Translations under genes and position numbers: made by a program
IMG/VR virus record: IMGVR_UViG_3300001605_000009
Length of the DNA stretch: 64,000 nucleotides
Origin: a virus
Lineage: Duplodnaviria; Heunggongvirae; Uroviricota; Caudoviricetes
Direction: 5' to 3' (one strand)
The notes under the pieces: generated by a model
Seen by the model: only the letters and a program-made list of their open reading frames with translations
Databases searched by the model: none
Told to the model about the DNA's origin: nothing
Shown: piece after piece, positions 1 to 64,000 of the stretch
How positions within the stretch are numbered: position 1 is the stretch's first letter
Layout of the letters: each line of letters opens with the position of its first letter

Positions 1-112
1 GCGCACCAGTCCAGCCATCGTGCTGAAACTTGGCACTGGAGAGAATCTCTTCTCTCCAGGCCTTTAGTGTGTTTAAAGGTACCTCACCCTTGTATTCGTA
101 GTAATCACTCAT
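1..112 (-). CDS. hypothetical protein, N-terminal part only (gene continues beyond the left edge of the window); its ATG overlaps the polymerase stop codon as ATGA
   Basis: The minus-strand ATG at 110-112 is in frame to position 1 and gives MSDYYEYKGEVPLNTLKAWREEILSSAKFQ. It has a start/stop overlap with the upstream gene. Confidence 0.35.
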   Translation of the reverse strand, partial: MSDYYEYKGEVPLNTLKAWREEILSSAKFQHDGWTGA

Positions 113-2400
113 GCCGCCTCCGCATATTGCTTCTCGAACTTGCCGAATGAGTAATCATCCCCAATTTCAAAGTCACAACCAATAGCACATCCTGGGATTG
201 ATAGTCCTCGATCTTTCTTTATGAAGGCTTCAATCTCCTGTACGTAGTGATCTACTTCATCGTCAGGAACCTCAGCCAAGATAGAGTCATGTACTAGAGC
301 GAAGATTCTAGCTTTCATTCCAGTACTCTTGATGTACTGCTGCATTTCTATACCTGCTAGTAGGTTAACATCACTAGCAGGTGACTGAACTAGAAAGTTA
401 ATTCCTGAGCGAACTGCGTGTCCACGCACGGCTCCGTCAGTAGATAGAACGTTAGCAAGTCTACGCTTACGACCAAAGAAGGAATATGTGTATCCATTCT
501 TAGAGATAAACTCCTGGTTCTTATCTAGCCACTCCTTCAAGCCCTTAAACTGCTTGAAGTAGGACTTAATAGCAGCTTTAGCATCATCTACACTAAAGTG
601 ATAGTCCATGTTATTGGCTTTAGCTTCCTTGTTAACAGTCTCGCTGACCTTAGAAGGTCCGCTACCGTATAGGATGCCGAATGTAATAGCCTTGGCAGCC
701 TGACGTAGAAGTGGATATAGAGCTTTAACTTCCTCTACCTTACACTCTAGTCCGAATACCTTCTTTGCCATAGTAGAGTGGAAGTCTCCTCCGCTTTTGA
801 ATACATTCATCAGCTCTCTGTCACCAGACAAAACAGCAACAATGTAAACTTCAGCGGTGGTCAAATCGACTGCGACAATCTTATGGCCTGGAGCAGCTTT
901 GATGGCACCCTTAACAGCACTATTGTCACGAGGAAGCTGCTGCATATTCAGACGACCAGAAGAAGATAACCGCCCACTAGTAGTACCATGAATATTAAAG
1001 TTAGTACGAAGACGACCGTCTCTGTCTAGTTGCGGAATGATCTTATCAAGATAGGTATTCTTGATCTTGCTCTTTTGTCTGATATTCAGAATAAGAGCAG
1101 GAATAGGATGTTGATCCGCTAGCTCCTGCAGCACCTCTGCGTCCGTAGAGTCTAGGCCGGCTCCCGTCTTCTTACCGATAGGCTGTAGGCCAAGATAGTC
1201 AAATAGGAAGCTGCGAAGCTGCATAACACTGTTAGGGTTAAACTGCTTACCTTGAGCTTCCTCAAACTCTTTAACCTTAGGCTCCTTATAAAGCTCTGCT
1301 ACAGACTCGTCGATGCTTTTCTGCATTTCCGCCTGCGCGAACTTTAGCCTGTCTAAGTCGAATGGAACCCCATTATCCTGAATTTCAGACAAAAAGGTTG
1401 ACGCCGGAATAAGGATCTGGTTATATACTCTATCTAGCTTCTTATTCTTAGTAACCGCAGGCTTTAGCTTTAGGTAGATAAGGAATGTTACAATAGAGTC
1501 AATAGCTGCATATGGTTGAATAACTTCGAATGGAATAAGATCAAAGGTAAAGTCTTCTTTAAGACAGCCTGTTCTCTTCCTATACTCCGCAATCCACTCA
1601 TACATAGGCTGCTCATAGTCACCGTAATCGGTATACTGTAATGCTAGCTGCTTCAATCCGTGTGTGCCAGGGTTTTCATCAATACAGTAGTGCAATAGCA
1701 TGGTATCTTCGTACCGTGGGAACGTCCATCCAAAATGGTACGTTAGAAACGGCAAGTCGAACTTAGCGTTATGGAATACTACAATCTTCATACTGAACAG
1801 CGCCTGAAATAGATCAGAGCACTCCTCGTCTATGCAGTCAGAGTCAATGTAGACTCCATGATCCCGTTCGTAACACAAACTGATACCTAATACAGCACCA
1901 TTCCTAGGATATAGAGCTCCACACTCGGAGTCGACTGCAATAAAAGGGTTAGGACTTGCAATAGCATCCTGTAAGAATTTCTTTAACTTCTCAGAATCTC
2001 TAATGCCATAAATTTTATCACTAGTATAAGATACTACCTTTTTAGTTCCGGTAACATATCCAATGATGCTATCCCTAGACTCGTCCCATAGCTTTGCTGA
2101 TTCTGGCTTAAAGGCCACCATAGCAGGATTAATAACTGGTAAGAACTTGTCATCAACAATCTTACCGCTATGGTCAGTAACAGAGGCGTTCTTAGTATAA
2201 AACTTGCAGGCATCAGCACCTACAAGAATAACCCATTCATAGCTATCTGGGTCAAATTCAATATCTACATGCTTCTTTAGAAGCTTCTTAATTGTAGGGT
2301 CTGAGCATAGTGAGTATCTATCGAACTCAAATGCTCCCTTAAAACTCTTGGAAAAGTCTGTTCGGCTAGGTTTAGACTCAATTATAGCTATATTAGCCAT
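109..2400 (-). CDS. DNA polymerase, family A (Pol I-like), with an N-terminal 3'-5' exonuclease domain
   Basis: 763-residue ORF. Pol A motif B (RQAAKAITFGILYGSG) and motif C (LVHDSILAEV) are present, and the N-terminus carries 3'-5' exonuclease-like acidic motifs. Confidence 0.9.
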   Translation of the reverse strand: MANIAIIESKPSRTDFSKSFKGAFEFDRYSLCSDPTIKKLLKKHVDIEFDPDSYEWVILVGADACKFYTKNASVTDHSGKIVDDKFLPVINPAMVAFKPESAKLWDESRDSIIGYVTGTKKVVSYTSDKIYGIRDSEKLKKFLQDAIASPNPFIAVDSECGALYPRNGAVLGISLCYERDHGVYIDSDCIDEECSDLFQALFSMKIVVFHNAKFDLPFLTYHFGWTFPRYEDTMLLHYCIDENPGTHGLKQLALQYTDYGDYEQPMYEWIAEYRKRTGCLKEDFTFDLIPFEVIQPYAAIDSIVTFLIYLKLKPAVTKNKKLDRVYNQILIPASTFLSEIQDNGVPFDLDRLKFAQAEMQKSIDESVAELYKEPKVKEFEEAQGKQFNPNSVMQLRSFLFDYLGLQPIGKKTGAGLDSTDAEVLQELADQHPIPALILNIRQKSKIKNTYLDKIIPQLDRDGRLRTNFNIHGTTSGRLSSSGRLNMQQLPRDNSAVKGAIKAAPGHKIVAVDLTTAEVYIVAVLSGDRELMNVFKSGGDFHSTMAKKVFGLECKVEEVKALYPLLRQAAKAITFGILYGSGPSKVSETVNKEAKANNMDYHFSVDDAKAAIKSYFKQFKGLKEWLDKNQEFISKNGYTYSFFGRKRRLANVLSTDGAVRGHAVRSGINFLVQSPASDVNLLAGIEMQQYIKSTGMKARIFALVHDSILAEVPDDEVDHYVQEIEAFIKKDRGLSIPGCAIGCDFEIGDDYSFGKFEKQYAEAA

Positions 2401-3223
2401 ATAACATCTCCTTTAATTCGATCACTTGTGAGGCTGTCATTTCACCTGGATCATCCACGTCCGGATGATTAATAGCCCTATGGCTTACTTCTCTTTCTTC
2501 TAAAAATTTAATCAGTTTATCTGTACCAAGCTTACCTGCCGCATCATCGTCAAAGAATATGTCAATACAGGATACGCCCTGAATTTTTAGAATATTTAAC
2601 TTTTCTTCGTTCATCTTGTTAACACCAAACGCACAAACAGCATTAGTTAGCCCCTTATCGTGCAGGTTTAACATATCTATTATGCCCTCTACTAGAATGA
2701 TGCTTCCCTGAATTGGTTTAACAATCGGAAAGAACGGCAGAGAGGCTCCAGCTGGGTGGAATAAGTACTTAGGGTCGCCCTGACTTAGGTGTCTACCACA
2801 GAATGATACGATCTTACCAGATATACTATATACGGGGAAGACTACTCTACCAATAAATTCTGGATTGTTATGCTGAAAGGCACCAAATTTTAGTAGAGTC
2901 TTAGCAGAAATCCCTCTCCAGTCCCTATCAAAGGGTACCGCAGTCTCAGGAACTCTGTAGCCCGTAGATTCCTTAAGCTTCTCGTCTATAAGACTAGTAA
3001 GCTTTTTGCGACGTATCTGTAGCCAGTCGGCTTTTTCTCCGAAGTGCTCAAATATGCTGCCTTTATACCCACAAGAGAGACAGTTAAATATGCCAGTAAC
3101 TTTATCTACTCTAAGGCTTGGGTTTCGGTCTTCATGGTCAGGGCTTAGACACCTTATTAGGTAGTCACCGCCACGTGGCTGAAAATCAATTCCTTTTGAC
3201 CTTAAAACGTCGTCAACTAGCAT
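2393..3223 (-). CDS. DNA primase (DnaG-like zinc-binding domain plus TOPRIM)
   Basis: A Cys/His zinc ribbon (CLSPDHEDRNPSLRVD...CLSCGYKG) is followed by TOPRIM acidic motifs (ILVEGIIDMLNL and FFDDDAAGKLG). Confidence 0.8.
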   Translation of the reverse strand: MLVDDVLRSKGIDFQPRGGDYLIRCLSPDHEDRNPSLRVDKVTGIFNCLSCGYKGSIFEHFGEKADWLQIRRKKLTSLIDEKLKESTGYRVPETAVPFDRDWRGISAKTLLKFGAFQHNNPEFIGRVVFPVYSISGKIVSFCGRHLSQGDPKYLFHPAGASLPFFPIVKPIQGSIILVEGIIDMLNLHDKGLTNAVCAFGVNKMNEEKLNILKIQGVSCIDIFFDDDAAGKLGTDKLIKFLEEREVSHRAINHPDVDDPGEMTASQVIELKEMLYG

Positions 3224-3226
3224 ATC

Positions 3227-4621
3227 TTACTGCTCCCAAGGTAGATCGTCGTAGATACCATCCATTATAGGCTTAGAATCTTCGTCATCGTCTTTTTTCT
3301 TTTTCCCAAAGCTCTTTCTTGCCGGAGCCTCTCCATCTATAACTACTTCTTGTCCATTTTCAGGACCAATACGAAGTGTCTCCCAATACGCTTTAGAGGT
3401 AAAATTAATCTTAGCGTCTCCACGTATTTTTGTACATGTAAACTGAATAGAGTCTGGACCTGCTTCTAGTGTAAACGCCGCGTCAGCAGAGTCTAGAATA
3501 CCTTTAGCAAATCTAGCTTCACCACTAGCATCAATCTGATATGGTGAGAAGAAGGGTACGTTTAGCTCTCCAGCCATAGTCTTTAACGCAGTACTTACTA
3601 CGATTTGATCCTTCCAGTCAAACTTGTCTTCCGATGAGTTTGTCCTTTTGATCTGATTAACGTAGTCTACAATAACTAGGCCGACATTTCCTAGCTTTCT
3701 TATGCGCTTGATTATCTCAGCTTTTAACTTTGGTAGCGTTAGAACTGGATCATAGATAATATCAATCTGTACGGGCTTTAGGGGCTCTTTCTGGATTGCA
3801 GCATGAAACTTATCAAAGTCTCGATGTTTCTTGTATACTTCTAGGTGTGTGTCACCGTTTTCGTAGCGATCAGCCCACCAAGTAGCTACCTTCATCCATT
3901 CCAGATTATCTAGCGTTCTATACTTGATTTTAGAGTGCGGGACACCTGAACCAATAGAACACTGTCTCTGCAGAACTTCTCTAGTAGGCATTTCGATAGT
4001 GAAGAAGAGAACTGATTTACCTCTCTTGTACACCGTGTCTGCAAGATTAGAACAAGTAATAGACTTACCCGAACCTCTCTTACCTCCCATCAGAATATAA
4101 TCTGTACTCTTAAAGCGAACCTTCTTATCAAAGTCGTCATTCAATCCAAGAGGGATATAGTCTGCAATCTCGTCTTCTGACTCAAAAAGATTTATCTTCT
4201 GAAGATTATCCTCAGTAGTTCTAAGTTCAACCTTGTCCTCAATCCTAGATATAATATCATAGAGTGAGTCTAGCGTCTCCTCTGCTGTCTCGAAAGAGAT
4301 AGAGTCTTGAACGTACTTATGTAGTTGAAATAGTGTTTCTTTTTGAGTAAATTCGTTTTTTAAGTAGTCCAGCAATAGGAATGGCTCTGCCTCTACTTCT
4401 ACGGCTTCAATAGCGTAGATTTTGTCTAGAGTAGGCCCGTCCCTTGTAGCCAGCTTAAGTTCTTCAATCGTTGGTAGCTTGTGGTATGAGTCGATTTGCT
4501 TATCAACAATGTCATAAACTACATGATACTCGCTAGGCAAATAATGCCGTCTTAAGCTGGACCAGGTGTCAAAGTCTTCCTCTTCAAGGATTCGTTTGAA
4601 CAAAGCACTAGCAAGATTCAT
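3227..4621 (-). CDS. replicative DNA helicase (DnaB-like, RecA fold)
   Basis: Walker A motif GGKRGSGKSITCSNLA, Walker B motif LVIVDYV, and a DnaB-like N-terminal domain. The gene lies between the primase and ligase genes. Confidence 0.85.
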   Translation of the reverse strand: MNLASALFKRILEEEDFDTWSSLRRHYLPSEYHVVYDIVDKQIDSYHKLPTIEELKLATRDGPTLDKIYAIEAVEVEAEPFLLLDYLKNEFTQKETLFQLHKYVQDSISFETAEETLDSLYDIISRIEDKVELRTTEDNLQKINLFESEDEIADYIPLGLNDDFDKKVRFKSTDYILMGGKRGSGKSITCSNLADTVYKRGKSVLFFTIEMPTREVLQRQCSIGSGVPHSKIKYRTLDNLEWMKVATWWADRYENGDTHLEVYKKHRDFDKFHAAIQKEPLKPVQIDIIYDPVLTLPKLKAEIIKRIRKLGNVGLVIVDYVNQIKRTNSSEDKFDWKDQIVVSTALKTMAGELNVPFFSPYQIDASGEARFAKGILDSADAAFTLEAGPDSIQFTCTKIRGDAKINFTSKAYWETLRIGPENGQEVVIDGEAPARKSFGKKKKDDDEDSKPIMDGIYDDLPWEQ

Positions 4622-4696
4622 GAAAGTAATCTCCTATAAACAAGTTTAGCCGGAGCAGTACTTAAACTGCTCCGGCTTTCACTTTAAAGAGAAAAC

Positions 4697-5416
4697 TTAA
4701 GCAGCCTTCTCAGCCTTAGCAGCCTTAGCTGCACCATCATAGTCTGAGGCCGTTAGTGCACGACGTGTAAGCATTGTCTTAACACCGCGCTCGGTCTTAT
4801 TGATTGCTTCAGCAATCTGCGCAACAGTTAGTGATGGAACATCAATATCAGCTAGTGGATCAGCTGCTGGACCCTTAAGGTCACGCTGCTTTGGCATCGC
4901 ATCAATTTCACCAGCGCGTTGTAGGCTAAGAGCCTTACCGCGTACTGACTGAATTGACTTACCAACTGCTTCAGCAATATCCTCAACAAAGTTGCCCGCC
5001 TTAATCATCTTAAGTACCTGAGCTTCTTCATCCTGTGAGTAGGTCTTTACAGACTCTACCTTCGCTGCTTCCTTGACATGTCCAGTTAGTTCCATTGAGA
5101 GGATCTTACCCTGAATAGCCTTTGGAGTATAGTCACCTGGGAACTTGTCCGCGATTTCTACATATGTGAACTCGCCGGTATTCTGCGTTACAAAGTGGCG
5201 AAGTTCCTCGGTTACTTCATCAGAGAAGGCACGTGGAGCGGCTGAAGCTAGTTCAACATCATATCCTAGCTTACGTAGCTTTGAGGAAATTGAACGTGTG
5301 CTTGTTTCTAGATCTTCTGCAACAGTCGCAACAGTTGCACGGCTTACCGGACGTTCGTCACCTACGAGGTTAACTAGTTGTGCGGTACGATCTTCGGTCC
5401 ATTTAGGTGTAGTCAT
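4697..5416 (-). CDS. multi-repeat helix-turn-helix protein carrying four copies of the IAExLGKSxRSV/I motif
   Basis: The protein contains repeats such as VAEDLETSTRSISSKLRKLG, IAEAVGKSIQSVRGKALSL and IAEAINKTERGVKTML. The same motif defines a paralog family found across the window. Confidence 0.5.
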   Translation of the reverse strand: MTTPKWTEDRTAQLVNLVGDERPVSRATVATVAEDLETSTRSISSKLRKLGYDVELASAAPRAFSDEVTEELRHFVTQNTGEFTYVEIADKFPGDYTPKAIQGKILSMELTGHVKEAAKVESVKTYSQDEEAQVLKMIKAGNFVEDIAEAVGKSIQSVRGKALSLQRAGEIDAMPKQRDLKGPAADPLADIDVPSLTVAQIAEAINKTERGVKTMLTRRALTASDYDGAAKAAKAEKAA

Positions 5417-5419
5417 AAT

Positions 5420-6172
5420 TTAATTATTCTCCAATATAAAAGTTTTAAGGTCGTCTATGACCAATACGCCAGATTCTCTGGCTTTTTGAGTTTTAGTGGT
5501 TTCTTTACCACTTTCGTTTACTAGAATAGTCACGTCCTTAGTAATAGTGGACTTAACTAAATATCCCAGTTTTTCTAGTTCGACTTGGGCTTCTGCCTTA
5601 GTCTTAAAGCTAACTAGCTTACCTGTAATACAGACTGTACCTTTTGTTGCCTGTTTAGCAATCTTGGTAGTTTCAAAGCTAAGATTATGTGGTAGAAATA
5701 AATACCAATCATTTTCACTTAACCAGCTTATAAGGTTGTCTGTCGCTTTTGGACCTAATCCTGCTTCTGAACAGCTACTGACTGTTATAGACTCAATATC
5801 AGAACATACCTTAGATAACTTATCTGTGGCTGTTTTACCAATAAGCGGTATTCCCAGAGCAGGTAGCACATCATTAAGTCTTTTAGATTTAGATTGCTCA
5901 ATCTCGTCTAATAGCTTAGTTGCCATCTTTTCTGAGTTTAACCCTTCGGATATTTCCAATAGAGTTAATTCGTAAATGTCTAGCGGACTAGACAACTGTA
6001 GTTTTTCCACTGCTGCGGGACCCAAGCCTTTAATCTTAAGTGTAGTAGCGAAGTGTTCTACTTGTTTCTTGTTAACTGATCCGCAATCAGAACTGCGGCA
6101 GTAAAGAATATCATTAACGAGAACTAGAGAGCTGTTGCATGATGGACAATTAGTTGGAATGTTTATTTGCAT
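5420..6172 (-). CDS. NAD-dependent DNA ligase, C-terminal portion (zinc finger, helix-hairpin-helix and BRCT domains); a separate ORF from the adenylation domain
   Basis: Cys4 finger CPSCNSSLVLV...YCRSSDC, helix-hairpin-helix region, and a C-terminal BRCT-like segment (GKLVSFKTKAEAQVELEKLGYLV). The -35/-10 promoter and ribosome-binding site lie immediately upstream. Confidence 0.8.
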   Translation of the reverse strand: MQINIPTNCPSCNSSLVLVNDILYCRSSDCGSVNKKQVEHFATTLKIKGLGPAAVEKLQLSSPLDIYELTLLEISEGLNSEKMATKLLDEIEQSKSKRLNDVLPALGIPLIGKTATDKLSKVCSDIESITVSSCSEAGLGPKATDNLISWLSENDWYLFLPHNLSFETTKIAKQATKGTVCITGKLVSFKTKAEAQVELEKLGYLVKSTITKDVTILVNESGKETTKTQKARESGVLVIDDLKTFILENN

Positions 6173-6198
6173 ATTATCTCTCTGCTCTTGATAAAGCC

Positions 6199-6240
6199 AT
6201 TATATCTAAACTTAGGGTCAAAGTCAAGAAGTATTTTTAA
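6199..6240 (-). promoter_or_regulatory. sigma70-type promoter with TTGACT, a 17-nt spacer and TATAAT, upstream of the ligase C-terminal gene
   Basis: The reverse complement of the -35 hexamer is at 6222-6227 and of the -10 hexamer at 6199-6204. A-rich UP-like sequence lies upstream on the minus strand. Confidence 0.6.
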
Positions 6241-6968
6241 CCTAGGTGGCCAGGCACGCTTCTAATTATTTCATCATCTAAGTCGAAAAGCTCTGTGTGT
6301 CCGGGAAACTTTTTTGAAGAGAAGTGTCTTTTATTTGCCCATAATTTGTGTAATGACTGCTCTAAGTTAAATACTTCCTCTAAGGATCCCTTAACTATTT
6401 TCAGTAGTCTATACTCATACCCTTTGAATCCGTTAGCTCGCCTCTTTACATCCTTAAAGTTAGTACCCTTGGTTATACCTATCTTTAAGCACTCTCGTAC
6501 GTTTGTCTCCTTGTTTACTAAAACCACTAAATATAGTATACCTGGAGACTTTGCTATTTCTGGATTCCTACTGAAAAAGGTAGGATTATACTTACCAACT
6601 CTATTGCAGTCAGGACACCCGGATCCGCTCAAAACGTTATTAGGTATAGCTTTCCACTTATGGCCTGCTTTACATTCATGTAGTATAGGAGTTTTAGCTC
6701 CTTTATAGGAGTCTAGTACCTTTATATTAAGCTCTTTAGATAGTAGCTCCTCCGTGTACATTACTGTAGTTTTCTGTAATTTATTACTACAGACGGGGCA
6801 ACCACTACCTCCCAATATACTACTGGGACTAACTGGCCACCTATGCCCGTGAAGACACTCATGGAGTATAGGTGTTTTATTGGTAAGGTATTCTTCTACT
6901 GGCCAGTAGTCTATTTCTTTTCTAAATAGCTCCTCTTCATACTGAGCATGAGTCTTCTTACTAGCCAT
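6237..6968 (-). CDS. GIY-YIG family homing endonuclease with two N-terminal Cys/His zinc-binding repeats, inserted between the two ligase parts
   Basis: Duplicated HECxxGHxW...GSGCPxC motifs are followed by GILYLV...KIGITKG (GIY-YIG). The ORF at 28329..29006 is a paralog. Confidence 0.7.
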   Translation of the reverse strand: MASKKTHAQYEEELFRKEIDYWPVEEYLTNKTPILHECLHGHRWPVSPSSILGGSGCPVCSNKLQKTTVMYTEELLSKELNIKVLDSYKGAKTPILHECKAGHKWKAIPNNVLSGSGCPDCNRVGKYNPTFFSRNPEIAKSPGILYLVVLVNKETNVRECLKIGITKGTNFKDVKRRANGFKGYEYRLLKIVKGSLEEVFNLEQSLHKLWANKRHFSSKKFPGHTELFDLDDEIIRSVPGHLG

Positions 6969-7209
6969 GTAATAGGCGTTGAATCACGTTTAGTGGCTTA
7001 ACTCCAGTAAAACGCTCTACCTCAGTACCTTCAGCACTTAGAACAATAGTAGTTGGCACAGCACGTACCTCATACTTCTTAGTCAGTTCGTCATGAATAT
7101 CAATATCATACCTAATAACCCTAGTAGGGTCTAAGCCCTCTAGTGTCTTCTTATATGTTTGGCACGGCCCACACCAGGTGGCCGAAAATACCAGCAATGT
7201 ATTACTCAT
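6961..7209 (-). CDS. thioredoxin
   Basis: WCGPC active-site motif in an 82-residue protein. Confidence 0.85.
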   Translation of the reverse strand: MSNTLLVFSATWCGPCQTYKKTLEGLDPTRVIRYDIDIHDELTKKYEVRAVPTTIVLSAEGTEVERFTGVKPLNVIQRLLHG

Positions 7210-8152
7210 AGATTCTCCTTAGTACTCGCGGGATAATCTCACCCGCACGAACTACTTCAACAAGACACCCAATTTCTAGGTCTAGGTCTTGGATGTACTT
7301 CATATTATGCAGTGTAGCTCTAGATACCGTAGCTTCACCGATTACTACAGGCTCTAGAAGCGCGACAGGGCTGACAACACCAGAACGTCCTACTTGCCAA
7401 TCAACACCCAGTAGTTTAGTTAATACTCCACCCTTACGCTCTTTGAGAGCAAAGGCACCACGTGGGTGCTTTGACGTGTACCCAGCTTCATAAAACTTCT
7501 CGTAGTCGTCAATACGAAACACTGTACCATCTTGTGGAAACTCATCAAGAAAGTGTGGGTCAGAAGAAAATACTGTATGAAATCCGTAGCAAGAAGCTAG
7601 CTTTTCCATATCCTCTGACCACGTATCATAAACATGTGGTGTAATACCATACGCAATAAACTGTAGCTCACGAGTCTTAAACTCTTCAACTGACTTTAGG
7701 CTTAAAGCACCGGCAGAATAGTTACGAGCGTTGTCAATAGTCTTTGGAGCCACAACCTCACCAGTAATCTGAGTTACTAGCTCATCCATTGAGCTGAACG
7801 GTATTTCCTGAGGGATAAGAGTACGCATATTAGCAGTAATGTCAAGACCTTCCTTGCCATCACCTCGTGTTAGCGATAGGAAGTGCTTACCCTTACAGTA
7901 GTAGTTACCTACAGCTGCTCCATCTAGCTTACGCGTAGTAGCTACTGCACCGCCTAGACTGATTAAAGGTTCATCATCATAGCATTTCTGCAGGCTCCAC
8001 ATAGGAAAAGCGTGAGCAATCCGATCACCTGTGATCGAAGCACCCACGCTTTCATAGCCATGATACTCCGCTAGTTTATCAAATTCTTCGTCGCTGATGA
8101 TTGGATCACCCGCGTAGTATTTAGAACTTGCATAATCTAGAAAAGCTTTCAT
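7202..8152 (-). CDS. NAD-dependent DNA ligase, N-terminal portion (Ia, adenylation and OB domains)
   Basis: The N-terminus YYAGDPIISDEEFDKL matches the LigA Ia domain. The adenylation motif KLDGAAV (KxDG) and an OB-fold segment (GRSGVVSPVALLEPV) are present. Confidence 0.85.
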   Translation of the reverse strand: MKAFLDYASSKYYAGDPIISDEEFDKLAEYHGYESVGASITGDRIAHAFPMWSLQKCYDDEPLISLGGAVATTRKLDGAAVGNYYCKGKHFLSLTRGDGKEGLDITANMRTLIPQEIPFSSMDELVTQITGEVVAPKTIDNARNYSAGALSLKSVEEFKTRELQFIAYGITPHVYDTWSEDMEKLASCYGFHTVFSSDPHFLDEFPQDGTVFRIDDYEKFYEAGYTSKHPRGAFALKERKGGVLTKLLGVDWQVGRSGVVSPVALLEPVVIGEATVSRATLHNMKYIQDLDLEIGCLVEVVRAGEIIPRVLRRIYE

Positions 8153-8475
8153 TGATAAATGTCCTGTAATAGTTCGCTAAAATTAGATATTATCACATCT
8201 TTAGACTCAGCTAAAGACAAGATTTCAACCAACCCAGTGAATAACTCCTTAGAGTTGTTTAAATCTAAAGGCATAGCTACCCCATCTTTAGTGGGGAGCC
8301 ATTCTTCAGAAAAATCCAAGTAGTACTTACGAAGGTGCATATACTCTACACCCCTAAATCTATTGATTGTAAGTCTTACTTGGAAGTCTTCTGTACAGTG
8401 TATTACGCGAGAGTAAATTTCCTCGTCATCGTCCATTATCCCTTCCCTTGAGCGAGACAGATAATGGAACAACAC
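8149..8475 (-). CDS. hypothetical protein
   Basis: ORF only; it overlaps its neighbours by a few nucleotides. Confidence 0.35.
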   Translation of the reverse strand: MLFHYLSRSREGIMDDDEEIYSRVIHCTEDFQVRLTINRFRGVEYMHLRKYYLDFSEEWLPTKDGVAMPLDLNNSKELFTGLVEILSLAESKDVIISNFSELLQDIYQ

Positions 8476-8701
8476 TGGTTACGCTACTAGGTCTAATAAG
8501 CCTATAGGAGTCTGCATCCCAGCAGAATAGCAACACGGTGTCTTCGGTTTCTCTCGCTCTATTTGATTTGGTCTTTACATAATCCGTAGTAAAGTCTAGA
8601 GTACATACATTATACTTTAGTTTCTTAGACTCTAGGCTTCTGTATGTAATGGTGGCGTCGCCGTAATCTTTTACAGCATCAATTAGTTCATCTTTTGTCA
8701 T
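8426..8701 (-). CDS. hypothetical protein
   Basis: ORF only. Confidence 0.3.
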   Translation of the reverse strand: MTKDELIDAVKDYGDATITYRSLESKKLKYNVCTLDFTTDYVKTKSNRARETEDTVLLFCWDADSYRLIRPSSVTSVVPLSVSLKGRDNGR

Positions 8702-8770
8702 ATTTATCCCGTCAGCAGGTTGGCATACTCGCGGACGCGAGTACCCGCAGTTAAGCGGGTACTTTATGGA

Positions 8771-9136
8771 TTAAGCAAAGAGGCCTGCGAAGTAGATAGC
8801 AGCCTTGCCAGTCAACTTAGAAATAATATCTGAGTCTACTGTTTTACCAGCAGCTTCGATAGCTGCTACTAGTTGTGCTTGTGCGTCTTCCTTACTAACT
8901 CGTGTAGAAGCTGCCTTAGTTGTCTTTGTTGTCTTTGACTGACCACCTGAAGATGGAGCCGCTGGATCCTTCTTAACGTATACGCCAGCCTTGCTGAGAA
9001 TCATACGAACGCCATTAACGCTCTCTTCCATATCTTCAGCAATTTCTGCTACAATATCCATTGAATTTTCTGGCGTTGGCTCAGCCTTTTCATACATAGA
9101 AATAGCTTGTGCCTTACGTTCATCTGTCCATGCCAT
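8771..9136 (-). CDS. small helix-turn-helix protein, member of the window-wide paralog family
   Basis: The motif IAEDMEESVNGVRMILSKAGVY is shared with the ORFs at 36761, 57769, 60752 and 4697. A consensus promoter and a ribosome-binding site lie upstream. Confidence 0.55.
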   Translation of the reverse strand: MAWTDERKAQAISMYEKAEPTPENSMDIVAEIAEDMEESVNGVRMILSKAGVYVKKDPAAPSSGGQSKTTKTTKAASTRVSKEDAQAQLVAAIEAAGKTVDSDIISKLTGKAAIYFAGLFA

Positions 9137-9166
9137 ATTGTGTATTCTCCTTATTGTTGAAACTTC

Positions 9167-9210
9167 ATTATATTAAAATAAAAGCCTAAAGTCAAGAACT
9201 ATTTTGACTT
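9167..9210 (-). promoter_or_regulatory. sigma70 promoter with TTGACT, a 17-nt spacer and TATAAT, carrying the conserved AAAATAGTTCTTGACT upstream motif
   Basis: The minus strand reads aaaatagttcTTGACTttaggcttttattttaaTATAAT. This motif recurs upstream of many minus-strand genes. Confidence 0.65.
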
Positions 9211-9215
9211 TAGGC

Positions 9216-9292
9216 TGGCGAGGGTGCTCGGATTCGAACCGAGATTTGTGGGGTTGGAGTCCACCGTGTTAAACCATTGTCACTACACCGAC
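9216..9292 (-). tRNA. tRNA-like gene, possibly Trp (CCA anticodon), with two acceptor-stem mismatches
   Basis: It has a T-arm (CTCGG-TTCGAAT-CCGAG), an anticodon stem-loop with CCA at positions 34-36, and a 3' CCA end. The 5' acceptor strand GTCGGTG pairs imperfectly with the 3' strand CACCCTC. Confidence 0.4.
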
Positions 9293-9295
9293 GTA

Positions 9296-9508
9296 TTAGT
9301 TGTAGAGGTCTCGTGCATCAGCTTCATTATTGAATACTGCGCAACCACAATACCTCATAGTGTGCCTACGGAAATGCTTATCAAAATAAGCATTATGACT
9401 TGCTAGGTCTTCGCAAGCCTCTTTCAAAGTTTCACCCTTACCGTAGCCCAGGTGACAGGCTGTGTAGTCTCGGCGTGGGTCGCCCTCACACCAGATTTCC
9501 ATTAACAT
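9296..9508 (-). CDS. hypothetical Cys-rich small protein
   Basis: ORF only. Confidence 0.3.
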   Translation of the reverse strand: MLMEIWCEGDPRRDYTACHLGYGKGETLKEACEDLASHNAYFDKHFRRHTMRYCGCAVFNNEADARDLYN

Positions 9509-9600
9509 GCTACTCTCCTTAGATAAACAGAATAGCGTAAAATAGAATGGAAGTCAAGGATAGAATTAAGTCTAGCCCTATACGAGTTACAATAATTTCT

Positions 9601-9792
9601 TTACTTGGCATCTACACACTCCACATAACTTGTTTGTCCGTCATTCCAGTGCCTAATGACACCAGCTACAATAACAGCGTTGGTAATTAAATACGCCGCT
9701 AATATAGCAGTACGAATATAGGCTACAACATCTGATTCTTTGTTGCACTCAGTAGCCTTATCACCGAGTGCCTTACACCATAAACGCCACAT
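9601..9792 (-). CDS. hypothetical small membrane protein
   Basis: The ORF contains a hydrophobic segment. Confidence 0.3.
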   Translation of the reverse strand: MWRLWCKALGDKATECNKESDVVAYIRTAILAAYLITNAVIVAGVIRHWNDGQTSYVECVDAK

Positions 9793-9808
9793 ATTAATTC
9801 CTTTAAGA

Positions 9809-9882
9809 TGGATGCTCGACTAGGGCTCGAACCTAGATTGCACGGATCAAAACCGCGTTTCCTACCATTAGAAGATCGAGCA
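9809..9882 (-). tRNA. tRNA-Gln (UUG)
   Basis: Manual fold: the acceptor strands TGCTCGA and TCGAGCA pair perfectly, the anticodon loop is TTTTGAT, and the T-arm is CTAGG-TTCGAGC-CCTAG. Confidence 0.75.
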
Positions 9883-9883
9883 A

Positions 9884-9958
9884 TGGTGCTTCCACTCTGA
9901 ATCGAACAGAGATTTTCGGGTTACAAAGCCGAGGTAATAGCCGTTATACTATGGAAGC
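9884..9958 (-). tRNA. tRNA-Thr (UGU)
   Basis: The acceptor strands GCTTCCA and TGGAAGC pair perfectly, the anticodon loop is TTTGTAA, and the T-arm is CTCTG-TTCGATT-CAGAG. Confidence 0.65.
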
Positions 9959-10101
9959 TTGGTGGAAACCCTCACGGATTGGTTTCCTGTACGAGCACTC
10001 CCACGACTATTGGCTGCAGCACAAATAGTGTCTCGTATTAACCCTCACGTATCGGGTTTAATGTCTAGCATTACGACCAGCAGGGGTAGCTAGACTGAAC
10101 G

Positions 10102-10177
10102 TGGTACTCCCAGTAGGATTCGAACCCACGACCAAGCCATCATGAGTGGCCGGCTCTAACCGCTGAGCTATAGGAGC
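10102..10177 (-). tRNA. tRNA with a CAU anticodon (Met, or Ile2 if modified by lysidine)
   Basis: The acceptor stem pairs with G-U wobbles, the D-arm is TAGCTCAGCGGTTAGAGC, the anticodon loop is CTCATGA, and the T-loop is TTCGAAT. Confidence 0.75.
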
Positions 10178-10349
10178 ATTATTCTGGGTCTAAAATGAAA
10201 AGTAGAATAGTTAGTGGCCATACTAAAGACACACCAAGAAGAATCACAAACTGTGTAGACCCAATCTTAATAGGTGAGTCGTATAACATATAAGCTATTA
10301 AGGCTAAAGCTATTCCAAAGTAAATGATTGCTGCTATTTCCATTTTAAC

Positions 10350-10426
10350 CTCTTATACCTGGTGCACCCGGCAGGACTCGAACCTGCAACATACGGAGTA
10401 GAAATCCGATGCTCTGTCCAGTTGAG
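10350..10426 (-). tRNA. tRNA-Arg (UCU)
   Basis: Acceptor strands GCACCCG and CGGGTGC, D-arm GCTCAACTGGACAGAGC, anticodon loop TTTCTAC, and T-arm GCAGG-TTCGAGT-CCTGC. Confidence 0.7.
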
Positions 10427-10442
10427 CTACGGGTGCTAATTA

Positions 10443-10904
10443 CTAATGTCTAACGCAGTGATCTGCGGCTGTAGTTGCAGCAAAGCTATCTGGCTTTACT
10501 CGCGCTTGAAGACCAAGACCTCGAACCCATCCAATAGCCTCACTTGTAACTACATTACTAGCGTGACGAGGGTCAGGATTAAAGTCTAGGTGAATTTCGA
10601 GACGACGATCTCCAACTACGTCTTCAATAGCGTAGAATGCCTCTAGAGCAAACTGCACTTCCATCATTAGACGGGGGCGCATCTGACCGTAATCTGGTAG
10701 AGTTACCTTGTTATGAAAGACCTTGCAGCCATTTTTAGAGTTCATATGTAGAATAATAACTGTAGAAAAGTCAGCCTTATTCTTCGTTGAATTTCGTAAT
10801 GAGTCACATCCAATATAAATACTTGATGCCTTACTTGATTTTAGAATTTCTTCTCTGGCATCAGCCCACATAACTATCCGTTTCAATTGACTCAATAGAC
10901 TCAA
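10443..10904 (-). CDS. hypothetical protein
   Basis: ORF only. Confidence 0.35.
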   Translation of the reverse strand: MSLLSQLKRIVMWADAREEILKSSKASSIYIGCDSLRNSTKNKADFSTVIILHMNSKNGCKVFHNKVTLPDYGQMRPRLMMEVQFALEAFYAIEDVVGDRRLEIHLDFNPDPRHASNVVTSEAIGWVRGLGLQARVKPDSFAATTAADHCVRH

Positions 10905-11115
10905 ACTTAATCGAGCGCCACTGGTTCTGCTCCAAGTCCCATACTGTTATAGTAAACTGGGACGGAGCGTATTTAATATTAGGGTTCAACTCAAGAACAG
11001 GCAAAAACATACTGTTCAATGTGCAATGCATTTCACGCTTTTCGCCATTCACTTTAGTGAATACGATAGTGGCTGTTTCTGTTTTCAGAAGCTCGCGAAG
11101 TTCGTTAATATCCAT
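10861..11115 (-). CDS. hypothetical protein
   Basis: ORF preceded by a consensus promoter at 11142-11185. Confidence 0.4.
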   Translation of the reverse strand: MDINELRELLKTETATIVFTKVNGEKREMHCTLNSMFLPVLELNPNIKYAPSQFTITVWDLEQNQWRSIKFESIESIETDSYVG

Positions 11116-11141
11116 GTGCCTTTTGCCTTTCTGTTGATACT

Positions 11142-11185
11142 CTTATATCAAAATAGAGGTACTAAGTCAAGAACTATTTTCGACC
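11142..11185 (-). promoter_or_regulatory. sigma70 promoter with TTGACT, a 17-nt spacer and TATAAG
   Basis: The minus strand reads aaaatagttcTTGACTtagtacctctattttgaTATAAG, with a ribosome-binding site and ATG downstream. Confidence 0.6.
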
Positions 11186-11351
11186 TTCATTACTAGAGAG
11201 AAGTTCTCATATCGCCTGAGAAACTCTAGCTCACGAGACATAGTTTCCTCAATCATTGGTGAGAATACTGGAAAACTGTATGTAGAACTAATTGGGTTCC
11301 CACGAAGTGGGAAAGTGCTGGTGATAGTTACTTTCATGGTAACTCCTAAAA

Positions 11352-11442
11352 TGGTAGTCCTGTGTGGATTCGAACCACAATTAACCCCTAATCTGGGCTC
11401 CGGGATATAAATCCGGTCGTTTTACCATTAAACTACAGGACC
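11352..11442 (-). tRNA. tRNA-like gene, 91 nt, with a long extra arm; the anticodon may be UAU (Ile) but the fold is unusual
   Basis: The acceptor strands GGTCCTG and CAGGACT pair, and the D-arm and T-arm (TGTGG-TTCGAAT-CCACA) are canonical. The anticodon region is ccgga-TTTATAT-cccgg, and roughly 20 nt lie between the anticodon arm and the T arm. Confidence 0.5.
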
Positions 11443-11444
11443 GT

Positions 11445-11530
11445 TGGTGGGGAAGACGGGACTCGAACCCGCACGGACAAAGTCCACAAGATTTTAAGTC
11501 TCGCGCGGCTACCAATTTCACCACAACCCC
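11445..11530 (-). tRNA. tRNA-Leu (UAA), type II, with U-U mismatches in the acceptor stem
   Basis: The D-loop AAATTGGTAG and anticodon loop CTTAAAA are Leu-like, a variable arm and T-loop TTCGAGT are present, and the 3' end is CCA. The acceptor strands GGGGTTG and CTTCCCC give 5 of 7 pairs. Confidence 0.5.
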
Positions 11531-11625
11531 TTGCTTGATACATATGTTATAACTGAAATAAGATAAGAAGTCAAGATATATTTTTTAAATGGTGGGTGGC
11601 CCACTATAGGCCACCCACTATATAA

Positions 11626-14600
11626 TTAAAAGAATGCTAGAAATGCTCCTAACTTCTTTATAGCGCCAATAATAGACCCTGTTATATAACTGATTGATAA
11701 ATAATTAGGACTTGTTCCTGTAAAAGAAAGACCCGTATTATTCCCTCCATTCGTACTATTAGCTCCTACATTCCACGCTGTTGACTTTTTAAGAATCGCC
11801 GGAGTAGTGTTCGTAGAAGTTATAGTTACTAAGGAACTTGAATCCCCACTTATATTGAAACTACTAAATGTCTGAGTTGATCCACCTTCAAATTTTATAG
11901 TAGTAGGTTTCACTGTATTACTCATAGTATCAAAAGTATTGTTACCATAGATTGACAGAGTGCTTCTTTGTAACGTGGTAGAAGATGGAGTAACAGTAAA
12001 GTTATTATATGTCTGGTCACCTCCATAGAATTGGTATTCTACTGGTATTGAATAGGTAGTACATATGATATTGGCCGTGCCTTTATCTAATGTAAGATTA
12101 GTGGGATCGCTTATATCCCAACCAAATATTGGTATTAATGCAGAATACGCGCTCACATCTATTAAATATTGAAGATATGTAAGGTTATATGGTACTATAG
12201 TCCAATTACCAGACCCCATTATCAGGGCTCTACTTGAAGTGTAACTACTACTAAATTCTGGTACAGTAACATCATATCCATTAGCATTAAATGTTCCGGC
12301 CTTTAATATCATCCCTCCAGTAGTGTTCAGAGTAGCGCCATAAGAATAATAGGCGAGATTTATAGCACTACCTAGCTGATAAATTGCTCCTGGACAGTTG
12401 AATGTTAGAAACGCGCCACAAGCATTACTTGTAGTGTTGATAGTTAATGTCTTAGTTCCAGAGGTTGCCAAGAAATTAACAAAGCCAGTCAGAACAGCAG
12501 AGTTGTTAGTCATATTACCGTAGATATTAACTTTTGATGCCATATTGTACGTACCAGTGAATCCTGTATCGTTATAGTTACGAATAGAAGGTACTCCACC
12601 TGTACTAAATGAGATTATATCTGAACCAGCAGTAATATTTATATCAAAACAGGTAGTCTCTGTCATTCCAGGAGCAAATATAGTTCTAGTCCCCGTGCTT
12701 CCAGAATAAGTCAAATTCACAGTTGGTATACCTGTGTAATTAAAGTTCCCACCACTTACCTCCATATAAAGTATAGTACCGTTATTACCAGTAATATTTA
12801 TAGCACTACTACCGAATGCAATAGCTGGAAAGTCATATATAGAGGCAGATACAGCAGGCTGTAGCGAAGAAACTGTAGCAGTAAATCCATTCAAGTCTAG
12901 TGTACCAGTATAAATAGATACAGTACCACTACAAGTCAGCGCTGAGCCTAGCTTAGTTGTACCAGAATTAGTGTTATATACATTTATACCTGTAGGCCAT
13001 GTAACTCCTGCAGAAGTAATAGTTTGAGTAGCCCCACTTTTATTAAATGTTACTACTCCTGTTCCTGTTATTGTTAGTCCAGAGTATAGAGTGACATTTC
13101 CATATATATCAGGAGATGTTGTACCAATAGCTAAAGTAGAAGCTGTTGTTCTAGAAGAGTAATTTAAAGTACCAATGTTCCAGTTGGCATTTATTGTAAG
13201 CGTACTTGCAACACCCGTATTAGTGAATGTTGCAGTATCTTGAGCTAATGGGAAGTTAGCTACTGCAGGAGTACCCGCTGCTGTTGTTGCCCAAGCTGTT
13301 GCAGTCCAAAGAGAATTACCCAATAAGTTCCAATACACAGTTTTAGGAGTAGATGTGGTAATATTAGTGTTGTTTCCACAATCTCCAAGCCTTATTCCTG
13401 TCCAAGTACCTGCAGCTCCTGCAGCTGTAATATCCCTGAAGTCTACATCAGTAAGGGCAGATATTGCATTTGCTGTTATTGTTCTAGCAGTACCTTGAGT
13501 ATTAGATTGTAGGAAAGTTCTATAGATTGCTGACGTGCCGGCCCCAATAGTAAGTGTACCGTTGACAGTTTGATTACCTCCACCAAATATGACTTGACTA
13601 ATACCCACACTTCCAGTACGTCCAGCTATATTTAAATTATTGAAAGTATTAACTCCAGTAATATTAGCAGTGTTAATTGCTGTATTATTAAATGTTACAT
13701 TATAGTATGTTTTATCCCCGCCAGTGAAGGTAGGAGTAGTAGAAGTTAATACTATTGTAGAGGTACCGGCATTTATAGTATTTGTAGACAGTGCTTGCCA
13801 TGCCGTTCCAGTAGCGGATAGTGTCACTGTAGAACCATTTAAGTTTATAGTGGCATACTCACTTGCATTAATAGTTGTTGCGGATACAGAGTAGTTAGAA
13901 GTGTCAAGATTTCCTACAAGATTTATAGCATTAGTTGAGGTAAATGCTCCGCCCAATAACACTGTAGTTGATGGGCTGTAGGATGCTATCGCGATAGGAA
14001 ATGATTTTCCTGCAGTATTTAAGGTTTGTGTTTTGGTATACCCCAAAAAGGCTAACTGTCCTGTAAGTGTTGTTGGCGTTACACCCGTTCCTAGTATAAA
14101 ATCACTGTATACAAATTGAGTACTACTACCAAAAGCTAGCGTCATTACGGTTGTTCTGGCAGACATATTGATAGTACCCGTATTATATAGACCATCAAAG
14201 GTAACAGTAGTTGCTGCGCCAGTATTATCAAATATAGCAGTATCTTGAGCCAATGGAAAGTTATTTACAGCAGGAGTTCCACCAGAACTGGTGGCCCAAC
14301 CATTAGCAGACCAATTTACAGTTCCAGTTAGATTCCAATAGACAGTTTTAGAGGACTCAAATGTAATATTAGAGTTATTCCCACAATCACCAAGTCTGGT
14401 ACCAGACCAATTTCCTGAGGTACCTGCTACTACAATATCTCTGAAGTCAACATCTACTAATGAACTAATCGCAGCAACAGTTAGCGTGATTTGGGTATCA
14501 AACACCTGACTAAGTAGCCAAGTTCTGTATGCTGGACCAGTTCCTGCTCCTATATTAAGAGTTCCATTAATAGTCTGATTAGCATTAAATTGTAAATAAT

Positions 14601-17600
14601 TAACCCCAGTAACTGTTCTTCCAGCAATCGTAAGATTGTTAAATACATTGCTACCTCTAATACTATTAACGACTGATTCAGCGGAACCACCTGAGGTAAA
14701 ACTTACATTATAATAGGTTTGTTCGCCTCCATTAAATGATTGACTGGCAGCACTCAAGTTAATCGTTGATGTTCCACTTGATAAAGTAAGACCTGTTGGT
14801 ACCGTAATATCCCACCCACCAGAAGATAAAGTAATAGTTGAAGACCCCAAAGTCAACGATCTGGTATTACTATTACTACTAGAAACAGATCCTGCAGTAA
14901 CATTAAAGTTACTAGTGCTGAACGAGCCGTTAGTTAGCGTTAATGTGTATGTACTTAAATTGATAGCGTCAGCAAGAGTCCACTCTCCGCCAATACCATT
15001 GAATGTAATTGGACACCCCAATGCTTTACCACTAGAAGTGATTATTTTACCGGCAGATGTTGATGCAAATGTTCTCACACCTGCGCCAGCAGTAACAGTC
15101 ATGCCTGTTGATAACGTCAGATTACCGTAGATTGTAATGGCACTATTTGGCCAAGTACCCGCAAAACCAGTAAATACTAGATTTCTTACGTTTCCAGTAA
15201 CAGTAGTAGAGCTTGTTCCTGCGGTGATATTAAACGATACACTGTTAGATTCAGATGGAGAACCCGCGATAATAGTTCTAGCTGTTGCAGTAGCGTTAGT
15301 TACGTTTACAATAGGAGTTCCTGTTACTGTCATATTGTATACGTTTGTAGCATCCCATACTGTACCAGTCCCATTAAGAGTTAAGGAGCCATAATTAAAA
15401 GCTAAGGTTCTTGCGCTGTTTGAATTTGTTATAAAAGCAGGACATGAATGATTATTTCCATTCAAATCTAAATATCCAGCCGCAAGTCTTATAGTACTAG
15501 TAGAAGTAGTACCAGTTGATAACTGACCAGTAAGAGTCCATCGTCCAAACAGTCCATTAAAAACTATAGGGAATCCTAGGGTTTTTCCATTTGGATTAAT
15601 AGTATTACCAGTATATGTTGATAAGAATGAAACAGTATTCGTACCAGCAGCCACTGTCATTCCAGTTGATACAGTAAGACTTCCATAAATTCCTAACGCT
15701 ACATTAGTCCATGAGCCTGCAAATCCAGTGAAGTCTAGGTTTTTTATTCTGTTATTAGCAGTGAACGTAACAGGGCCAGTTCCTGCAGTGATATTAAAGG
15801 AAAAAGCATAATCTTCCGACCATACTCCGGCAGAGATCGTCCTAGTAAGAGATGTAACGGCAGTGACATCTACTCTTCTTAGGCCAGAAGTAGTTAAATT
15901 AGTTACTGTAGCAGTATTCCAAATAGTACCAGTTCCCTCTAGTTTTAAATACCCAGTAGACCCAAACATAATAGACCTAGTATTAGAATTACTAGATGAA
16001 AAGGAATTTAGAGATAAAGAGTACTCATTTAAATCAAGTGTACCATTAGTTAGCGTAAGCGACCCCATTCCTGTATTAGTAACATTTACTTTTATTGTAC
16101 TGTTGTAGGCGTCTATATTAGTAATATTTGTAGGTTGATAGCCTACTAATTGGATTTTATTTACTCCGATATAATTTAAAGTACAGCCGATACCCGCAGA
16201 AACACCCATCATATTATTATTACTTCCACACCAGTAAGTAGTAGTCGTGCCATAGGATAAGGTAAAAAGAGTCGATCTAGCGGTGGTATCATAAGTACCA
16301 ATATACCAATTCTGATCAAGAGTAAGAGTACTCCCAGCACTATTGTCATCCACAATACACGTATCTTGTACTAATGGAAAATTAGCAGCATCTGGGGTGC
16401 CACCAGAAGTCAATGCCCAGCCTGGTGAAGACCAGTTACTAACTCCTGGACGGTTCCAATATACGGTTTTTGGCGCTGCAAATGTGATGAGAGAGTTTCC
16501 TCCTGCGTCACCTAAACTAGTGCCGGACCATGTAGCTGTCCCAGATCCTGTAATGTAGCGAAAGTCTACATTCGAAAGGTCCGTTGAAGCTGCGGTAATA
16601 ACTCTAGGGCTGCCTGTTTGGTTACTTTGTAGTAATGTTCGATTTAGTAGTTCAGTACTAGATACAGTTAATGTACTAGTAATTACTACATCACCACCTA
16701 AATATGTAGGCGTTACTCCTACTGAGTCCCTGGCTGGGATATTTAAATTAATAAAAGTTATGGTAGGAGAAGGACTATTAACTGAACTACCAATACTATA
16801 TCCAAATGTATTTGCAGTAAAATTAACAGTACCAAAACTCTGCCCATCTGGAAGAAAGTTTACAATAGCCGCAGTATGCGTACAATTAATAGTAGATGAA
16901 ATACCACTAAAAGTTAGCTCTGTTGAGTTAAAAGTTATAGGTGACTGCCCATTTAGTGTTACAGTAGAAGTACCTAATGTTATTGATCTAATGTTAGAAT
17001 TACTAGACGAAATACTGCCCGCAGTTACATTATAGTTACCTGTGTCAAACGAACCCTTAGTGACTGTGATTTGATTCGTTCCAATATTCAACGCATCTTG
17101 CAGAGTCCACCCACCACCAACACCATCAAAAGTAGCAGGGCCGTTTAATGTGACGCCATTAGATGTAATGGTCTTACCTGTAGAAGTGGCTGCGAATGTA
17201 AGTGATGTATACGCGGCTACTGTTTGACCAGTTCCAAGAGTCAGGTTTCCATATATAGTACCCGCTGTTGGAATCCATGCTCCACTAAACCCAGTGAAGT
17301 CTAGATTCTTAAAGGTACTCGTGCTGGTTGATACGTTTCCTGTTCCGGCTGTGACATTTACAGATGCTTCAGAGAGTGCACCTGTGGTAATTGTTCTGGC
17401 TGTTGCTGATGAGTTAGTCAGATTGACTGTAGGGAACCCCGATATAGCTATAGAAGAGGTCGTATTGAATACTGTGCCAGTTCCCGATAATGATACAATA
17501 CCCGATGTACCAAAATTTAGTGTTCTAGCAGACAGACCAGTAGAAACGAATAATCCCGTTGTGAGTGTGAAGTTATTCAGGTTTAATGTACCAGAGTTTA

Positions 17601-18600
17601 ACGTGGTAGTTCTAGTCGAACCTACGGTAAACGCATCCTGAAGTGTCCATACACCTGTACCATTAAAGTTAATGGGAAAATCTAATAATTTACCATTGGT
17701 TGTAATTGTTCTACTGACATTTGCAAAAAATGTCCAGGCTCTTGTACCCGCAGTCAGTATCATAGTAGGGGATAATATTAAATTTCCATATATGCTTATA
17801 GCAATATTACTTACAGTACCGCTAAATCCAGTAAAGTTTAAATTGTTCACGCGATTGTCTGCGGTGAAAGTAACAATATCTGTTCCGGCAGTAAAGTTAA
17901 AACTTAATTCAGTAGCATTCGCTCCCGCATTTATAGTTCTTGTCCCAGTAGATCCAGAATAAGTGCAGTTAATTGTCGGTGTTCCAGAAACTTTTAATCC
18001 AGTTTGAGTAGCTGCATCAAAAATAGTTGTACCAGAGCCAGTAAGCGTTAAGTCTCCAGTACCAAAGTTAAATGTTCTCGTAGTAGATCCGGAGATATTG
18101 GCTGTTAACGCGGTAAATTTATTAGTGCCTATCGATAGAGTACCCACCGTAAGGGTAAGTGTACTGCTCGTAGAAAATGCCCCGTTTAGGGTAACTGTAA
18201 TAGAGTTGCCATTTACTACTACAGGACTACTAATTATTGAAGTACCAGTATTACATATAGCAGTGGTACCATTGAAGGATAGTGAGCCTGTGTTTGTCCA
18301 ATTAATAGTTCCAGAAATAGTAAGTCCAGAAGTAGTCACAGATATATTACTTGATCCATTAAAAGTCAAAGTGCCTGCTGATGGGTTTGCCATATTAATA
18401 CCAAGAACTGATGTAGTAGCAGTTCTTGTTACTGTGTAGGATGCTCCAGACCCTGCAACATTAGACTCAGAGTCAAAAATGGCAACATCGGCAGTAGTTG
18501 GAACGGCAGCACCTCCAGTTCCTCCAGATGTAAGTGACCAATTAGTTGTGTTCGTAGCATCCCAGGTACCTGTGCCGCCTACCCAATATTTATTAGCCAT
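11626..18600 (-). CDS. giant repetitive Ser/Thr/Gly/Asn-rich structural protein (2324 residues), likely a tail fibre or adhesin with beta-helix-like modules
   Basis: A single ORF of 2324 residues. The module KTVYWNxxGxxxWSxxGWAxxxGGTPxxxNFPLxQDT occurs four times and the module NL(D/V)FTGF(S/A)G(T/A)W at least five times. Composition is low-complexity beta-rich. The gene lies next to small fibre-like genes. Confidence 0.8.
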   Translation of the reverse strand: MANKYWVGGTGTWDATNTTNWSLTSGGTGGAAVPTTADVAIFDSESNVAGSGASYTVTRTATTSVLGINMANPSAGTLTFNGSSNISVTTSGLTISGTINWTNTGSLSFNGTTAICNTGTSIISSPVVVNGNSITVTLNGAFSTSSTLTLTVGTLSIGTNKFTALTANISGSTTRTFNFGTGDLTLTGSGTTIFDAATQTGLKVSGTPTINCTYSGSTGTRTINAGANATELSFNFTAGTDIVTFTADNRVNNLNFTGFSGTVSNIAISIYGNLILSPTMILTAGTRAWTFFANVSRTITTNGKLLDFPINFNGTGVWTLQDAFTVGSTRTTTLNSGTLNLNNFTLTTGLFVSTGLSARTLNFGTSGIVSLSGTGTVFNTTSSIAISGFPTVNLTNSSATARTITTGALSEASVNVTAGTGNVSTSTSTFKNLDFTGFSGAWIPTAGTIYGNLTLGTGQTVAAYTSLTFAATSTGKTITSNGVTLNGPATFDGVGGGWTLQDALNIGTNQITVTKGSFDTGNYNVTAGSISSSNSNIRSITLGTSTVTLNGQSPITFNSTELTFSGISSTINCTHTAAIVNFLPDGQSFGTVNFTANTFGYSIGSSVNSPSPTITFINLNIPARDSVGVTPTYLGGDVVITSTLTVSSTELLNRTLLQSNQTGSPRVITAASTDLSNVDFRYITGSGTATWSGTSLGDAGGNSLITFAAPKTVYWNRPGVSNWSSPGWALTSGGTPDAANFPLVQDTCIVDDNSAGSTLTLDQNWYIGTYDTTARSTLFTLSYGTTTTYWCGSNNNMMGVSAGIGCTLNYIGVNKIQLVGYQPTNITNIDAYNSTIKVNVTNTGMGSLTLTNGTLDLNEYSLSLNSFSSSNSNTRSIMFGSTGYLKLEGTGTIWNTATVTNLTTSGLRRVDVTAVTSLTRTISAGVWSEDYAFSFNITAGTGPVTFTANNRIKNLDFTGFAGSWTNVALGIYGSLTVSTGMTVAAGTNTVSFLSTYTGNTINPNGKTLGFPIVFNGLFGRWTLTGQLSTGTTSTSTIRLAAGYLDLNGNNHSCPAFITNSNSARTLAFNYGSLTLNGTGTVWDATNVYNMTVTGTPIVNVTNATATARTIIAGSPSESNSVSFNITAGTSSTTVTGNVRNLVFTGFAGTWPNSAITIYGNLTLSTGMTVTAGAGVRTFASTSAGKIITSSGKALGCPITFNGIGGEWTLADAINLSTYTLTLTNGSFSTSNFNVTAGSVSSSNSNTRSLTLGSSTITLSSGGWDITVPTGLTLSSGTSTINLSAASQSFNGGEQTYYNVSFTSGGSAESVVNSIRGSNVFNNLTIAGRTVTGVNYLQFNANQTINGTLNIGAGTGPAYRTWLLSQVFDTQITLTVAAISSLVDVDFRDIVVAGTSGNWSGTRLGDCGNNSNITFESSKTVYWNLTGTVNWSANGWATSSGGTPAVNNFPLAQDTAIFDNTGAATTVTFDGLYNTGTINMSARTTVMTLAFGSSTQFVYSDFILGTGVTPTTLTGQLAFLGYTKTQTLNTAGKSFPIAIASYSPSTTVLLGGAFTSTNAINLVGNLDTSNYSVSATTINASEYATINLNGSTVTLSATGTAWQALSTNTINAGTSTIVLTSTTPTFTGGDKTYYNVTFNNTAINTANITGVNTFNNLNIAGRTGSVGISQVIFGGGNQTVNGTLTIGAGTSAIYRTFLQSNTQGTARTITANAISALTDVDFRDITAAGAAGTWTGIRLGDCGNNTNITTSTPKTVYWNLLGNSLWTATAWATTAAGTPAVANFPLAQDTATFTNTGVASTLTINANWNIGTLNYSSRTTASTLAIGTTSPDIYGNVTLYSGLTITGTGVVTFNKSGATQTITSAGVTWPTGINVYNTNSGTTKLGSALTCSGTVSIYTGTLDLNGFTATVSSLQPAVSASIYDFPAIAFGSSAINITGNNGTILYMEVSGGNFNYTGIPTVNLTYSGSTGTRTIFAPGMTETTCFDINITAGSDIISFSTGGVPSIRNYNDTGFTGTYNMASKVNIYGNMTNNSAVLTGFVNFLATSGTKTLTINTTSNACGAFLTFNCPGAIYQLGSAINLAYYSYGATLNTTGGMILKAGTFNANGYDVTVPEFSSSYTSSRALIMGSGNWTIVPYNLTYLQYLIDVSAYSALIPIFGWDISDPTNLTLDKGTANIICTTYSIPVEYQFYGGDQTYNNFTVTPSSTTLQRSTLSIYGNNTFDTMSNTVKPTTIKFEGGSTQTFSSFNISGDSSSLVTITSTNTTPAILKKSTAWNVGANSTNGGNNTGLSFTGTSPNYLSISYITGSIIGAIKKLGAFLAFF

Positions 18601-18841
18601 TTAGTATCTCTCCTTGGATTAATACATCCACTGGAGAGGCTTCTTCTGGGGCAACATATGTAATAATAGTAATCCAGTTATCAAATCGCTCTTGTTTCAT
18701 AACTTCAATTTGCTCAGGAGCTGTAGCAGCATAGTTTTCTTGAGTAAAGTATAGTGCGTCCCTATAATTATTAGTTCCGTCTGTTTTCTCGAAAATAATA
18801 CGAATCATACCATCTTCAGTTGTTTCAATAATGTCTGTCAT
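18593..18841 (-). CDS. hypothetical protein, likely structural
   Basis: ORF whose start overlaps the end of the giant ORF. Confidence 0.4.
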   Translation of the reverse strand: MTDIIETTEDGMIRIIFEKTDGTNNYRDALYFTQENYAATAPEQIEVMKQERFDNWITIITYVAPEEASPVDVLIQGEILNG

Positions 18842-18850
18842 AAATACTCC

Positions 18851-19339
18851 TTAAAATCCAAAATTAGTAGCAATTAATTCCCACTTACTAGTATTGCTGT
18901 TATACATAAAACCAATATAGTCAGTCTTACTTGAGCCAGTGGTGGTAGTTGGTAATGGCAGGTCAGTAGACCCGATAAATATCGCATTCCATGAGAATGT
19001 CTGGATATTTGTAGACTTTACTCTTAATAATAGCTTATCTCCATTTTTAAGTGTTCCTGTAGGTGCATTAACTGTTAATGTACCAGCAGCTTGAGTATTT
19101 ATTTGATACGCTAAATCAGTAGTATCAACATTTATAGATACACTAGCTCCATCCGCTATTAAAGTATCATTAGTGGAACCAGTTGTAGCTCCTATCTCGA
19201 CAATACTTGGAGTACCATCATCTTTCTTAATAAAAAGCTTGCCATCATTTGTATTGATGGCAAGCTGTCCTAGTTCCAGATCAGTAGTGGTAGGCACTTT
19301 ACCAGGTACTGCTGATCTTTTAAATTTTATATCTGCCAT
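18851..19339 (-). CDS. tail-fibre-like protein with the conserved N-terminal IKxKRS...DGKL motif
   Basis: The N-terminus MADIKFKRSAVPGKVPTTTDLELGQLAINTNDGKLFIK is the conserved fibre N-terminal box. The rest of the protein is Thr/Gly/Asn-rich. Confidence 0.55.
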   Translation of the reverse strand: MADIKFKRSAVPGKVPTTTDLELGQLAINTNDGKLFIKKDDGTPSIVEIGATTGSTNDTLIADGASVSINVDTTDLAYQINTQAAGTLTVNAPTGTLKNGDKLLLRVKSTNIQTFSWNAIFIGSTDLPLPTTTTGSSKTDYIGFMYNSNTSKWELIATNFGF

Positions 19340-19378
19340 GTGGCTCCTGTAATCCTGCTATATAGCACAGGGTCTTTA

Positions 19379-19831
19379 CTAGAATGTTCCTAGATCAATT
19401 GTTCCGACTGCTAAAGTTACATAACCACTTGCAGCATCTTTAGTCCAGCTCATTGATGTGCTCATACGAACTATGCCATCAGTACCATCGGTTCCCCAGA
19501 TATAACCAGCAGTTCCACCTGAAACTACAGCTACTTTCTCATCTGAGGAAGCGGCTGGAATATTCAATGCTGTTTTAAAGTCATTGAAAAGCATCTTCTT
19601 TTCCTTGACACCCGTAGCACTAGCATCATGAATAAGAATAAGATCCGCAGCGCCATCAATAGCTGCTAGTGTAACTAGATCATCAACTGGTGGGACAATC
19701 GGAAGTGTTGTTGTAGCATCTGTAGCTACGTGTAGTGTACCACGATCTGTGGTAAATAGTTGTTCACCCGCTAGTAGTGCTGATGTAGGTAGATTAGCCT
19801 TTAGGCCTCTTTTAATTTGAACTCTTGCCAT
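19379..19831 (-). CDS. tail-fibre-like paralog
   Basis: The N-terminus MARVQIKRGLKANLP...GEQLFTTDRGTL is the same N-terminal box. Confidence 0.5.
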   Translation of the reverse strand: MARVQIKRGLKANLPTSALLAGEQLFTTDRGTLHVATDATTTLPIVPPVDDLVTLAAIDGAADLILIHDASATGVKEKKMLFNDFKTALNIPAASSDEKVAVVSGGTAGYIWGTDGTDGIVRMSTSMSWTKDAASGYVTLAVGTIDLGTF

Positions 19832-19834
19832 GTT

Positions 19835-20143
19835 TTACTCGAATGTGCCGCAATCAAGCGGTCCTGAGATATCCGTTGCCGGAATATCTGAAACTGCGGT
19901 GAAAGCGTCCTGCCCCACACCTTTAATATATCCTGTGAACTGTGTTCCACCTGTTCCTCCTTGAGGAACCTGTGACACATCATTCGTTTTTACAAACGAC
20001 GAATAGCCGTCGGGATCAGTCCCGACGGCTAGTCTATCTTCATCTGTAATTAAGTAAGGCTCGCCGTCTTTTAGTTGTCCGGCTGCCTTAGCAGCCTCTA
20101 TCTGAGCGCGCGTACCTCGTTTTATCTGTATAGTATGTACCAT
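19835..20143 (-). CDS. tail-fibre-like paralog
   Basis: The N-terminus MVHTIQIKRGTRAQIEAAKAAGQLKDGEPYLITDE is the same N-terminal box. Confidence 0.5.
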   Translation of the reverse strand: MVHTIQIKRGTRAQIEAAKAAGQLKDGEPYLITDEDRLAVGTDPDGYSSFVKTNDVSQVPQGGTGGTQFTGYIKGVGQDAFTAVSDIPATDISGPLDCGTFE

Positions 20144-20190
20144 AGGTCACTATAACGTACCGAAGAGTACGTGCTTGCTTTTAAGCAGTG

Positions 20191-20376
20191 TTAGCGCTTG
20201 GCCCCAGCAGAACATACAATAATATGCAACCAAAACGCTGCGGCCCAGTTCCAGAAGGTCAGGGCGATCGAGGTATTAAATAGGTGATTAATCGCTAGAA
20301 TGCTCAGCCAGGGAGCAACCACGAACAATCCAATAAGAGCTGCAATGAAAGCTGTGATAAGTAAAGATTTTAACAT
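20191..20376 (-). CDS. small membrane protein with two transmembrane segments (holin-like topology)
   Basis: A 61-residue hydrophobic protein with a consensus promoter and ribosome-binding site upstream. Confidence 0.4.
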   Translation of the reverse strand: MLKSLLITAFIAALIGLFVVAPWLSILAINHLFNTSIALTFWNWAAAFWLHIIVCSAGAKR

Positions 20377-20432
20377 ATTTTTTATACCTCAAAATGGTTT
20401 GAAAGTCAAGCTATTTTTTAACGGGTCTAGGA

Positions 20433-20816
20433 CTAAGTAAGTTTGACTGGAAGCTCTGTGAGAGCCAAGTCCCTGTCTAGGAACTTATATTCAATCTTAT
20501 TTGGCTTGAAGAATTCTGTGATCTTACTAGCAACTAGAGGTACGTCAATCCATGAGCAAGAGTATAAGTCTAGCTGCAGAACTGTATTGTCGTCGTCCTC
20601 AAATGTGTGAAGCATTACGTGCGAAGTACTTAGGATAGCACCTGCAGTAATTCCTGTATTACCAGGCATTGTACTATAGATTGAGAAGGGACCAGACAGA
20701 ATCTCCATTGAAATAGCCTCAATAAGATTTGCTAGCCATTCCGTAACGCTGTGCTGGTCCCTGATTGCAGATTCTAGTTCTGCTCTAACTAGTAGATGTT
20801 CGTGCTTTAAAATCAT
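20433..20816 (-). CDS. S-adenosylmethionine decarboxylase proenzyme-like protein (pyruvoyl-dependent, SpeD/SpeH class)
   Basis: ILSTSHVMLHTFED resembles the ESH(I/L)SIHTWPE self-cleavage region, and LDLYSC resembles the VDVFTCG motif. Confidence 0.45.
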   Translation of the reverse strand: MILKHEHLLVRAELESAIRDQHSVTEWLANLIEAISMEILSGPFSIYSTMPGNTGITAGAILSTSHVMLHTFEDDDNTVLQLDLYSCSWIDVPLVASKITEFFKPNKIEYKFLDRDLALTELPVKLT

Positions 20817-21508
20817 TATCTTCCTTCGAGAAACTTTGGAAAGCTTGCTCGGTATGGACGGTAAACATCCACACCATATTTATTAAGATGATCTAGTGCT
20901 GCTAGATCATAGGCGTAAGCCCCATCGTAATAACCTCCGTAGCCTTCCATCCGGTGGCCTTCAGTATTCTCGATAGGTTCAATAACATATACTTGATAGT
21001 ATTTGTTTTCTGGATCGGAAGCCTTTCGCTCCTCTCGTACAATGCTAAGAGCATTACGCTTAGAATTCCAAACGATCTCACCACGAATAAATGTCTCTCG
21101 TAGGCACTGTTCTGGAATGAGATCGGGAAGCCAGTAACTGCTTCCAACACTTGGACAAGGTACACCTACATTGTCAACAACGTCACGAACAAATCCTGGA
21201 GAACGGAATAATCTCTTAGAGATCTCAGCAACAGAGTCTCCGTCTAGAAAACTCTCGATGATAGCTTGAATCTCGTAAGGAGTAGCTGGTTTGCCACGAT
21301 TGGCTGCACGCCGACGTTGCTGCTCAGCCTGCTCCTCACGAAAAGTATCAAGAATCTTTGTTAGACGAGTAGTATTGTATGAGATATTGAGAATCTCGCA
21401 AGCTTCTTTCTTCGAAATAGGCTTGTCAGCCTCTAGAAGTTCGATAACTTTCTTGATATTAGTCTCGGTAAGGTTCTCATGCTCCTTAGCCTTTACTTTG
21501 CTTGCCAT
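20816..21508 (-). CDS. hypothetical protein with N-terminal helix-turn-helix motifs
   Basis: The motifs ISKKEACEILNISYNTTRLTKIL and SVAEISKRLFRSPGFVRDVV are present. Confidence 0.4.
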   Translation of the reverse strand: MASKVKAKEHENLTETNIKKVIELLEADKPISKKEACEILNISYNTTRLTKILDTFREEQAEQQRRRAANRGKPATPYEIQAIIESFLDGDSVAEISKRLFRSPGFVRDVVDNVGVPCPSVGSSYWLPDLIPEQCLRETFIRGEIVWNSKRNALSIVREERKASDPENKYYQVYVIEPIENTEGHRMEGYGGYYDGAYAYDLAALDHLNKYGVDVYRPYRASFPKFLEGR

Positions 21509-21703
21509 ACAACTCTCCCTTTAAAGACAAATTATACTATCAAACCAATGGATTGTCAAGTTAAATTTTGAAGATCCTAAGGACTTCATCGTCTAGATCG
21601 TAGTCTAGCATGTCTCCATCTTCCCAATCCAGATTGCGCATCATGCTCTCTGGAATGGTAATAAAGTGTTCGTCTAACTCGGAATCGTATTCAATTTCCA
21701 CTA

Positions 21704-22498
21704 TCATGCTCCAAGCGCTTCTTCAATTCCTGGGAAGCGCTGCTTTATAATGTCCCAACACTGGTCTGCTACAATCATGTGCTCTAGCTGAGTTCCATTC
21801 GACCGTCTTAGTTGGCAGTAATGAATCCAAGATCGTAGCGTGCCAGCCATAATAATAGTTGATTTTGTACAGCCTTCTGGAAGTACGGCCCGTGCTTGCT
21901 CCTTGGCAATCCCACGATCTGTAGCCCACTTATACGCGAAGTCTGCGGCATTAATTACTGACTTCTGAACAACGTCCCATTCGTCTGCTAGCCGATTCTC
22001 GTCTGGAGAAAGCTTTACAGAGTTCTGTCGGTTCTTCTTATCCTGTAGTCGGGCTTCTCGAAGTATATATCCTAGATCCTTGGTAGGATCAGCGTAGCGC
22101 TGGCTATATTCTTGAAAGCTAAAGCTACGGTGACGTAGCATCTGACGCGCAATGTCCCGAGTTGTCTTAATCTCAATAGACAGAGAAACCATTTCTAGTG
22201 GAGACCAGTGATTTTCTCGAACAAGATACTTTACCAGCTTTGGGCCTGTGGCAGTGTTATTTTGATTAGACGGATTAGAAACCCGCGCAACCCACGCTAC
22301 CAGCTCTTCGGCTGTACTACAACCTGTGTACTCGGTAGGTTGCGAAATACTGATTAAATTTGCTTCACTCAACGTTGAAACTCCATGTATATAAGAAGGC
22401 AAAGGACTACCGCCCAAATACTCGTAGGTACTTGAGACAGCAGTCCTAGCAGGATTAAAATTAATATGATTGGTATCATCTACCAGAGATTCTCCCAT
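21704..22498 (-). CDS. thyX: flavin-dependent thymidylate synthase ThyX
   Basis: ThyX signature RHRSFSFQEYSQRY (RHRx7-8S). Confidence 0.85.
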   Translation of the reverse strand: MGESLVDDTNHINFNPARTAVSSTYEYLGGSPLPSYIHGVSTLSEANLISISQPTEYTGCSTAEELVAWVARVSNPSNQNNTATGPKLVKYLVRENHWSPLEMVSLSIEIKTTRDIARQMLRHRSFSFQEYSQRYADPTKDLGYILREARLQDKKNRQNSVKLSPDENRLADEWDVVQKSVINAADFAYKWATDRGIAKEQARAVLPEGCTKSTIIMAGTLRSWIHYCQLRRSNGTQLEHMIVADQCWDIIKQRFPGIEEALGA

Positions 22499-23066
22499 TC
22501 TGTTGCGCTACTAGATCGTCGTCCCACCAGTCTGGTTTACCGCGACGCTTCCATGAAGCAAACGGACCCTTGTCTAGCATATAGAACTTACGATATGACG
22601 CAACGGCGTCATCGCTTTTAAGCTCGTCTGGCATAGCAAGTGTAGGTCTAGTCCACCCAACATTGGGAAGTCTAGTTGGCTCTGGCATTCGGTTTACCTC
22701 GGCACAAGAGGCGTGAGTCTTGTTACCTCGCCACATAGTCTCTTCGTTGAGAGCATTGACGTAGCAGATTATCCAATAGTGGTGATCTAGGCTACTACGT
22801 GCCCAAATAGCGCTGGGATGATTGATGTGAGTAGGGAGATATCGAGTGAATACACGATCGTCAATACTCGGTTCATTACGCTTAGCATCATTTATAACTC
22901 CTAGTTCTTCGCTTGTTAACTTACGTGGTACGTACCCAATATGCTTGTCAACCCATAATGTAGTTGTCATAAGCTGAGCAGCCTCAAGCTGCATCTTACC
23001 TACATGCTTGTCAATGTGATATTCAGCACATTTATCTACGTCATGGTCCAAATAAAAGAGATTCAT
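22476..23066 (-). CDS. hypothetical protein
   Basis: ORF only. Confidence 0.35.
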   Translation of the reverse strand: MNLFYLDHDVDKCAEYHIDKHVGKMQLEAAQLMTTTLWVDKHIGYVPRKLTSEELGVINDAKRNEPSIDDRVFTRYLPTHINHPSAIWARSSLDHHYWIICYVNALNEETMWRGNKTHASCAEVNRMPEPTRLPNVGWTRPTLAMPDELKSDDAVASYRKFYMLDKGPFASWKRRGKPDWWDDDLVAQQNGRISGR

Positions 23067-23323
23067 TCAAAGAACACTTCTATTTCTCCAAGGACAACAA
23101 ATGGATAGACTGGCTTCACAGATCCATGTTCTAGAATGTTATACACGAAGTCTTCATCCTCTTCGTCATAGACTGTATAAGAAGACCAATCAATATCGGG
23201 AACGAAATTCTCTTCGCACTCATTTAGAAAGTGAAATAACCCAGCATTGGTAGTATATAAGGTATCTGAGTACCTCCAAGGCTTATAACAGGCTGTCTTA
23301 CGAATTATATATAGTTCCTGCAT
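23063..23323 (-). CDS. hypothetical protein
   Basis: ORF only. Confidence 0.3.
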   Translation of the reverse strand: MQELYIIRKTACYKPWRYSDTLYTTNAGLFHFLNECEENFVPDIDWSSYTVYDEEDEDFVYNILEHGSVKPVYPFVVLGEIEVFFE

Positions 23324-23326
23324 AAA

Positions 23327-23635
23327 TCACCAATTGAAGTAAGAATTAGACTCGGTATGATCCAGTACAGTGATAGGGTACTTATGTACAAACGTTTCTA
23401 GATACTCTAAGGCATCGCCTAGGCTCATAGTTTCGTCAATAGGCTCCGGGCTATAGGGTAGCTGCCAGTCTAGGCAACTATGTGCTACCCTCAAGTCCTC
23501 TTTTAGTTCTTCACTAAAGTCGGAGTAGGTTTGCTTACCTTGTCCAAAGGCGTCAAATAATGCCTTACTCTTAGTGTAAACAACTCGTTGACCATCCCAC
23601 TCTGGTCCAAAGCGGCATAGAATCGAATAATACAT
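23327..23635 (-). CDS. hypothetical protein
   Basis: ORF only. Confidence 0.3.
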   Translation of the reverse strand: MYYSILCRFGPEWDGQRVVYTKSKALFDAFGQGKQTYSDFSEELKEDLRVAHSCLDWQLPYSPEPIDETMSLGDALEYLETFVHKYPITVLDHTESNSYFNW

Positions 23636-23690
23636 CAGTAATTCCTTTCAAATAGACATTACCAAATTAATAAAGGCAAGTCAATACAAA

Positions 23691-23972
23691 TTATTGACTT
23701 GCCTTCTCAGCTTCTTTGAGCCGTTTATCTACTAGTAGCGCGTATCCTGCAAGATCGTGCCATGAGTCTGAGTATAGGGTTCCAATGGGGGCATTTAGAA
23801 TGCGTGCAATCTTATCCGCTATAGTTGTTAGTGCCTGTCGTTCATCAGCTAGTAAATGATTCCAGTTTGTATTAGATCGCATTACGTCTTGAAGAGCCTG
23901 TGCAATCGTAGCGTGGTCCATAAAGGTTCCATACCGCGCTCCACGCTCTTCTAATGTCTTATCTACAGACAT
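23691..23972 (-). CDS. hypothetical protein
   Basis: ORF whose stop lies inside a palindromic hairpin with a T-tract at 23676-23704. Confidence 0.35.
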   Translation of the reverse strand: MSVDKTLEERGARYGTFMDHATIAQALQDVMRSNTNWNHLLADERQALTTIADKIARILNAPIGTLYSDSWHDLAGYALLVDKRLKEAEKASQ

Positions 23973-24247
23973 TTAATCTCCTTGCCGTTGTTAATTGCAT
24001 CCTTGACGCAATTGTATAAATCAATTAATTTGTTTTTTTGGTGTGCTTCAGCATTATACTGCATATCAGAAGCTGCGCCATCTAGTACAAGAGCACCCAT
24101 TGAAGGATCTGTTAGCTGCGGCAGTTGACCTGCTTTCTCTGATAGACCAGGTGGAATATCAGGAATTCGTACTGGTTTTGCTAAGCCTGTGTCCAAGGTC
24201 TTACAGCAACCTCCTAGTAGTAATACCGATAGTAATAATACTTTCAT
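23963..24247 (-). CDS. outer-membrane spanin (o-spanin, lipoprotein)
   Basis: Signal peptide with lipobox LLGGC, Pro-rich, and a start that overlaps the end of the upstream inner-membrane spanin gene by 4 nt. Confidence 0.55.
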   Translation of the reverse strand: MKVLLLSVLLLGGCCKTLDTGLAKPVRIPDIPPGLSEKAGQLPQLTDPSMGALVLDGAASDMQYNAEAHQKNKLIDLYNCVKDAINNGKEIKCL

Positions 24248-24684
24248 TTTACGTCTCCCAATACTACCTTAGCTGGGTACTGTGGACCTAGCTGACGTAT
24301 TGCGTTTCTATTGTCTAGTACTTCCTGATCCACTACACACGAAGTGTAAACTGGATTGTTCTTTACTATGGTTTGTAGCCGGTCACGATACACAGTCTCT
24401 GTCTTAACGCGCTTTAATGCTTCTTCTACGGCATTCTTGCCGAATGTAGAAACAACACTAACAATAAGAGCTTCAAATTCTCTGTTCTTAGCGTCTTCGA
24501 CGGCTACTCTGGCTTCCCACTTCGCTCGTTCTTCAAGAACACCCTTGTCATAGTACTTATCAGATACTACAAAGAAGGAAACTACTAGTCCTACTGTTGG
24601 TAGTAACCATTTCCAGTTATTACTTATAAAATTACCAATAAACTTGGTTCCACCAAGGAGGGCTAGGCCTATACTAGTTAACAT
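24244..24684 (-). CDS. inner-membrane spanin (i-spanin, Rz-like)
   Basis: An N-terminal transmembrane helix is followed by a coiled-coil (ERAKWEARVAVEDAKNREFEAL). It sits immediately upstream of the lipoprotein gene. Confidence 0.55.
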   Translation of the reverse strand: MLTSIGLALLGGTKFIGNFISNNWKWLLPTVGLVVSFFVVSDKYYDKGVLEERAKWEARVAVEDAKNREFEALIVSVVSTFGKNAVEEALKRVKTETVYRDRLQTIVKNNPVYTSCVVDQEVLDNRNAIRQLGPQYPAKVVLGDVK

Positions 24685-24712
24685 TTAACTTCTCTAGGCC
24701 TGAGCCTCTTGC

Positions 24713-25003
24713 TTAATAGCAGTTATCGCACTTTGGAGATTCAAAGACTTTTCGTGAGGCTGGTTGGCCGCAGTCACCACAGATAGCTGCTGACATTTCT
24801 CTAGCAAACATGGCGAAAGCATCTGTTATCTTGCTTCCACCTGCATAGGTAATCTGTAGTAGCCCGTGGTGAACGTCAAATTGAACTTCACCTTGTACTG
24901 GAATACCCCTGTTAAATTCTACGTCGTATTCGGACATTGTAACAAAGGCGGAAATAATTGGTTCCCAACTAGTTGGTACCTCCTTACTTACATAGACTTG
25001 CAA
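24713..25003 (-). CDS. hypothetical protein
   Basis: ORF only. Confidence 0.3.
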   Translation of the reverse strand: MQVYVSKEVPTSWEPIISAFVTMSEYDVEFNRGIPVQGEVQFDVHHGLLQITYAGGSKITDAFAMFAREMSAAICGDCGQPASRKVFESPKCDNCY

Positions 25004-25397
25004 GGTACTTTTCCTTATTATCAGAAGAGAAATAAATACGCTCTTCTTCTTCAGAGAGAGGTCTACTCATTGGAGTATTCTTCTCGTCCCTCCAACACAG
25101 ATGGTTGGTATTCTCAAAAGGTATAAGCCAAGGTGTCATTAATTTCTCCGTGTAAGTGCGGCGGGTTCTGTTTCTAGGTTCCGCCAGACCCAAGAAGAAT
25201 CAAGCTACTAGAGCTAGACCTTCAAATGCTGAGTTATCGTTAGCATTTACTTTTTGTGGCTCTTTGCCAGTCAATAGTCTCGGCGTTCCCTATTACACGA
25301 AAATCGATCCCTGGTCGCCCCCATCATAGAATATCGGACTGTGTAGGTACCAATACACGAGACACTGATAAACGGTCAGGCTCTTCCCAATATTCTA

Positions 25398-25425
25398 TGG
25401 TGGAGGCGGCGGGAATTGAACCCGC
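25398..25425 (-). ncRNA. tRNA/tmRNA 3'-end-like element (T-arm, acceptor 3' strand and CCA) with no matching 5' half
   Basis: The minus strand reads GACGCGGG-TTCAATT-CCCGCCGCCTCCACCA. This matches the 3' end of bacterial tmRNA and tRNA closely. No complementary GGAGGCG was found within plausible distance. Confidence 0.4.
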
Positions 25426-25454
25426 GTCTTTTCGTCTTTATTGTCGGCTGTCAG

Positions 25455-25497
25455 CGACTATATACTCGTTATAACAAAAGTTACAACAAAAGTCAAG
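25455..25497 (-). promoter_or_regulatory. sigma70 promoter (TTGACT, 17-nt spacer, TATAAC) firing into the tRNA/tmRNA-like fragment
   Basis: The minus strand reads aaaaatatttcTTGACTtttgttgtaacttttgtTATAAC, about 45 nt upstream of the fragment. Confidence 0.5.
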
Positions 25498-25732
25498 AAA
25501 TATTTTTCAAGCGTTCGGCCTTAGCACGAAGATGCTCAGCTGGGGACATTCCGTAGTCCTGATGGTTAACAGAAATATTCGCTAGTACAAATCCAAGGTC
25601 TTTTCGCTCCTGATAGAACTGCTCACGCATCTTTCGCTTACGCTCTAGCTTCTGCTCACGAGTTTCTAGATTTGGGAAGTTGACTTGTCCGTTGGACTTT
25701 TGCTTCTGTACGACCTGTTCTGCTTCCTGCAC
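25493..25732 (-). CDS. hypothetical basic protein
   Basis: ORF with the promoter at 25830-25870 upstream. Confidence 0.4.
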   Translation of the reverse strand: MQEAEQVVQKQKSNGQVNFPNLETREQKLERKRKMREQFYQERKDLGFVLANISVNHQDYGMSPAEHLRAKAERLKNIS

Positions 25733-25829
25733 TTATAATCTCCTCTATTGTTCTACCACATCCTAGACATGTATTGGTTGACCTTTCTAGTTCACACTTA
25801 TTTTGACATCTCTTTTCTGTCATTAGACT

Positions 25830-25870
25830 AATATAGAGAAGTTTAAATCAAAAGTCAACTACTAAATTTT
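25830..25870 (-). promoter_or_regulatory. sigma70 promoter with TTGACT, a 17-nt spacer and TATATT (the leftward member of a divergent pair)
   Basis: The minus strand reads aaaatttagtagTTGACTtttgatttaaacttctcTATATT. Confidence 0.55.
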
Positions 25871-25899
25871 CTTTACTAGGCAGCTTGGTTAACGAACCT

Positions 25900-25950
25900 A
25901 ACCTAAAATAGCTCTTGACTTTTACCTTAACTTACTCTATATTACTTAAA
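25900..25950 (+). promoter_or_regulatory. sigma70 promoter with TTGACT, a 17-nt spacer and TATATT (the rightward member of a divergent pair)
   Basis: The plus strand reads aaaatagctcTTGACTtttaccttaacttactcTATATT at 25915-25943. Confidence 0.6.
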
Positions 25951-26070
25951 TGCAGCACAAATGCTAAACTTAATTTACGAGAAGCACATTAAATGAAAAG
26001 TAACTTAAGCGCGTAACCCTGAAGGTTAGTATTTGTGCTGTTAATTATAACAACTAAAAGGAAATAACTC

Positions 26071-26280
26071 TTGGGTAAAAAGAAGTTGAGGTCAAAGACC
26101 TCGTCTAAAGGTGAGCGTCGCAACGTAGCCGGTAGTTTTCAATACTGGTCAGTGCTAGATCGCGCACTATTCAAAGCCAAAGCACAGGCTGCTGGTAAGC
26201 GAGTGTGCCATACTATTGCAAATCCAGATAAGTCAGCAACTAATATGCCGTTCATTAGGGTTTGTAGCAGTGGAAAGTAA
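26071..26280 (+). CDS. hypothetical small basic protein with a TTG start
   Basis: ORF with the ribosome-binding site aaaaggaaat upstream. The call is uncertain. Confidence 0.3.
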   Translation: MGKKKLRSKTSSKGERRNVAGSFQYWSVLDRALFKAKAQAAGKRVCHTIANPDKSATNMPFIRVCSSGK

Positions 26281-26467
26281 CATTGTAGAGTTCCGGCCTA
26301 AAGTGGCTGAAGTAGTAGAAGAGTATGATCCAGTAGTTGACTTTGTTCATAATAACCTACTACCGTGGGCTATGAGTAATAATCTGGATATTAACTCTAT
26401 GAAGTTCAAGCTAAATGGGGCCACTATTATGGCCTGCCTACAAGGGATGTTACTAGATGACGTTTAA
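26216..26467 (+). CDS. hypothetical protein
   Basis: ORF only. Confidence 0.3.
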   Translation: MQIQISQQLICRSLGFVAVESNIVEFRPKVAEVVEEYDPVVDFVHNNLLPWAMSNNLDINSMKFKLNGATIMACLQGMLLDDV

Positions 26468-26867
26468 TAAGTTACATGAGGATGCAATCATTCCTCAATA
26501 CCAAACTAAGGGGTCTGCTGGTCTAGATCTTCACAGTATTGAAGCAGCCACACTTCAGCCAGGTAAGTACACATTGGTAGCCACCGGGCTATCAATTGAC
26601 CTACCAGAGAACACAGAGGGACAGGTTCGGTCCCGCTCTGGCCTTGCGGCTAAGCACGGTGTACAAGTTCTCAATAGCCCTGGAACTATCGACGAGGATT
26701 ATAAGGGAGAGATCAAGGTCATCCTACATAATGCCGGTGATAGTGTCTTTTCTATTGAGAAGGGAGACAGAATTGCACAGCTAGTCATTGCTCCAGTTTA
26801 TAAACTGGAAGGTTATGCACTAGATAATACACGAGAAGATAAAGGATTCGGGTCAACAGGCTTATGA
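26457..26867 (+). CDS. dut: dUTP diphosphatase (dUTPase)
   Basis: All five dUTPase motifs are present: GSAGLDL, RSRSGLA, GTIDEDYKGEI, GDRIAQL and FGSTG. Confidence 0.9.
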   Translation: MTFNKLHEDAIIPQYQTKGSAGLDLHSIEAATLQPGKYTLVATGLSIDLPENTEGQVRSRSGLAAKHGVQVLNSPGTIDEDYKGEIKVILHNAGDSVFSIEKGDRIAQLVIAPVYKLEGYALDNTREDKGFGSTGL

Positions 26868-27058
26868 GAGTAGAAATTAGAAACAACAACGTCGAACGAG
26901 GAATGCAAGTACTCAAGCGTAAGCTAATTGACGAAGGCGTGTTTAAAGAAATGGCCGAGCGCAGGCACTATGAGAAGCCTAGCGACAAGAAGCGCCGACT
27001 AAAGCGCGCAGCCATCACCAGGGAGAGACGCAGGGAACGTAGTCGTAATGATGCGTAA
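26864..27058 (+). CDS. ribosomal protein bS21-like (phage-encoded S21 homolog)
   Basis: A 64-residue basic protein. VEIRNNNVERGMQVLKRKL...FKEMAERRHYEKPSDKKRRLKRAA aligns with the bacterial S21 pattern (V.VR.NE...AL.RFKR..EK.G...E.RRR.FYEKP...RKR.K). Its ATG overlaps the dUTPase stop codon. Confidence 0.65.
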   Translation: MRVEIRNNNVERGMQVLKRKLIDEGVFKEMAERRHYEKPSDKKRRLKRAAITRERRRERSRNDA

Positions 27059-27064
27059 AACTGA

Positions 27065-27403
27065 GTGGATCAATGCATAAATGAAGTAGTTAATACAGTA
27101 TACGCCGAAAGTAGGGGTACTGGTGAAATGGGAATGAAAGCTGTAGTTCATGTAATAATGAATCGCAGCAAAGATCAAAAAGTTAGGCCTTGCGTTATAG
27201 TAAGACAACCTAACCAGTTCGCCAGAGGTAAGAGTAGACCTAGTGATCCAGCATGGCAGATGGCCAAAAAGTTGGTTCTAGAGCCTGGTAAAGATATTAC
27301 TAGAGGTGCTCGTTACTTCCATAATCTTACGGTTAAGCCTAGTTGGAGTTATCGCTTTAGAGTGACAATGCGATTAGGTAGGCATATATTTTATAAACCT
27401 TAA
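27065..27403 (+). CDS. cell wall hydrolase, SleB/CwlJ family (candidate endolysin)
   Basis: VYAESRGTGEMGMKAVVHVIMNRS matches the Hydrolase_2 signature (AEARGE...A.V.NR). A GTG start is likely. A rho-independent terminator follows the gene. Confidence 0.65.
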   Translation: MDQCINEVVNTVYAESRGTGEMGMKAVVHVIMNRSKDQKVRPCVIVRQPNQFARGKSRPSDPAWQMAKKLVLEPGKDITRGARYFHNLTVKPSWSYRFRVTMRLGRHIFYKP

Positions 27404-27408
27404 AATTA

Positions 27409-27443
27409 GGCTCGAAGGGAAACCTTCGGGCCTTTTCTTTTAC
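27409..27443 (+). terminator. rho-independent terminator
   Basis: GGCTCGAAGG-GAAA-CCTTCGGGCC followed by TTTTCTTTT. Confidence 0.7.
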
Positions 27444-27487
27444 CCACACGTAACACCAAAACTCAAAAGATGTGCCTCCGGCGCAGC

Positions 27488-27528
27488 ATACAAATAAAGC
27501 CCGCTTCCAGTTAAGGAGGCGGGCTTTA
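27488..27528 (-). terminator. hairpin terminator for the minus-strand phosphoesterase gene
   Basis: The minus strand reads AAAGCCCGC-loop-GCGGGCTTT followed by ATTTGTAT. Confidence 0.5.
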
Positions 27529-27531
27529 TCG

Positions 27532-28323
27532 TTACAACTCTAGAATGTTAAATCTATTAAAGCCTTGAGCATTTTCATCCCTATAACCTTTTGGGTTACA
27601 AACGACTCTAGTGTTCCCAATATTGTAGTCAAAGCTATTATGCATATGACCATGAGTCCACAACTCAATCTGCGGGTTATCTAGAATAAAGTTATCTAGA
27701 TCAGAATAGTAACCGAAGTTACTTTGCTCATACATTTCATCCTGATAACTACCATGAACTGACATCCTAGACGGGGCATGATGGCTCATGACAACAACAC
27801 GCTCCGCTGAACGGATATTATTAGCAATCCTACGAAGAGCCCTAGCATGAAAATCAGCAGTATCAGATGGAATCAATTTTCTATAGATGGTTCCATCTTT
27901 GTACTTAATGATCTTAAAGTCACTCATATAGCCCTTGAGGTAATACTCAGTAAGTGGGTTCTTATGATTACAATCAGTCCACAGCGTAGTGCCAAAAAAC
28001 CTGATTCCATCAATATCAACCCATTCATCATCCAGAATGGTAATGCCGTCTAGATTATTCTTTAGAATAGTAGAAGTATTATTGATAGTTCCACTGTAGC
28101 TTTCATGGTTGCCAGGAATATAGAGAACGTGCTGATATTTAGTACGGCAGTACTCGAAGAAATCTAGAAAACGCTGCTTCTGGTAGAAGTACTTGCTGTC
28201 TTCAGTTCTATTGAGAATATCAGCAACGCAAATATCCCCGTTTAGCATCAGCATATCTGCATCTTCAGTTGGACGAAAGTCCTCGAACTCTAAATGTAGG
28301 TCCGACATTTGTAGAATGCGCAT
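27532..28323 (-). CDS. calcineurin-like metallophosphoesterase (Ser/Thr protein phosphatase-like)
   Basis: Phosphoesterase motifs DLHLE, GDICV and GNHE are present, with downstream His motifs. Confidence 0.7.
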   Translation of the reverse strand: MRILQMSDLHLEFEDFRPTEDADMLMLNGDICVADILNRTEDSKYFYQKQRFLDFFEYCRTKYQHVLYIPGNHESYSGTINNTSTILKNNLDGITILDDEWVDIDGIRFFGTTLWTDCNHKNPLTEYYLKGYMSDFKIIKYKDGTIYRKLIPSDTADFHARALRRIANNIRSAERVVVMSHHAPSRMSVHGSYQDEMYEQSNFGYYSDLDNFILDNPQIELWTHGHMHNSFDYNIGNTRVVCNPKGYRDENAQGFNRFNILEL

Positions 28324-28328
28324 ATTTA

Positions 28329-29006
28329 TTAATCCTTGTCTAAATTTAGTATGTCTTCTTTAAATAGCTCTGTGTTACCCTTTGACTTTAAAAAGTCTTT
28401 TACATATATTCTTTTGTCTTTGAACTTCTTTAGTATTTCTGTTTCTTTATCTAAAGCGTCCTGTCCTCTTATAAAGAACTCTCCAAATAATATTTTAATA
28501 TCCCTATCTTTGTCCTGTCTAAACCTCTGCTCAATAGATTTGTTTGTAATACCAACCTTATAATACTCATTATCTATTTTAATATAGTACAATATAGCAG
28601 ATTTAGTAGTATCAAAAGTATAGGAGGCCGGAGAATTAAACAGAGAACAAATTGGGCACCCACTACCTGATAGTATATTTGTAGGTGTTGAACTCCACTC
28701 ATGTCCGTCTGTGCACTTGTGAAGTAAATGTGTGTATGCATTTATATAAGGGTCAAGAACCTCTATTCCTCTGGTCTTTAATTGTAATTGATATGTTGAA
28801 TGCTCTTTTTTAACTCCGCCTTTGCAAGTAGGACAACCCTTACCTTGCAGTACACTATTAGGCCTAGCTAACCACGTGTGGCCTGCTATACACTCATGCA
28901 TAATAGGGGTACTACTATTAATATAAGTCTGTATGGGGTAAGCATCTGCTTCTATATTTAGAAGTCTATTTTCGTATTCTTCGTGTGTTAGTGTCTTCTT
29001 AGCCAT
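28329..29006 (-). CDS. GIY-YIG homing endonuclease with dual zinc-binding N-terminal repeats (paralog of the ORF at 6237..6968)
   Basis: HECIAGHTW...GKGCPTC, HKCTDGHEW...GSGCPIC, and then AILYYIKIDNEYYKVGIT. Confidence 0.7.
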   Translation of the reverse strand: MAKKTLTHEEYENRLLNIEADAYPIQTYINSSTPIMHECIAGHTWLARPNSVLQGKGCPTCKGGVKKEHSTYQLQLKTRGIEVLDPYINAYTHLLHKCTDGHEWSSTPTNILSGSGCPICSLFNSPASYTFDTTKSAILYYIKIDNEYYKVGITNKSIEQRFRQDKDRDIKILFGEFFIRGQDALDKETEILKKFKDKRIYVKDFLKSKGNTELFKEDILNLDKD

Positions 29007-29062
29007 AAAAGCATACTATATTATTACATAGTAAATGTCAAGAGTTTTTTACATCAAACACA

Positions 29063-29095
29063 TAAAAAAACTCCCTCATTTAGTGATGAGGGAGT
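29063..29095 (-). terminator. rho-independent terminator (strong on the minus strand)
   Basis: ACTCCCTCAT-TTAGTG-ATGAGGGAGT followed by a T7 tract on the minus strand. Confidence 0.7.
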
Positions 29096-29099
29096 TACG

Positions 29100-29363
29100 T
29101 CAAGTAATAATATTTACTTGTTCAAATTTTCTATCTGTCGGCCATGCGACAGCATATGGGTTATCTCTATCAAAGAGTACTAGATACTCATCATCAGTGA
29201 TTTCTCTAGCATCTGAGATAACTTCGTCTAAGTGAAGCTGAGAGAACTCTTTTAGATCGTCCTCTTTCATAACTACTAGGTCTTTTGCGTAGTCAGCACA
29301 CTTAGCATCTACTACATATCTCATACGAAACATAGATACGGCCTCTACTAGGTATTTTGGCAT
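29100..29363 (-). CDS. hypothetical protein
   Basis: ORF only. Confidence 0.3.
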   Translation of the reverse strand: MPKYLVEAVSMFRMRYVVDAKCADYAKDLVVMKEDDLKEFSQLHLDEVISDAREITDDEYLVLFDRDNPYAVAWPTDRKFEQVNIIT

Positions 29364-29576
29364 TTAAGTCGTCCTTTCTGTCTTCTGGTATACCTGTGCC
29401 CAGTCTGCTCCGTAAGCAGGACATACCAGAATATTATCTGGTAGTCCGTTTCTATCTAGTGAGCCTGTCTGTCCACATATAAAGTATACACCGCTTAGCT
29501 TTTCCGCCAGCACTGTGTGTCTGATTATAGACTGTAGTTTACGAAGATCGTCTAGCTCTCCTGGGTATTTTTCCAT
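29364..29576 (-). CDS. hypothetical protein
   Basis: ORF only. Confidence 0.3.
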   Translation of the reverse strand: MEKYPGELDDLRKLQSIIRHTVLAEKLSGVYFICGQTGSLDRNGLPDNILVCPAYGADWAQVYQKTERTT

Positions 29577-29851
29577 TATAACTTCTCCAAGTACATAGCG
29601 TCTAGGTAGCCGTCAATCCAGTCTTTATCAGCTTCTGAACCTCTAACAAATGGTCCTTCCATAGATAGCCCATTCCGGTAGGCTTCAGAGCCTAAAACAT
29701 AGGCGAGATTCTTCTTCCGGTCTTCGATCTTAACACTGAAACTAGTCACTAGTCCACTCCACATTTTTGATGCCTGCTTCCTCAATTGCCGACTGACAAA
29801 CAGGACAGGGCTTGGCATTTCCATACTTACCGCTTCGTGTAATCCTAGCAA
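29576..29851 (-). CDS. hypothetical protein
   Basis: ORF only. Confidence 0.3.
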   Translation of the reverse strand: MLGLHEAVSMEMPSPVLFVSRQLRKQASKMWSGLVTSFSVKIEDRKKNLAYVLGSEAYRNGLSMEGPFVRGSEADKDWIDGYLDAMYLEKL

Positions 29852-30110
29852 CTAGAATTCTATGCGCGCGGGTAATATCACGACACCTAATAATGGCGTC
29901 CAACTCAGCGTGAAGAAACACCTTGTGGTCCAGACCCACCTTTTTAGCATGACGAGCCTGCTTAGGGTGAGTCTTTACATAAGAATTCTTACCAATACTA
30001 AGTACGCGACCTTTCTTATCAAAGATGGTCGCTGTAATGTGCTGAGTTTGACGCCTACTCATATTAGTCCCAGAGACTCCTAAAGTATTTTCCGAAAAGC
30101 CTAGTTCCAT
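29742..30110 (-). CDS. dCMP/cytidine deaminase (zinc-dependent); the true start is probably the internal Met near 30062
   Basis: HAELDAI (HAE) and PCPVCQSAI (PCxxC) zinc-binding motifs. The upstream part overlaps its neighbour. Confidence 0.65.
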   Translation of the reverse strand: MELGFSENTLGVSGTNMSRRQTQHITATIFDKKGRVLSIGKNSYVKTHPKQARHAKKVGLDHKVFLHAELDAIIRCRDITRAHRILVARITRSGKYGNAKPCPVCQSAIEEAGIKNVEWTSD

Positions 30111-30693
30111 TGGCTATACGATCATCATAAGCTTTTTTAGCATCCCAGTCAACACTATAAGTATGCTTTGGTCCATAATTTAGCTTATATAGTCCGTTCT
30201 CGGCCGGACCCCACTGGTAGTCAGACTCTCCAGTAGAAAAGTCTTCCGGGTATTCTTCAACAATCTGAGTGAAAGCCCAGATCATTTCGTCCATAACCCA
30301 ATTCCAGCGATCTTCTCCACCTTTTAAGGAACCCCAGTCTTCCTTCTCTTCACTACGAAGATGTTCTGGAACCTCCTCGTTATCCACAGTACTAAAGCCG
30401 TGATTAGTATCTTTAAGTTGCTTCAGTCCAGGAAGAATAATAAGTGCTAAAGTGTGATCTAGGCTGAATGTATCATACGAATGATACTTAATCTCTACTT
30501 TGCGGTTCCTATTCAATTTTCTAACAAAGACTTTGTTGATGAAGTCTAAAGGAACCAGAACTAGCTTATCGTACCAAGTATGGTCTTTTTCTCCAATATC
30601 AACCCACTTGTCTCCGTACATATACTCTAGGTACAAGCACTCTAGTTTATGGGTTGATAGCCAACTTCTATACGGTCCAATATTAACTTTCAT
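30064..30693 (-). CDS. hypothetical protein
   Basis: ORF only. Confidence 0.35.
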   Translation of the reverse strand: MKVNIGPYRSWLSTHKLECLYLEYMYGDKWVDIGEKDHTWYDKLVLVPLDFINKVFVRKLNRNRKVEIKYHSYDTFSLDHTLALIILPGLKQLKDTNHGFSTVDNEEVPEHLRSEEKEDWGSLKGGEDRWNWVMDEMIWAFTQIVEEYPEDFSTGESDYQWGPAENGLYKLNYGPKHTYSVDWDAKKAYDDRIANGTRLFGKYFRSLWD

Positions 30694-30948
30694 CTGGTAT
30701 CCATTCTATCTTATGGTAGGCTACAACTCTTGTTACGAAGCTCCCGTCAGGGTATTCTAGCTCTAGAGTTACTCCGGTGGTGTTCATGCCACGAACGTAC
30801 CCATGAACTATGTATTCTACATTGTGGTCGTCCCACATATCTGTAATTAATCTACATTTCATACTGCCTCTCCAATATCCTTACTTTAGCTTATATTAGC
30901 TTCAATGTCAACAAATAAAAAGGGGGAAGCCGAAGCTCTCCCCTCTCA

Positions 30949-31161
30949 TTACTTTGCTAATTTCTTACCAAGAAGGTAGATGCCGATCCCTGGTAAAGCT
31001 ATAGGCCATAGAAGGGCCAGCCCCAGAGTTCCTATTACGTAAAACATAACTTTACCTGAGTCGATGCTACCACCACGGTTACAGAAAAGACTTTTAGTGT
31101 TCCTCCCGGCGTTAAATACTGAGTAGACTAATACTATAATAAACCCCAGGAGCCAGATCAT
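30949..31161 (-). CDS. small membrane protein with two transmembrane segments (NfeD-like partner of the SPFH protein?)
   Basis: A 70-residue hydrophobic protein whose start overlaps the end of the SPFH gene. Confidence 0.4.
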   Translation of the reverse strand: MIWLLGFIIVLVYSVFNAGRNTKSLFCNRGGSIDSGKVMFYVIGTLGLALLWPIALPGIGIYLLGKKLAK

Positions 31162-31955
31162 TTTACGTTCACAATACCTTTGAAGTCATAGGGAACCACG
31201 ATAGTGCCGACCTTACCTTCTTTGATAGCCTCTGAAATATTAATCAGAGCCTGTGCTTCCATGTACTTGGTAGCACCAGAGTTGGCGTTTAGAGCAGCAA
31301 TACGCTCAGCTTCTAGCTTAGCAGTTCGTACTTCGGCTTCTTTAGTCTTAGTGCCATTCTGTGCCCGAACTAGTTCGTTTGCAGACTCTACAATACTATC
31401 AGCGGCTTGAATATTCTTTACCAGAACCTGAGATACATTGATCGAAGTACCTAGCTTTTCAGCATTAAGCTGATCTACAATTTCTGCACGAACTAGCTGT
31501 TCGATTTCAGCTCGGTTATCTGCCATCTTTAGTGACTCATAGCGACGAGCAACTTTGTATGCAGCGTTACGGGCAAGTTGGTGAATGTAGTTATACATTA
31601 GAAGGGTATCACCTTCTTCTGTTACCTGATGGAATCCACGATTCTTTTCAATGTAAATCTCAGCCGCTGAAGCTGGGTTCACCGAGTAAATAACTGAGAT
31701 ATCAAAGTCCTTGACACTAGAGTTATCGGAAGCTAGAGGATGAAGGTCGACAACATCTACTGACACGTCCTTAACTGGGAAGGTCATAACAGAACCAAAC
31801 ATGGTCTGATTAAGAGTACCTGCACCAAGTTCAGCAGTCTCAACTTGCTTATCCATACCAACTCGAACACCGACTTCACCAGTCTCAATACGAGTACAGG
31901 CCGATGCGGAAACTACTAGACCGGCAAGAAGAGCAAACTTTGTAAAACGATTCAT
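31158..31955 (-). CDS. SPFH (band-7, stomatin/prohibitin-like) domain lipoprotein
   Basis: A signal peptide with Cys (LVVSASAC) is followed by an SPFH-like core and a coiled-coil tail (ADNRAEIEQLVRAEIVDQLN...EAEVRTAKLEAERIAAL). Confidence 0.65.
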   Translation of the reverse strand: MNRFTKFALLAGLVVSASACTRIETGEVGVRVGMDKQVETAELGAGTLNQTMFGSVMTFPVKDVSVDVVDLHPLASDNSSVKDFDISVIYSVNPASAAEIYIEKNRGFHQVTEEGDTLLMYNYIHQLARNAAYKVARRYESLKMADNRAEIEQLVRAEIVDQLNAEKLGTSINVSQVLVKNIQAADSIVESANELVRAQNGTKTKEAEVRTAKLEAERIAALNANSGATKYMEAQALINISEAIKEGKVGTIVVPYDFKGIVNVK

Positions 31956-32282
31956 GAAAATTCCTTAAAATAGAACGATGATTAGGATAACTGCGAATAT
32001 CGTTGCAGTTAGTGAGTACATTATAGGATAAAATAAAGGCTTTGTCAAGTCCCAATCTAGGGAAGGTATGATTTTAATCCCAAAGAAGACTAGACAAAAT
32101 ACAAACAAAAATCCAAGTATAATCTTACCCATTAGTGAATAGTATGCGCAATGAGATACTCCTCCTCAACAAACCAAGTAACCAGTGTTTTCATTTCTGA
32201 GTCATCAAAATCCATATACGACTGGATAAAGCTAAGATCCTCTCCTTCTAGTAGAAGACTAAGAGCGTCCAGCTTTTCTTCT

Positions 32283-32606
32283 TCATCCACCATTGCCAAG
32301 AAGCTCCATTAGTGCGGGATCGAAATAGACATGACCCTTAGTACGTTCCTTACTAGGATCGGCCTTCGCTACTACAGTAACGTGAGAACTAAACTCCTTT
32401 CCTCGAAGCCTTTCGATAAGACTAGTGGTGTACTCAACCATGTCTTGGTTGTATACAATCCAGAAAATATGTTTAGTTGGGTTAGCTGGAAGGCCAAGAA
32501 TGGCTTGTTCCCGTTTTACGTAAGAAGTCACTGCTTTCTCCTTGTTATGCCTCATTATACTGAATTGACACGAAGATGTCAACACTGAAATTAGAGTATC
32601 TTGCAA
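32283..32606 (-). CDS. hypothetical protein
   Basis: ORF only. Confidence 0.3.
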   Translation of the reverse strand: MQDTLISVLTSSCQFSIMRHNKEKAVTSYVKREQAILGLPANPTKHIFWIVYNQDMVEYTTSLIERLRGKEFSSHVTVVAKADPSKERTKGHVYFDPALMELLGNGG

Positions 32607-32844
32607 AGCTCCAGTGCCTGAGCTGGTTCAAAGCCTTCTGATAGGTAAGCCTCATATAGCGTTCTTCGGCAGTACGCGATATCCGAAGAGAACTCAGCTA
32701 GGTGCATGTAACTCCCTACGAGTACAGGAATAAGCTGGTCGGCGCCAAGTAAATTTTCATCCATAAATAACTCTTACTTCTTTTATTGAAGCTCTTGTTG
32801 AAGACATATTCTTTATACTACAAAATTAGCTTGGTGTCAAGCAC

Positions 32845-32880
32845 TAAAAAAGGGTCGGTAATCACGAAGACTACCGACCC
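32845..32880 (-). terminator. rho-independent terminator (minus strand) that also supplies the UP/-35 region of a downstream promoter
   Basis: GGGTCGGTA-loop-TACCGACCC followed by TTTTTTAGTGCTTGACA, then a 17-nt spacer and TATAAA. Confidence 0.65.
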
Positions 32881-33348
32881 TTATGTTGCTGGTTACGTTT
32901 ACCAGACTGTGCGTCTTTCCGAACAGTCACTATAGCACTTTGTGTTAACGACGGCGACTTTAGCAACCTACGCTGAATAGCAAAGCCTACTCAGAGCTAC
33001 ATTTGAATAACCGAGTGAATGCTCTCGGCCCTAGCTTATAGTAGAAGGGCAACCGCCAGTAGTTAGCTGGGCTTAAGACTTTATGGGGTAACTACGTCCA
33101 TAGAATCCGGGATTCACACTATCCCTGAGTGGCTCTTAGCGGTCCCCATACGGTGAACCTTTTGCATATCCATACTGGCATTGCCAACAGGGCTAAGTTA
33201 TAACACTCCTGCACTAGCTTGTAGTGCGCCGGAGTGTTAAAGTGGAAAGCAGTCTTTAGGCCTTCCTCATTACCTCTTCCGAGGCCTAGGGTCATGGCAC
33301 GCCCACCTAAAGTTCCATGATGAAGGCTACTGCCTACTGCTTATCTTG

Positions 33349-33422
33349 TGGTGCGGACGGAGAGTATCGAACTCTCGACTACTGGGTGGAAGCCAGTCAC
33401 GTTACCATTACGCCACGCCCGC
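33349..33422 (-). tRNA. tRNA-Gly (UCC)
   Basis: The acceptor strands GCGGGCG and CGTCCGC pair with one G-U. Anticodon loop CTTCCAC; T-arm GAGAG-TTCGATA-CTCTC. Confidence 0.75.
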
Positions 33423-33661
33423 ATTAATCCATTCTCTAACGTCGTCAGACGTGATACTAAACTTGTGATACTTCTTGAGCATAGACACTACTCTAGGTAC
33501 AATATAAGAGTATAGAACTACTCTATCCTTGACCTTGTTCTCTACAGTCAGATAAGGTTTACCTGCTATATAGGCTCTTGCTAGAAAGGTTGCTCTGTTC
33601 TCGTTTCCAACATCCCACCTACGATGGGCTGCAGTTGCTTATCGGCCACACCTAAGTTAAC

Positions 33662-33746
33662 TGGTGGGTAGTGTAGGGTTCGAACCTACCGTGCCTTTCG
33701 ACTCTGGGTTTACAATCCAGGACGCGTCCACTCGCGCATACTACCC
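33662..33746 (-). tRNA. tRNA-Tyr (GUA), type II
   Basis: An 85-nt gene with acceptor strands GGGTAGT and ACTACCC, anticodon loop TTGTAAA, a long variable arm, and T-arm GTAGG-TTCGAAC-CCTAC. Confidence 0.7.
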
Positions 33747-34118
33747 AATTATTTCTCTGCCGCTTTTCATCGTTATTAGTTTATTCGTGAACTCATTCCA
33801 TGTTTTAGCCCAAGGCCCACGAAAAGTCAAGACATATGTTTGACCATGCGAATCCACTTTGTGAAAATCTTCTCTAGTAGTAATGAAGGGAATCAAGCTA
33901 GGTTTATATTCACGAACGCTACCGTCGAGCATAGTCTCGGTCAGCTTTCCTTTTAGGACCCAACTAAAGCAGTTGAATGCATGATTGTGAAAAGCTTCAC
34001 GGCTACGACCGTCAAATTTTAGTATAAGAGCCGAGAATAAGCGCCTAGACTCAATAAGCCAGTAACCTGTTACTGTGCTTTCTGGTCCGCCGTCTTTCAT
34101 TTTCTTAAGGAGCTTCAT
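33741..34118 (-). CDS. hypothetical protein
   Basis: ORF only. Confidence 0.35.
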   Translation of the reverse strand: MKLLKKMKDGGPESTVTGYWLIESRRLFSALILKFDGRSREAFHNHAFNCFSWVLKGKLTETMLDGSVREYKPSLIPFITTREDFHKVDSHGQTYVLTFRGPWAKTWNEFTNKLITMKSGREIIG

Positions 34119-34375
34119 CCGTACATTTCCTGTTGCTCAAACATTCTTTCACGAAGACTAACTTCACGAAATAGTGCATCGTCCGGAACTGTTTTTAGTA
34201 GATCAATCTGCTCTTCTGTGAGTTGTGTACAGTAGTATCCATAATCTTCTGGATCAAGCTTTAACACATTCTTAATATAGTTAAAATAACTATGTTGATG
34301 TTCTGGACTAAGGTAGGCTCGGTTTACTAACATACCTCCATCTTTGACCCAAACTGGTACTTGAATTTCTTCCAT
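34115..34375 (-). CDS. hypothetical protein
   Basis: ORF only. Confidence 0.35.
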   Translation of the reverse strand: MEEIQVPVWVKDGGMLVNRAYLSPEHQHSYFNYIKNVLKLDPEDYGYYCTQLTEEQIDLLKTVPDDALFREVSLRERMFEQQEMYG

Positions 34376-34376
34376 A

Positions 34377-34727
34377 TCAAAATACCTTTAGCTGATTTGC
34401 ACTGAACCCAATCTGACGATACAGAATATCATTCAAGATAGGAAGTTTAGTTTTAACTATACCCATACGCTGAGAGTTAGGCTTCTTACGAAGAATAGTA
34501 CCTCTAGTCTTTAGACCCGCACCCTTTGCTAGTATAGCAATCTGACGTCCAATCTCATACCCAGGACTACTAATATCGTAGTTAAATGGCTCGCCATTAT
34601 AAATGGAAAGAATACCAGCATGAATACTAGGAATATTTAGCCAGTCTTCTACGGTTGTTCTAACGCCCTCTACGGTAATATTGCTCATTAGTATCTCCAC
34701 TTGTTGAAACCATATTAGCGGATTCAA
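34377..34727 (-). CDS. hypothetical protein
   Basis: ORF only. Confidence 0.35.
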   Translation of the reverse strand: MNPLIWFQQVEILMSNITVEGVRTTVEDWLNIPSIHAGILSIYNGEPFNYDISSPGYEIGRQIAILAKGAGLKTRGTILRKKPNSQRMGIVKTKLPILNDILYRQIGFSANQLKVF

Positions 34728-34756
34728 CGTGAAGGATCAAGACTTAAATTAGGAAC

Positions 34757-34832
34757 TGGTGAACCATGTTGGGATCGAACCAACGACACGGAGATTAAGA
34801 GTCTCCTGCTCTACCTACTGAGCTAATGGTCC
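34757..34832 (-). tRNA. tRNA-Lys (CUU)
   Basis: Acceptor strands GGACCAT and ATGGTTC, D-arm TAGCTCAGTAGGTAGAGC, anticodon stem GGAGA/TCTCC with loop CTCTTAA, and T-loop TTCGATC. Confidence 0.7.
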
Positions 34833-34987
34833 GAATACTTAACTCAATACACTAGATATTGTTAATACCACTCCGTTTAGCTTAAGAGTGCGTAAAAGCG
34901 ACCTGACAATCACCCTTTCGCATAGTGTCAGCTATACCGACACTTTGAGAGAGTGCCGTCTAGTGTACTGAGTTAAATACTCGGTAA

Positions 34988-35063
34988 TGGTGCCTCCCCG
35001 AGGAATCGAACCCCAACCTCTAGTTCTTCAGACCAGCGCGCACACCAGCTACGCCAGAGAGGC
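34988..35063 (-). tRNA. tRNA-Phe (GAA)
   Basis: Acceptor strands GCCTCTC and GGGAGGC, anticodon loop CTGAAGA, and T-loop TTCGATT. Confidence 0.7.
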
Positions 35064-35187
35064 AAAATGCTGTTACGGTAGCACTCCACTTGATTTATAC
35101 ATAGAACGTCAACTAGATAGCGTCTGCAGTACGGACCTAGTAATATAGTCTAGTGATAAATAGTGAAGTGCTGTCATAACAGCACAA

Positions 35188-35269
35188 TGGAGTCGGCGAC
35201 AGGATTCGAACCTGCATTTTCAATCCAGTTACCTTTCTCTCCGTTCGTAGCGGAGGGGGTTACGCCGAC
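35188..35269 (-). tRNA. atypical tRNA-like gene, 82 nt; the anticodon arm may read ACG (Arg) but the D-arm is irregular
   Basis: The acceptor strands GTCGGCG and CGCCGAC pair perfectly, the T-arm is GCAGG-TTCGAAT-CCTGT, and the 3' end is CCA. The internal arms CTCCG-CTACGAA-CGGAG do not fit a standard cloverleaf. Confidence 0.4.
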
Positions 35270-35278
35270 AATATTATT

Positions 35279-35944
35279 TTACCAGTTGGGTACTTTGTTA
35301 GATTTCTTTAGATTTTCTTCTACGGTTAAATACTGTAGGTTATTCTCTACATGTAGTCCACAACTATTTTTAGCGTTAAGAGGGTATATATGATCTACAT
35401 GATACCCTTCTGGACACTCATTATATATTTCTTTTAGCTTCTTAATATCTGCCCATGGAGCTAGGGCTTGTTTTAGTTGGGCCCTTCTTCTGGCATTCTT
35501 TTCTCTACCATGTATTTTCCAGTATTCCTGATGATACTCTTTATTATTTTGATAATTATTCTTATTATATGAAGATTTACAATCTGTGCAGTACCTGTCT
35601 ATACCGTCATGCTCTAGGGCAGATTTAGTGAAAGTCTCTCTTAAAGAGAATTCACTACATCCGGAGCACTTCTTGTAGTCTGACTGTCTTACTAGCCAGG
35701 ATACCCAGGTACCCTCCCCTCCTTGTAGCTTTACCTCAGGAAATAGCCTCTTAACTAATCTATTAAAGGTCTGTTCAGACCTACCAAGACTTTTTATAGC
35801 TTTTGGACCTGTTCCATAAGTAAATAGGGCGTCTACCACTTCTCCAAAACAAATAGGTGGTTTTTCACCTCTTTTGTTAATGACTATAGTGTACTGCCCT
35901 ATGTTTAGGTTTTTATAAATTGATTCTTTTACTTTCTGTTCCAT
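35279..35944 (-). CDS. HNH homing endonuclease, inserted within the tRNA cluster
   Basis: HNH motif GYHVDHIYPLNAKNSCGLHVENNLQYLTVEENLKKSNK. N-terminal DNA-binding region. The promoter at 35953-35997 lies upstream. Confidence 0.75.
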   Translation of the reverse strand: MEQKVKESIYKNLNIGQYTIVINKRGEKPPICFGEVVDALFTYGTGPKAIKSLGRSEQTFNRLVKRLFPEVKLQGGEGTWVSWLVRQSDYKKCSGCSEFSLRETFTKSALEHDGIDRYCTDCKSSYNKNNYQNNKEYHQEYWKIHGREKNARRRAQLKQALAPWADIKKLKEIYNECPEGYHVDHIYPLNAKNSCGLHVENNLQYLTVEENLKKSNKVPNW

Positions 35945-35952
35945 ATTCCAAA

Positions 35953-35997
35953 ATAATAGCAGTTTGGAGGACAGAAGTCAAGAACTAAAATTTGGTA
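35953..35997 (-). promoter_or_regulatory. sigma70 promoter with TTGACT, a 17-nt spacer and TATTAT
   Basis: The minus strand reads aaattttagttcTTGACTtctgtcctccaaactgcTATTAT, followed by the ribosome-binding site and ATG of the HNH gene. Confidence 0.55.
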
Positions 35998-36070
35998 CCC
36001 CAGGCGAGACTCGAACTCGCACAACTTTCGGACCTAAACCGAACGACTTTACCAATTTGCCCACAGGGGC
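35993..36070 (-). tRNA. tRNA with a UAG anticodon (Leu-like); one U-U acceptor mismatch
   Basis: Anticodon stem TTCGG/CCGAA with loop TTTAGGT, T-arm GCGAG-TTCGAGT-CTCGC, and acceptor strands GCCCCTG and CTGGGGT. Confidence 0.5.
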
Positions 36071-36078
36071 ACAATAAA

Positions 36079-36154
36079 TGGTGGAGGATAACGGGATCGA
36101 ACCGTTGGCCTCAACAGTGCAAGTGTTGCGCTCTCCCAGCTGAGCTAATCCCCC
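36079..36154 (-). tRNA. tRNA-Ala (UGC)
   Basis: Acceptor strands GGGGGAT and ATCCTCC (one G-U pair), D-arm TAGCTCAGCTGGGAGAGC, anticodon loop CTTGCAC, and T-loop TTCGATC. Confidence 0.75.
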
Positions 36155-36156
36155 AT

Positions 36157-36232
36157 TGGTACCTGATGACGGTCCTGCCCCGCCGACCTGAGTCTTGTAA
36201 GGACCCCGCTCTACTAACTGAGCTAATCAGGC
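36157..36232 (-). tRNA. tRNA-Val (UAC) with a non-canonical T-loop
   Basis: The whole gene aligns with canonical bacterial tRNA-Val except that the T-loop reads GGCAGGA instead of the canonical TTCGATC. The anticodon loop is CTTACAA. Confidence 0.5.
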
Positions 36233-36380
36233 AAACTTTTTTCTACAGGCATACTTTCGTAGCTGTTTCTTTTTATCTTTAATAACTTTTGGTTTGTTGT
36301 ATCTGTAGCTATTACCTGCTACAGGGTTTCTTGTCTTCATTTCAAGTTCTCCTTATAGCAAGAATTTAACTAACAGTCAA

Positions 36381-36457
36381 CATCTAAATTTGGTGAACCC
36401 TCTGGGATTCGAACCCAGGATCGCGGATTAAAAGCCCACTGCTTTAGGCCTACTAAG
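36381..36457 (-). tRNA. tRNA-Lys (UUU)
   Basis: Acceptor strands GGACCCT and AGGGTTC, anticodon loop CTTTTAA, and T-arm CTGGG-TTCGAAT-CCCAG. Confidence 0.7.
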
Positions 36458-36471
36458 CTAAGGGTCCGTTA

Positions 36472-36768
36472 TTACTTTGATCCGTAACAGGTATGTTCAG
36501 TCTCTTGCTTAAAGCTTCGAATAGCTAGATCCTTCATTTCCTGCGTCGGATAGACGGGAGTCTTAAAAGCATAGCGAATCATGCTCTTGGTTAGCTCGGT
36601 AACTTGAGTGTTAGGAGTAACCATATTCAGTACTTCCTGCTCTTCTAGTCCGAGTTGTCGTGCCCACATAACACTACCTGCTAGTTCTCCCATAGAGGAA
36701 CATACGTTGGCAGCCGCAGGAGTGCAGGACATTACAAAAGCAGTAAAAGCTAGTACAATCTTATTCAT
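36472..36768 (-). CDS. small secreted or periplasmic protein with a signal peptide
   Basis: N-terminal hydrophobic signal MNKIVLAFTAFVMSCTPAAA. Confidence 0.4.
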   Translation of the reverse strand: MNKIVLAFTAFVMSCTPAAANVCSSMGELAGSVMWARQLGLEEQEVLNMVTPNTQVTELTKSMIRYAFKTPVYPTQEMKDLAIRSFKQETEHTCYGSK

Positions 36769-37144
36769 TTTCTAAATCCACTAGGTGTGCACGAATGAAA
36801 TCTACGTTCGATAAGGCTTTGTGCAGAGCCTGTAGATCAAGTTTACCAGCTTTAGCCAGTGATGGAATCTCTAGTCCGAACCAGTCACCAATCTCCTTAG
36901 CAAGGTCCTCCTTGCGAGTAATGGGTTCTCCGTTCTTGCTAACACGAATGGGAGCCTTATAAACTCCAGCACTAGATAGCTTAGCAATAATAGAGCGAGC
37001 ACTTTTACCAAGCTCCTCTGCTAGACGATCTACGGTTGCGCGAGTAGGCTCAGCCGAGTACTCGTCAATAATAAGTTGGCTAGTTTCCTCTGTGTAACTC
37101 ATGGTCACTCCAATATAGTTGTGTAAGTCCATAACTAAGGCCAT
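36761..37144 (-). CDS. helix-turn-helix paralog family member
   Basis: Motif LAEELGKSARSIIAKLSSAGVY. Confidence 0.5.
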   Translation of the reverse strand: MALVMDLHNYIGVTMSYTEETSQLIIDEYSAEPTRATVDRLAEELGKSARSIIAKLSSAGVYKAPIRVSKNGEPITRKEDLAKEIGDWFGLEIPSLAKAGKLDLQALHKALSNVDFIRAHLVDLENE

Positions 37145-37505
37145 AGGCCTCTACTTCCCACGGACTAAAATAATACTGTTCAGAGCCAACCTTGCTATCT
37201 TCGAACTTCTCGCCCTTCCAGATAGAATGGGCGTTGCCATCGACTAAATCTCCACGTGCATACTGTTCAACATGGACCATTTCGTGTGCTAGAACCCCTA
37301 CTGACTCGGCTCCCTTTTCTAGTACAACTAGGAAAGTTTTGATAATATCACTAGCTTCTGGAAAGTGCTCGCAGTAGCCATACATCCCTTTTAGCTTCTT
37401 TTTAATCTTGATGTGAATAAACACAGAGTCATCAAGACCCAGCTTATCAGCAAAAAATCCAGCTGCCTTGGTTAGCTTCTTACTCTTACAATCAATGATT
37501 GCCAT
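37080..37505 (-). CDS. putative zinc metallopeptidase (HExxH)
   Basis: HEMVHVEQ motif, with a consensus promoter upstream. Confidence 0.45.
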   Translation of the reverse strand: MAIIDCKSKKLTKAAGFFADKLGLDDSVFIHIKIKKKLKGMYGYCEHFPEASDIIKTFLVVLEKGAESVGVLAHEMVHVEQYARGDLVDGNAHSIWKGEKFEDSKVGSEQYYFSPWEVEAYGLSYGLTQLYWSDHELHRGN

Positions 37506-37514
37506 TGGATGATC

Positions 37515-37560
37515 CTTATATCAGAAATGGGGCGTACTGTCAAGAACTATTTTTGAATAG
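37515..37560 (-). promoter_or_regulatory. sigma70 promoter with TTGACA, a 17-nt spacer and TATAAG
   Basis: The minus strand reads aaaaatagttcTTGACAgtacgccccatttctgaTATAAG. Confidence 0.6.
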
Positions 37561-37825
37561 CGTTCCTAAGAGTTACTAGATCATCGAGAACTAACTTATC
37601 AAGACCTTTAAATGGGGTTCCTAGAATATTCTCGATTTGCTTTACTAGGTCAGCTTTTGACTCTTTCTTCATCTTAACTGGCTCTCTCAACTCTAGTGGC
37701 CTATAGCTTAGGTTACGTTCACGAATACGAGCTAGGACGTGACGAACTGGGTGTCCACTATTAAGAGATACCGCTAGTGCGGTTTCGTAGTTATGCTCTT
37801 CAAATTGATCTAGAAAGTAATCCAA
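37547..37825 (-). CDS. hypothetical protein with a TTG start
   Basis: ORF with the ribosome-binding site taaggagac upstream of the TTG. Confidence 0.4.
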   Translation of the reverse strand: MDYFLDQFEEHNYETALAVSLNSGHPVRHVLARIRERNLSYRPLELREPVKMKKESKADLVKQIENILGTPFKGLDKLVLDDLVTLRNAIQK

Positions 37826-37880
37826 CTGCTTGTCTCCTTATTTAGATAAATATATCGTAAATAAGGAGACAAATCAAGAG

Positions 37881-38369
37881 TTATTTTGAGTGTTCCTCGC
37901 AAAGAGTACGAATCCAACCTGTCTTTGTTGGCTTTCCTTTATTACCGCAGACTTCGCAGATGCGATAACTCATTTCCTCGGCCATTGTTTCTAGACCTCG
38001 AATGTACTCATCGCCACCACTATAATAGAAACGAAGGCCTCCGAATTTTTCTTTGACCTGAACGGCAACCACCTGATCAATAGGTTCTGGTAGTGGGCGA
38101 GGCTCACGACTCATCCAAGGTTCTCGATCTTGGAAGTCTGTTTTTGCGTGTTCTGCTAGTTCATCATTGAACTTCTTTGTCAGTTCAATAGAACGGTTAC
38201 GCCAATCAATGTGCCCCTGAATAAGAGCACAAAGTTTATCAAGTAGGTCGTACCATCCGTCACCTACGGACAGGCCCCAATACATACAGGTCTTACTAGG
38301 ATCTTCGTAGCGATCACGAAAGATAAGTGGGTACTTTTCACAAAGCTTTTTATCGAGATCAGAATGCAT
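37881..38369 (-). CDS. hypothetical protein with a C-terminal zinc ribbon
   Basis: CEVCGNKG...CEEH motif. Confidence 0.4.
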   Translation of the reverse strand: MHSDLDKKLCEKYPLIFRDRYEDPSKTCMYWGLSVGDGWYDLLDKLCALIQGHIDWRNRSIELTKKFNDELAEHAKTDFQDREPWMSREPRPLPEPIDQVVAVQVKEKFGGLRFYYSGGDEYIRGLETMAEEMSYRICEVCGNKGKPTKTGWIRTLCEEHSK

Positions 38370-38796
38370 TTAGTTTCTCCTGAATTTCAAGGTAGAACTT
38401 GTGATACTTAGCAATACGGGCTACATCCTTCTCGGTGACACCCTTTAGACGGCGAATATCCGAATTGTGACGAAGATCACAAAGCTTGACTCGCATTGCA
38501 TCATGACTGTTAAGTACTTGCTGCTTATAGTTGTCGTAGGACTGGCCATCACGCTTCGTTAGATTTAGAATACCATCTACAACACGATCAGAGAATCCCT
38601 CGTCAAGCAACCTCCGACTAGAAGTATCCGTGTCCTCTAGAAGGTCATGCCCCAGGGCAATACACATAAGTTCTTCGTCTTCGGAGTTTAGATAGTGCAT
38701 AACTTTTAGACAGTGAAATACGTAAGGCTTCCCAGCCTTATCATACTGTCCTTTATGCGCCTCGCACACAATGCTCAGCATGTTTTCTAGGTTCAT
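38359..38796 (-). CDS. HD-domain phosphohydrolase resembling the (p)ppGpp hydrolase domain of Rel/SpoT (small alarmone hydrolase-like)
   Basis: AHKGQYDKAGKPYVFHCLKV...ALGHDLLEDT matches the SpoT/Mesh1 HD signature (HxGQxRKxGxPYxxH...LHDxxEDT). Confidence 0.6.
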   Translation of the reverse strand: MNLENMLSIVCEAHKGQYDKAGKPYVFHCLKVMHYLNSEDEELMCIALGHDLLEDTDTSSRRLLDEGFSDRVVDGILNLTKRDGQSYDNYKQQVLNSHDAMRVKLCDLRHNSDIRRLKGVTEKDVARIAKYHKFYLEIQEKLNAF

Positions 38797-38994
38797 TACT
38801 CAAAGTCCTTCTCTAGATGTTCCATCACACCTTCCCACAGCTTTTTAAAGGCTGGGTTACTGGCGTTTTTCCACGCCGTAAAGGCTAGATACCAACGAAA
38901 TTCTGGTGAGGTTCTAATCACTGGTTTTCTCCTGCACAATCTTTACAAGTTTGTAGTTCTGTCTCTTTATGTATTCAATATACAGAGAAACGGC

Positions 38995-39225
38995 TTACAG
39001 GTCAACATAAGACTTTAGATATGCTATTTCTTCTTCCGCATCCTGAGCGTACTCTATGTTCTCTAGCACTAGTAGAGAGATTTCCTCGCGCGCTTCCCTG
39101 ATTTCTTTGACAGCACGCATCATCCTGCTCATAGCAAGTGCGAGTTTGGCGTCTTGTTCGCCATCTACCGCCTTCATAACACGAAGATGTTCAATGCTTT
39201 GTCGTAGCTCTTCTTCAATAAACAT
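38995..39225 (-). CDS. hypothetical coiled-coil protein
   Basis: ORF only. Confidence 0.3.
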   Translation of the reverse strand: MFIEEELRQSIEHLRVMKAVDGEQDAKLALAMSRMMRAVKEIREAREEISLLVLENIEYAQDAEEEIAYLKSYVDL

Positions 39226-39246
39226 AGTTATCCTTTAGTGCTGAGG

Positions 39247-39552
39247 TCACCGTCCCGCCTCCCATGCTTCACGCTCCTTGCGCATTTGCTCGGTGGCGCG
39301 GGTGAGGTTGGCGCAAGGTCGGATGTGCGGCATTAATGCGCTGCCACCTAACCATGCTGCTACCACCCGCTTCGCCGCTTCTTCGTCAGGATCGGTCATC
39401 GGTGCAGGCGGGTTCATTAGCAGCTCGGCTACGGTTAAGACGGCGGGGTAATCGCGGCACCCCGGCCATTTGTAGTCATATACCGGTCCACTAGCATTCA
39501 GCAACCGCACGGCTTCGCGGCCTACGTGGTCGGGGATGGTGGTCATTTCCAA
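39247..39552 (-). CDS. hypothetical protein encoded in a GC-rich islet
   Basis: ORF in a segment of roughly 58% GC. It overlaps the upstream small ORF. Confidence 0.4.
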   Translation of the reverse strand: MEMTTIPDHVGREAVRLLNASGPVYDYKWPGCRDYPAVLTVAELLMNPPAPMTDPDEEAAKRVVAAWLGGSALMPHIRPCANLTRATEQMRKEREAWEAGR

Positions 39553-39683
39553 CTACCCCTTTTTGAAAATGATCGGGCGACGTAAAACCCGAACCATGCC
39601 AGCGCCAGAATGACGATAATCGTTGGAACGCCGATCAAGGCGGCAAGCGCCCAAAGCGCCCAAGTGGGGATTGTGAATGTCAT
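39543..39683 (-). CDS. small single-pass membrane protein (46 residues) in the GC-rich islet
   Basis: MTFTIPTWALWALAALIGVPTIIVILALAWFGFYVARSFSKRGSWK. Its ATG overlaps the stop of the upstream gene as ATGA. Confidence 0.4.
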   Translation of the reverse strand: MTFTIPTWALWALAALIGVPTIIVILALAWFGFYVARSFSKRGSWK

Positions 39684-39979
39684 GGCTGGCCTTTCGTGAA
39701 GGGTGCGAGGGCTTGGCGCATCTGTTCAAATGCCACAGTCGGTACGAGAACATATCTGGGGTGATGGTGCTCGCTGGTCATGTAGTCATCACCCATCGCC
39801 TTCGCAGCCTCCACCAGCGCAGCCACATCGGTTGCAACAGGCGTTGCATCTGTGCGTGTGGCGAGGATGCGATGCTGCGCTGCAATTTCGGAGGCCGTAT
39901 CGCAATTTACATCCCAAGCATTCCGAATGTTTCTAGCGCAGTCCTTATCAGCTTGAGTCACTTCGATCTTATCAGTCAT
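39680..39979 (-). CDS. hypothetical protein in the GC-rich islet
   Basis: 99-residue ORF whose composition differs from the rest of the window. Confidence 0.4.
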   Translation of the reverse strand: MTDKIEVTQADKDCARNIRNAWDVNCDTASEIAAQHRILATRTDATPVATDVAALVEAAKAMGDDYMTSEHHHPRYVLVPTVAFEQMRQALAPFTKGQP

Positions 39980-40080
39980 TTCTATCTCCTATTCATGAAT
40001 ATATATAGCAGGAACTAACTAAATAGTCAATATAAAAATTATAGTAGCCCATAGAATAATAGAAACTATACACCCAACTC

Positions 40081-40578
40081 TCATAGAAACTTCACAGCTA
40101 GTGCTGTGGCGTCCCACCAGGCGTTATGCTGTACCGCCTCAGTTAGTAATGTAGGGTAACAATCAATGTTCTCTACTGTGAACTTAATCTGCCTGTATCC
40201 AGTAGACTCCCACCCACCGTCTGGTCCAGTTGAGAGAGCCTTACAGAAACGGTAAATATCTACAGGGCTGTCTGCGACGATTTCGAAATCTACATCAGGT
40301 AGAAAGGCTCTCAGTACGGCACCCACATCATTTGTGTTGACATTGATGACCTTCGACGCAAGATGAGAATCTAATACAGGAATTACGTTTCCTGCTACCC
40401 ACGGGTCACACACTAAAGCATCGGCCACTTTGATATAAATGCTATCATGAATATTTACTAGAGCCATACTGATTAGATCACCGTCGTGGCCATCAAATTC
40501 ACAATCAAGGTAATATTTCATATATGTCTGCTTCCTTATATAGAGATTTCCAGTATTCAGCCTCGTACTCGGTATCAA
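40081..40578 (-). CDS. small DEDDh-type 3'-5' exonuclease
   Basis: Exo I motif YYLDCEFDG and Exo III motif HNAWWDA. Confidence 0.5.
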   Translation of the reverse strand: MIPSTRLNTGNLYIRKQTYMKYYLDCEFDGHDGDLISMALVNIHDSIYIKVADALVCDPWVAGNVIPVLDSHLASKVINVNTNDVGAVLRAFLPDVDFEIVADSPVDIYRFCKALSTGPDGGWESTGYRQIKFTVENIDCYPTLLTEAVQHNAWWDATALAVKFL

Positions 40579-40647
40579 ATGTCATAGGCCTAAGATCGTC
40601 TAGAGGGCCTTCCATCAAAGGAAGACCCTCTACAATAATTCCATACT

Positions 40648-41193
40648 TCATGCTAGCTTATATACCGTATTTCGTGTAATAAGACGAGTACCTTCAATAC
40701 CCTTAACCTCTGAAGTCGTAATCTTATCTCCATCACGGAAACGATTCTTTGAATCTCCGTAGATTTCTCCGGTTACTACAGTGCAATCGTAATGGAAGCT
40801 TTTTACTAGGTGCCAATTACGAAGCTCAGCATCATAAGGAGCTTCTTTTACTTCTACTACTTTCATTGGTTCTTTCTCCGATCTTTCTAGGTGACTGTGC
40901 ATAGCGGCTCCGCAGAAGAACCTATCACCTTCATTGAATTTAACATCATTAAGATAAAACGGTTTTAGTGTAATATCTCCATTTGAGCTCACTCTACAGG
41001 TAGAGATATAACCCTTCTTCTCTAGATACATACGTAGACGAGCGAAGCTAGGGTGATCTACTGATCCGTGTGAGGACCAGCTTCCACCCACTTCAGATTG
41101 TTCGCAGTTGATAGCATCAACCACCGCACATAGGTACTTTGGATCAATACGCATACGTAGGGTATACAGCTCTAGTGACGGTTGAAAGCTCAT
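40648..41193 (-). CDS. hypothetical protein
   Basis: ORF only. Confidence 0.35.
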   Translation of the reverse strand: MSFQPSLELYTLRMRIDPKYLCAVVDAINCEQSEVGGSWSSHGSVDHPSFARLRMYLEKKGYISTCRVSSNGDITLKPFYLNDVKFNEGDRFFCGAAMHSHLERSEKEPMKVVEVKEAPYDAELRNWHLVKSFHYDCTVVTGEIYGDSKNRFRDGDKITTSEVKGIEGTRLITRNTVYKLA

Positions 41194-41498
41194 TTGTACT
41201 GCTCACTCTGTAGTGAGAAATCCTCTTCAAAGGAACCACCTCCAGCCCGGAGGCCTTCATGTTCTTCTGAGTCATATTCTTCCCACCAGTACTCTAGATC
41301 ATCTGAGGTGACTTCGTTATCATACTCATTAGAGTAATCATCCACTAAATCCCAGCCGTACATTTGGGCATTTTCCACCGACGCCTCGTAGCAATATTCG
41401 GTAATCTTGTCATCTGAAGTATCATTTGACACTAGAAGTGCCTCTGCAAAATCAGTTCCTACAGTTTTAGCTGATCCTCGAAGAATAATCTTACGCAT
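41190..41498 (-). CDS. hypothetical acidic protein
   Basis: ORF only. Confidence 0.35.
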   Translation of the reverse strand: MRKIILRGSAKTVGTDFAEALLVSNDTSDDKITEYCYEASVENAQMYGWDLVDDYSNEYDNEVTSDDLEYWWEEYDSEEHEGLRAGGGSFEEDFSLQSEQYK

Positions 41499-41528
41499 TG
41501 GAAATCTCCTCTTGATACCACCATTATA

Positions 41529-42014
41529 TCATTGTGGACCACAAGGGTCAACAATGATTTGGTGGAATCCCTCATCTAATGTGGGCGGCTGATAGTTACG
41601 ATCCATCTGCCTAAGAATATGCTCTGGAATCCGTTTATCAGGCCTGCTAGCAAGTCGTTCTGCCCAATTATCAGGAATTGGAAAAACAACTGCCGTAAAC
41701 TTATGGTTTGGCAATGCCTTAAACAACCGTGCGCGACTCTTTACTGTTAAGTTTGTACGATCAATGTAAACATCTTCGTTACACCCTTCTAGAAGTTCCC
41801 AAAAATGTGCCTCTGCTTTCTTGATGTATTCTGGGAACACATTATTATATGTTTGTCCTCTAAGCTTAGCAAATAACTCGATAAAATCATCACTAGAAGC
41901 TACAAAGATATTATCTGGTCGGCTGGCAAGCCACGTAGACTTGCCAACTCCAGGAAGACCCACTAAAACATACGCATTAGGCATTATAAATAACTCCTGG
42001 AAACCATTCTGCAC
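41529..42014 (-). CDS. P-loop polynucleotide kinase-like protein (kinase domain of T4 Pnk-type)
   Basis: Walker A motif GLPGVGKST. The gene is small and sits next to the RNA ligase genes. Confidence 0.6.
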   Translation of the reverse strand: MQNGFQELFIMPNAYVLVGLPGVGKSTWLASRPDNIFVASSDDFIELFAKLRGQTYNNVFPEYIKKAEAHFWELLEGCNEDVYIDRTNLTVKSRARLFKALPNHKFTAVVFPIPDNWAERLASRPDKRIPEHILRQMDRNYQPPTLDEGFHQIIVDPCGPQ

Positions 42015-43191
42015 GGATTTCTTCGTACTTACTAGTCTTAGCTAGATTCTTGCGAATAGTATTATAAATTTTTTGCTCACAAACACTAACGGCATCTACG
42101 TACAGAACCTCGTCCCACATAGCAAACGCTATAGATCTATTAAGCCCACTCATTTTATTCGCATATGTGGTCGCGAAAGTCTTCCGATCCATACCACCGA
42201 TACGCCGACAGTTAGATACTTGTGAAACAATAGAGAGTGCCAAAGGATGAATAACTTTATTAAAGTCATTCTCGAACTGAGAAAGACGATCACGCTCTTC
42301 TTGTGGAAGATGCGCTTTCACGTCGTCTAGCTTTTGATCTAGAATAAGTTCAACAATGTGGCGATCCTGTAGAATACGCTCCTTAGCCTTGTGAATCTGC
42401 ACGTACCAGTCACACTTTAGCTTTACCATGTGTCCGTTGTCAAAACGCACAACGAAGCCTTCAGTGTCCTGAAGATCACGAGTGTGCTCAATAAGACCGT
42501 TGATGTGCTCCTGGGACGGGAAGGATTTCACAATTGGGATATTATACTTCTCGATAATAGGATAGTTATTATGAAGGTTGATAATATAACTACCGCGCTC
42601 CATATTACGAATAGCTGTAAGAATCAGACGATCCTCTGGATAGTCTAGAACGATGCGCTGCTTACGTGAGCACCACTCAAAAATAGGAGTAAACCCATTC
42701 TCGATAAGATCACGAGAGAAGTCAATGTAGTGTGGATTGTTATTCACAAACTCCTCAACAGGCTTCGCCACATCAGTAGCACCCATCTTAGTACCGAATA
42801 CTAGAACAGCACGATTAAAGAATGGGGCAATCATTGATCCATCCAGTTTATCCAGAATGATGTGATCCTCATACAGAGGAACATTCTCGGTCTCTGGTCG
42901 TTCGTTTACGTTGAAGAACTTGTGATAAGGACGGCGAAGAATATCGCCCGTTTCGTTGTCAAAGATAATACCCCGACATTCACGACGAGTAGCAGCGTGC
43001 TTAGCATCCGTAAAAGCTAGCTTGTTAAGCTGCTCGCTCCACTCAATCACAGGCGGAAAAGTATCCTCAAACATCACATTGTAGTTGATAACGGTATAAC
43101 CGTCTTTAACAGCCACTACAAATTCACTACGACCTTCAATCGCAGGAAGCACATCACTGATGTTACGAATTACTGGGAATTGATAGTTCAT
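41977..43191 (-). CDS. RNA ligase 1 (T4 RnlA-like)
   Basis: ECRGIIFDNETGDILRRPYHKFFNVNERPET aligns with the T4 Rnl1 segment [34 protein letters not shown]. The nucleotidyltransferase lysine motif DKLDGSM is present. Confidence 0.75.
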   Translation of the reverse strand: MNYQFPVIRNISDVLPAIEGRSEFVVAVKDGYTVINYNVMFEDTFPPVIEWSEQLNKLAFTDAKHAATRRECRGIIFDNETGDILRRPYHKFFNVNERPETENVPLYEDHIILDKLDGSMIAPFFNRAVLVFGTKMGATDVAKPVEEFVNNNPHYIDFSRDLIENGFTPIFEWCSRKQRIVLDYPEDRLILTAIRNMERGSYIINLHNNYPIIEKYNIPIVKSFPSQEHINGLIEHTRDLQDTEGFVVRFDNGHMVKLKCDWYVQIHKAKERILQDRHIVELILDQKLDDVKAHLPQEERDRLSQFENDFNKVIHPLALSIVSQVSNCRRIGGMDRKTFATTYANKMSGLNRSIAFAMWDEVLYVDAVSVCEQKIYNTIRKNLAKTSKYEEIRAEWFPGVIYNA

Positions 43192-43199
43192 TTGTCTCT

Positions 43200-43262
43200 C
43201 CTCTTTGAACCTTTATAGCCCAAAAACGAAAAAAAGTCAAGGCCTATTTTTGGCCTTGACTA
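43200..43262 (-). promoter_or_regulatory. overlapping terminator hairpin and promoter (TTGACT, 17-nt spacer, TATAAA)
   Basis: The minus strand reads GTCAAGGCC-loop-GGCCTTGAC followed by TTTTTTTCG. The TTGACT inside the 3' arm of the hairpin is followed by a 17-nt spacer, TATAAA, a ribosome-binding site and the ATG of the Rnl1-like gene. Confidence 0.55.
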
Positions 43263-43531
43263 ATTCTTTTGTATCGCTGTCGTAACGTAGAAATGACTAT
43301 TTCCCATAGAAACCAAGCACCAAATCCGCCAAATAAGACGTAGGCAGCTAGTGTCTCTCCTAAAAGGTATTCTATACCTAGTTCTACTCCAATTGATAGT
43401 CCACCGACTACTACCACAATAGCTAAAGTTCCTGCTAGAGCCACTCCTAGTAAGATAAAGAAGTCTTTACTTGGAGTAAGTGTCTTTTGTAATGCTTTCC
43501 AATTCATTCTGGCCCACTCCCGTTGCCCCAA
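43244..43531 (-). CDS. small membrane protein
   Basis: Two hydrophobic helices. Confidence 0.4.
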   Translation of the reverse strand: MGQREWARMNWKALQKTLTPSKDFFILLGVALAGTLAIVVVVGGLSIGVELGIEYLLGETLAAYVLFGGFGAWFLWEIVISTLRQRYKRISQGQK

Positions 43532-44160
43532 GCCTTGACAGGCCCAACATATCCTACTACTTCCCAGCGATCCTTAATACGAGCTTCTACTTCGTCGAAG
43601 GACAGAGGCTCGTAGTTAGTGTGCTCTACAGATACACAGAGATAACGCGGGTCAGGAACAGATACTGACTTATATTCACTAGGGTGGGAACTATGGTAAT
43701 CGCTCCAGCCTTTGGATACCATTTTATGCCTAGTCTGCATTACTTCATTGGCATGAAGGTGCCCATGCACGTTAACCTTAAATCGGTCAGTTACGCAGTC
43801 TGGATGCAGCGGAATATGGCTAAGAATAAACTTATCCACAAACACACGAACACCATACATCTTTTCAAAGCCAACTTCCCGATAGTACTTATCATGAAAA
43901 ATATCATGATTACCGCGTACTAGACGCTTCTTACCATTAAGACGTTTTACTAGCTCTAGTGAAGGCTTCTTGATGACAACATCACCAAGATGGTAGACGG
44001 TGTCCTGCGGGCTTACTTTAGCATTCCAACGCTCGATCATGGCCTCGTCCATTTCTTCGTTAGAAGAGAACGGACGTAGAGGATCCCCATTGGGAAGCTT
44101 AAACTTCTGCCACGAATTAGTGTGCCCGAAATGGGTATCACTTATAACAAAGCTGCTCAT
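43504..44160 (-). CDS. calcineurin-like metallophosphoesterase (candidate RNA 2',3'-cyclic phosphodiesterase or 3'-phosphatase in the RNA-repair cluster)
   Basis: Phosphoesterase motifs DTHFGH, GDVV, GNHD and HGHLH. Confidence 0.65.
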   Translation of the reverse strand: MSSFVISDTHFGHTNSWQKFKLPNGDPLRPFSSNEEMDEAMIERWNAKVSPQDTVYHLGDVVIKKPSLELVKRLNGKKRLVRGNHDIFHDKYYREVGFEKMYGVRVFVDKFILSHIPLHPDCVTDRFKVNVHGHLHANEVMQTRHKMVSKGWSDYHSSHPSEYKSVSVPDPRYLCVSVEHTNYEPLSFDEVEARIKDRWEVVGYVGPVKAWGNGSGPE

Positions 44161-44383
44161 TCATATACTCCAATATATCATATAGTACGCTGGTACTGAG
44201 ACCTGTTCGACCTGTTCTTAGATCATCTCGAATACGATCACGAATCATTAGCTCCGCGGCTTCTGCATTCGTGAACATAAAATCATTAAGCTCTTGAAAC
44301 TTCTCAATTTCCTCAAATGAGGGCTCTGGATTATAAGGCTCTCGTGGTTTGTAGGGACCTAAGTCTCTATCATAGTCTGTCAT
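44138..44383 (-). CDS. hypothetical protein (start set to the ATG that overlaps the lipoprotein stop)
   Basis: The ORF in the track begins with TTG. An ATG six nucleotides downstream overlaps the lipoprotein stop as ATGA. Confidence 0.35.
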   Translation of the reverse strand: MTDYDRDLGPYKPREPYNPEPSFEEIEKFQELNDFMFTNAEAAELMIRDRIRDDLRTGRTGLSTSVLYDILEYMNEQLCYK

Positions 44384-44556
44384 GAGCAAGTATCTGGCAT
44401 ATCATAACCCGCAGAATACTTAGGGGCTATCCCATTGTCTGACCCCTGCCAGTATGCTACACCATCTATGCATATAATTTCATATTTAGGTTTAGGGGTT
44501 GGCTCACTGCAACCCGAGAGTAGACCTAGACATAGAATAATTACTGGATATTTCAT
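44380..44556 (-). CDS. small lipoprotein (58 residues, lipobox LLSGC)
   Basis: MKYPVIILCLGLLSGCSEPTPKPKY... It is below the 60-residue ORF cutoff of the track. Its ATG overlaps the Rnl2-like stop as ATGA. Confidence 0.45.
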   Translation of the reverse strand: MKYPVIILCLGLLSGCSEPTPKPKYEIICIDGVAYWQGSDNGIAPKYSAGYDMPDTCS

Positions 44557-45569
44557 GAATTAATCCTTTTAATAAACCAAGGGCGAGCCTTGTTAGCAAT
44601 TGGTCCACCAAGCTTCTTAGGATCAAACCCAGAGGCTACAATAGTATCGGTTTCTTCCTTTACAACATCGTTGTAGACCCAACGAATGAAGTCACCCATT
44701 GAAGTCATATCTAGGGGCTTTAGTTGCTCACGAACTAGGTTATCAACACCCTGTTCTAGACGTTGCTCGGTAACTGTAGTGTCAACGAAGTCCTTGAGAG
44801 CTTGAACGGCTTCAACGTCTACAGCAGCTAGAGTCTTAACCTTAGATGCTGAGTGCTTTTCACCCTTTACCTTGAAACGAAGACCTTCCCAACCTGGTGT
44901 AACGCAGGTCCAAACAACACCTTCTCCGACACCAGATACACCGAAAGCCTTGCCCACAGGGCATTCGTTTTCGACGGCTTCTGTGATTTCGATCATGCGG
45001 TTCTGTGCTAGTTCAGGATGTGCGAAGTCAATGTCAAGCTCCCACATTGGAAACTCCTCAATGTCACGAACACCTGGAATATCAGTAAACTCAGTTTCTC
45101 CAGATAGAGGGTCACTCCAGAGCTCTGTACCGTCTTGTTCAATAAACTTCACTGCGAAGATGACAAACATCTTAGGCAGTTCACTAACAGCCACACCACG
45201 TTGAATGCCTTGTCCACACCACTCACCGTATACGGCAATCTTGCGCACACTTGGGTGGCTCATAGTACCAAAGAATTCTAGCCACTTTTTCTCGTACTTC
45301 ATCTGTGCTAGCATGAAGCCAGCGTTATCCTGAGTAAGACTTAGCACCCGTTCACGAGACTGATAAGAAAGTTCTTGTGAAACATAATCGTACACTACAG
45401 CTGCGTTTGTACCGTGAAGCTTCACAGTACCATGAAACTTCAGAGTTGGAAGCTCCCGTGTATGGTCATAGATTGGCTGGCCTGTATCATCCTTACCGAC
45501 ATAGCGGTGTGACGCCTTCACATGATGAATGACGTTGCGAAACTGCTCGATTGATGGAAACTTAATCAT
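44553..45569 (-). CDS. RNA ligase 2-like nucleotidyltransferase (start corrected to an internal ATG with a ribosome-binding site)
   Basis: KLHGTN matches the KxHGTN lysine motif of T4 Rnl2. The promoter at 45578-45640 and the ribosome-binding site taaggagat place the start at 45569 rather than 45752. Confidence 0.65.
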   Translation of the reverse strand: MIKFPSIEQFRNVIHHVKASHRYVGKDDTGQPIYDHTRELPTLKFHGTVKLHGTNAAVVYDYVSQELSYQSRERVLSLTQDNAGFMLAQMKYEKKWLEFFGTMSHPSVRKIAVYGEWCGQGIQRGVAVSELPKMFVIFAVKFIEQDGTELWSDPLSGETEFTDIPGVRDIEEFPMWELDIDFAHPELAQNRMIEITEAVENECPVGKAFGVSGVGEGVVWTCVTPGWEGLRFKVKGEKHSASKVKTLAAVDVEAVQALKDFVDTTVTEQRLEQGVDNLVREQLKPLDMTSMGDFIRWVYNDVVKEETDTIVASGFDPKKLGGPIANKARPWFIKRINS

Positions 45570-45577
45570 TCTTATCT

Positions 45578-45640
45578 CCTTAACAAAACAAATATAGCCC
45601 ATCAACCGAGAAAAGTCAAGGGCTATTGAAAGGCTTGGTC
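45578..45640 (-). promoter_or_regulatory. sigma70 promoter with TTGACT, a 17-nt spacer and TATATT
   Basis: The minus strand reads caatagcccTTGACTtttctcggttgatgggcTATATT. Confidence 0.55.
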
Positions 45641-45775
45641 CATAAAGTCGTAATATGCCTGTGTAATCAAAAGTGATTAGTGTATAATCATCTGACATGA
45701 AGGCATACTCGTTTATCTCGTCTGCGTAGCACCTAGGTTCCGTCCGGTCCATACGTAAATATCATCCGGCATTGT

Positions 45776-46213
45776 TTAAGCTGTCTTCCATTCATAGTCG
45801 TCTACTGTGCAAACGGACTCAAAGCCGTCATACTCGTCAATTTTATAGAGCGTGCCTTCATCAACTTCCGCAATTTTAAGATTAGAGTATCTAGAATTAG
45901 CCGCTTGTCCAAGAGTCTCTATAACTTCTACTAGGCAAGGGTCAGTACGATCAATATTGCTAACCGAGAAGCAAAGCTTGTTTGAGATCTCAAATCTTCC
46001 TACACCTGCAGGGTTCTGATGGTCTTTTGCTAGTGCCTCCTCATACTCTGGTACAGGGCAGAGATAATAGTTGGTAAAAAAGTCTCCAACTTCATGTTTG
46101 GAGTACAACGTAATCCTCTTTAGTTTTGCGTATAGTTCAACAGCCTTATTGGAGAGCCCAAAACCGCCGTAACAAGCGTTATATACAATCTTAGTCATTA
46201 TGCTGTCTCCCAA
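45776..46213 (-). CDS. hypothetical protein; paralog of the ORF at 46198..46497
   Basis: The C-terminal motif IDEYDGFESVCTVDDYEWKTA matches IEEYDGAETLRLENEYDWETA in the neighbouring ORF. Confidence 0.4.
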   Translation of the reverse strand: MGDSIMTKIVYNACYGGFGLSNKAVELYAKLKRITLYSKHEVGDFFTNYYLCPVPEYEEALAKDHQNPAGVGRFEISNKLCFSVSNIDRTDPCLVEVIETLGQAANSRYSNLKIAEVDEGTLYKIDEYDGFESVCTVDDYEWKTA

Positions 46214-46497
46214 TCGTATTCATTTTCTAGCCGCAAAGTTTCTGCACCATCATACTCTTCAATACGAAAACGTGTGCCTACTGGAACCCACCGAACTACT
46301 AGTCCTTCAATACCACCAACATAGGCGTCCGGATAAATTTCTCTAGCAATATCTACAATTTCAGTCTCAGACTGTCCCTCTAGAAGGGCCTCTACGATTC
46401 TAGGTTCAAATACATTCTGTCCCCACGTTGACCATCCCGATCCGAATCCACGAGACACTAAAACAGCAACTTCCCCGTCTACAATAAACTTACTCAT
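46198..46497 (-). CDS. hypothetical protein; tandem paralog
   Basis: Shares the C-terminal motif described for the ORF at 45776..46213. Confidence 0.4.
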   Translation of the reverse strand: MSKFIVDGEVAVLVSRGFGSGWSTWGQNVFEPRIVEALLEGQSETEIVDIAREIYPDAYVGGIEGLVVRWVPVGTRFRIEEYDGAETLRLENEYDWETA

Positions 46498-46694
46498 GTT
46501 AAAATCTCCTTCACAACGTCTTCCAGAGTGTCAAAATCGCCTGTGAAATTATCACAGTCAAAGTACCCGCCGCCTTCTCCACGAAAGCCCTCTAGATCAT
46601 GCTGCTCTAGCAACTTAATGCACAGCTCGTTATTGAAGAAACGAACAGACATTGATCCATCACCGCAGTCTACAGCTGTATAAAAGATTCTCAT
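46494..46694 (-). CDS. hypothetical protein
   Basis: ORF only. Confidence 0.3.
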   Translation of the reverse strand: MRIFYTAVDCGDGSMSVRFFNNELCIKLLEQHDLEGFRGEGGGYFDCDNFTGDFDTLEDVVKEILT

Positions 46695-46891
46695 GACATA
46701 TACTCCTGGATTTCTTCTTGTGCTTCTGATACTGCTGAGGCAATCTGCTCAAAGTAGTAGCTAAGGCTATCGGCCACGGATTCTTTAGCAACATCCAGCT
46801 GGTTTTCTAGCTTTCGTACGTCCCTCTCTAGACGGTCGATTTTGGACTGAAGCTCGTTCACCCAGGCCTTGTAATAAAGAACTTCATCCAC
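46691..46891 (-). CDS. hypothetical coiled-coil protein
   Basis: ORF only. Confidence 0.3.
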   Translation of the reverse strand: MDEVLYYKAWVNELQSKIDRLERDVRKLENQLDVAKESVADSLSYYFEQIASAVSEAQEEIQEYMS

Positions 46892-46943
46892 GTTTCTTCC
46901 TCCCTTTGTTTAATGCCTTAATTGCTAGTGTAGGTGGAGCGGT

Positions 46944-47051
46944 TCAGGTAAAGTGAACTCCTGCCCCACCACATCCGGGACAGTCCCACCATTGAAGTTT
47001 ATTAGAAGTAGTCAAAAGATTGCCAGAGCCTTTACAGACAACACAGATCAT
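46944..47051 (-). CDS. 35-residue zinc-ribbon mini-protein
   Basis: MICVVCKGSGNLLTTSNKLQWWDCPGCGGAGVHFT, with the ribosome-binding site aaggagac upstream. It is not in the ORF track. Confidence 0.35.
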   Translation of the reverse strand: MICVVCKGSGNLLTTSNKLQWWDCPGCGGAGVHFT

Positions 47052-47115
47052 TTCCTGTCTCCTTAAACAATAATATAGCCCGTTAACCTTTGAAAGTCAA
47101 CGGGCTATTTAAGTT

Positions 47116-48492
47116 TTACTTGATTTCAGCGCGTTTTCGAATGTCCTCGAAAGTTTGCTGCTTAGGGACTTCTCCGTCTACAAAGACTACTCGAAGATAG
47201 TCACCTACTGTTTCATAGTCGTCTTCATGATTACTTACTGTAAAGTACTCGTTGTAGAATGTTTTACCTAACTTCAGCAAGCCCCGCTTAGAGCGCTTAC
47301 CACTATCAGTGACTGGATCTTTATAAACATCAACCCATTTGCCGTTGATCTTAGCAGCTGAGCACTTCATGGCGAATTTAAAATCGTCTCGATTAACGAT
47401 CTGAAGAAGCGCGCCGCCCTGACCAAAGACTACGTTATCAGCACTGAAGTCGTGTGCTGCTAGATTGTCTAGAATAGCACGAATAGAGTCGATGTTGATA
47501 CCGTCACCCTGCAATACGCGAACGTTATTAAGAACCTTAAAGCCCTTTTCGTTTACAGTGTAGCCGAAGTATTCTGCTAGAATGCTTACGCAGTCTAGTA
47601 CTACTTTCTTTGGCTCTCCAGAGTCCGGACGAACAACAAGAGTAGCGCCGCTGTCTAGAACATCCTGCTTTAGTACTGTACCCCACAGCTTGCAGGCTTC
47701 ATAGATATTGTAGCTGTCTGAAACAGCGGATACAATACCACCTGGCTTACCATTCTTCTTAACCATGTTACGGTACGCGTCAACTTCGTTTTCGCGACCC
47801 CAACTGGTTACAGTGCTATGTTCCATAGCGGGAACACTGAACCCAGCCATATCAGCACCATAGTGGCGACGAGCAAAGAGCAGAGCTTCAATAGTGTCAG
47901 TACCCATGAAGTTGACAAGATGCGCTGCTCCGCCAATTCCAGCCGACTCAAGCGAGCTAACACCGCGAGAACCAAAGTCATGAAGCTTAAAGCTAATATC
48001 AGCAGGAGTTCCAGTGCGAACGAGAGCATCTAGAATGACCTTCTTAATTTCGCGGCTATTGGTAGCCACAGTTGTAGGATACCAGATCGCTCGAAGAAGC
48101 GCGGTTTCTAGGAACGACGTCAACCACCAGCAATTTGGATCAGTATTCTCAATAGTGGCGAGCACGTTATGAGTTGGCACGACAGTGCCCTCATGTACAG
48201 CTGTGATAAGAACAGGAAGACGACCGTCATGCTCACGAACAATGTACTCCCAACCCTCACGGTTGAAAGGCTCACCATGTGCTAGAATGATGGCTTCCGC
48301 TTCATCAATCATTTCCATAGTGATAGGTTCCATCAAGTATTCTTGAATGAATGCCTGAAGACCAAAGAACACAGTTTCGTCGTACTTGCCACCACGGCTT
48401 TCGATGTAGCTATATACGATTTCAGTACCTTCGGGGTACTGGTTAAATTGGCTGTATTTGTAGCTATCGCTGTTTAGGATAATGTTTTTCAT
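47116..48492 (-). CDS. nadV: nicotinamide phosphoribosyltransferase (NadV/NAMPT)
   Basis: A 458-residue protein with an NAMPT-like N-terminus (LNSDSYKYSQFNQYP) and overall family architecture. Confidence 0.8.
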   Translation of the reverse strand: MKNIILNSDSYKYSQFNQYPEGTEIVYSYIESRGGKYDETVFFGLQAFIQEYLMEPITMEMIDEAEAIILAHGEPFNREGWEYIVREHDGRLPVLITAVHEGTVVPTHNVLATIENTDPNCWWLTSFLETALLRAIWYPTTVATNSREIKKVILDALVRTGTPADISFKLHDFGSRGVSSLESAGIGGAAHLVNFMGTDTIEALLFARRHYGADMAGFSVPAMEHSTVTSWGRENEVDAYRNMVKKNGKPGGIVSAVSDSYNIYEACKLWGTVLKQDVLDSGATLVVRPDSGEPKKVVLDCVSILAEYFGYTVNEKGFKVLNNVRVLQGDGINIDSIRAILDNLAAHDFSADNVVFGQGGALLQIVNRDDFKFAMKCSAAKINGKWVDVYKDPVTDSGKRSKRGLLKLGKTFYNEYFTVSNHEDDYETVGDYLRVVFVDGEVPKQQTFEDIRKRAEIK

Positions 48493-48540
48493 GTTGGTTT
48501 CCCTTTTGATGCCTCATTATATGAAATTTCAGCTAATTGG

Positions 48541-49014
48541 TCAAGCCCAATATTTAGTAATGTATGTGATTAGGTCTTCCAAACTATCAACCACATTAAG
48601 ATCATATACGCTAGAAACAATATCTACATTTCCTTTACGCCAGAACGGATCAGGACAGTATACAATAGCCTGTTGTCCCATTCCAGCAACAAGGCCAAGC
48701 TCTAGTAGAGTAATTGGTGATTTTGTACTTGGATCAAATACAAATACTACCAGATCACTGTTTTCAATACCAGATAGCTCCCATAGTACTTGCTCTTGAA
48801 ACTGTTCGTTATCAATAGATTGAGTCCAACTGCTGTCCCAATCATCCCTACGAGGATTAAGGAAGGTAATATCACTATTCTGAAAATGACTAACTAATTC
48901 ATCTTGCCAGTTGATAGCTGTACCCATTTCAATAGAGCCAGCTAGAAAGATTAAAGTATTAAACTCATCAAACTCATTTGGGGCTTTAATTACTTGCATA
49001 TACTGTTGTTCCAT
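48541..49014 (-). CDS. nucleoside 2-deoxyribosyltransferase-like or Rcl-like protein
   Basis: The IFLAGSI motif and a Rossmann-like fold resemble the deoxyribosyltransferase/LOG superfamily. Confidence 0.45.
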   Translation of the reverse strand: MEQQYMQVIKAPNEFDEFNTLIFLAGSIEMGTAINWQDELVSHFQNSDITFLNPRRDDWDSSWTQSIDNEQFQEQVLWELSGIENSDLVVFVFDPSTKSPITLLELGLVAGMGQQAIVYCPDPFWRKGNVDIVSSVYDLNVVDSLEDLITYITKYWA

Positions 49015-49202
49015 TACAGCTCACTCGCATAGGGCGAATAGGCTTTCTATTTACTAGTACTTCGACGTCGCTCTTACCTACAGTTTCCCAGATACGATAA
49101 GTAGGAATATCAGGAACTTCTAGTCCCGATCGTAGCGCTGTCCAGCATTGCCCTGCGTACACCCACTGTACACAGAGCATATCATTTCGTGTTTTCTTAC
49201 CT

Positions 49203-49703
49203 TCAGACATTTGTAAACTCCACTAATGTTGCTGATCCACCCTTAAGCTCTTTAGCAAACTCTTCTAGCATTGAAATGATACGATCCTTATCTCCACCAG
49301 CTAGGCCCATTCCAATGTAAGGAAAGCCAAAGTCGTAGTTTGGATAAAGATGCAAAAGCTTCTGTAGAATAACAGCGAAACTGGCATATTCAAAGTGGTC
49401 CTTACCCCGTGGTAGGTAGTCGTACTGTGTATACGCGTTCACAATAGTAAAACTCCCAACCCTAGTATGTGTGAAGTTTCCTAGCTTTAGATATGGAATG
49501 AGCTTTTTCTTCTCGTGATAAGCCGTATCTACATCGTATGCAGACGGAAAGCGCTCTCGAATCTCTTTAGCAATACCACTTCCCATAGTATTCTTGCAAT
49601 TGCAGCCATGAACGATAATATCGAACTTACCGCGCTCTGCTAGAGTGAGAAGGTTTCCTTTAGTGTGCTGTAGCATCTTGAGACCACTCCCAGTATTTAT
49701 CAA
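49203..49703 (-). CDS. Macro domain protein (ADP-ribose binding or ADP-ribosylhydrolase)
   Basis: DIIVHGCNCKNTMGSGIAKEI matches the Macro domain glycine-rich ADP-ribose-binding loop. Confidence 0.6.
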   Translation of the reverse strand: MINTGSGLKMLQHTKGNLLTLAERGKFDIIVHGCNCKNTMGSGIAKEIRERFPSAYDVDTAYHEKKKLIPYLKLGNFTHTRVGSFTIVNAYTQYDYLPRGKDHFEYASFAVILQKLLHLYPNYDFGFPYIGMGLAGGDKDRIISMLEEFAKELKGGSATLVEFTNV

Positions 49704-49959
49704 GTTTTTCTAGCTCTCTCGAGCCTATAGCAATAATATCCGAGTCTGGGAAATTATTAGCAATAAAGAAGTTTAGAGCGGCGGATACGTCTGCTAATTC
49801 TTCAATAAGATTCTGGCCGAGATCAGCGCCACCCCAATAGGCTAACTCCCCACCGTTCCCTATGATTTTACTCAGAACAGTTTGAAGCTCTCCCATCTCC
49901 TCTTGAAGTTTAGACAACCCTCTCCATGAATCTGTTGATTTAATTCTGTACATCACCAA
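49660..49959 (-). CDS. MazG-like nucleotide pyrophosphohydrolase
   Basis: The EEMGEL and IEELADV acidic motifs are typical of MazG/HisE family proteins. Confidence 0.5.
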   Translation of the reverse strand: MVMYRIKSTDSWRGLSKLQEEMGELQTVLSKIIGNGGELAYWGGADLGQNLIEELADVSAALNFFIANNFPDSDIIAIGSRELEKLDKYWEWSQDATAH

Positions 49960-50144
49960 CTCCTAATAATTGCTTGATGACCACAATTAGGGCAGTCTAC
50001 CCACTCGTGTCCATCAGGACCGCCACTGTAGTCCCTACCACGGTACTCTTTCACTTCACAGAGCTTGTACTCTAGAATAGAAGCACATCCGCGACAGGTA
50101 ATCCGCTTCACAGCTGACTCGTCTCGTCCTACAACTTTAACCAT
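49953..50144 (-). CDS. zinc-ribbon protein
   Basis: CRGC...CPNCGH motif. Confidence 0.4.
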   Translation of the reverse strand: MVKVVGRDESAVKRITCRGCASILEYKLCEVKEYRGRDYSGGPDGHEWVDCPNCGHQAIIRSW

Positions 50145-51189
50145 TTAGTAGTTCCTTAATGATATGATAATGATCGTCGAACATAACACTTTCATCTAGC
50201 TCAGAGATATTAATCCAGCCAGCTGAGACAGCATCATCTGCGCCAACCACATCAGGTCGTTTACCCATCCAGCTAATATCAAAGTAAAAACAGTGACTTA
50301 CAGTATGTCCCATAGTTGAGCGACCTGGATGATCGGCAATGAACAGCTTTGGCTTCCCACTAAGTAGTAGGTCATCCTTAGTAAGTTGCAAACCAGTTTC
50401 TTCAAGCAGCTCACGAAGTGAGCCAGCTAGTGTGCGCTCGCCCGCATTAAGATGGCCCCCAGGAAGAGCTAGAAGCCCCTTACCGGGGTGTTTTCCACGC
50501 TCTACAAGCAGAATCTGGTCGTTATATCGAACCACAGCATCTACAGTGATCTGCTTAACAGGATACGGGGAAGAAGACCACAACTCTGTGTTTATATCAA
50601 TTTCTGTCTGCCAATCAGACATGTAGTTGATAAAACCTAGCTCAGAGTTAGTAATTACGTCTACTGTGCTCCATGGGAGGTTATCTAGCTGTAGCGAAAA
50701 GTCTCGGAAGAGTTCTTCACGAATATCAGTGGCATTCAGCGGGGCATCAATAGCCCACTCTACTAGATCATAGTTTGGGAACATATCAAGGTAGTAGCTA
50801 GACTCGTCCTTACGGGCACCGATGATGCCAATCTTGAGGTCAGCAGTACCATTGTTGTGAAATCCATCAGGATTGGCAACGTCTAGTGCTGTGAACTTGA
50901 TAGCTTCTCTTACTTCGGCAGCCCATGCACTATCATCATAGGGCTGGTCCCGAATAGCGTCTGTATATAGATTTGTGCCTTCAGGATAAGAAGCTAGAAT
51001 CATATCAGAGCGCTCTTCATAGGTCCATGGATTCTTTGGAGTACGCGCACCACCAGAACTTCCAATAAGAACTAGGACGTTCTTGGCTTTGGTAAAAGCA
51101 TGGTCGATCACACTCTTGTGACCCTTATGAAACGGCTGAAAGCGTCCGATGTATACTAGAAGGTCGTACATTATTATCTCCTTATGCAC
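50137..51189 (-). CDS. bifunctional NMN adenylyltransferase and Nudix ADP-ribose pyrophosphatase (NadM-Nudix, NatV-like)
   Basis: Nucleotidyltransferase motif GRFQPFHKGH at the N-terminus and Nudix box GGHLNAGERTLAGSLRELLEETG at the C-terminus. Confidence 0.85.
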   Translation of the reverse strand: MHKEIIMYDLLVYIGRFQPFHKGHKSVIDHAFTKAKNVLVLIGSSGGARTPKNPWTYEERSDMILASYPEGTNLYTDAIRDQPYDDSAWAAEVREAIKFTALDVANPDGFHNNGTADLKIGIIGARKDESSYYLDMFPNYDLVEWAIDAPLNATDIREELFRDFSLQLDNLPWSTVDVITNSELGFINYMSDWQTEIDINTELWSSSPYPVKQITVDAVVRYNDQILLVERGKHPGKGLLALPGGHLNAGERTLAGSLRELLEETGLQLTKDDLLLSGKPKLFIADHPGRSTMGHTVSHCFYFDISWMGKRPDVVGADDAVSAGWINISELDESVMFDDHYHIIKELLNG

Positions 51190-51222
51190 TGATAATACAA
51201 AATTTAAGCAGTTGAGTCAACA

Positions 51223-51459
51223 CTATTTACTAACGACCCAGTAAGCAAGTGCGAGAGGCCCTAGACAAGCTAATCCGGCTAGAAACATAGGAATGGTGGC
51301 TGGCCAAAGTAACCCAAAGAAAAAGCTACCTATAGCTATAGCCTCTCGTTCAGCTGTATCTATTTCTTCTCCCTTACGAATAAATGTTAGGAATTTTAGA
51401 TATACGTAGGCAGATAGAGGGGCTAATATAATAAAGCCAATAAACCAACTAACAATCAT
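51223..51459 (-). CDS. small membrane protein
   Basis: Hydrophobic ORF. Confidence 0.3.
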   Translation of the reverse strand: MIVSWFIGFIILAPLSAYVYLKFLTFIRKGEEIDTAEREAIAIGSFFFGLLWPATIPMFLAGLACLGPLALAYWVVSK

Positions 51460-51697
51460 AGTTGCGCTCCAGGTACTCTTTTAAGTCCTCTTGAGACATT
51501 TTGAGATTCTCTTCTGTCTGCTTTTGAATTGCCTCTAAGATAATCTCATTTCTTACTTTAATGGAATCGCCCCGAAAGCATTGACTAAGTTTCGACCGTA
51601 GATTGGAAACTTCTAGTCTTAGCGCTATGATCTCTTCTTTCAGGTCGTTGATAGTTTCTACCCTACCCCAGTCTTCTGGATCATTTATACTCATCAA
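51449..51697 (-). CDS. hypothetical coiled-coil protein
   Basis: ORF only. Confidence 0.3.
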   Translation of the reverse strand: MMSINDPEDWGRVETINDLKEEIIALRLEVSNLRSKLSQCFRGDSIKVRNEIILEAIQKQTEENLKMSQEDLKEYLERNYDC

Positions 51698-52388
51698 TAG
51701 CCTTTCGTTTTCCTAATATGTCTAAAATTACAGAGATAAATCCCTCATTAGAGGAATCTATATGGTGACTCACGTGTCTATGCTCTCCACCAGTTAAAAT
51801 ACCAAATACTAATCCTCTATTGATAGCACCACTATCGTCGTGATTAAAGGTAGACCACGACAAGGTTACCAGAGCGCAAGCTGCTGGAACCAGCCACAGA
51901 AATAGAAGGGCCTTCAAAGAAATTAGTAGTAACAATACTGGTAAGCACACTAGTATCCAGTAGTGACGCTGAAAGAACATAACTCTAGGATTCTTACTTA
52001 ACCTAGCAATTGTTCGATAGTCTCCCTTATCTTTATCTACCCAAAAGAGTGGAAAAGCGGCTCTCCAACCTATGTATTTTGGAGAGTGAGGATCACGATT
52101 CGTGTCTACGTATTTATGGTGATTAATGTGTATAGAGGCTGCCTCTAGTGGAGTTGACATACTACCATAGAACCCAAAAGCTAGACATATAAATTCTATA
52201 GCTGGGTGAAACTTGTGTGTTTGATGGGTTATTACTCTATGATAAGTAGCTGTATACCCAACACACCTAAATAGAAAAAATACTAGAATAGATACTAGTG
52301 CCCAACCTAGGGTTATAAAGTATAAAGACGCTAAGGCTAGTATAGGCAGCGTTATCTGCAATATAAACAGAAATAGAGCCTTATTCAT
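51681..52388 (-). CDS. membrane di-iron His-box enzyme (fatty acid desaturase or hydroxylase family)
   Basis: Three histidine boxes (HRVITHQTH, HINHHKY and HRHVSHH) and multiple transmembrane segments. Confidence 0.5.
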   Translation of the reverse strand: MNKALFLFILQITLPILALASLYFITLGWALVSILVFFLFRCVGYTATYHRVITHQTHKFHPAIEFICLAFGFYGSMSTPLEAASIHINHHKYVDTNRDPHSPKYIGWRAAFPLFWVDKDKGDYRTIARLSKNPRVMFFQRHYWILVCLPVLLLLISLKALLFLWLVPAACALVTLSWSTFNHDDSGAINRGLVFGILTGGEHRHVSHHIDSSNEGFISVILDILGKRKAIDEYK

Positions 52389-52926
52389 AGAGGCCTCTAC
52401 TTCTCAACATATCAAATATCCACTGCTTGTTATCTCTCCAGAATCTAGCAGAGCGTAGACCCTCAGTAGAAGCTACATATCGTTTATCTCGTGTTTCAAA
52501 GTATTCCATAGTATTAAACTCGCACCCTACATGCATCCAGCCATTATCTAGAGCTGTAATTGGGTACTCTATTCCATCAATAATAAGTGGAGGGGAGTTG
52601 ATGATGGTTCCCTTCCAATGCACATTTTCAAAGTTTGTGCCAGTAAAGTCTACGGTACTAAGGAGAGTATCATCCATAGTACAGGAGTCTAGCACACAGT
52701 TTTTGAACTGAGAGCGGAAAATATAAGCATTACTAAACTCACATAGGGTGAAGCTACAGTTAGTGAACTTTGTGCCAGTGATATAGGCATTTAGGTCACA
52801 CCCATGAAATGTACAATTAGAGAACTCCGCCCCGTACATATCAGCATTCTTGAGAGTACAGTTAGAGAAGACTACACCAGTATAGTCTTCATAGCGCATG
52901 TTTTTAAAGGTATGATTCTCAATCAC
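52381..52926 (-). CDS. pentapeptide-repeat protein
   Basis: Tandem A(D/N)LxX-type repeats (FSNCTLKNADMYGAEFSNCTFHGCDLNAYITGTKFTNCSFTLCEFSNAYIFRSQFKNCVLDSCT). Confidence 0.7.
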   Translation of the reverse strand: MIENHTFKNMRYEDYTGVVFSNCTLKNADMYGAEFSNCTFHGCDLNAYITGTKFTNCSFTLCEFSNAYIFRSQFKNCVLDSCTMDDTLLSTVDFTGTNFENVHWKGTIINSPPLIIDGIEYPITALDNGWMHVGCEFNTMEYFETRDKRYVASTEGLRSARFWRDNKQWIFDMLRSRGLYE

Positions 52927-53425
52927 AGAATCTCTCTAAGTAAAGGGCTTCACCTTCTGAAATGCCTAGTGCACGGAACCAGCTACGAAAGTATAAGTCT
53001 AACTCTTCAGAACGCTCATGCTTTCCTTTATGGAACTGTTTAAAGTCTTTCCAGTTTTGTACTTTATCAGCAATAAGCATCTTATTGACCTGCTCTAGTG
53101 GACTGATTTTAATCTGTCTACGAAGCTCTAGTGGGCACCAGTCTTTATAATTATTACGAAATACAATGTCACTAAGACTGGCATTAGCAATATTACGGTA
53201 TTCCATAACGTATACTACCACGAGCTGTGGAAGCTTTACAAGCTCGAAGTAATTATCCTCTAGGTCATAATCATTTTGGTACATGGGGTGCAGACGATAT
53301 GCCAGAATGGCCGCAGGATCGGTTCCAAGAGCCTCTAGAATACGAGTTCCCTCTTTGATATGATTAATGAGGGGCACACCTGAGCGCTTTGCGGTTCGAT
53401 TACCGTAGAATTCTTCAATAGTCAT
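52919..53425 (-). CDS. hypothetical protein (start moved to the internal Met; the upstream frame is occupied by a small membrane-protein ORF at 53427-53580)
   Basis: An ATGA overlap with a 51-residue hydrophobic ORF in another frame. Confidence 0.35.
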   Translation of the reverse strand: MTIEEFYGNRTAKRSGVPLINHIKEGTRILEALGTDPAAILAYRLHPMYQNDYDLEDNYFELVKLPQLVVVYVMEYRNIANASLSDIVFRNNYKDWCPLELRRQIKISPLEQVNKMLIADKVQNWKDFKQFHKGKHERSEELDLYFRSWFRALGISEGEALYLERFCD

Positions 53426-53718
53426 AGATTCTCCATTAGTACGCGGACACCAATTAGACTGAGCATAGCGCAGACTACAAAACAGAAAGCCAGAGCAAAG
53501 ATGGAACACTCAACAGCAATACCTGCTACAATAGTGAATCCAAAGACTCCTACTATAGCTGTTCTAACCGAGTTGTTCATAGTACTTCCTTTGTGCTTCC
53601 GTTAGTTGTGCGTCATGCGACGCATTATGAATAGGGTCGAATCCACACTCTGGGCAGCTTTCTTCCCAGAAGAAGAATCTGTAGTCACAGTGTATGCAGT
53701 ATTCGTCTGGATTACGCA

Positions 53719-53925
53719 TTACCATGACGGAAACTCATCTTCATAATCAGAGTTATAGGCATCCCAACCATCTCGCCGGAGTTGAGCCTGATTTTCTCGG
53801 TAAGATGGAATCTCTGAGCAGGGGTTACTAATATTATAAACTACAGGTTTATCTGAGCTGAGCATACTCTTTAGCCAGCGCACATCAGCCTCTAGTCGGG
53901 CCACTCTTAGTTCTAGTTCATTCAT
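53719..53925 (-). CDS. hypothetical coiled-coil protein
   Basis: ORF only. Confidence 0.3.
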   Translation of the reverse strand: MNELELRVARLEADVRWLKSMLSSDKPVVYNISNPCSEIPSYRENQAQLRRDGWDAYNSDYEDEFPSW

Positions 53926-54467
53926 TATTCAAATCCTCTTAGTGCAGCAAATGTTTTAGGCAGACTCTGACAGACTTCGTACGCTAGCAGCAGCTTTCGC
54001 ACTTCTGCATCCGTCATTTCATCTAGGTCTTTGGGACTTTGAAATCCTCGGCCCACAATTTTAACAAGTTCAGCTCCCGCGCGGTCTGCGTCTCCAATTG
54101 CAATGATCGGTCGCTGTCTACGCATAATACGGAACCAAGATACAAGTCGTCTAGGCGTTGCTCCAAGAACCGCGACGGCGGACAGACCAAGATTGTGTAG
54201 CTTGATTGCTTTAAAGATTCCCTCAACGATGTATAGTGGGCCTCCAAAGTCTCTGGAGTAGAATCCGTCGACATCCCTCGGTAAATACGTATAATATCTT
54301 CCTTCTCGTGGGTCATTTCTTTTCTCCTTACTAGCGCCAGGTCGGTAAACCTGATAACCTACTAGCCTGCTACCGTTGTACAGCATAAATGTAGCTGTTT
54401 CGCCATCAGTGTAATATGTGCCCGGAGAGGCACCACGTGAGGCCATATGTTCAACCAAGCATGTCAC
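53925..54467 (-). CDS. standalone TOPRIM-domain protein
   Basis: TOPRIM motifs IVEGIFKAIKLHNLG and AIGDADRAG. Confidence 0.5.
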   Translation of the reverse strand: MTCLVEHMASRGASPGTYYTDGETATFMLYNGSRLVGYQVYRPGASKEKRNDPREGRYYTYLPRDVDGFYSRDFGGPLYIVEGIFKAIKLHNLGLSAVAVLGATPRRLVSWFRIMRRQRPIIAIGDADRAGAELVKIVGRGFQSPKDLDEMTDAEVRKLLLAYEVCQSLPKTFAALRGFE

Positions 54468-54645
54468 GAATAATTTGTCCTAATGCCCATAGACCACCAA
54501 TAGTTGCTAGGACTCCAACAACCACTTGAAAAACTGTGATGAAGAGAGGCACAGAGGTTAAAACAGCTACAGTGCCAACCAGCAGTGCAGCTAGGATTCC
54601 TAGGGCTACACTTTTAAGAAAGTCAACCAAAGTAAATATCCCCAA
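54451..54645 (-). CDS. small membrane protein (first of a cluster of five or six tiny hydrophobic ORFs spanning 54.45-55.35 kb)
   Basis: Hydrophobic 64-residue ORF. The neighbouring ORFs are similar and most are shorter than 60 residues. Confidence 0.35.
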   Translation of the reverse strand: MGIFTLVDFLKSVALGILAALLVGTVAVLTSVPLFITVFQVVVGVLATIGGLWALGQIIRDMLG

Positions 54646-54855
54646 GAGTATATGATATAAACATTACGCCTAAAGCTATAATTACCCAGGCTACTAGCTT
54701 GTAGACCATTACAATGTGTATAAAGGCCACCATTAGTAGCAGTACTCCAAATCCTAGTACTAGTCTAATCAGATGATGCATGAACTACAACTCCCACAAT
54801 GATTGCACAGGCTAGTAGAAAGGCGGAAGCGGCTAGAAAGATGCCTAGAATTACT

Positions 54856-55038
54856 TCAATCATAACCAAGATCCTCCTTAACTAAGCTTCCTATAACACA
54901 TAGAAGGGGAACTAGAAACAGTAGACCGAAAACTATCACTGCAATAACCGGAAAGCTATTGACAAAAGCCACTAAGCAGGATATCGCCACTCCTAAGAAT
55001 AGGACGAAGCCTAGTCCAAAAAAGAAGTTTTTAATCAT
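54856..55038 (-). CDS. small membrane protein
   Basis: Hydrophobic 60-residue ORF. Confidence 0.35.
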   Translation of the reverse strand: MIKNFFFGLGFVLFLGVAISCLVAFVNSFPVIAVIVFGLLFLVPLLCVIGSLVKEDLGYD

Positions 55039-55419
55039 AATAGAATTGCATCCCCAATAACTACTGATCCCACGACTAGTAGCAATACCGTCATGCCACC
55101 AATTACTAGGTTAGGAAATGCAATAGCTAGTTGCATAAGTCCGAAAAAGACGGCGGCTAGAATAGCGAGGGCACCAAACCCAACAATGAAACTTTTAACC
55201 ACGAATTAGATTCCCAATTACACCAGACACGATAAGAGTAGTAGCTACGATCCATAGTATGGTCATGAAGCCGGGCACAAAAGCAAATCCAGCAATAACT
55301 GGCACTACGATTATGAGGCCCACTCCAACGTCTCTAAGCAATTCCATTTTCATTTCTCCTTAATTGAGTTTAATATACACTGGAAAAAGCCGGCTGTCAA
55401 GGGTTAAATCGGGGTTGGG

Positions 55420-55461
55420 TGAAAAATAATTCTTGACATTGCAACTGTTTTTTGTTATATT
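55420..55461 (+). promoter_or_regulatory. sigma70 promoter (TTGACA, 17-nt spacer, TATATT) with flanking ATTGCAA direct and inverted repeats
   Basis: aaaaataattcTTGACAttgcaactgttttttgtTATATT. The ATTGCAA repeats may be an operator. The leftward partner promoter (TTGACA, 17-nt spacer, TATATT) at about 55376-55405 drives the small membrane genes. Confidence 0.55.
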
Positions 55462-55500
55462 TTTTATATTGCAAAAGCGTTGCAAAGTCAGAGGAAATCA

Positions 55501-55818
55501 ATGGAAGAAAAACTAGACAAAATTATATCACTACTAGAGGAGTTAGTTTATAACTCTAAACACTATAACGGATATGTTAAATGGTCCTACGAACAGGAAG
55601 AATTTCTAGATATTATGTTTACAGCAGGGCACGATGTTCCAGAATTAATAAAGCTCATTAAAGAAAAATTTGGTATTGATAGATCAGCCGGGGCCATATG
55701 CTCTAGACTAAGTAAGCTTGGACTAAATAAGCCTATTGAAAAGAAACGAGTCATTGAAAAGAAAGAGTCTACTACTATAGAAGATATTTTTGACCTACTA
55801 CCGTGGGAAGTAGAATGA
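55501..55818 (+). CDS. helix-turn-helix protein (plus-strand member of the paralog family)
   Basis: The ATG at 55501 has a ribosome-binding site upstream. Motif IKEKFGIDRSAGAICSRLSKLGL. Confidence 0.5.
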   Translation: MEEKLDKIISLLEELVYNSKHYNGYVKWSYEQEEFLDIMFTAGHDVPELIKLIKEKFGIDRSAGAICSRLSKLGLNKPIEKKRVIEKKESTTIEDIFDLLPWEVE

Positions 55819-56324
55819 GCGTAGATAATATTAGAAACAATCCGCGATGGACCGCAGAAGAAGAAGAGAAACTGTGTAGGGCTGTATCCGCTTACTCGGA
55901 TTGGGACGAAGTCCCATACGCTAGTATTCAGGACAAATACTTCCCACACCGATCTGTGTCAGCTCTGCAAGCTAAGTATCTTCGTACTAAAGATAAATAT
56001 TCCTTCTATCAGTGGAGTGATAACGCATCTAAAAATGTGTTCAGAATGTACCTGGATGGGGCCTCCATCGGTCAAATTCACACTAAGATGATAGAAGTGG
56101 GACTAACTGGAGCGAGCCCACGAGATATTGAGCTAGAGATAGAAAGGCTTCGAGGGATTCTCTCTAGTAAGGTTAGGACTTATGCCGAAGAGCATGGACT
56201 TAGGCCAACTAAGAGATATTCGCTGGAACAGCTCCAAGCTTTCGCCAAATTCAAAGCTCCCGAGGGCAACTCCTTCGCAGCTAAAGCCGCTATTGCAGCG
56301 CTTCATGAGATTATTAATGGCTAG
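55803..56324 (+). CDS. Myb/SANT-like helix-turn-helix repeat protein
   Basis: WTAEEEEKL and a helix-turn-helix motif of the paralog-family type. Confidence 0.45.
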   Translation: MGSRMSVDNIRNNPRWTAEEEEKLCRAVSAYSDWDEVPYASIQDKYFPHRSVSALQAKYLRTKDKYSFYQWSDNASKNVFRMYLDGASIGQIHTKMIEVGLTGASPRDIELEIERLRGILSSKVRTYAEEHGLRPTKRYSLEQLQAFAKFKAPEGNSFAAKAAIAALHEIING

Positions 56325-56637
56325 AGGCTGGACACCACAAGAGGATGAATTACTACTTAGACTTCGAGACGAAGGTCTCACAGCTAGGGAGATTGCTCTT
56401 AGACTAGAGCGCAGTGCTGGAGCAATCAGAATGAGAGCTTCACTACTAGCTGAGGACAAGCAGAAACGCTGGACTGAAGCTGATAAGCAGCTAGTATTTC
56501 AACTTAAATCTGAAGGACATACTAACAAGTTTATTGCTATAAAACTGGGCAGAACAGCATCTTCAATTAGTACGTTTGTCTCTCGCAACTGGCATGTTGA
56601 ACAGGCTTCAACCGATGCTAGGAAAAATAATTCTTGA
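56317..56637 (+). CDS. Myb/SANT-like helix-turn-helix repeat protein (start set to the ATG at 56317)
   Basis: Motifs WTPQEDELLLRL, IALRLERSAGAIRMRASLL and IAIKLGRTASSISTFVSRNW. Confidence 0.45.
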   Translation: MARGWTPQEDELLLRLRDEGLTAREIALRLERSAGAIRMRASLLAEDKQKRWTEADKQLVFQLKSEGHTNKFIAIKLGRTASSISTFVSRNWHVEQASTDARKNNS

Positions 56638-56663
56638 CATTTGATATCGCATATGGTATCATA
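56622..56663 (+). promoter_or_regulatory. sigma70 promoter (TTGACA, 17-nt spacer, TATCAT) firing into a 500-bp ORF-free region
   Basis: aaaaataattcTTGACAtttgatatcgcatatggTATCAT. It overlaps the stop of the preceding gene. Confidence 0.5.
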
Positions 56664-57112
56664 CAAACTATGTTAAGTTAGATTGCTTTATATTTACTTT
56701 TATTCTGTTATTGACCTGATCGCGACGGTCCGAGCGTCTCGGATCCGTCGCGTATTCAGGGAGACTCAATACAGACTTTATATCGTGTCTAACTTGTTTT
56801 GCTACAGCCCTTAACGGGCTGGAATTGCGTTTAAAATCCGCTACAAAAATTATGGCTATTTTAAGCTCTTTCTACAAGGCTGTATCGGCTTTTTGATAAC
56901 TTTCTCTTCATTCATCATAAACTTGATCCAACCTAACTCTAGCCGCTCGCTTTAGCCTCGATTCAGCCTGCTGTAGCTCGTTAAAATGTCGTTAGTTGCG
57001 CACGAAGTGCGCTGGATTTAGCTTCAGGCACCAGCTCAACCAAAATAATTTTTTGGCGCTTTTGCTTGGGTGCCAACACAAAAAAGGCCGTACCAAACTG
57101 GCACAGCCTCAT

Positions 57113-57154
57113 AAAAACCGAAAAAAGCGGGTCTAACTTTCGTTAGGCCCGCTT
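57113..57154 (-). terminator. rho-independent terminator (bidirectional, stronger on the minus strand)
   Basis: AAGCGGGTCTAAC-TTTCG-TTAGGCCCGCTT with a T6 tract on the minus strand. Confidence 0.65.
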
Positions 57155-57161
57155 AAGTTGT

Positions 57162-57380
57162 TTAATCTGCAAAAATCTCGTAAGAAAGCTCAAAATCTGC
57201 GTCAAGCACCATCTCACCTACTAGCAGTTCCTCGTCCTCGGAGAGGACTAGCACGATGTCAAAAAATCCAGCAGCACTGTGCACAACCTGGATCGCCTCG
57301 CGATCATACTCTAGGAAAAGGTCTGGAATAGCTTGCGCATACTGCGTCAAGATCGTCTCAATATCGTCGCGAATGTTCAT
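57162..57380 (-). CDS. small acidic protein
   Basis: A 72-residue Asp/Glu-rich ORF. Confidence 0.4.
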   Translation of the reverse strand: MNIRDDIETILTQYAQAIPDLFLEYDREAIQVVHSAAGFFDIVLVLSEDEELLVGEMVLDADFELSYEIFAD

Positions 57381-57575
57381 TGCTTATCTCCGTTGCTTGA
57401 AACTCATTCTAGCCGTTTTAGTGCGCGAAGTCAACATGAAAAAAATAGTTCTTGACACCAGTTTGCACCTGGTTGGCGAACGAAGTTCGCAAGCTTGGTA
57501 AAAATAGTTCTTGACACAAGCATGGCCTAAAATAGATGTTGACTTCGCACTAGCCGGCGCAGGATTTTTGGCGCT

Positions 57576-57620
57576 ACAAAAATAACCGCCACACCTTTGC
57601 AGGGGGCGGTTATTTTTCGT
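57576..57620 (-). terminator. bidirectional rho-independent terminator
   Basis: ATAACCGCC-loop-GGCGGTTAT with T-tracts on both strands. Confidence 0.6.
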
Positions 57621-57768
57621 ACTAGCCGATCCAACGGCAGGCTCTGTTCATTCTAGACTGCGTAAAACAGGCACTGGGAGGGATCCGGTCGTGTACTGAT
57701 ACTAGGAGGGGTGAGGAGTGTCGTTGCTACTCAATGCCTCACCTTATTGTAGCGTTTCCTAGTATTGC

Positions 57769-58080
57769 TTAGGCACTCAGTTTCGAACGAAGTTCGACGA
57801 GTACCAACTTAGGAGCCTTCTCAAGACCATCGAGGCTGCGACCAACGAGGGCCGAAATCTCAGCTACAATGTCTTCCTTGCTCTCGATCTTACCGCCAGT
57901 CTTGCTGGTCTTGACCTTACCACGGTAGGAGCCGAGGCGGACTGCCTTAGCACGCACCGAGCGCACGTCCTTACCAAATTCAGCGGCGAGCATTTCTGCC
58001 GTAGCGTTGTCGATAACCTCGAATTCAGCGAGGCGGGCTTCTTGAGCGTCGGTGTAGTTCTTGATGATGGTCTTGGTCAT
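57769..58080 (-). CDS. helix-turn-helix paralog family member
   Basis: LAAEFGKDVRSVRAKAVRLGSYRGKVKTSKTGG aligns along its whole length with the ORF at 60752..61075. Confidence 0.55.
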   Translation of the reverse strand: MTKTIIKNYTDAQEARLAEFEVIDNATAEMLAAEFGKDVRSVRAKAVRLGSYRGKVKTSKTGGKIESKEDIVAEISALVGRSLDGLEKAPKLVLVELRSKLSA

Positions 58081-58148
58081 AAATGATCCTTTTCTTGGGT
58101 TGATTTAGTATTTATAGTTGGTTTGGGGTTGAATGTCAACTACTATTT

Positions 58149-58244
58149 TCAGAAGTCCTGGTACATGTCCCAGACGCGGCTGGTGTCGTAGTCGTCTTCG
58201 AGGGCGTCTTGGTCTTCAACGAAATCGTCTTGATACTGATCCAT
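58149..58244 (-). CDS. 31-residue highly acidic mini-protein (candidate DNA mimic or anti-restriction protein)
   Basis: MDQYQDDFVEDQDALEDDYDTSRVWDMYQDF, with the ribosome-binding site gaaggaagga upstream. It is not in the ORF track. Confidence 0.4.
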   Translation of the reverse strand: MDQYQDDFVEDQDALEDDYDTSRVWDMYQDF

Positions 58245-58278
58245 ATTTTGTTTCCTTCCTTCTCGCTCTTGATGTACT

Positions 58279-58310
58279 CTTATAACCGGAAAGCGGTCGG
58301 CGGTCAACAT
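58279..58310 (-). promoter_or_regulatory. sigma70 promoter (TTGACC, 17-nt spacer, TATAAG) carrying the conserved box CTCTTGATGTACTCTTATA
   Basis: The box recurs upstream (on the minus strand) of the genes at 59215..59940 and 60752..61075. Confidence 0.5.
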
Positions 58311-58339
58311 AAACTTTTAGCAGTGCTGGTCGGCTTTGG

Positions 58340-58380
58340 TTATTTTTTAACTTGACTTTGCATTGATTTGCCACTATAAT
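58340..58380 (+). promoter_or_regulatory. consensus sigma70 promoter (TTGACT, 17-nt spacer, TATAAT) firing into a 470-bp ORF-free segment
   Basis: ttaacTTGACTttgcattgatttgccacTATAATtttggcgctgcgcgcc. Confidence 0.6.
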
Positions 58381-58716
58381 TTTGGCGCTGCGCGCCTTAC
58401 CAGACCTTCTTCGAGGTCATTTTCAGCACACGTAAAAATTGAACTTGCACTAGGTCGTCGCGGCGCTAAGGGGCTCGTTATAAGTTGCTCCCGCACTCTT
58501 CCTAGCAGGTAACTTTCGCACTAGCATTGCTTTCGCACTGGCGCAGGAACGCTGTTCTCGTTTTGTTCTCGGTTTGTTCCATGTGATGATATATCGTTAC
58601 GCTCATTTAACATAACATGCTTTCCCTGATTTAAGCTGCCTAAGTCATTGATATTACTAGATAAAACCGTTTAACATAATGCATTTTATCAAACCCATAT
58701 TTATTTTTCCTAGCTC

Positions 58717-58745
58717 TTGACAAATGTGTTGAAACCTGTTAAAAT
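58717..58745 (+). promoter_or_regulatory. island plus-strand promoter cassette (TTGACA, 17-nt spacer, TAAAAT, then CGGCGC), copy 1
   Basis: cTTGACAaatgtgttgaaacctgtTAAAATcggcgc. A TG dinucleotide at -15/-14 gives an extended -10 element. Confidence 0.6.
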
Positions 58746-58932
58746 CGGCGCTAGGCCATTTTCGGCGCTGTCACATCCATTATAGCAGGTTTTAATGGGC
58801 TTGTCAATAGGAAAAATCGCCTGTGGATAAATATATTCTAGCGCGGCCTGACCGAACAAAACGGGAACAAAAATTTCGGCGCATTCAGCGCGCTATTTTC
58901 AGTATAGCATATGCCAAAAATGCTGTCAAGCG

Positions 58933-58973
58933 AAAAAAATGCTCCAGAACCAGTCTGGAGCATTTTCTTTTTC
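58933..58973 (-). terminator. bidirectional rho-independent terminator
   Basis: ATGCTCCAGA-ACCAGT-CTGGAGCAT flanked by an A6 tract and a T tract. Confidence 0.75.
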
Positions 58974-59175
58974 AGTCCTTCACTTCAACGTCGATAGTAA
59001 AGGATAGTTCGACTTCTTTATATAACTTGACGTTATAAACACTTACGCCATTTTTTACTTCCTCTTTAATGTCGTCTAGTATGTCTGCTAGTGACTCACT
59101 ATAGTAACTGCCAGTCACACCGCCAGTAATGCCCAAGATTTCAGCATAAAACATAATACTTAATCCTTTTTCCAA
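58972..59175 (-). CDS. hypothetical small protein
   Basis: ORF followed by a terminator. Confidence 0.4.
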   Translation of the reverse strand: MEKGLSIMFYAEILGITGGVTGSYYSESLADILDDIKEEVKNGVSVYNVKLYKEVELSFTIDVEVKD

Positions 59176-59214
59176 AGTTGGGGCAAGTAATCATTACTTG
59201 CCCCGTTTCTGTTT

Positions 59215-59940
59215 TTACTTGACCGTGAAGTGATCCCGAACGGCGAAGTCACGATAGTTGTATGGCGGCGGATTCATATAGTCAGACGGTGAAGTATTTT
59301 TGACTAATGCCGTAAGAATAGGCACCTCGTAATACTTGGCGTCTTCTAGTGCCGTATGTGGTTCGTCTGGCAATCCCGCGCCTAGCAGAAATTTTGCCAT
59401 AACATCGGCATTAGTTTGCACGCCCATATGCCCTGTTTTACTTGTGCGATTGCCGAAATAGTGATTCTGCAAAGCAAAGTTAAGAAAAGCGCGAGTATTG
59501 CCCCACTTAGCAGCGGCAGCGTGCCACAAACAAAATTGACTAGGGAACAAATCATTGGCAATAATGCCAGACTTGTTCATCTTATCACGGTCGAAAGCCA
59601 AGTTATAGGCTGTCATAACAGGCGAGTACTTAGCGGCAATCTTGCTAAGTACGCGATTAACAGCACCAACGCTTGCCAATACTCGCGTTCCGTCTTGTAG
59701 CATTTGCTCATAAGCGGCGTAGCGCGCGGGCAGGCTTTCCTTGCTGAAAACATCGCCCTTATCCCCGAAAACATGAAACAGAGGGTGCGCCTCTTTATCG
59801 CTGAAAAAGTCGCCAATTAGAATGCCCATCTCATAATGGATGTTTCCTTGCTTGTCGGAAACAACGATGCCCATATCCGCGACCATATTGGTTTGCGTTG
59901 TTTCCGTGTCAATTGTCAAGAAAAACTTTTTCTTACCCAT
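59215..59940 (-). CDS. DEDDh 3'-5' exonuclease (DnaQ/RNase T-like)
   Basis: Exo I FLTIDTETT, Exo II YNLAFDRD and Exo III HTALEDA motifs. Confidence 0.75.
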   Translation of the reverse strand: MGKKKFFLTIDTETTQTNMVADMGIVVSDKQGNIHYEMGILIGDFFSDKEAHPLFHVFGDKGDVFSKESLPARYAAYEQMLQDGTRVLASVGAVNRVLSKIAAKYSPVMTAYNLAFDRDKMNKSGIIANDLFPSQFCLWHAAAAKWGNTRAFLNFALQNHYFGNRTSKTGHMGVQTNADVMAKFLLGAGLPDEPHTALEDAKYYEVPILTALVKNTSPSDYMNPPPYNYRDFAVRDHFTVK

Positions 59941-59998
59941 TTTTCGTTCCTTTGCCCTTTGGGTCTTTCAGGAGAGCCTTGCGCCCTCTTGATGCTCT

Positions 59999-60045
59999 CT
60001 TATACCTAGCGAATCGTTGCCCGTCAAGAAAAACTTTTCCACAAT
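59999..60045 (-). promoter_or_regulatory. sigma70 promoter (TTGACG, 17-nt spacer, TATAAG) with an upstream DnaA-box-like TTTTCCACA
   Basis: The minus strand reads TGTGGAAAAgtttttcTTGACGggcaacgattcgctaggTATAAG. Confidence 0.55.
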
Positions 60046-60061
60046 TTATTTATTTTTGCTC

Positions 60062-60090
60062 TTGACAGATTGATTGGACCCTGTTAAAAT
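60062..60090 (+). promoter_or_regulatory. island plus-strand promoter cassette, copy 2
   Basis: cTTGACAgattgattggaccctgtTAAAATcggcgcc, with a terminator hairpin starting about 10 nt downstream. Confidence 0.6.
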
Positions 60091-60098
60091 CGGCGCCA

Positions 60099-60131
60099 AT
60101 AAACCCTTGAAAAACAAGGGTTTATTTTGTT
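60099..60131 (+). terminator. rho-independent terminator
   Basis: AAACCCTTG-AAAAA-CAAGGGTTT followed by ATTTTGTT. Confidence 0.65.
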
Positions 60132-60136
60132 GGCTG

Positions 60137-60538
60137 CTATACTATCGGAAACACAAGTATTGCAAGCAATATAGAATTGAGAGCAAAGCCAATGCCATTA
60201 GAGACAATATAGAGCATATCCTTTTGATATACTGCTCGCCACAAGTAAAGCGCCAAGCCAACCCAAGTCAAGAGTACCATTGATAGTGGTGGCATAGTGG
60301 TGTTATATCCGGCAATTTTTCCGACCATAGTGGGAACAGTATTGCTATGCAGCATAACCATTGCAAGCCAGCCAGCAATTTCAGGGGCTGGCATATTGCG
60401 AATTTTTTGAAAAAACATTGACTTTTCCTTTTTCTTGGGAAAATTCCCATAAGCCGCGTCATGCAAACAAGCCGCCACTAGATCATTGCCTAGTGCCCGT
60501 TCCCGCTTGCTTGCCGCTAGAAGTTCGTTTTTCGTCAT
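60137..60538 (-). CDS. membrane protein with C-terminal transmembrane helices
   Basis: A 133-residue ORF with a hydrophobic C-terminal half. Confidence 0.45.
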   Translation of the reverse strand: MTKNELLAASKRERALGNDLVAACLHDAAYGNFPKKKEKSMFFQKIRNMPAPEIAGWLAMVMLHSNTVPTMVGKIAGYNTTMPPLSMVLLTWVGLALYLWRAVYQKDMLYIVSNGIGFALNSILLAILVFPIV

Positions 60539-60607
60539 GCCCTCTTATGGACTAGGCCAGCCGACCCGTCAAGAAAAACTTTTCCACAAATAAAAATAAA
60601 TAAGCTA

Positions 60608-60636
60608 TTGACAAACCCTAGCGCGTCTGCTAAAAT
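60608..60636 (+). promoter_or_regulatory. island plus-strand promoter cassette, copy 3
   Basis: aTTGACAaaccctagcgcgtctgcTAAAATcggcgcc. Confidence 0.55.
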
Positions 60637-60704
60637 CGGCGCCTCCAGCCGGATTTTTTGGCGCTAATACAATTATAACAGAATCAAAAGGCTTTGTCAA
60701 GCCC

Positions 60705-60742
60705 AAAAAACAAATAAAAAAAGTGGGGGATTTCTCCCCCAC
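60705..60742 (-). terminator. rho-independent terminator (minus strand only)
   Basis: GTGGGGGA-TTTC-TCCCCCAC followed on the minus strand by TTTTTTTATTTGTTTTTT. Confidence 0.75.
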
Positions 60743-60751
60743 CCTATTGAC

Positions 60752-61075
60752 TTATGCGGAAAGCCGTTCCCGAAGGATTTGCAAGGCCAGCTTAGGGGCC
60801 TTTTCCAGTCCGTCCATATTTTTCTGGACAAGTGCCGCAATGTCTGCAACAATGTCTTCCTTGGTTTCGACTGGGCCGCCAGTCTTGCTGGTCTTTTCCT
60901 TAGCCTTATAAATGCCCATGCGAGTTGCCTTAGCGCGAATTGAGCGAACGTCCTTGCCGAGCTTTTCGGCCAATTCGATTGCCTTATCATTGTCAATGAT
61001 GCCAGCGGCCAAGAGAACAGCCTCTTGTTCAGCCGAGTAGTTCTTGACGGTTTCGGTTTTTGCAGTAGCAGCCAT
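60752..61075 (-). CDS. helix-turn-helix paralog family member
   Basis: LAEKLGKDVRSIRAKATRMGIYKAKEKTSKTGG is co-linear with the ORF at 57769..58080. Confidence 0.55.
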   Translation of the reverse strand: MAATAKTETVKNYSAEQEAVLLAAGIIDNDKAIELAEKLGKDVRSIRAKATRMGIYKAKEKTSKTGGPVETKEDIVADIAALVQKNMDGLEKAPKLALQILRERLSA

Positions 61076-61208
61076 GAGAAAATTTCCTTTTTATCTCGAA
61101 GGGCCTATCCCCTCTTGATGTACTCTTATACCGCGCGTTTGCATGTCTGGCAAGAGAAAAATGCACGAAAGCCGAAAAAACTTTTCCACAGTACATTTAT
61201 TTTTGCTC

Positions 61209-61237
61209 TTGACAGGCTCTAGGAAACCTGCTAAAAT
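61209..61237 (+). promoter_or_regulatory. island plus-strand promoter cassette, copy 4
   Basis: cTTGACAggctctaggaaacctgcTAAAATttggcgcc. Confidence 0.55.
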
Positions 61238-61287
61238 TTGGCGCCAATAGGCCTTCAGAAATCTTTTCGCTTGACACGTTTTTTCGC

Positions 61288-61316
61288 TTGACACGGCTGG
61301 CGTTCCGTCCTATAGT
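61288..61316 (+). promoter_or_regulatory. additional plus-strand promoter (TTGACA, 17-nt spacer, TATAGT) inside a tandem 17-bp duplication
   Basis: The sequence cgcTTGACAcg occurs twice. The second copy is followed by a 17-nt spacer and TATAGT, and about 70 nt further on by a terminator. Confidence 0.5.
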
Positions 61317-61354
61317 GAGAGTAGCGGGCAAAATTTTCGGCGCCTTTGGCACAT

Positions 61355-61390
61355 TTAAAAGGTGGGAACAAGTCCCACCTTTTACTTAAT
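61355..61390 (-). terminator. bidirectional rho-independent terminator
   Basis: AAAAGGTGGGAACAAGTCCCACCTTTT. Confidence 0.7.
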
Positions 61391-61598
61391 GTGCTCTGTA
61401 ATCAAGTATAGATTGCAATTCGATTATTTCCCGCAATGTCCTTTGTTTCTCCATGTTTGCAGTATAAAGATCAACAATGATTGACGAAATCAGATCCTCT
61501 TGTAGTGCTAGTTTGTCCTCTGCACAGTCAAGCTGCAATTCTAGTGGTTCCTCGTTCATGCCGCTAACTTTCCGTTTTGCTTTACAGCGTTGAAACAA
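61386..61598 (-). CDS. hypothetical small protein
   Basis: ORF with a terminator at its end. Confidence 0.4.
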   Translation of the reverse strand: MFQRCKAKRKVSGMNEEPLELQLDCAEDKLALQEDLISSIIVDLYTANMEKQRTLREIIELQSILDYRAH

Positions 61599-62029
61599 GT
61601 AATACCGATTGAAAGCATTGCGTCAATTACTTTCAAGTTATCGTCAAACATAATTGCGCAAGCATCCTTTGCACAAGAAAAGCCTTCGCCCGCAAAGTAT
61701 GCTTCTAGCAGATCAACTTTCAATTGCGCGTCCCCGCGCATATCGTTAACGCCGCGCGACAAGAAAACATCATGTTCTAGTCCATGCTTTTCAAGGAACA
61801 AATGGTTGCTTTCATGTGGCGAACGCGCCGTGCAAATGATAACCGTATGGCCAGCCTTTTTAATCTGTTTCATGCTTTTTGCAAGTGGCAAAAGCGAGTC
61901 ACCCATAATTTTCTCATGGGTATTATTCTCCAGCCAGTGCGCAAGATTAAGCGAGCCATCGGGCAACGTGTTTTGACGGTGGCTTGAGTCGATAACCGTG
62001 CCATCCAAGTCGAAAATTACATAAGCCAT
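61556..62029 (-). CDS. HAD-superfamily 5'-nucleotidase (deoxyribonucleoside 5'-monophosphatase-like, comparable to T5 dmp)
   Basis: HAD motif I FDLDGTV at the N-terminus. The gene is small and located in a pre-early-like island. Confidence 0.65.
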   Translation of the reverse strand: MAYVIFDLDGTVIDSSHRQNTLPDGSLNLAHWLENNTHEKIMGDSLLPLAKSMKQIKKAGHTVIICTARSPHESNHLFLEKHGLEHDVFLSRGVNDMRGDAQLKVDLLEAYFAGEGFSCAKDACAIMFDDNLKVIDAMLSIGITCFNAVKQNGKLAA

Positions 62030-62122
62030 TTTGCTAGTCCTTGCTGTCTTGATGCCCCATTATTGCCAGAAAAGCGGCATAGCGTCAAGAAGTTTTTATC
62101 CACAATTAAAAATAATTTGCTA

Positions 62123-62151
62123 TTGACAACCTATAAAAATCCTGCTAAAAT
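62123..62151 (+). promoter_or_regulatory. island plus-strand promoter cassette, copy 5, with a perfect DnaA box 20 nt upstream
   Basis: aTTGACAacctataaaaatcctgcTAAAATcggcgct. TTATCCACA is at 62096-62104. Confidence 0.55.
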
Positions 62152-62160
62152 CGGCGCTAA

Positions 62161-62197
62161 TTAAGCCTTTGAAAACAAAGGCTTAATTGCTTGTTTA
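62161..62197 (+). terminator. rho-independent terminator
   Basis: TTAAGCCTTTG-AAAAC-AAAGGCTTAA followed by TTGCTTGTTT. Confidence 0.6.
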
Positions 62198-62635
62198 ATC
62201 TATGGGGCAAGAGGACTGGCAGCTCTTGCTTGCCCACCAAACCGTTTCCGGTCTTGACAGCCGATTAAAAGTGCGAATGTCAAGTAAAATTGGCTCTCCC
62301 GAATGTTCGCTAGTCGCCAGCTTTTCCACCTTGTCAAGCCAGCGATTAGAGTATTCTGCGTCAGCTAATATGTATTCAATTGGGCAGCCGTCAAACATAT
62401 CGTATTTGAATGTTTTAGAGAATGCAATAACGCTAGAGCGATCAAAAGAAAAGCGCGCCTTTGGTGGGTTTACTAGCCCAAACCAACGCCTAGTGCTAGA
62501 ACGCTTTTCTTCTGATTTGACCCAGCTATTGACTTGTTTGTCAGTTTCTACAGTGACTTGATGCACAATTTCAAGGCGGCAATCCTCTACCATTGCCAGA
62601 AGTGAAGCCTTAGTGACTGGAACAAAACCCTTCAT
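62195..62635 (-). CDS. hypothetical protein
   Basis: ORF only. Confidence 0.4.
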   Translation of the reverse strand: MKGFVPVTKASLLAMVEDCRLEIVHQVTVETDKQVNSWVKSEEKRSSTRRWFGLVNPPKARFSFDRSSVIAFSKTFKYDMFDGCPIEYILADAEYSNRWLDKVEKLATSEHSGEPILLDIRTFNRLSRPETVWWASKSCQSSCPID

Positions 62636-62835
62636 GCATAATTCCTTTGAATAAAGCGATCACCAAAACGATCAAGAGCGAGAATCTGCCAATCATCACT
62701 TTCATAGTCGATATCTATATCGTAGTCAAGCGGTTCTGCAACAAAAAACAGATCACAATCCCATGCTTCCGTGCTAGCATTATCTGCTAAGTGCCAGTCA
62801 AGAGGTTCGTTCATTGCTTCATTCCTTGTTTCCAT
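62632..62835 (-). CDS. small acidic protein
   Basis: A 67-residue Asp/Glu-rich ORF containing DYDIDIDYESDDW. Confidence 0.4.
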   Translation of the reverse strand: METRNEAMNEPLDWHLADNASTEAWDCDLFFVAEPLDYDIDIDYESDDWQILALDRFGDRFIQRNYA

Positions 62836-62882
62836 GAATCCACCTTAGACAATAAAAAACGCCTGTCAAGAAATCTTTTCTC

Positions 62883-62910
62883 TTGACAAAATAAAATAAC
62901 CTGCTAAAAT
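62883..62910 (+). promoter_or_regulatory. island plus-strand promoter cassette, copy 6 (16-nt spacer)
   Basis: cTTGACAaaataaaataacctgcTAAAATcggcgc. Confidence 0.5.
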
Positions 62911-62975
62911 CGGCGCATCTGAGCCAAAAAATTCGGCGCTACTACCATTATAGCATGAAGCTAAATTGTTGTCAA

Positions 62976-63009
62976 ATAAAAAATAAGGCCTGAAGGCCTT
63001 ATTTTTTAG
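62976..63009 (-). terminator. bidirectional rho-independent terminator
   Basis: AATAAGGCC-TGAA-GGCCTTATT flanked by an A6 tract and a T6 tract. Confidence 0.7.
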
Positions 63010-63194
63010 TTCTCCACAACTCTAGCGGCCTTATATTGGGCCGCTTTCATGAAACGCTTAGCCTTATCCAAGGCGTCGCGGGCCTCGCCAGCAGTGTCAA
63101 AATATTGTGCCCGTTCGATCCTTCCAGCAAAGGTCCATACCGTGCCGCGCAGGTAGCAGATGCCTTGTGGTGTGGTCAGTTGAACAGTGAACAT
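63006..63194 (-). CDS. hypothetical small protein
   Basis: ORF only. Confidence 0.35.
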   Translation of the reverse strand: MFTVQLTTPQGICYLRGTVWTFAGRIERAQYFDTAGEARDALDKAKRFMKAAQYKAARVVEN

Positions 63195-63282
63195 TGCTTA
63201 TCTCCTTGCTGATGAATTAACCCTAGGCCATAGCAGTCCCAATGTCTAGCAGTATTTATCCACAAGCAAATTTTATTTGCTC

Positions 63283-63310
63283 TTGACAAACTATAGAAAA
63301 CCTGTCAAAA
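63283..63310 (+). promoter_or_regulatory. island plus-strand promoter cassette, copy 7 (-10 hexamer CAAAAT), with a perfect DnaA box at 63256-63264
   Basis: cTTGACAaactatagaaaacctgtCAAAATcggcgcc, with a hairpin immediately downstream. Confidence 0.45.
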
Positions 63311-63347
63311 TCGGCGCCAATGGGAGGCTTTGCAGCCTCCCATTTTG

Positions 63348-63551
63348 TCAACCATAATTCTGCCAATTCACAATATCGGCCAATGCTTGTTCTGCCGTTG
63401 GCTTTTCATCATAATGCTTGACAAAATCCTCGTCAGTGCCTTCAAAGATTAGATGGTTTCTTCGAGGCAACCAAAAGGCGGCTTGATCCTTTTCGCCACC
63501 ATACCAAGAAACCATTAGATCATTGTGCACCCATTCAGCAGTTGTTTTCAT
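63348..63551 (-). CDS. hypothetical small protein
   Basis: ORF only. Confidence 0.35.
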   Translation of the reverse strand: MKTTAEWVHNDLMVSWYGGEKDQAAFWLPRRNHLIFEGTDEDFVKHYDEKPTAEQALADIVNWQNYG

Positions 63552-63754
63552 CGGCTAGACTCCAATCCAAAGGCTTCGAGGCCTTCATCACCATATTCGC
63601 TTTCTACCGCTTCTGCAAGCATTTCTTCTGGAGTATAGTCGGCTTCCCAGAAATCATAGTAATTCTGGTCAGGCCAGCAATCCGTTGGCATTCCCACGGT
63701 TTCGATCATAAGAGCGTCAACCCGTGCCATCCAAGTCTTGAAAGAAACTGCCAT
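63548..63754 (-). CDS. small acidic protein
   Basis: A 68-residue acidic ORF overlapping the downstream gene by 4 nt. Confidence 0.4.
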   Translation of the reverse strand: MAVSFKTWMARVDALMIETVGMPTDCWPDQNYYDFWEADYTPEEMLAEAVESEYGDEGLEAFGLESSR

Positions 63755-63832
63755 TTGTTATCTCCTCGTTACAAGAACAACCTAGGCCCTAGCTTATCCC
63801 TAGTCAATCCCTAAAATAAAAAACTTTTGCTA

Positions 63833-63861
63833 TTGACAGGTTGAATTGAACCTGCTAAAAT
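63833..63861 (+). promoter_or_regulatory. island plus-strand promoter cassette, copy 8
   Basis: aTTGACAggttgaattgaacctgcTAAAATtggcgcc followed by the hairpin TAGGGCTTTGG-TTTC-CCAAAGCCCTA. Confidence 0.55.
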
Positions 63862-63900
63862 TGGCGCCAATAGGGCTTTGGTTTCCCAAAGCCCTATGTG

Positions 63901-64000
63901 TCAAGGGATTATTTCAAAAGATTCGCCATGATCGTGAAAATATTCTTCTCCACCCATTTCATAGAAGTATTCTTCTATCGTCTCTTTATCAGTAAGGCTA
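63901..64000 (-). CDS. hypothetical acidic protein, C-terminal part only (gene starts beyond the right edge of the window)
   Basis: In-frame minus-strand ORF ending ...EEYFYEMGGEEYFHDHGESFEIIP with its stop at 63901. Confidence 0.35.
   Translation of the reverse strand, partial: SLTDKETIEEYFYEMGGEEYFHDHGESFEIIP

Follow-up and report, generated by a model that had tools for sequence, protein, structure and literature searches.

Conserved DnaA-type boxes between back-to-back promoters in a putative pre-early island of a T5-like phage

The genome of an uncultivated T5-like phage, distant from T5 itself, carries DnaA-type boxes at a fixed position within a repeated bidirectional promoter module, and this position, together with conservation of the boxes in relatives, indicates that they are likely to be real regulatory sites. 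We propose, as a tentative reading of the sequence, that they constitute a conserved sequence-specific protein-binding element, and we take host DnaA to be its likeliest ligand, acting on the promoters as it does at E. coli mioC.

The window (the whole 64,000-nucleotide stretch of DNA analysed) reaches into an island at approximately 57–67 kb, which has the early genes on one side and the small terminase gene on the other. Within it is a homologue of the T5 pre-early gene dmp (61556..62029, minus strand; deoxynucleoside-5'-monophosphatase, dNMPase; PF26880; 34% identity, E=3e-15), while no homologue of A1 was found in the 70 kb searched. The dmp homologue, the position beside the terminase and the class of promoter all suggest that the island is probably the pre-early (first-expressed) region. 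D5-like HTH regulator genes adjoin it, with D5-like/Myb/HTH protein genes at 55480-56637, and HTH151 matches the D5-like transcriptional regulator family (E=5e-17). The phage has its own genes for a DnaB-like helicase, a primase and a polymerase, and none of the island proteins shows likeness to DnaA domain IV.

Exact matching places perfect copies of the 9-mer TTATCCACA at 62096..62104 and 63256..63264 on the plus strand and an inverted copy at 58822..58830 on the minus strand, in agreement with the sequence-only reading of this DNA. The three 8-of-9 variants that it reported also exist, all as TTTTCCACA (the mioC/R5 type) on the plus strand; the one at 60035..60043 was correctly placed, and the two put at about 60585 and 61177 are really at 60580..60588 and 61182..61190, some 5 nt away. 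There are five exact copies of TTATCCACA in the window compared with 0.63 expected, and eight copies of TTWTCCACA compared with 1.37 expected, numbers that none of 100 shuffles reaches in either case. Six of the eight TTWTCCACA copies lie within 4.4 kb, and all six are intergenic. The supposed confinement of perfect copies to the island, with none in the other 57 kb, does not hold, as two more are present at 30380 (in ORF 30064-30693) and 43832 (in ORF 43504-44160), both ORFs being on the minus strand; a count of two outside the island is compatible with chance. Because the boxes are paralogous parts of one repeated module (repeat families D1 and D2), enrichment within the window alone is not independent evidence of function; conservation across phages is.

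Five of the boxes, all in the same orientation, are held in the repeated module. Its canonical order, read on the plus strand in four modules, is a sense −35 (reading GTCAA), 7 nt, the box (YTWTCCACA), 18–19 nt of AT-rich sequence, the antisense promoter, CGGCGCC, and a hairpin. The antisense promoter is near-consensus with an extended −10 (TTGACA-N14-TGnTAAAAT-CGGCGCC) and is recognized as a plus-strand sequence motif at 60062..60096 (TTGACA-N14-TGt-TAAAAT-CGGCGC), 61209..61244 (TAAAAT-TTGGCGC), 62123..62157 and 63283..63317 (with CAAAAT as its −10), as well as at 60608..60642, where it is convergent with a consensus minus-strand promoter (60700->60672) whose leader includes the box at 60580. 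Hairpins follow three of these units, at 62158..62189, 63320..63343, and 60099..60125; the last of these comes directly after CGGCGCC, is also 3' of the upstream sense gene, and has an identical copy in the relatives L103 and L100. The modules separate the single-gene units of the island, and the strongest promoter of each cassette is directed against the genes. Modules without a box are also present, at 58717, 62883 and 63833.

The register of the boxes relative to these promoters is precise. The distance to the plus-strand (antisense) −35 is 18–19 nt for all five plus-oriented boxes (19 nt for 60580 and 18 nt for the others), and the distance to a minus-strand (sense) −35-like hexamer is exactly 7 nt for four of them. 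The box at 60035 lies upstream of a 241-aa exonuclease-like gene served by the sense promoter at 59999..60027 (minus strand; TTGACG-17-TATAAG, followed by a conserved initial-transcribed motif, ..CATCAAGAGGG; families D6/D7), that at 60580 is 7 nt from TTGACG and upstream of a 133-aa gene, that at 62096 precedes the dmp homologue and its promoter at 62059..62088 (minus strand; TTGACG-18-AATAAT with GGGGCATCAAGA), and that at 63256 is 7 nt from the TAGACA of a weak candidate sense promoter at 63220..63248 (minus strand; TAGACA-17-TAGGGT), upstream of a 62-aa gene. The exception is the box at 61182, upstream of a 107-aa DNA-binding protein gene, which has no sense −35 at 7 nt; its sense −35, TTGCCA (61148-61153), belongs to a sense promoter at 61125..61153 (minus strand; TTGCCA-17-TATAAG with AGTACATCAAGAGGGG) and is separated from the box by about 30 nt. 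The inverted box at 58822 goes with a different promoter, a consensus one on the minus strand (58807->58779), and precedes its −35 by 14 nt; the box falls in a 660-bp non-coding, repeat-rich stretch and its region pairs with 63253-63274 as inverted repeat I9. The earlier description of every box as immediately upstream of a minus-strand −35 is thus accurate for four boxes, and its assignment to minus-strand promoters is incomplete, having missed the plus-strand promoters that make the modules bidirectional. The back-to-back promoters share an upstream region of roughly 34 bp, which puts the box centre at about −47 when counted from the sense promoter, the weaker of the two, and at about −58 when counted from the antisense promoter, the strong one.

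The relatives in which the modules recur are all metagenomic, with MAG bin labels that disagree with each other, and most of the loci were retrieved with TCCACA required, such that positions 4–9 are biased in that subset. Among 12 modules retrieved without a box requirement, the box has 1.66 bits per column, compared with 1.72 for the −10, 1.94 for the plus-strand −35, 1.26 for the sense −35, and 0.9–1.2 for the spacers. Island proteins of the relatives are only 35–80% identical, a divergence at which neutral intergenic DNA would not be preserved. In the box-bearing clade, the slot has at least seven of nine matches in 26 of 31 non-redundant units (13 of them perfect), and the spacings to both −35s are the same as in the window. 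L103, found by protein similarity alone, has five perfect boxes where 0.06 are expected, and six boxes in full module context; a flipped copy sits in one of its slots, and the module orthologous to that at 60580 carries TTATCCACA. The slot orthologous to the box at 60035 likewise holds a box in L065/L093, L086 and L096. Sister lineages have a 16-bp palindrome centred at about −54 to −58 in the same slot, and other relatives have direct repeats; operator-like elements at this one position suggest that the slot is a regulatory position. Lack of enrichment in a genome-wide count, or of conservation in relatives, had been named beforehand as refuting the original observation, and the 9-mer is both enriched and conserved.

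The sequence forms of the boxes point toward DnaA. The dominant ones are TTATCCACA (R1/R4 type) and TTTTCCACA, with A or T at position 3 and an invariant C at position 5, and these are the best DnaA binders in experiments with the E. coli protein. In published work C is the optimal base at position 5 of TTAT boxes and a requirement at that position in TTTT boxes, and repression of mioC scales with box affinity (PMC5835720). The motif is single and asymmetric, as fits a monomeric binder, and the existence of reversed copies, the flipped one of L103 and the inverted one at 58822, is in keeping with a factor site more than with a core RNA polymerase element. We suggest that host DnaA, which would be present already when the phage DNA enters and before any phage protein is made, could bind the box in the shared upstream region and set the balance between the sense and antisense promoters, much as one consensus box does at mioC; DnaA might activate the sense promoter, or it might repress one or the other of the two. 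Of the three functions originally suggested, putative DnaA-dependent promoter regulation is the best supported, through the fixed register, the conservation and the restriction to best-binding forms; the observation is partly confirmed and its interpretation partly supported.

To our knowledge DnaA and its box are nearly universal, and since sister lineages have nonetheless swapped the box for unrelated elements, a lineage-specific and possibly phage-encoded factor fits this replacement equally well. The motif would then be the operator of another protein, either a host factor or a phage early regulator such as those encoded at 55480-56637, perhaps one that shuts off or re-balances the pre-early promoters once early proteins appear, and the match to the DnaA consensus would be coincidental. 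We regard this as unlikely overall, but as the strongest of the alternatives. The upstream slot varies by lineage, with the box, the palindrome ATTACAAATTTGTAAT, GAAAAAATYAATCG repeats or nothing, as expected of co-evolving pairs of phage regulators and operators, and HTH151 has homologues in the box-bearing relatives L100, L103 and L092; its absence from the box-less loci carries no weight, as those loci are short fragments. Moreover, about one-quarter of slots hold CTTTCCACA, which departs from the stringent TTWTNCACA consensus at position 1, and the one-mismatch variants TTATCCCCA and TTATCAACA likewise fall outside it. However, TTATCCCCA and TTATCAACA also occur among the boxes of the T5 injection stop signal (iss), the forms that dominate are precisely the two types of DnaA box with the highest affinity, with C5 invariant, a notable coincidence if the protein were unrelated, and most HTH regulators bind dyads or repeats, unlike this single, asymmetric motif.

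Two further explanations seem to us improbable, and about equally so. In the first, the boxes would act as in Davison's model for T5, in which membrane-associated DnaA pauses or anchors the incoming first-step-transfer (FST) DNA with no control of transcription. The FST DNA of T5-like phages does contain DnaA boxes, as the sequence-only reading stated, with DnaA and DnaA* boxes of T5 at 9437-9518 and 6121-6202 (Heusterspreute 1987; Davison 2020 preprint, 10.1101/866236); the island with its dmp homologue is next to the terminase genes, the place at which a terminal repeat collapsed in assembly would be expected, and the repeat-rich non-coding surroundings of the inverted box at 58822 are also in keeping with this model. 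However, the iss architecture is missing, as pairs of boxes 3 bp apart number three in the T5 control and zero in the window and its relatives, and the window has no long inverted repeats carrying boxes. Anchoring would not call for the base-pair precision with which five of the six boxes are locked to promoter hexamers, and the T5 model is itself without experimental support.

In the second, the boxes would have no function of their own, being a hitch-hiking piece of a promoter/stem-loop cassette spread by duplication or recombination, or part of an A/T-rich UP element. Every copy does belong to the one D1/D2 repeat family, the A-rich half of the box overlaps the place that a AAAATAGTTC element takes ahead of early promoters in other parts of the genome, and the box-less modules appear to work without it. 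Yet CCACA, the G+C-containing core that an UP element has no need of, equals the −10 in conservation, while the 7-nt and 18–19-nt flanks vary freely across phages with about 50% protein identity, and L103 independently confirms the enrichment. A DnaA-dependent or transcription-activated replication origin is very improbable, since the loose likeness afforded by a box beside an 18–19-bp AT-rich tract and a strong promoter giving a short hairpin RNA is set against one box per module with a minimum spacing of 545 bp and hence no cluster, a cumulative GC skew that falls monotonically through the island without a turn, replication proteins of the phage's own, and T5 origins that map near the genome centre.

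Regulation by DnaA at promoters, the reading that we favor, has its closest parallel in E. coli mioC (and also the dnaA and nrdAB promoters), where one consensus high-affinity box lies just upstream of a sigma-70 promoter; the mioC box is the same 9-mer as three of the boxes of this phage. The phage arrangement differs in that two back-to-back promoters flank the box at distances fixed to the base pair, and in that the box is repeated in 5–7 modules per genome and is on phage DNA, with a putative ligand and a putative effect. DnaA reportedly stimulates phage lambda pR, in studies by Wegrzyn and Szalewska-Palasz, and this would likewise be a case of a phage promoter at which host DnaA serves as a transcription factor, a role that is putative in our phage; lambda differs in being temperate, in having its boxes on the downstream side of the promoter and in lacking a modular repetition of the arrangement. 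The PeSL (promoter-early stem-loop) cassettes of T4-type phages, said to have been described by Arbiol et al. in 2010, are similar in being repeated intergenic cassettes of an early promoter and a stem-loop, located on either side of small, variable ORFs in a part of the genome that is plastic, whereas the cassette here is bidirectional, has its strongest promoter directed against the genes, and includes a GGCGC motif along with its DnaA-type box. The T5 injection stop signal resembles our case in the kind of phage (T5-like), in the 9-mer and its one-mismatch variants, and in being on first-entering or pre-early DNA, a status that is probable for our island; the T5 boxes, though, are paired within approximately 131-bp inverted repeats in long untranslated regions, and those described here occur singly at intervals of 0.5–1.5 kb, each tied to promoters.

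The DnaA-type 9-mer TTWTCCACA occurs eight times in the window, against 1.37 expected, and no shuffle gets to eight. Its perfect R1/R4-type form, TTATCCACA, accounts for five of these in an exact count on both strands (30380, 43832, 62096 and 63256 on the plus strand, and 58822 on the minus strand), against 0.63 expected and with none of 100 shuffles reaching five; the mioC/R5-type form, TTTTCCACA, supplies the others, at 60035, 60580 and 61182, all on the plus strand. Six of the eight sites lie in a 4.4-kb part of the island, a run of small minus-strand genes, and all six are intergenic. The six island boxes reported by the sequence-only reading are thus real, three in each form, and the enrichment of TTATCCACA that it proposed to check by a whole-genome count is present in the window; its remark that no perfect copy occurs elsewhere was wrong, since TTATCCACA is also found at 30380–30388 and 43832–43840, inside minus-strand ORFs 30064–30693 and 43504–44160, the latter a homologue of the T5.034 Ser/Thr phosphatase. 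The number of these ORF-internal copies is in line with chance, and they are probably fortuitous. The 9-mer count reaches 70 of the 106 kb of the contig, and contig extension brought only about 1 kb. All six island boxes conform to the stringent DnaA consensus TT(A/T)TNCACA.

The five plus-oriented boxes belong to a single repeat family of 62–78 nt (D1/D2) and lie in what appears to be a bidirectional promoter module. Along the plus strand its elements are GTCAA(G), serving as −35 for a promoter in the sense (minus-strand) direction, then 7 nt, the box, 18–19 nt of A/T-rich DNA, an antisense promoter and a hairpin. The antisense unit, TTGACA-N14-TGn-TAAAAT-(C/T)GGCGC(C), combines a consensus −35 with an extended −10 across a 17-bp spacer, points against the genes, and is followed 2–4 nt further on by a strong hairpin. 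The sense promoters at the boxes are weaker, with a −10 of TATAAG, CATAAG, AATAAT or TAGGGT, and early promoters at other places in the genome have the same initial-transcribed motif, containing CATCAAGAG, which supports their being real. An independent consensus promoter scan of 7.5 kb found 29 promoter-like sites, against 11.6 ± 3.3 expected, and the near-consensus module promoters are all among them. Such units of promoter and stem-loop are repeated between the small ORFs (families D1, D2, D4 and D9), with the hairpins at a fixed post-promoter position. Relative to the sense promoter the centre of the box falls near −47, and relative to the antisense promoter near −58. A consensus box directly upstream of a predicted sigma-70 promoter is also the arrangement of DnaA-regulated promoters of the mioC/dnaA/nrdAB type. 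It had been proposed that all six boxes lie immediately upstream of a minus-strand −35, and this holds for four, each at 7 nt; at box 61182 the sense −35 is about 30 nt further off, and box 58822 is an inverted copy, 14 nt from another, consensus minus-strand promoter. What that proposal overlooked is the constant distance of 18–19 nt to the plus-strand −35 in all five plus-oriented modules. A box phased with the plus-strand promoter alone was also considered and dropped, as relatives show phasing with both promoters.

Several further features of the promoters and hairpins are worth recording. The motif (T-run)(C/T)GGCGC is strand-specific between 57050 and 63870, with plus-strand examples at 58746, 58763, 60091, 60637, 60659, 61239, 61338, 62152, 62911, 62934, 63312 and 63862; 19 of the 27 plus-strand GGCGC copies in 70 kb are in the island, and TT[TC]GGCGC occurs ten times on the plus strand (nine in the island) and not once on the minus strand of the same 70 kb. 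The motif follows the antisense −10 and is retained there even in distant relatives whose units have no box (TATAAT-TTTGGCGC, L105–L108). It was not seen in T5, and has only a GCGC core in common with the annotated T5 major nick (CAAAAG|CGCAGG), with flanks of opposite polarity. Candidate roles are those of discriminator, shut-off operator and nick site. The hairpins at 60099–60125, 62158–62189 and 63320–63343, like those of relatives L051 and L086–L103, always begin 2–4 nt past CGGCGCC, and their stem sequences vary from module to module at a fixed position; in the window a T-run on the plus (antisense) side predicts RNAs of about 35–45 nt, and in most relatives there is a T-run on neither side. 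Near-consensus promoters also stand face to face at 58717–58807, 60608–60700 and 62883–62975, as in L100 and L103, with a plus unit TTGACA-17-TAAAAT opposite a minus unit TTGACA-17-TGnTATAAT; their predicted starts are only about 18–20 bp apart, so that two polymerases could not occupy both simultaneously, and the pairs could be a transcriptional-interference switch. In box-less 'short' modules at 62862–62890 the two divergent −35 hexamers together make up an inverted repeat of 8 bp (TGTCAAGA...TCTTGACA); on the sense RNA this gives a hairpin with CGUUUUUUAU behind it, which may serve gene 62632–62835 as a leader attenuator. Outside the island there is a second promoter class, AAAATA(G/A/C)(T/C)TC-TTGAC(T/A)-17-TATAAT/TATATT, at 6223, 9191, 11166 and 37539 (minus) and at 25905, 55423 and 56624 (plus), several members of which have ATCAAG just 3′ of the −10; these are probably an early class, distinct from the GGCGC class of the island.

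The boxes are also conserved in relatives, and neither of the outcomes that the sequence-only reading named as refuting it, no enrichment or no conservation, was observed. A scan of viral contigs for the promoter and GGCGC unit, with no box required, identified the 92.9-kb relative IMGVR_UViG_3300027673_000011 (Ga0209278_1000145), in whose modules the box slot is occupied by TTATCCACA, CTTTCCACA or TTATCCCCA. A metagenome scan added about 15 modules on independent contigs; TCCACA was required there, so that positions 4–9 are biased in that subset. Among 31 non-redundant units of the box-bearing clade, 26 have at least seven of nine matches in the slot and 13 have a perfect TTATCCACA; the variants CTTTCCACA, TTATCCCCA and TTATCAACA of relatives fall just outside the stringent consensus. 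Averaged per column over the 12 modules found with no box required, the information content is 1.94 bits for the plus-strand −35, 1.72 for the plus-strand −10, 1.66 for the box, 1.26 for the sense −35 and 0.9–1.2 for the spacers, and C5 of the box is invariant in every module of this unbiased set (2.3 bits). The island proteins of these relatives are only 35–76% identical to those of the window, a distance at which neutral intergenic DNA would be lost. The cleanest test is locus L103, obtained through protein similarity only (a 241-aa protein, 80% identity), whose 12.7 kb contain five perfect boxes where 0.06 would be expected, and which has six boxes in complete module context. Gene content varies among relatives, and orthologous slots retain a box of varying form: ahead of the 133-aa gene, TTTTCCACA in the window corresponds to TTATCCACA in L103, and ahead of the 241-aa gene, TTTTCCACA in the window corresponds to TTATCCACA in L065 and L086 and to CTTTCCACA in L096. 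The near-identical strains L003–L007 show no SNPs relative to the window, and microdiversity thus yields no footprint; five loci from a box-specific pattern scan of viral contigs (L081–L085) were unrelated chance matches and were discarded. We conclude that the box is very probably a functional cis-element of the module.

The setting of these modules is a genome of T5-like gene content, with a family A polymerase 44% identical to that of T5, a DnaB-like helicase, a split NAD-dependent ligase, NAD-salvage genes, D5-like regulators, 14 tRNAs and a tmRNA-like gene (25109–25490, minus; an ARAGORN call flagged with an asterisk, with tag ANDNSAFEGLALVA); a single 2324-aa ORF (11626–18600, minus) lies beside the tRNA cluster. 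The source contig is ENA ERZ27315062 k141_509581 (106,419 bp), and locus L002 is identical to the window and carries on as far as window-equivalent coordinate 69,940. The island spans roughly 57–67.1 kb, with early genes on one side and the small terminase on the other, which by analogy is where the collapsed terminal repeat of a T5-type genome would assemble. A 157-aa island protein (61556–62029) is a homologue of the T5 pre-early gene product dmp (PF26880; 34% identity, E=3e-15); there is no A1 homologue in the 70 kb examined, and a search for A2, which like A1 would have strengthened a pre-early assignment, gave only a marginal match at 8942–9136. The dmp homologue and the adjoining small terminase, with no A1 and with repeat boundaries hidden by the collapsed assembly, bear on a location in the terminal repeat or first-step-transfer (FST) DNA, and the island is probably the pre-early region. 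Among 50,697 phage records, megablast found nothing that matched the 7-kb island, and a tblastn with the 241-aa protein gave only Enterococcus phage matches of about 27% identity, so that neither search yielded a cultured relative or a host; six relatives found at the protein level are all in MAG bins whose taxonomic labels disagree with one another (Thiobacillus, Bdellovibrionales, Saccharibacteria, Flavobacteriaceae and others), suggesting that phage contigs have been mis-binned.

Within the island, the gene for the 241-aa protein (59215–59940, minus) is the best conserved, with 45–80% identity in relatives, and its product, with an N-terminal FLxIDTETT motif and D/E/H columns invariant in seven homologues, looks like a DEDD-type 3′–5′ exonuclease. 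Two paralogous proteins of about 105 aa (57769–58080 and 60752–61075, minus), kept in most relatives, have weak matches to D5-like/DNA-binding PHROGs, and a 131-nt repeat, 74% identical, is common to the two genes. The non-coding stretch 57381–57768 has an inverted repeat, GCGAAGTCAACAT (57425 plus, 57536 minus), around two direct repeats, AAAAATAGTTCTTGACAC (57441 and 57500), and a palindrome, CGAACGAAGTTCG, at 57477 with a second copy at 57784; it is a candidate iss- (injection stop signal), ori- or pac-like region. The 660-bp non-coding region 58311–58971, which holds the inverted box 58822, has (C/T)GCACT(A/G)G repeats at 58446, 58517 and 58534 (also at 57546), together with GTTCTCGTTTTGTTC repeats and two CGTTTAACATAA repeats. 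Nothing but chance matches below threshold came from Rfam, even with a permissive cut-off.

As to what binds the box, the motif is asymmetric and single, which fits a monomeric recognition site, and its variation follows DnaA rules, with A or T at position 3 and always C at position 5. The DnaA consensus is TTWTNCACA; C5 gives the best DnaA binding in TTAT boxes and is required in TTTT boxes, others of which bind poorly ("The DnaA Tale", PMC5835720). The boxes follow this high-affinity rule. One of the two dominant forms, TTATCCACA, is of the oriC R1/R4 type; the other, TTTTCCACA, is the mioC/R5 box and also the cyanobacterial DnaA box consensus; TTATCAACA has been predicted as an oriC box in Cyanothece (PMC4674748). 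The one-mismatch variants TTATCCCCA and TTATCAACA also occur in the T5 iss. No island protein resembles the DnaA DNA-binding domain, and if the island is the first DNA to be expressed it precedes phage products, so that host proteins alone would be available. From the form of the motif, its variation, the iss variants, the lack of a DnaA-like island protein and this early timing, host DnaA appears to be the likeliest ligand, an assignment that we make tentatively and somewhat short of even confidence. It is less probable, though well worth considering, that another specific protein binds the box: CTTTCCACA lies outside the stringent DnaA consensus, D5-like HTH regulators are encoded beside the island and have homologues in box-bearing relatives, and sister lineages put unrelated elements in the slot, a pattern that also fits a lineage-specific factor. 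For example, in the more distant clade members L049 (rc 3164, 4434) and L035 (rc 2462, 4057) a perfect 16-bp palindrome, ATTACAAATTTGTAAT, is centred at about −54 to −58 of the antisense unit, the place of the box in the window; L105 and L106 have two GAAAAAATYAATCG repeats in the slot, and L059 and L025 have no element there.

The T5 FST boxes share both motif and genomic setting with those of the window, and DNA-entry control of the T5 type had been suggested. Davison's comparison of 25 T5-like phages describes eight boxes, paired at 3 bp within inverted repeats of the untranslated FST regions, and a role for DnaA in T5 injection is still a proposal (10.1101/866236). Our T5 control recovers three such pairs, TTTTACACA-gac-TTATCCACA, TTATCCACA-gac-TTATCAACA and TTATCAACA-gac-TTATCCCCA, whereas there are none in the window plus extension, L103, L093, L051 or L065; nor does the window have long inverted repeats (IRC-spacer-IRD / IRD'-spacer-IRC', about 131 bp) around boxes, the sole inverted repeat with boxes being the 22-nt I9 (58812–58833 / 63253–63274). 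An iss cluster of the T5 type is thus not supported. An oriC-like, DnaA-dependent origin, also raised by the sequence-only reading, fares no better: there is one box per module, the closest neighbours are 545 bp apart, the AT-rich DNA at the boxes is only the 18–19-nt segment upstream of the promoter, and cumulative GC skew decreases monotonically across 56–64 kb with no switch. Pure hitch-hiking or an UP element is not supported, as the CCACA core is conserved and its flanks vary freely.

Returning to the box as a DnaA-type operator, each pre-early gene would be a separate unit, with the site in the 34-bp gap between two −35 hexamers, where RNA polymerase alpha subunits would contact the upstream DNA of both promoters, and a protein bound to it would shift the balance of polymerase between these two, the antisense promoter being the strong one and the sense promoter the weaker. 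In the simplest case, by analogy with mioC and dnaA, the nearer promoter would be repressed; repression of mioC scales with box affinity (PMC5835720). It is just as possible that the weak sense promoter is activated from about −47. The antisense transcript would start at or within the hairpin, which lacks a proper U-tract in the sense direction, and a polymerase parked at the antisense promoter might thus act as a roadblock by which the upstream gene is fully terminated; alternatively, it might activate the divergent promoter via supercoiling. Taken jointly, the first-expressed region of this T5-like clade would consist of insulated single-gene units with bidirectional modules and a plug-in operator slot at about −47/−58, filled here by a single high-affinity host DnaA box that reads the host's replication-initiator status in the first minute of infection and by swapped operators in sister lineages, the antisense promoter and hairpin acting as roadblock or supercoiling engine and not as a gene promoter. 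It is rather unlikely that all of this holds together. Of the features of the island, the antisense class (TGnTAAAAT-CGGCGCC plus hairpin, against the genes) may deserve more interest than the boxes, and the 80-bp module is a compact synthetic object that can be assayed in E. coli without a phage isolate.

DnaA boxes in T5 FST DNA have been known since 1987 and their role is still conjecture, the injection-stop model being a proposal only. The same boxes are more interpretable here, being single, of the high-affinity type, locked to promoter hexamers and conserved at about 50% protein identity, and their setting points to a transcriptional role for the host's initiator protein as soon as infection begins. 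This offers a transcriptional alternative for the old T5 puzzle, and were the joint reading true, the T5 boxes too may be transcriptional and not injection-stop elements. In motif and genomic setting the boxes of the window resemble those of T5 FST DNA, without the architecture of the iss cluster, and the cassette organisation recalls the promoter and stem-loop cassettes (PeSL) of T4; the system that the feature would work most like is a DnaA-controlled promoter of the mioC type.
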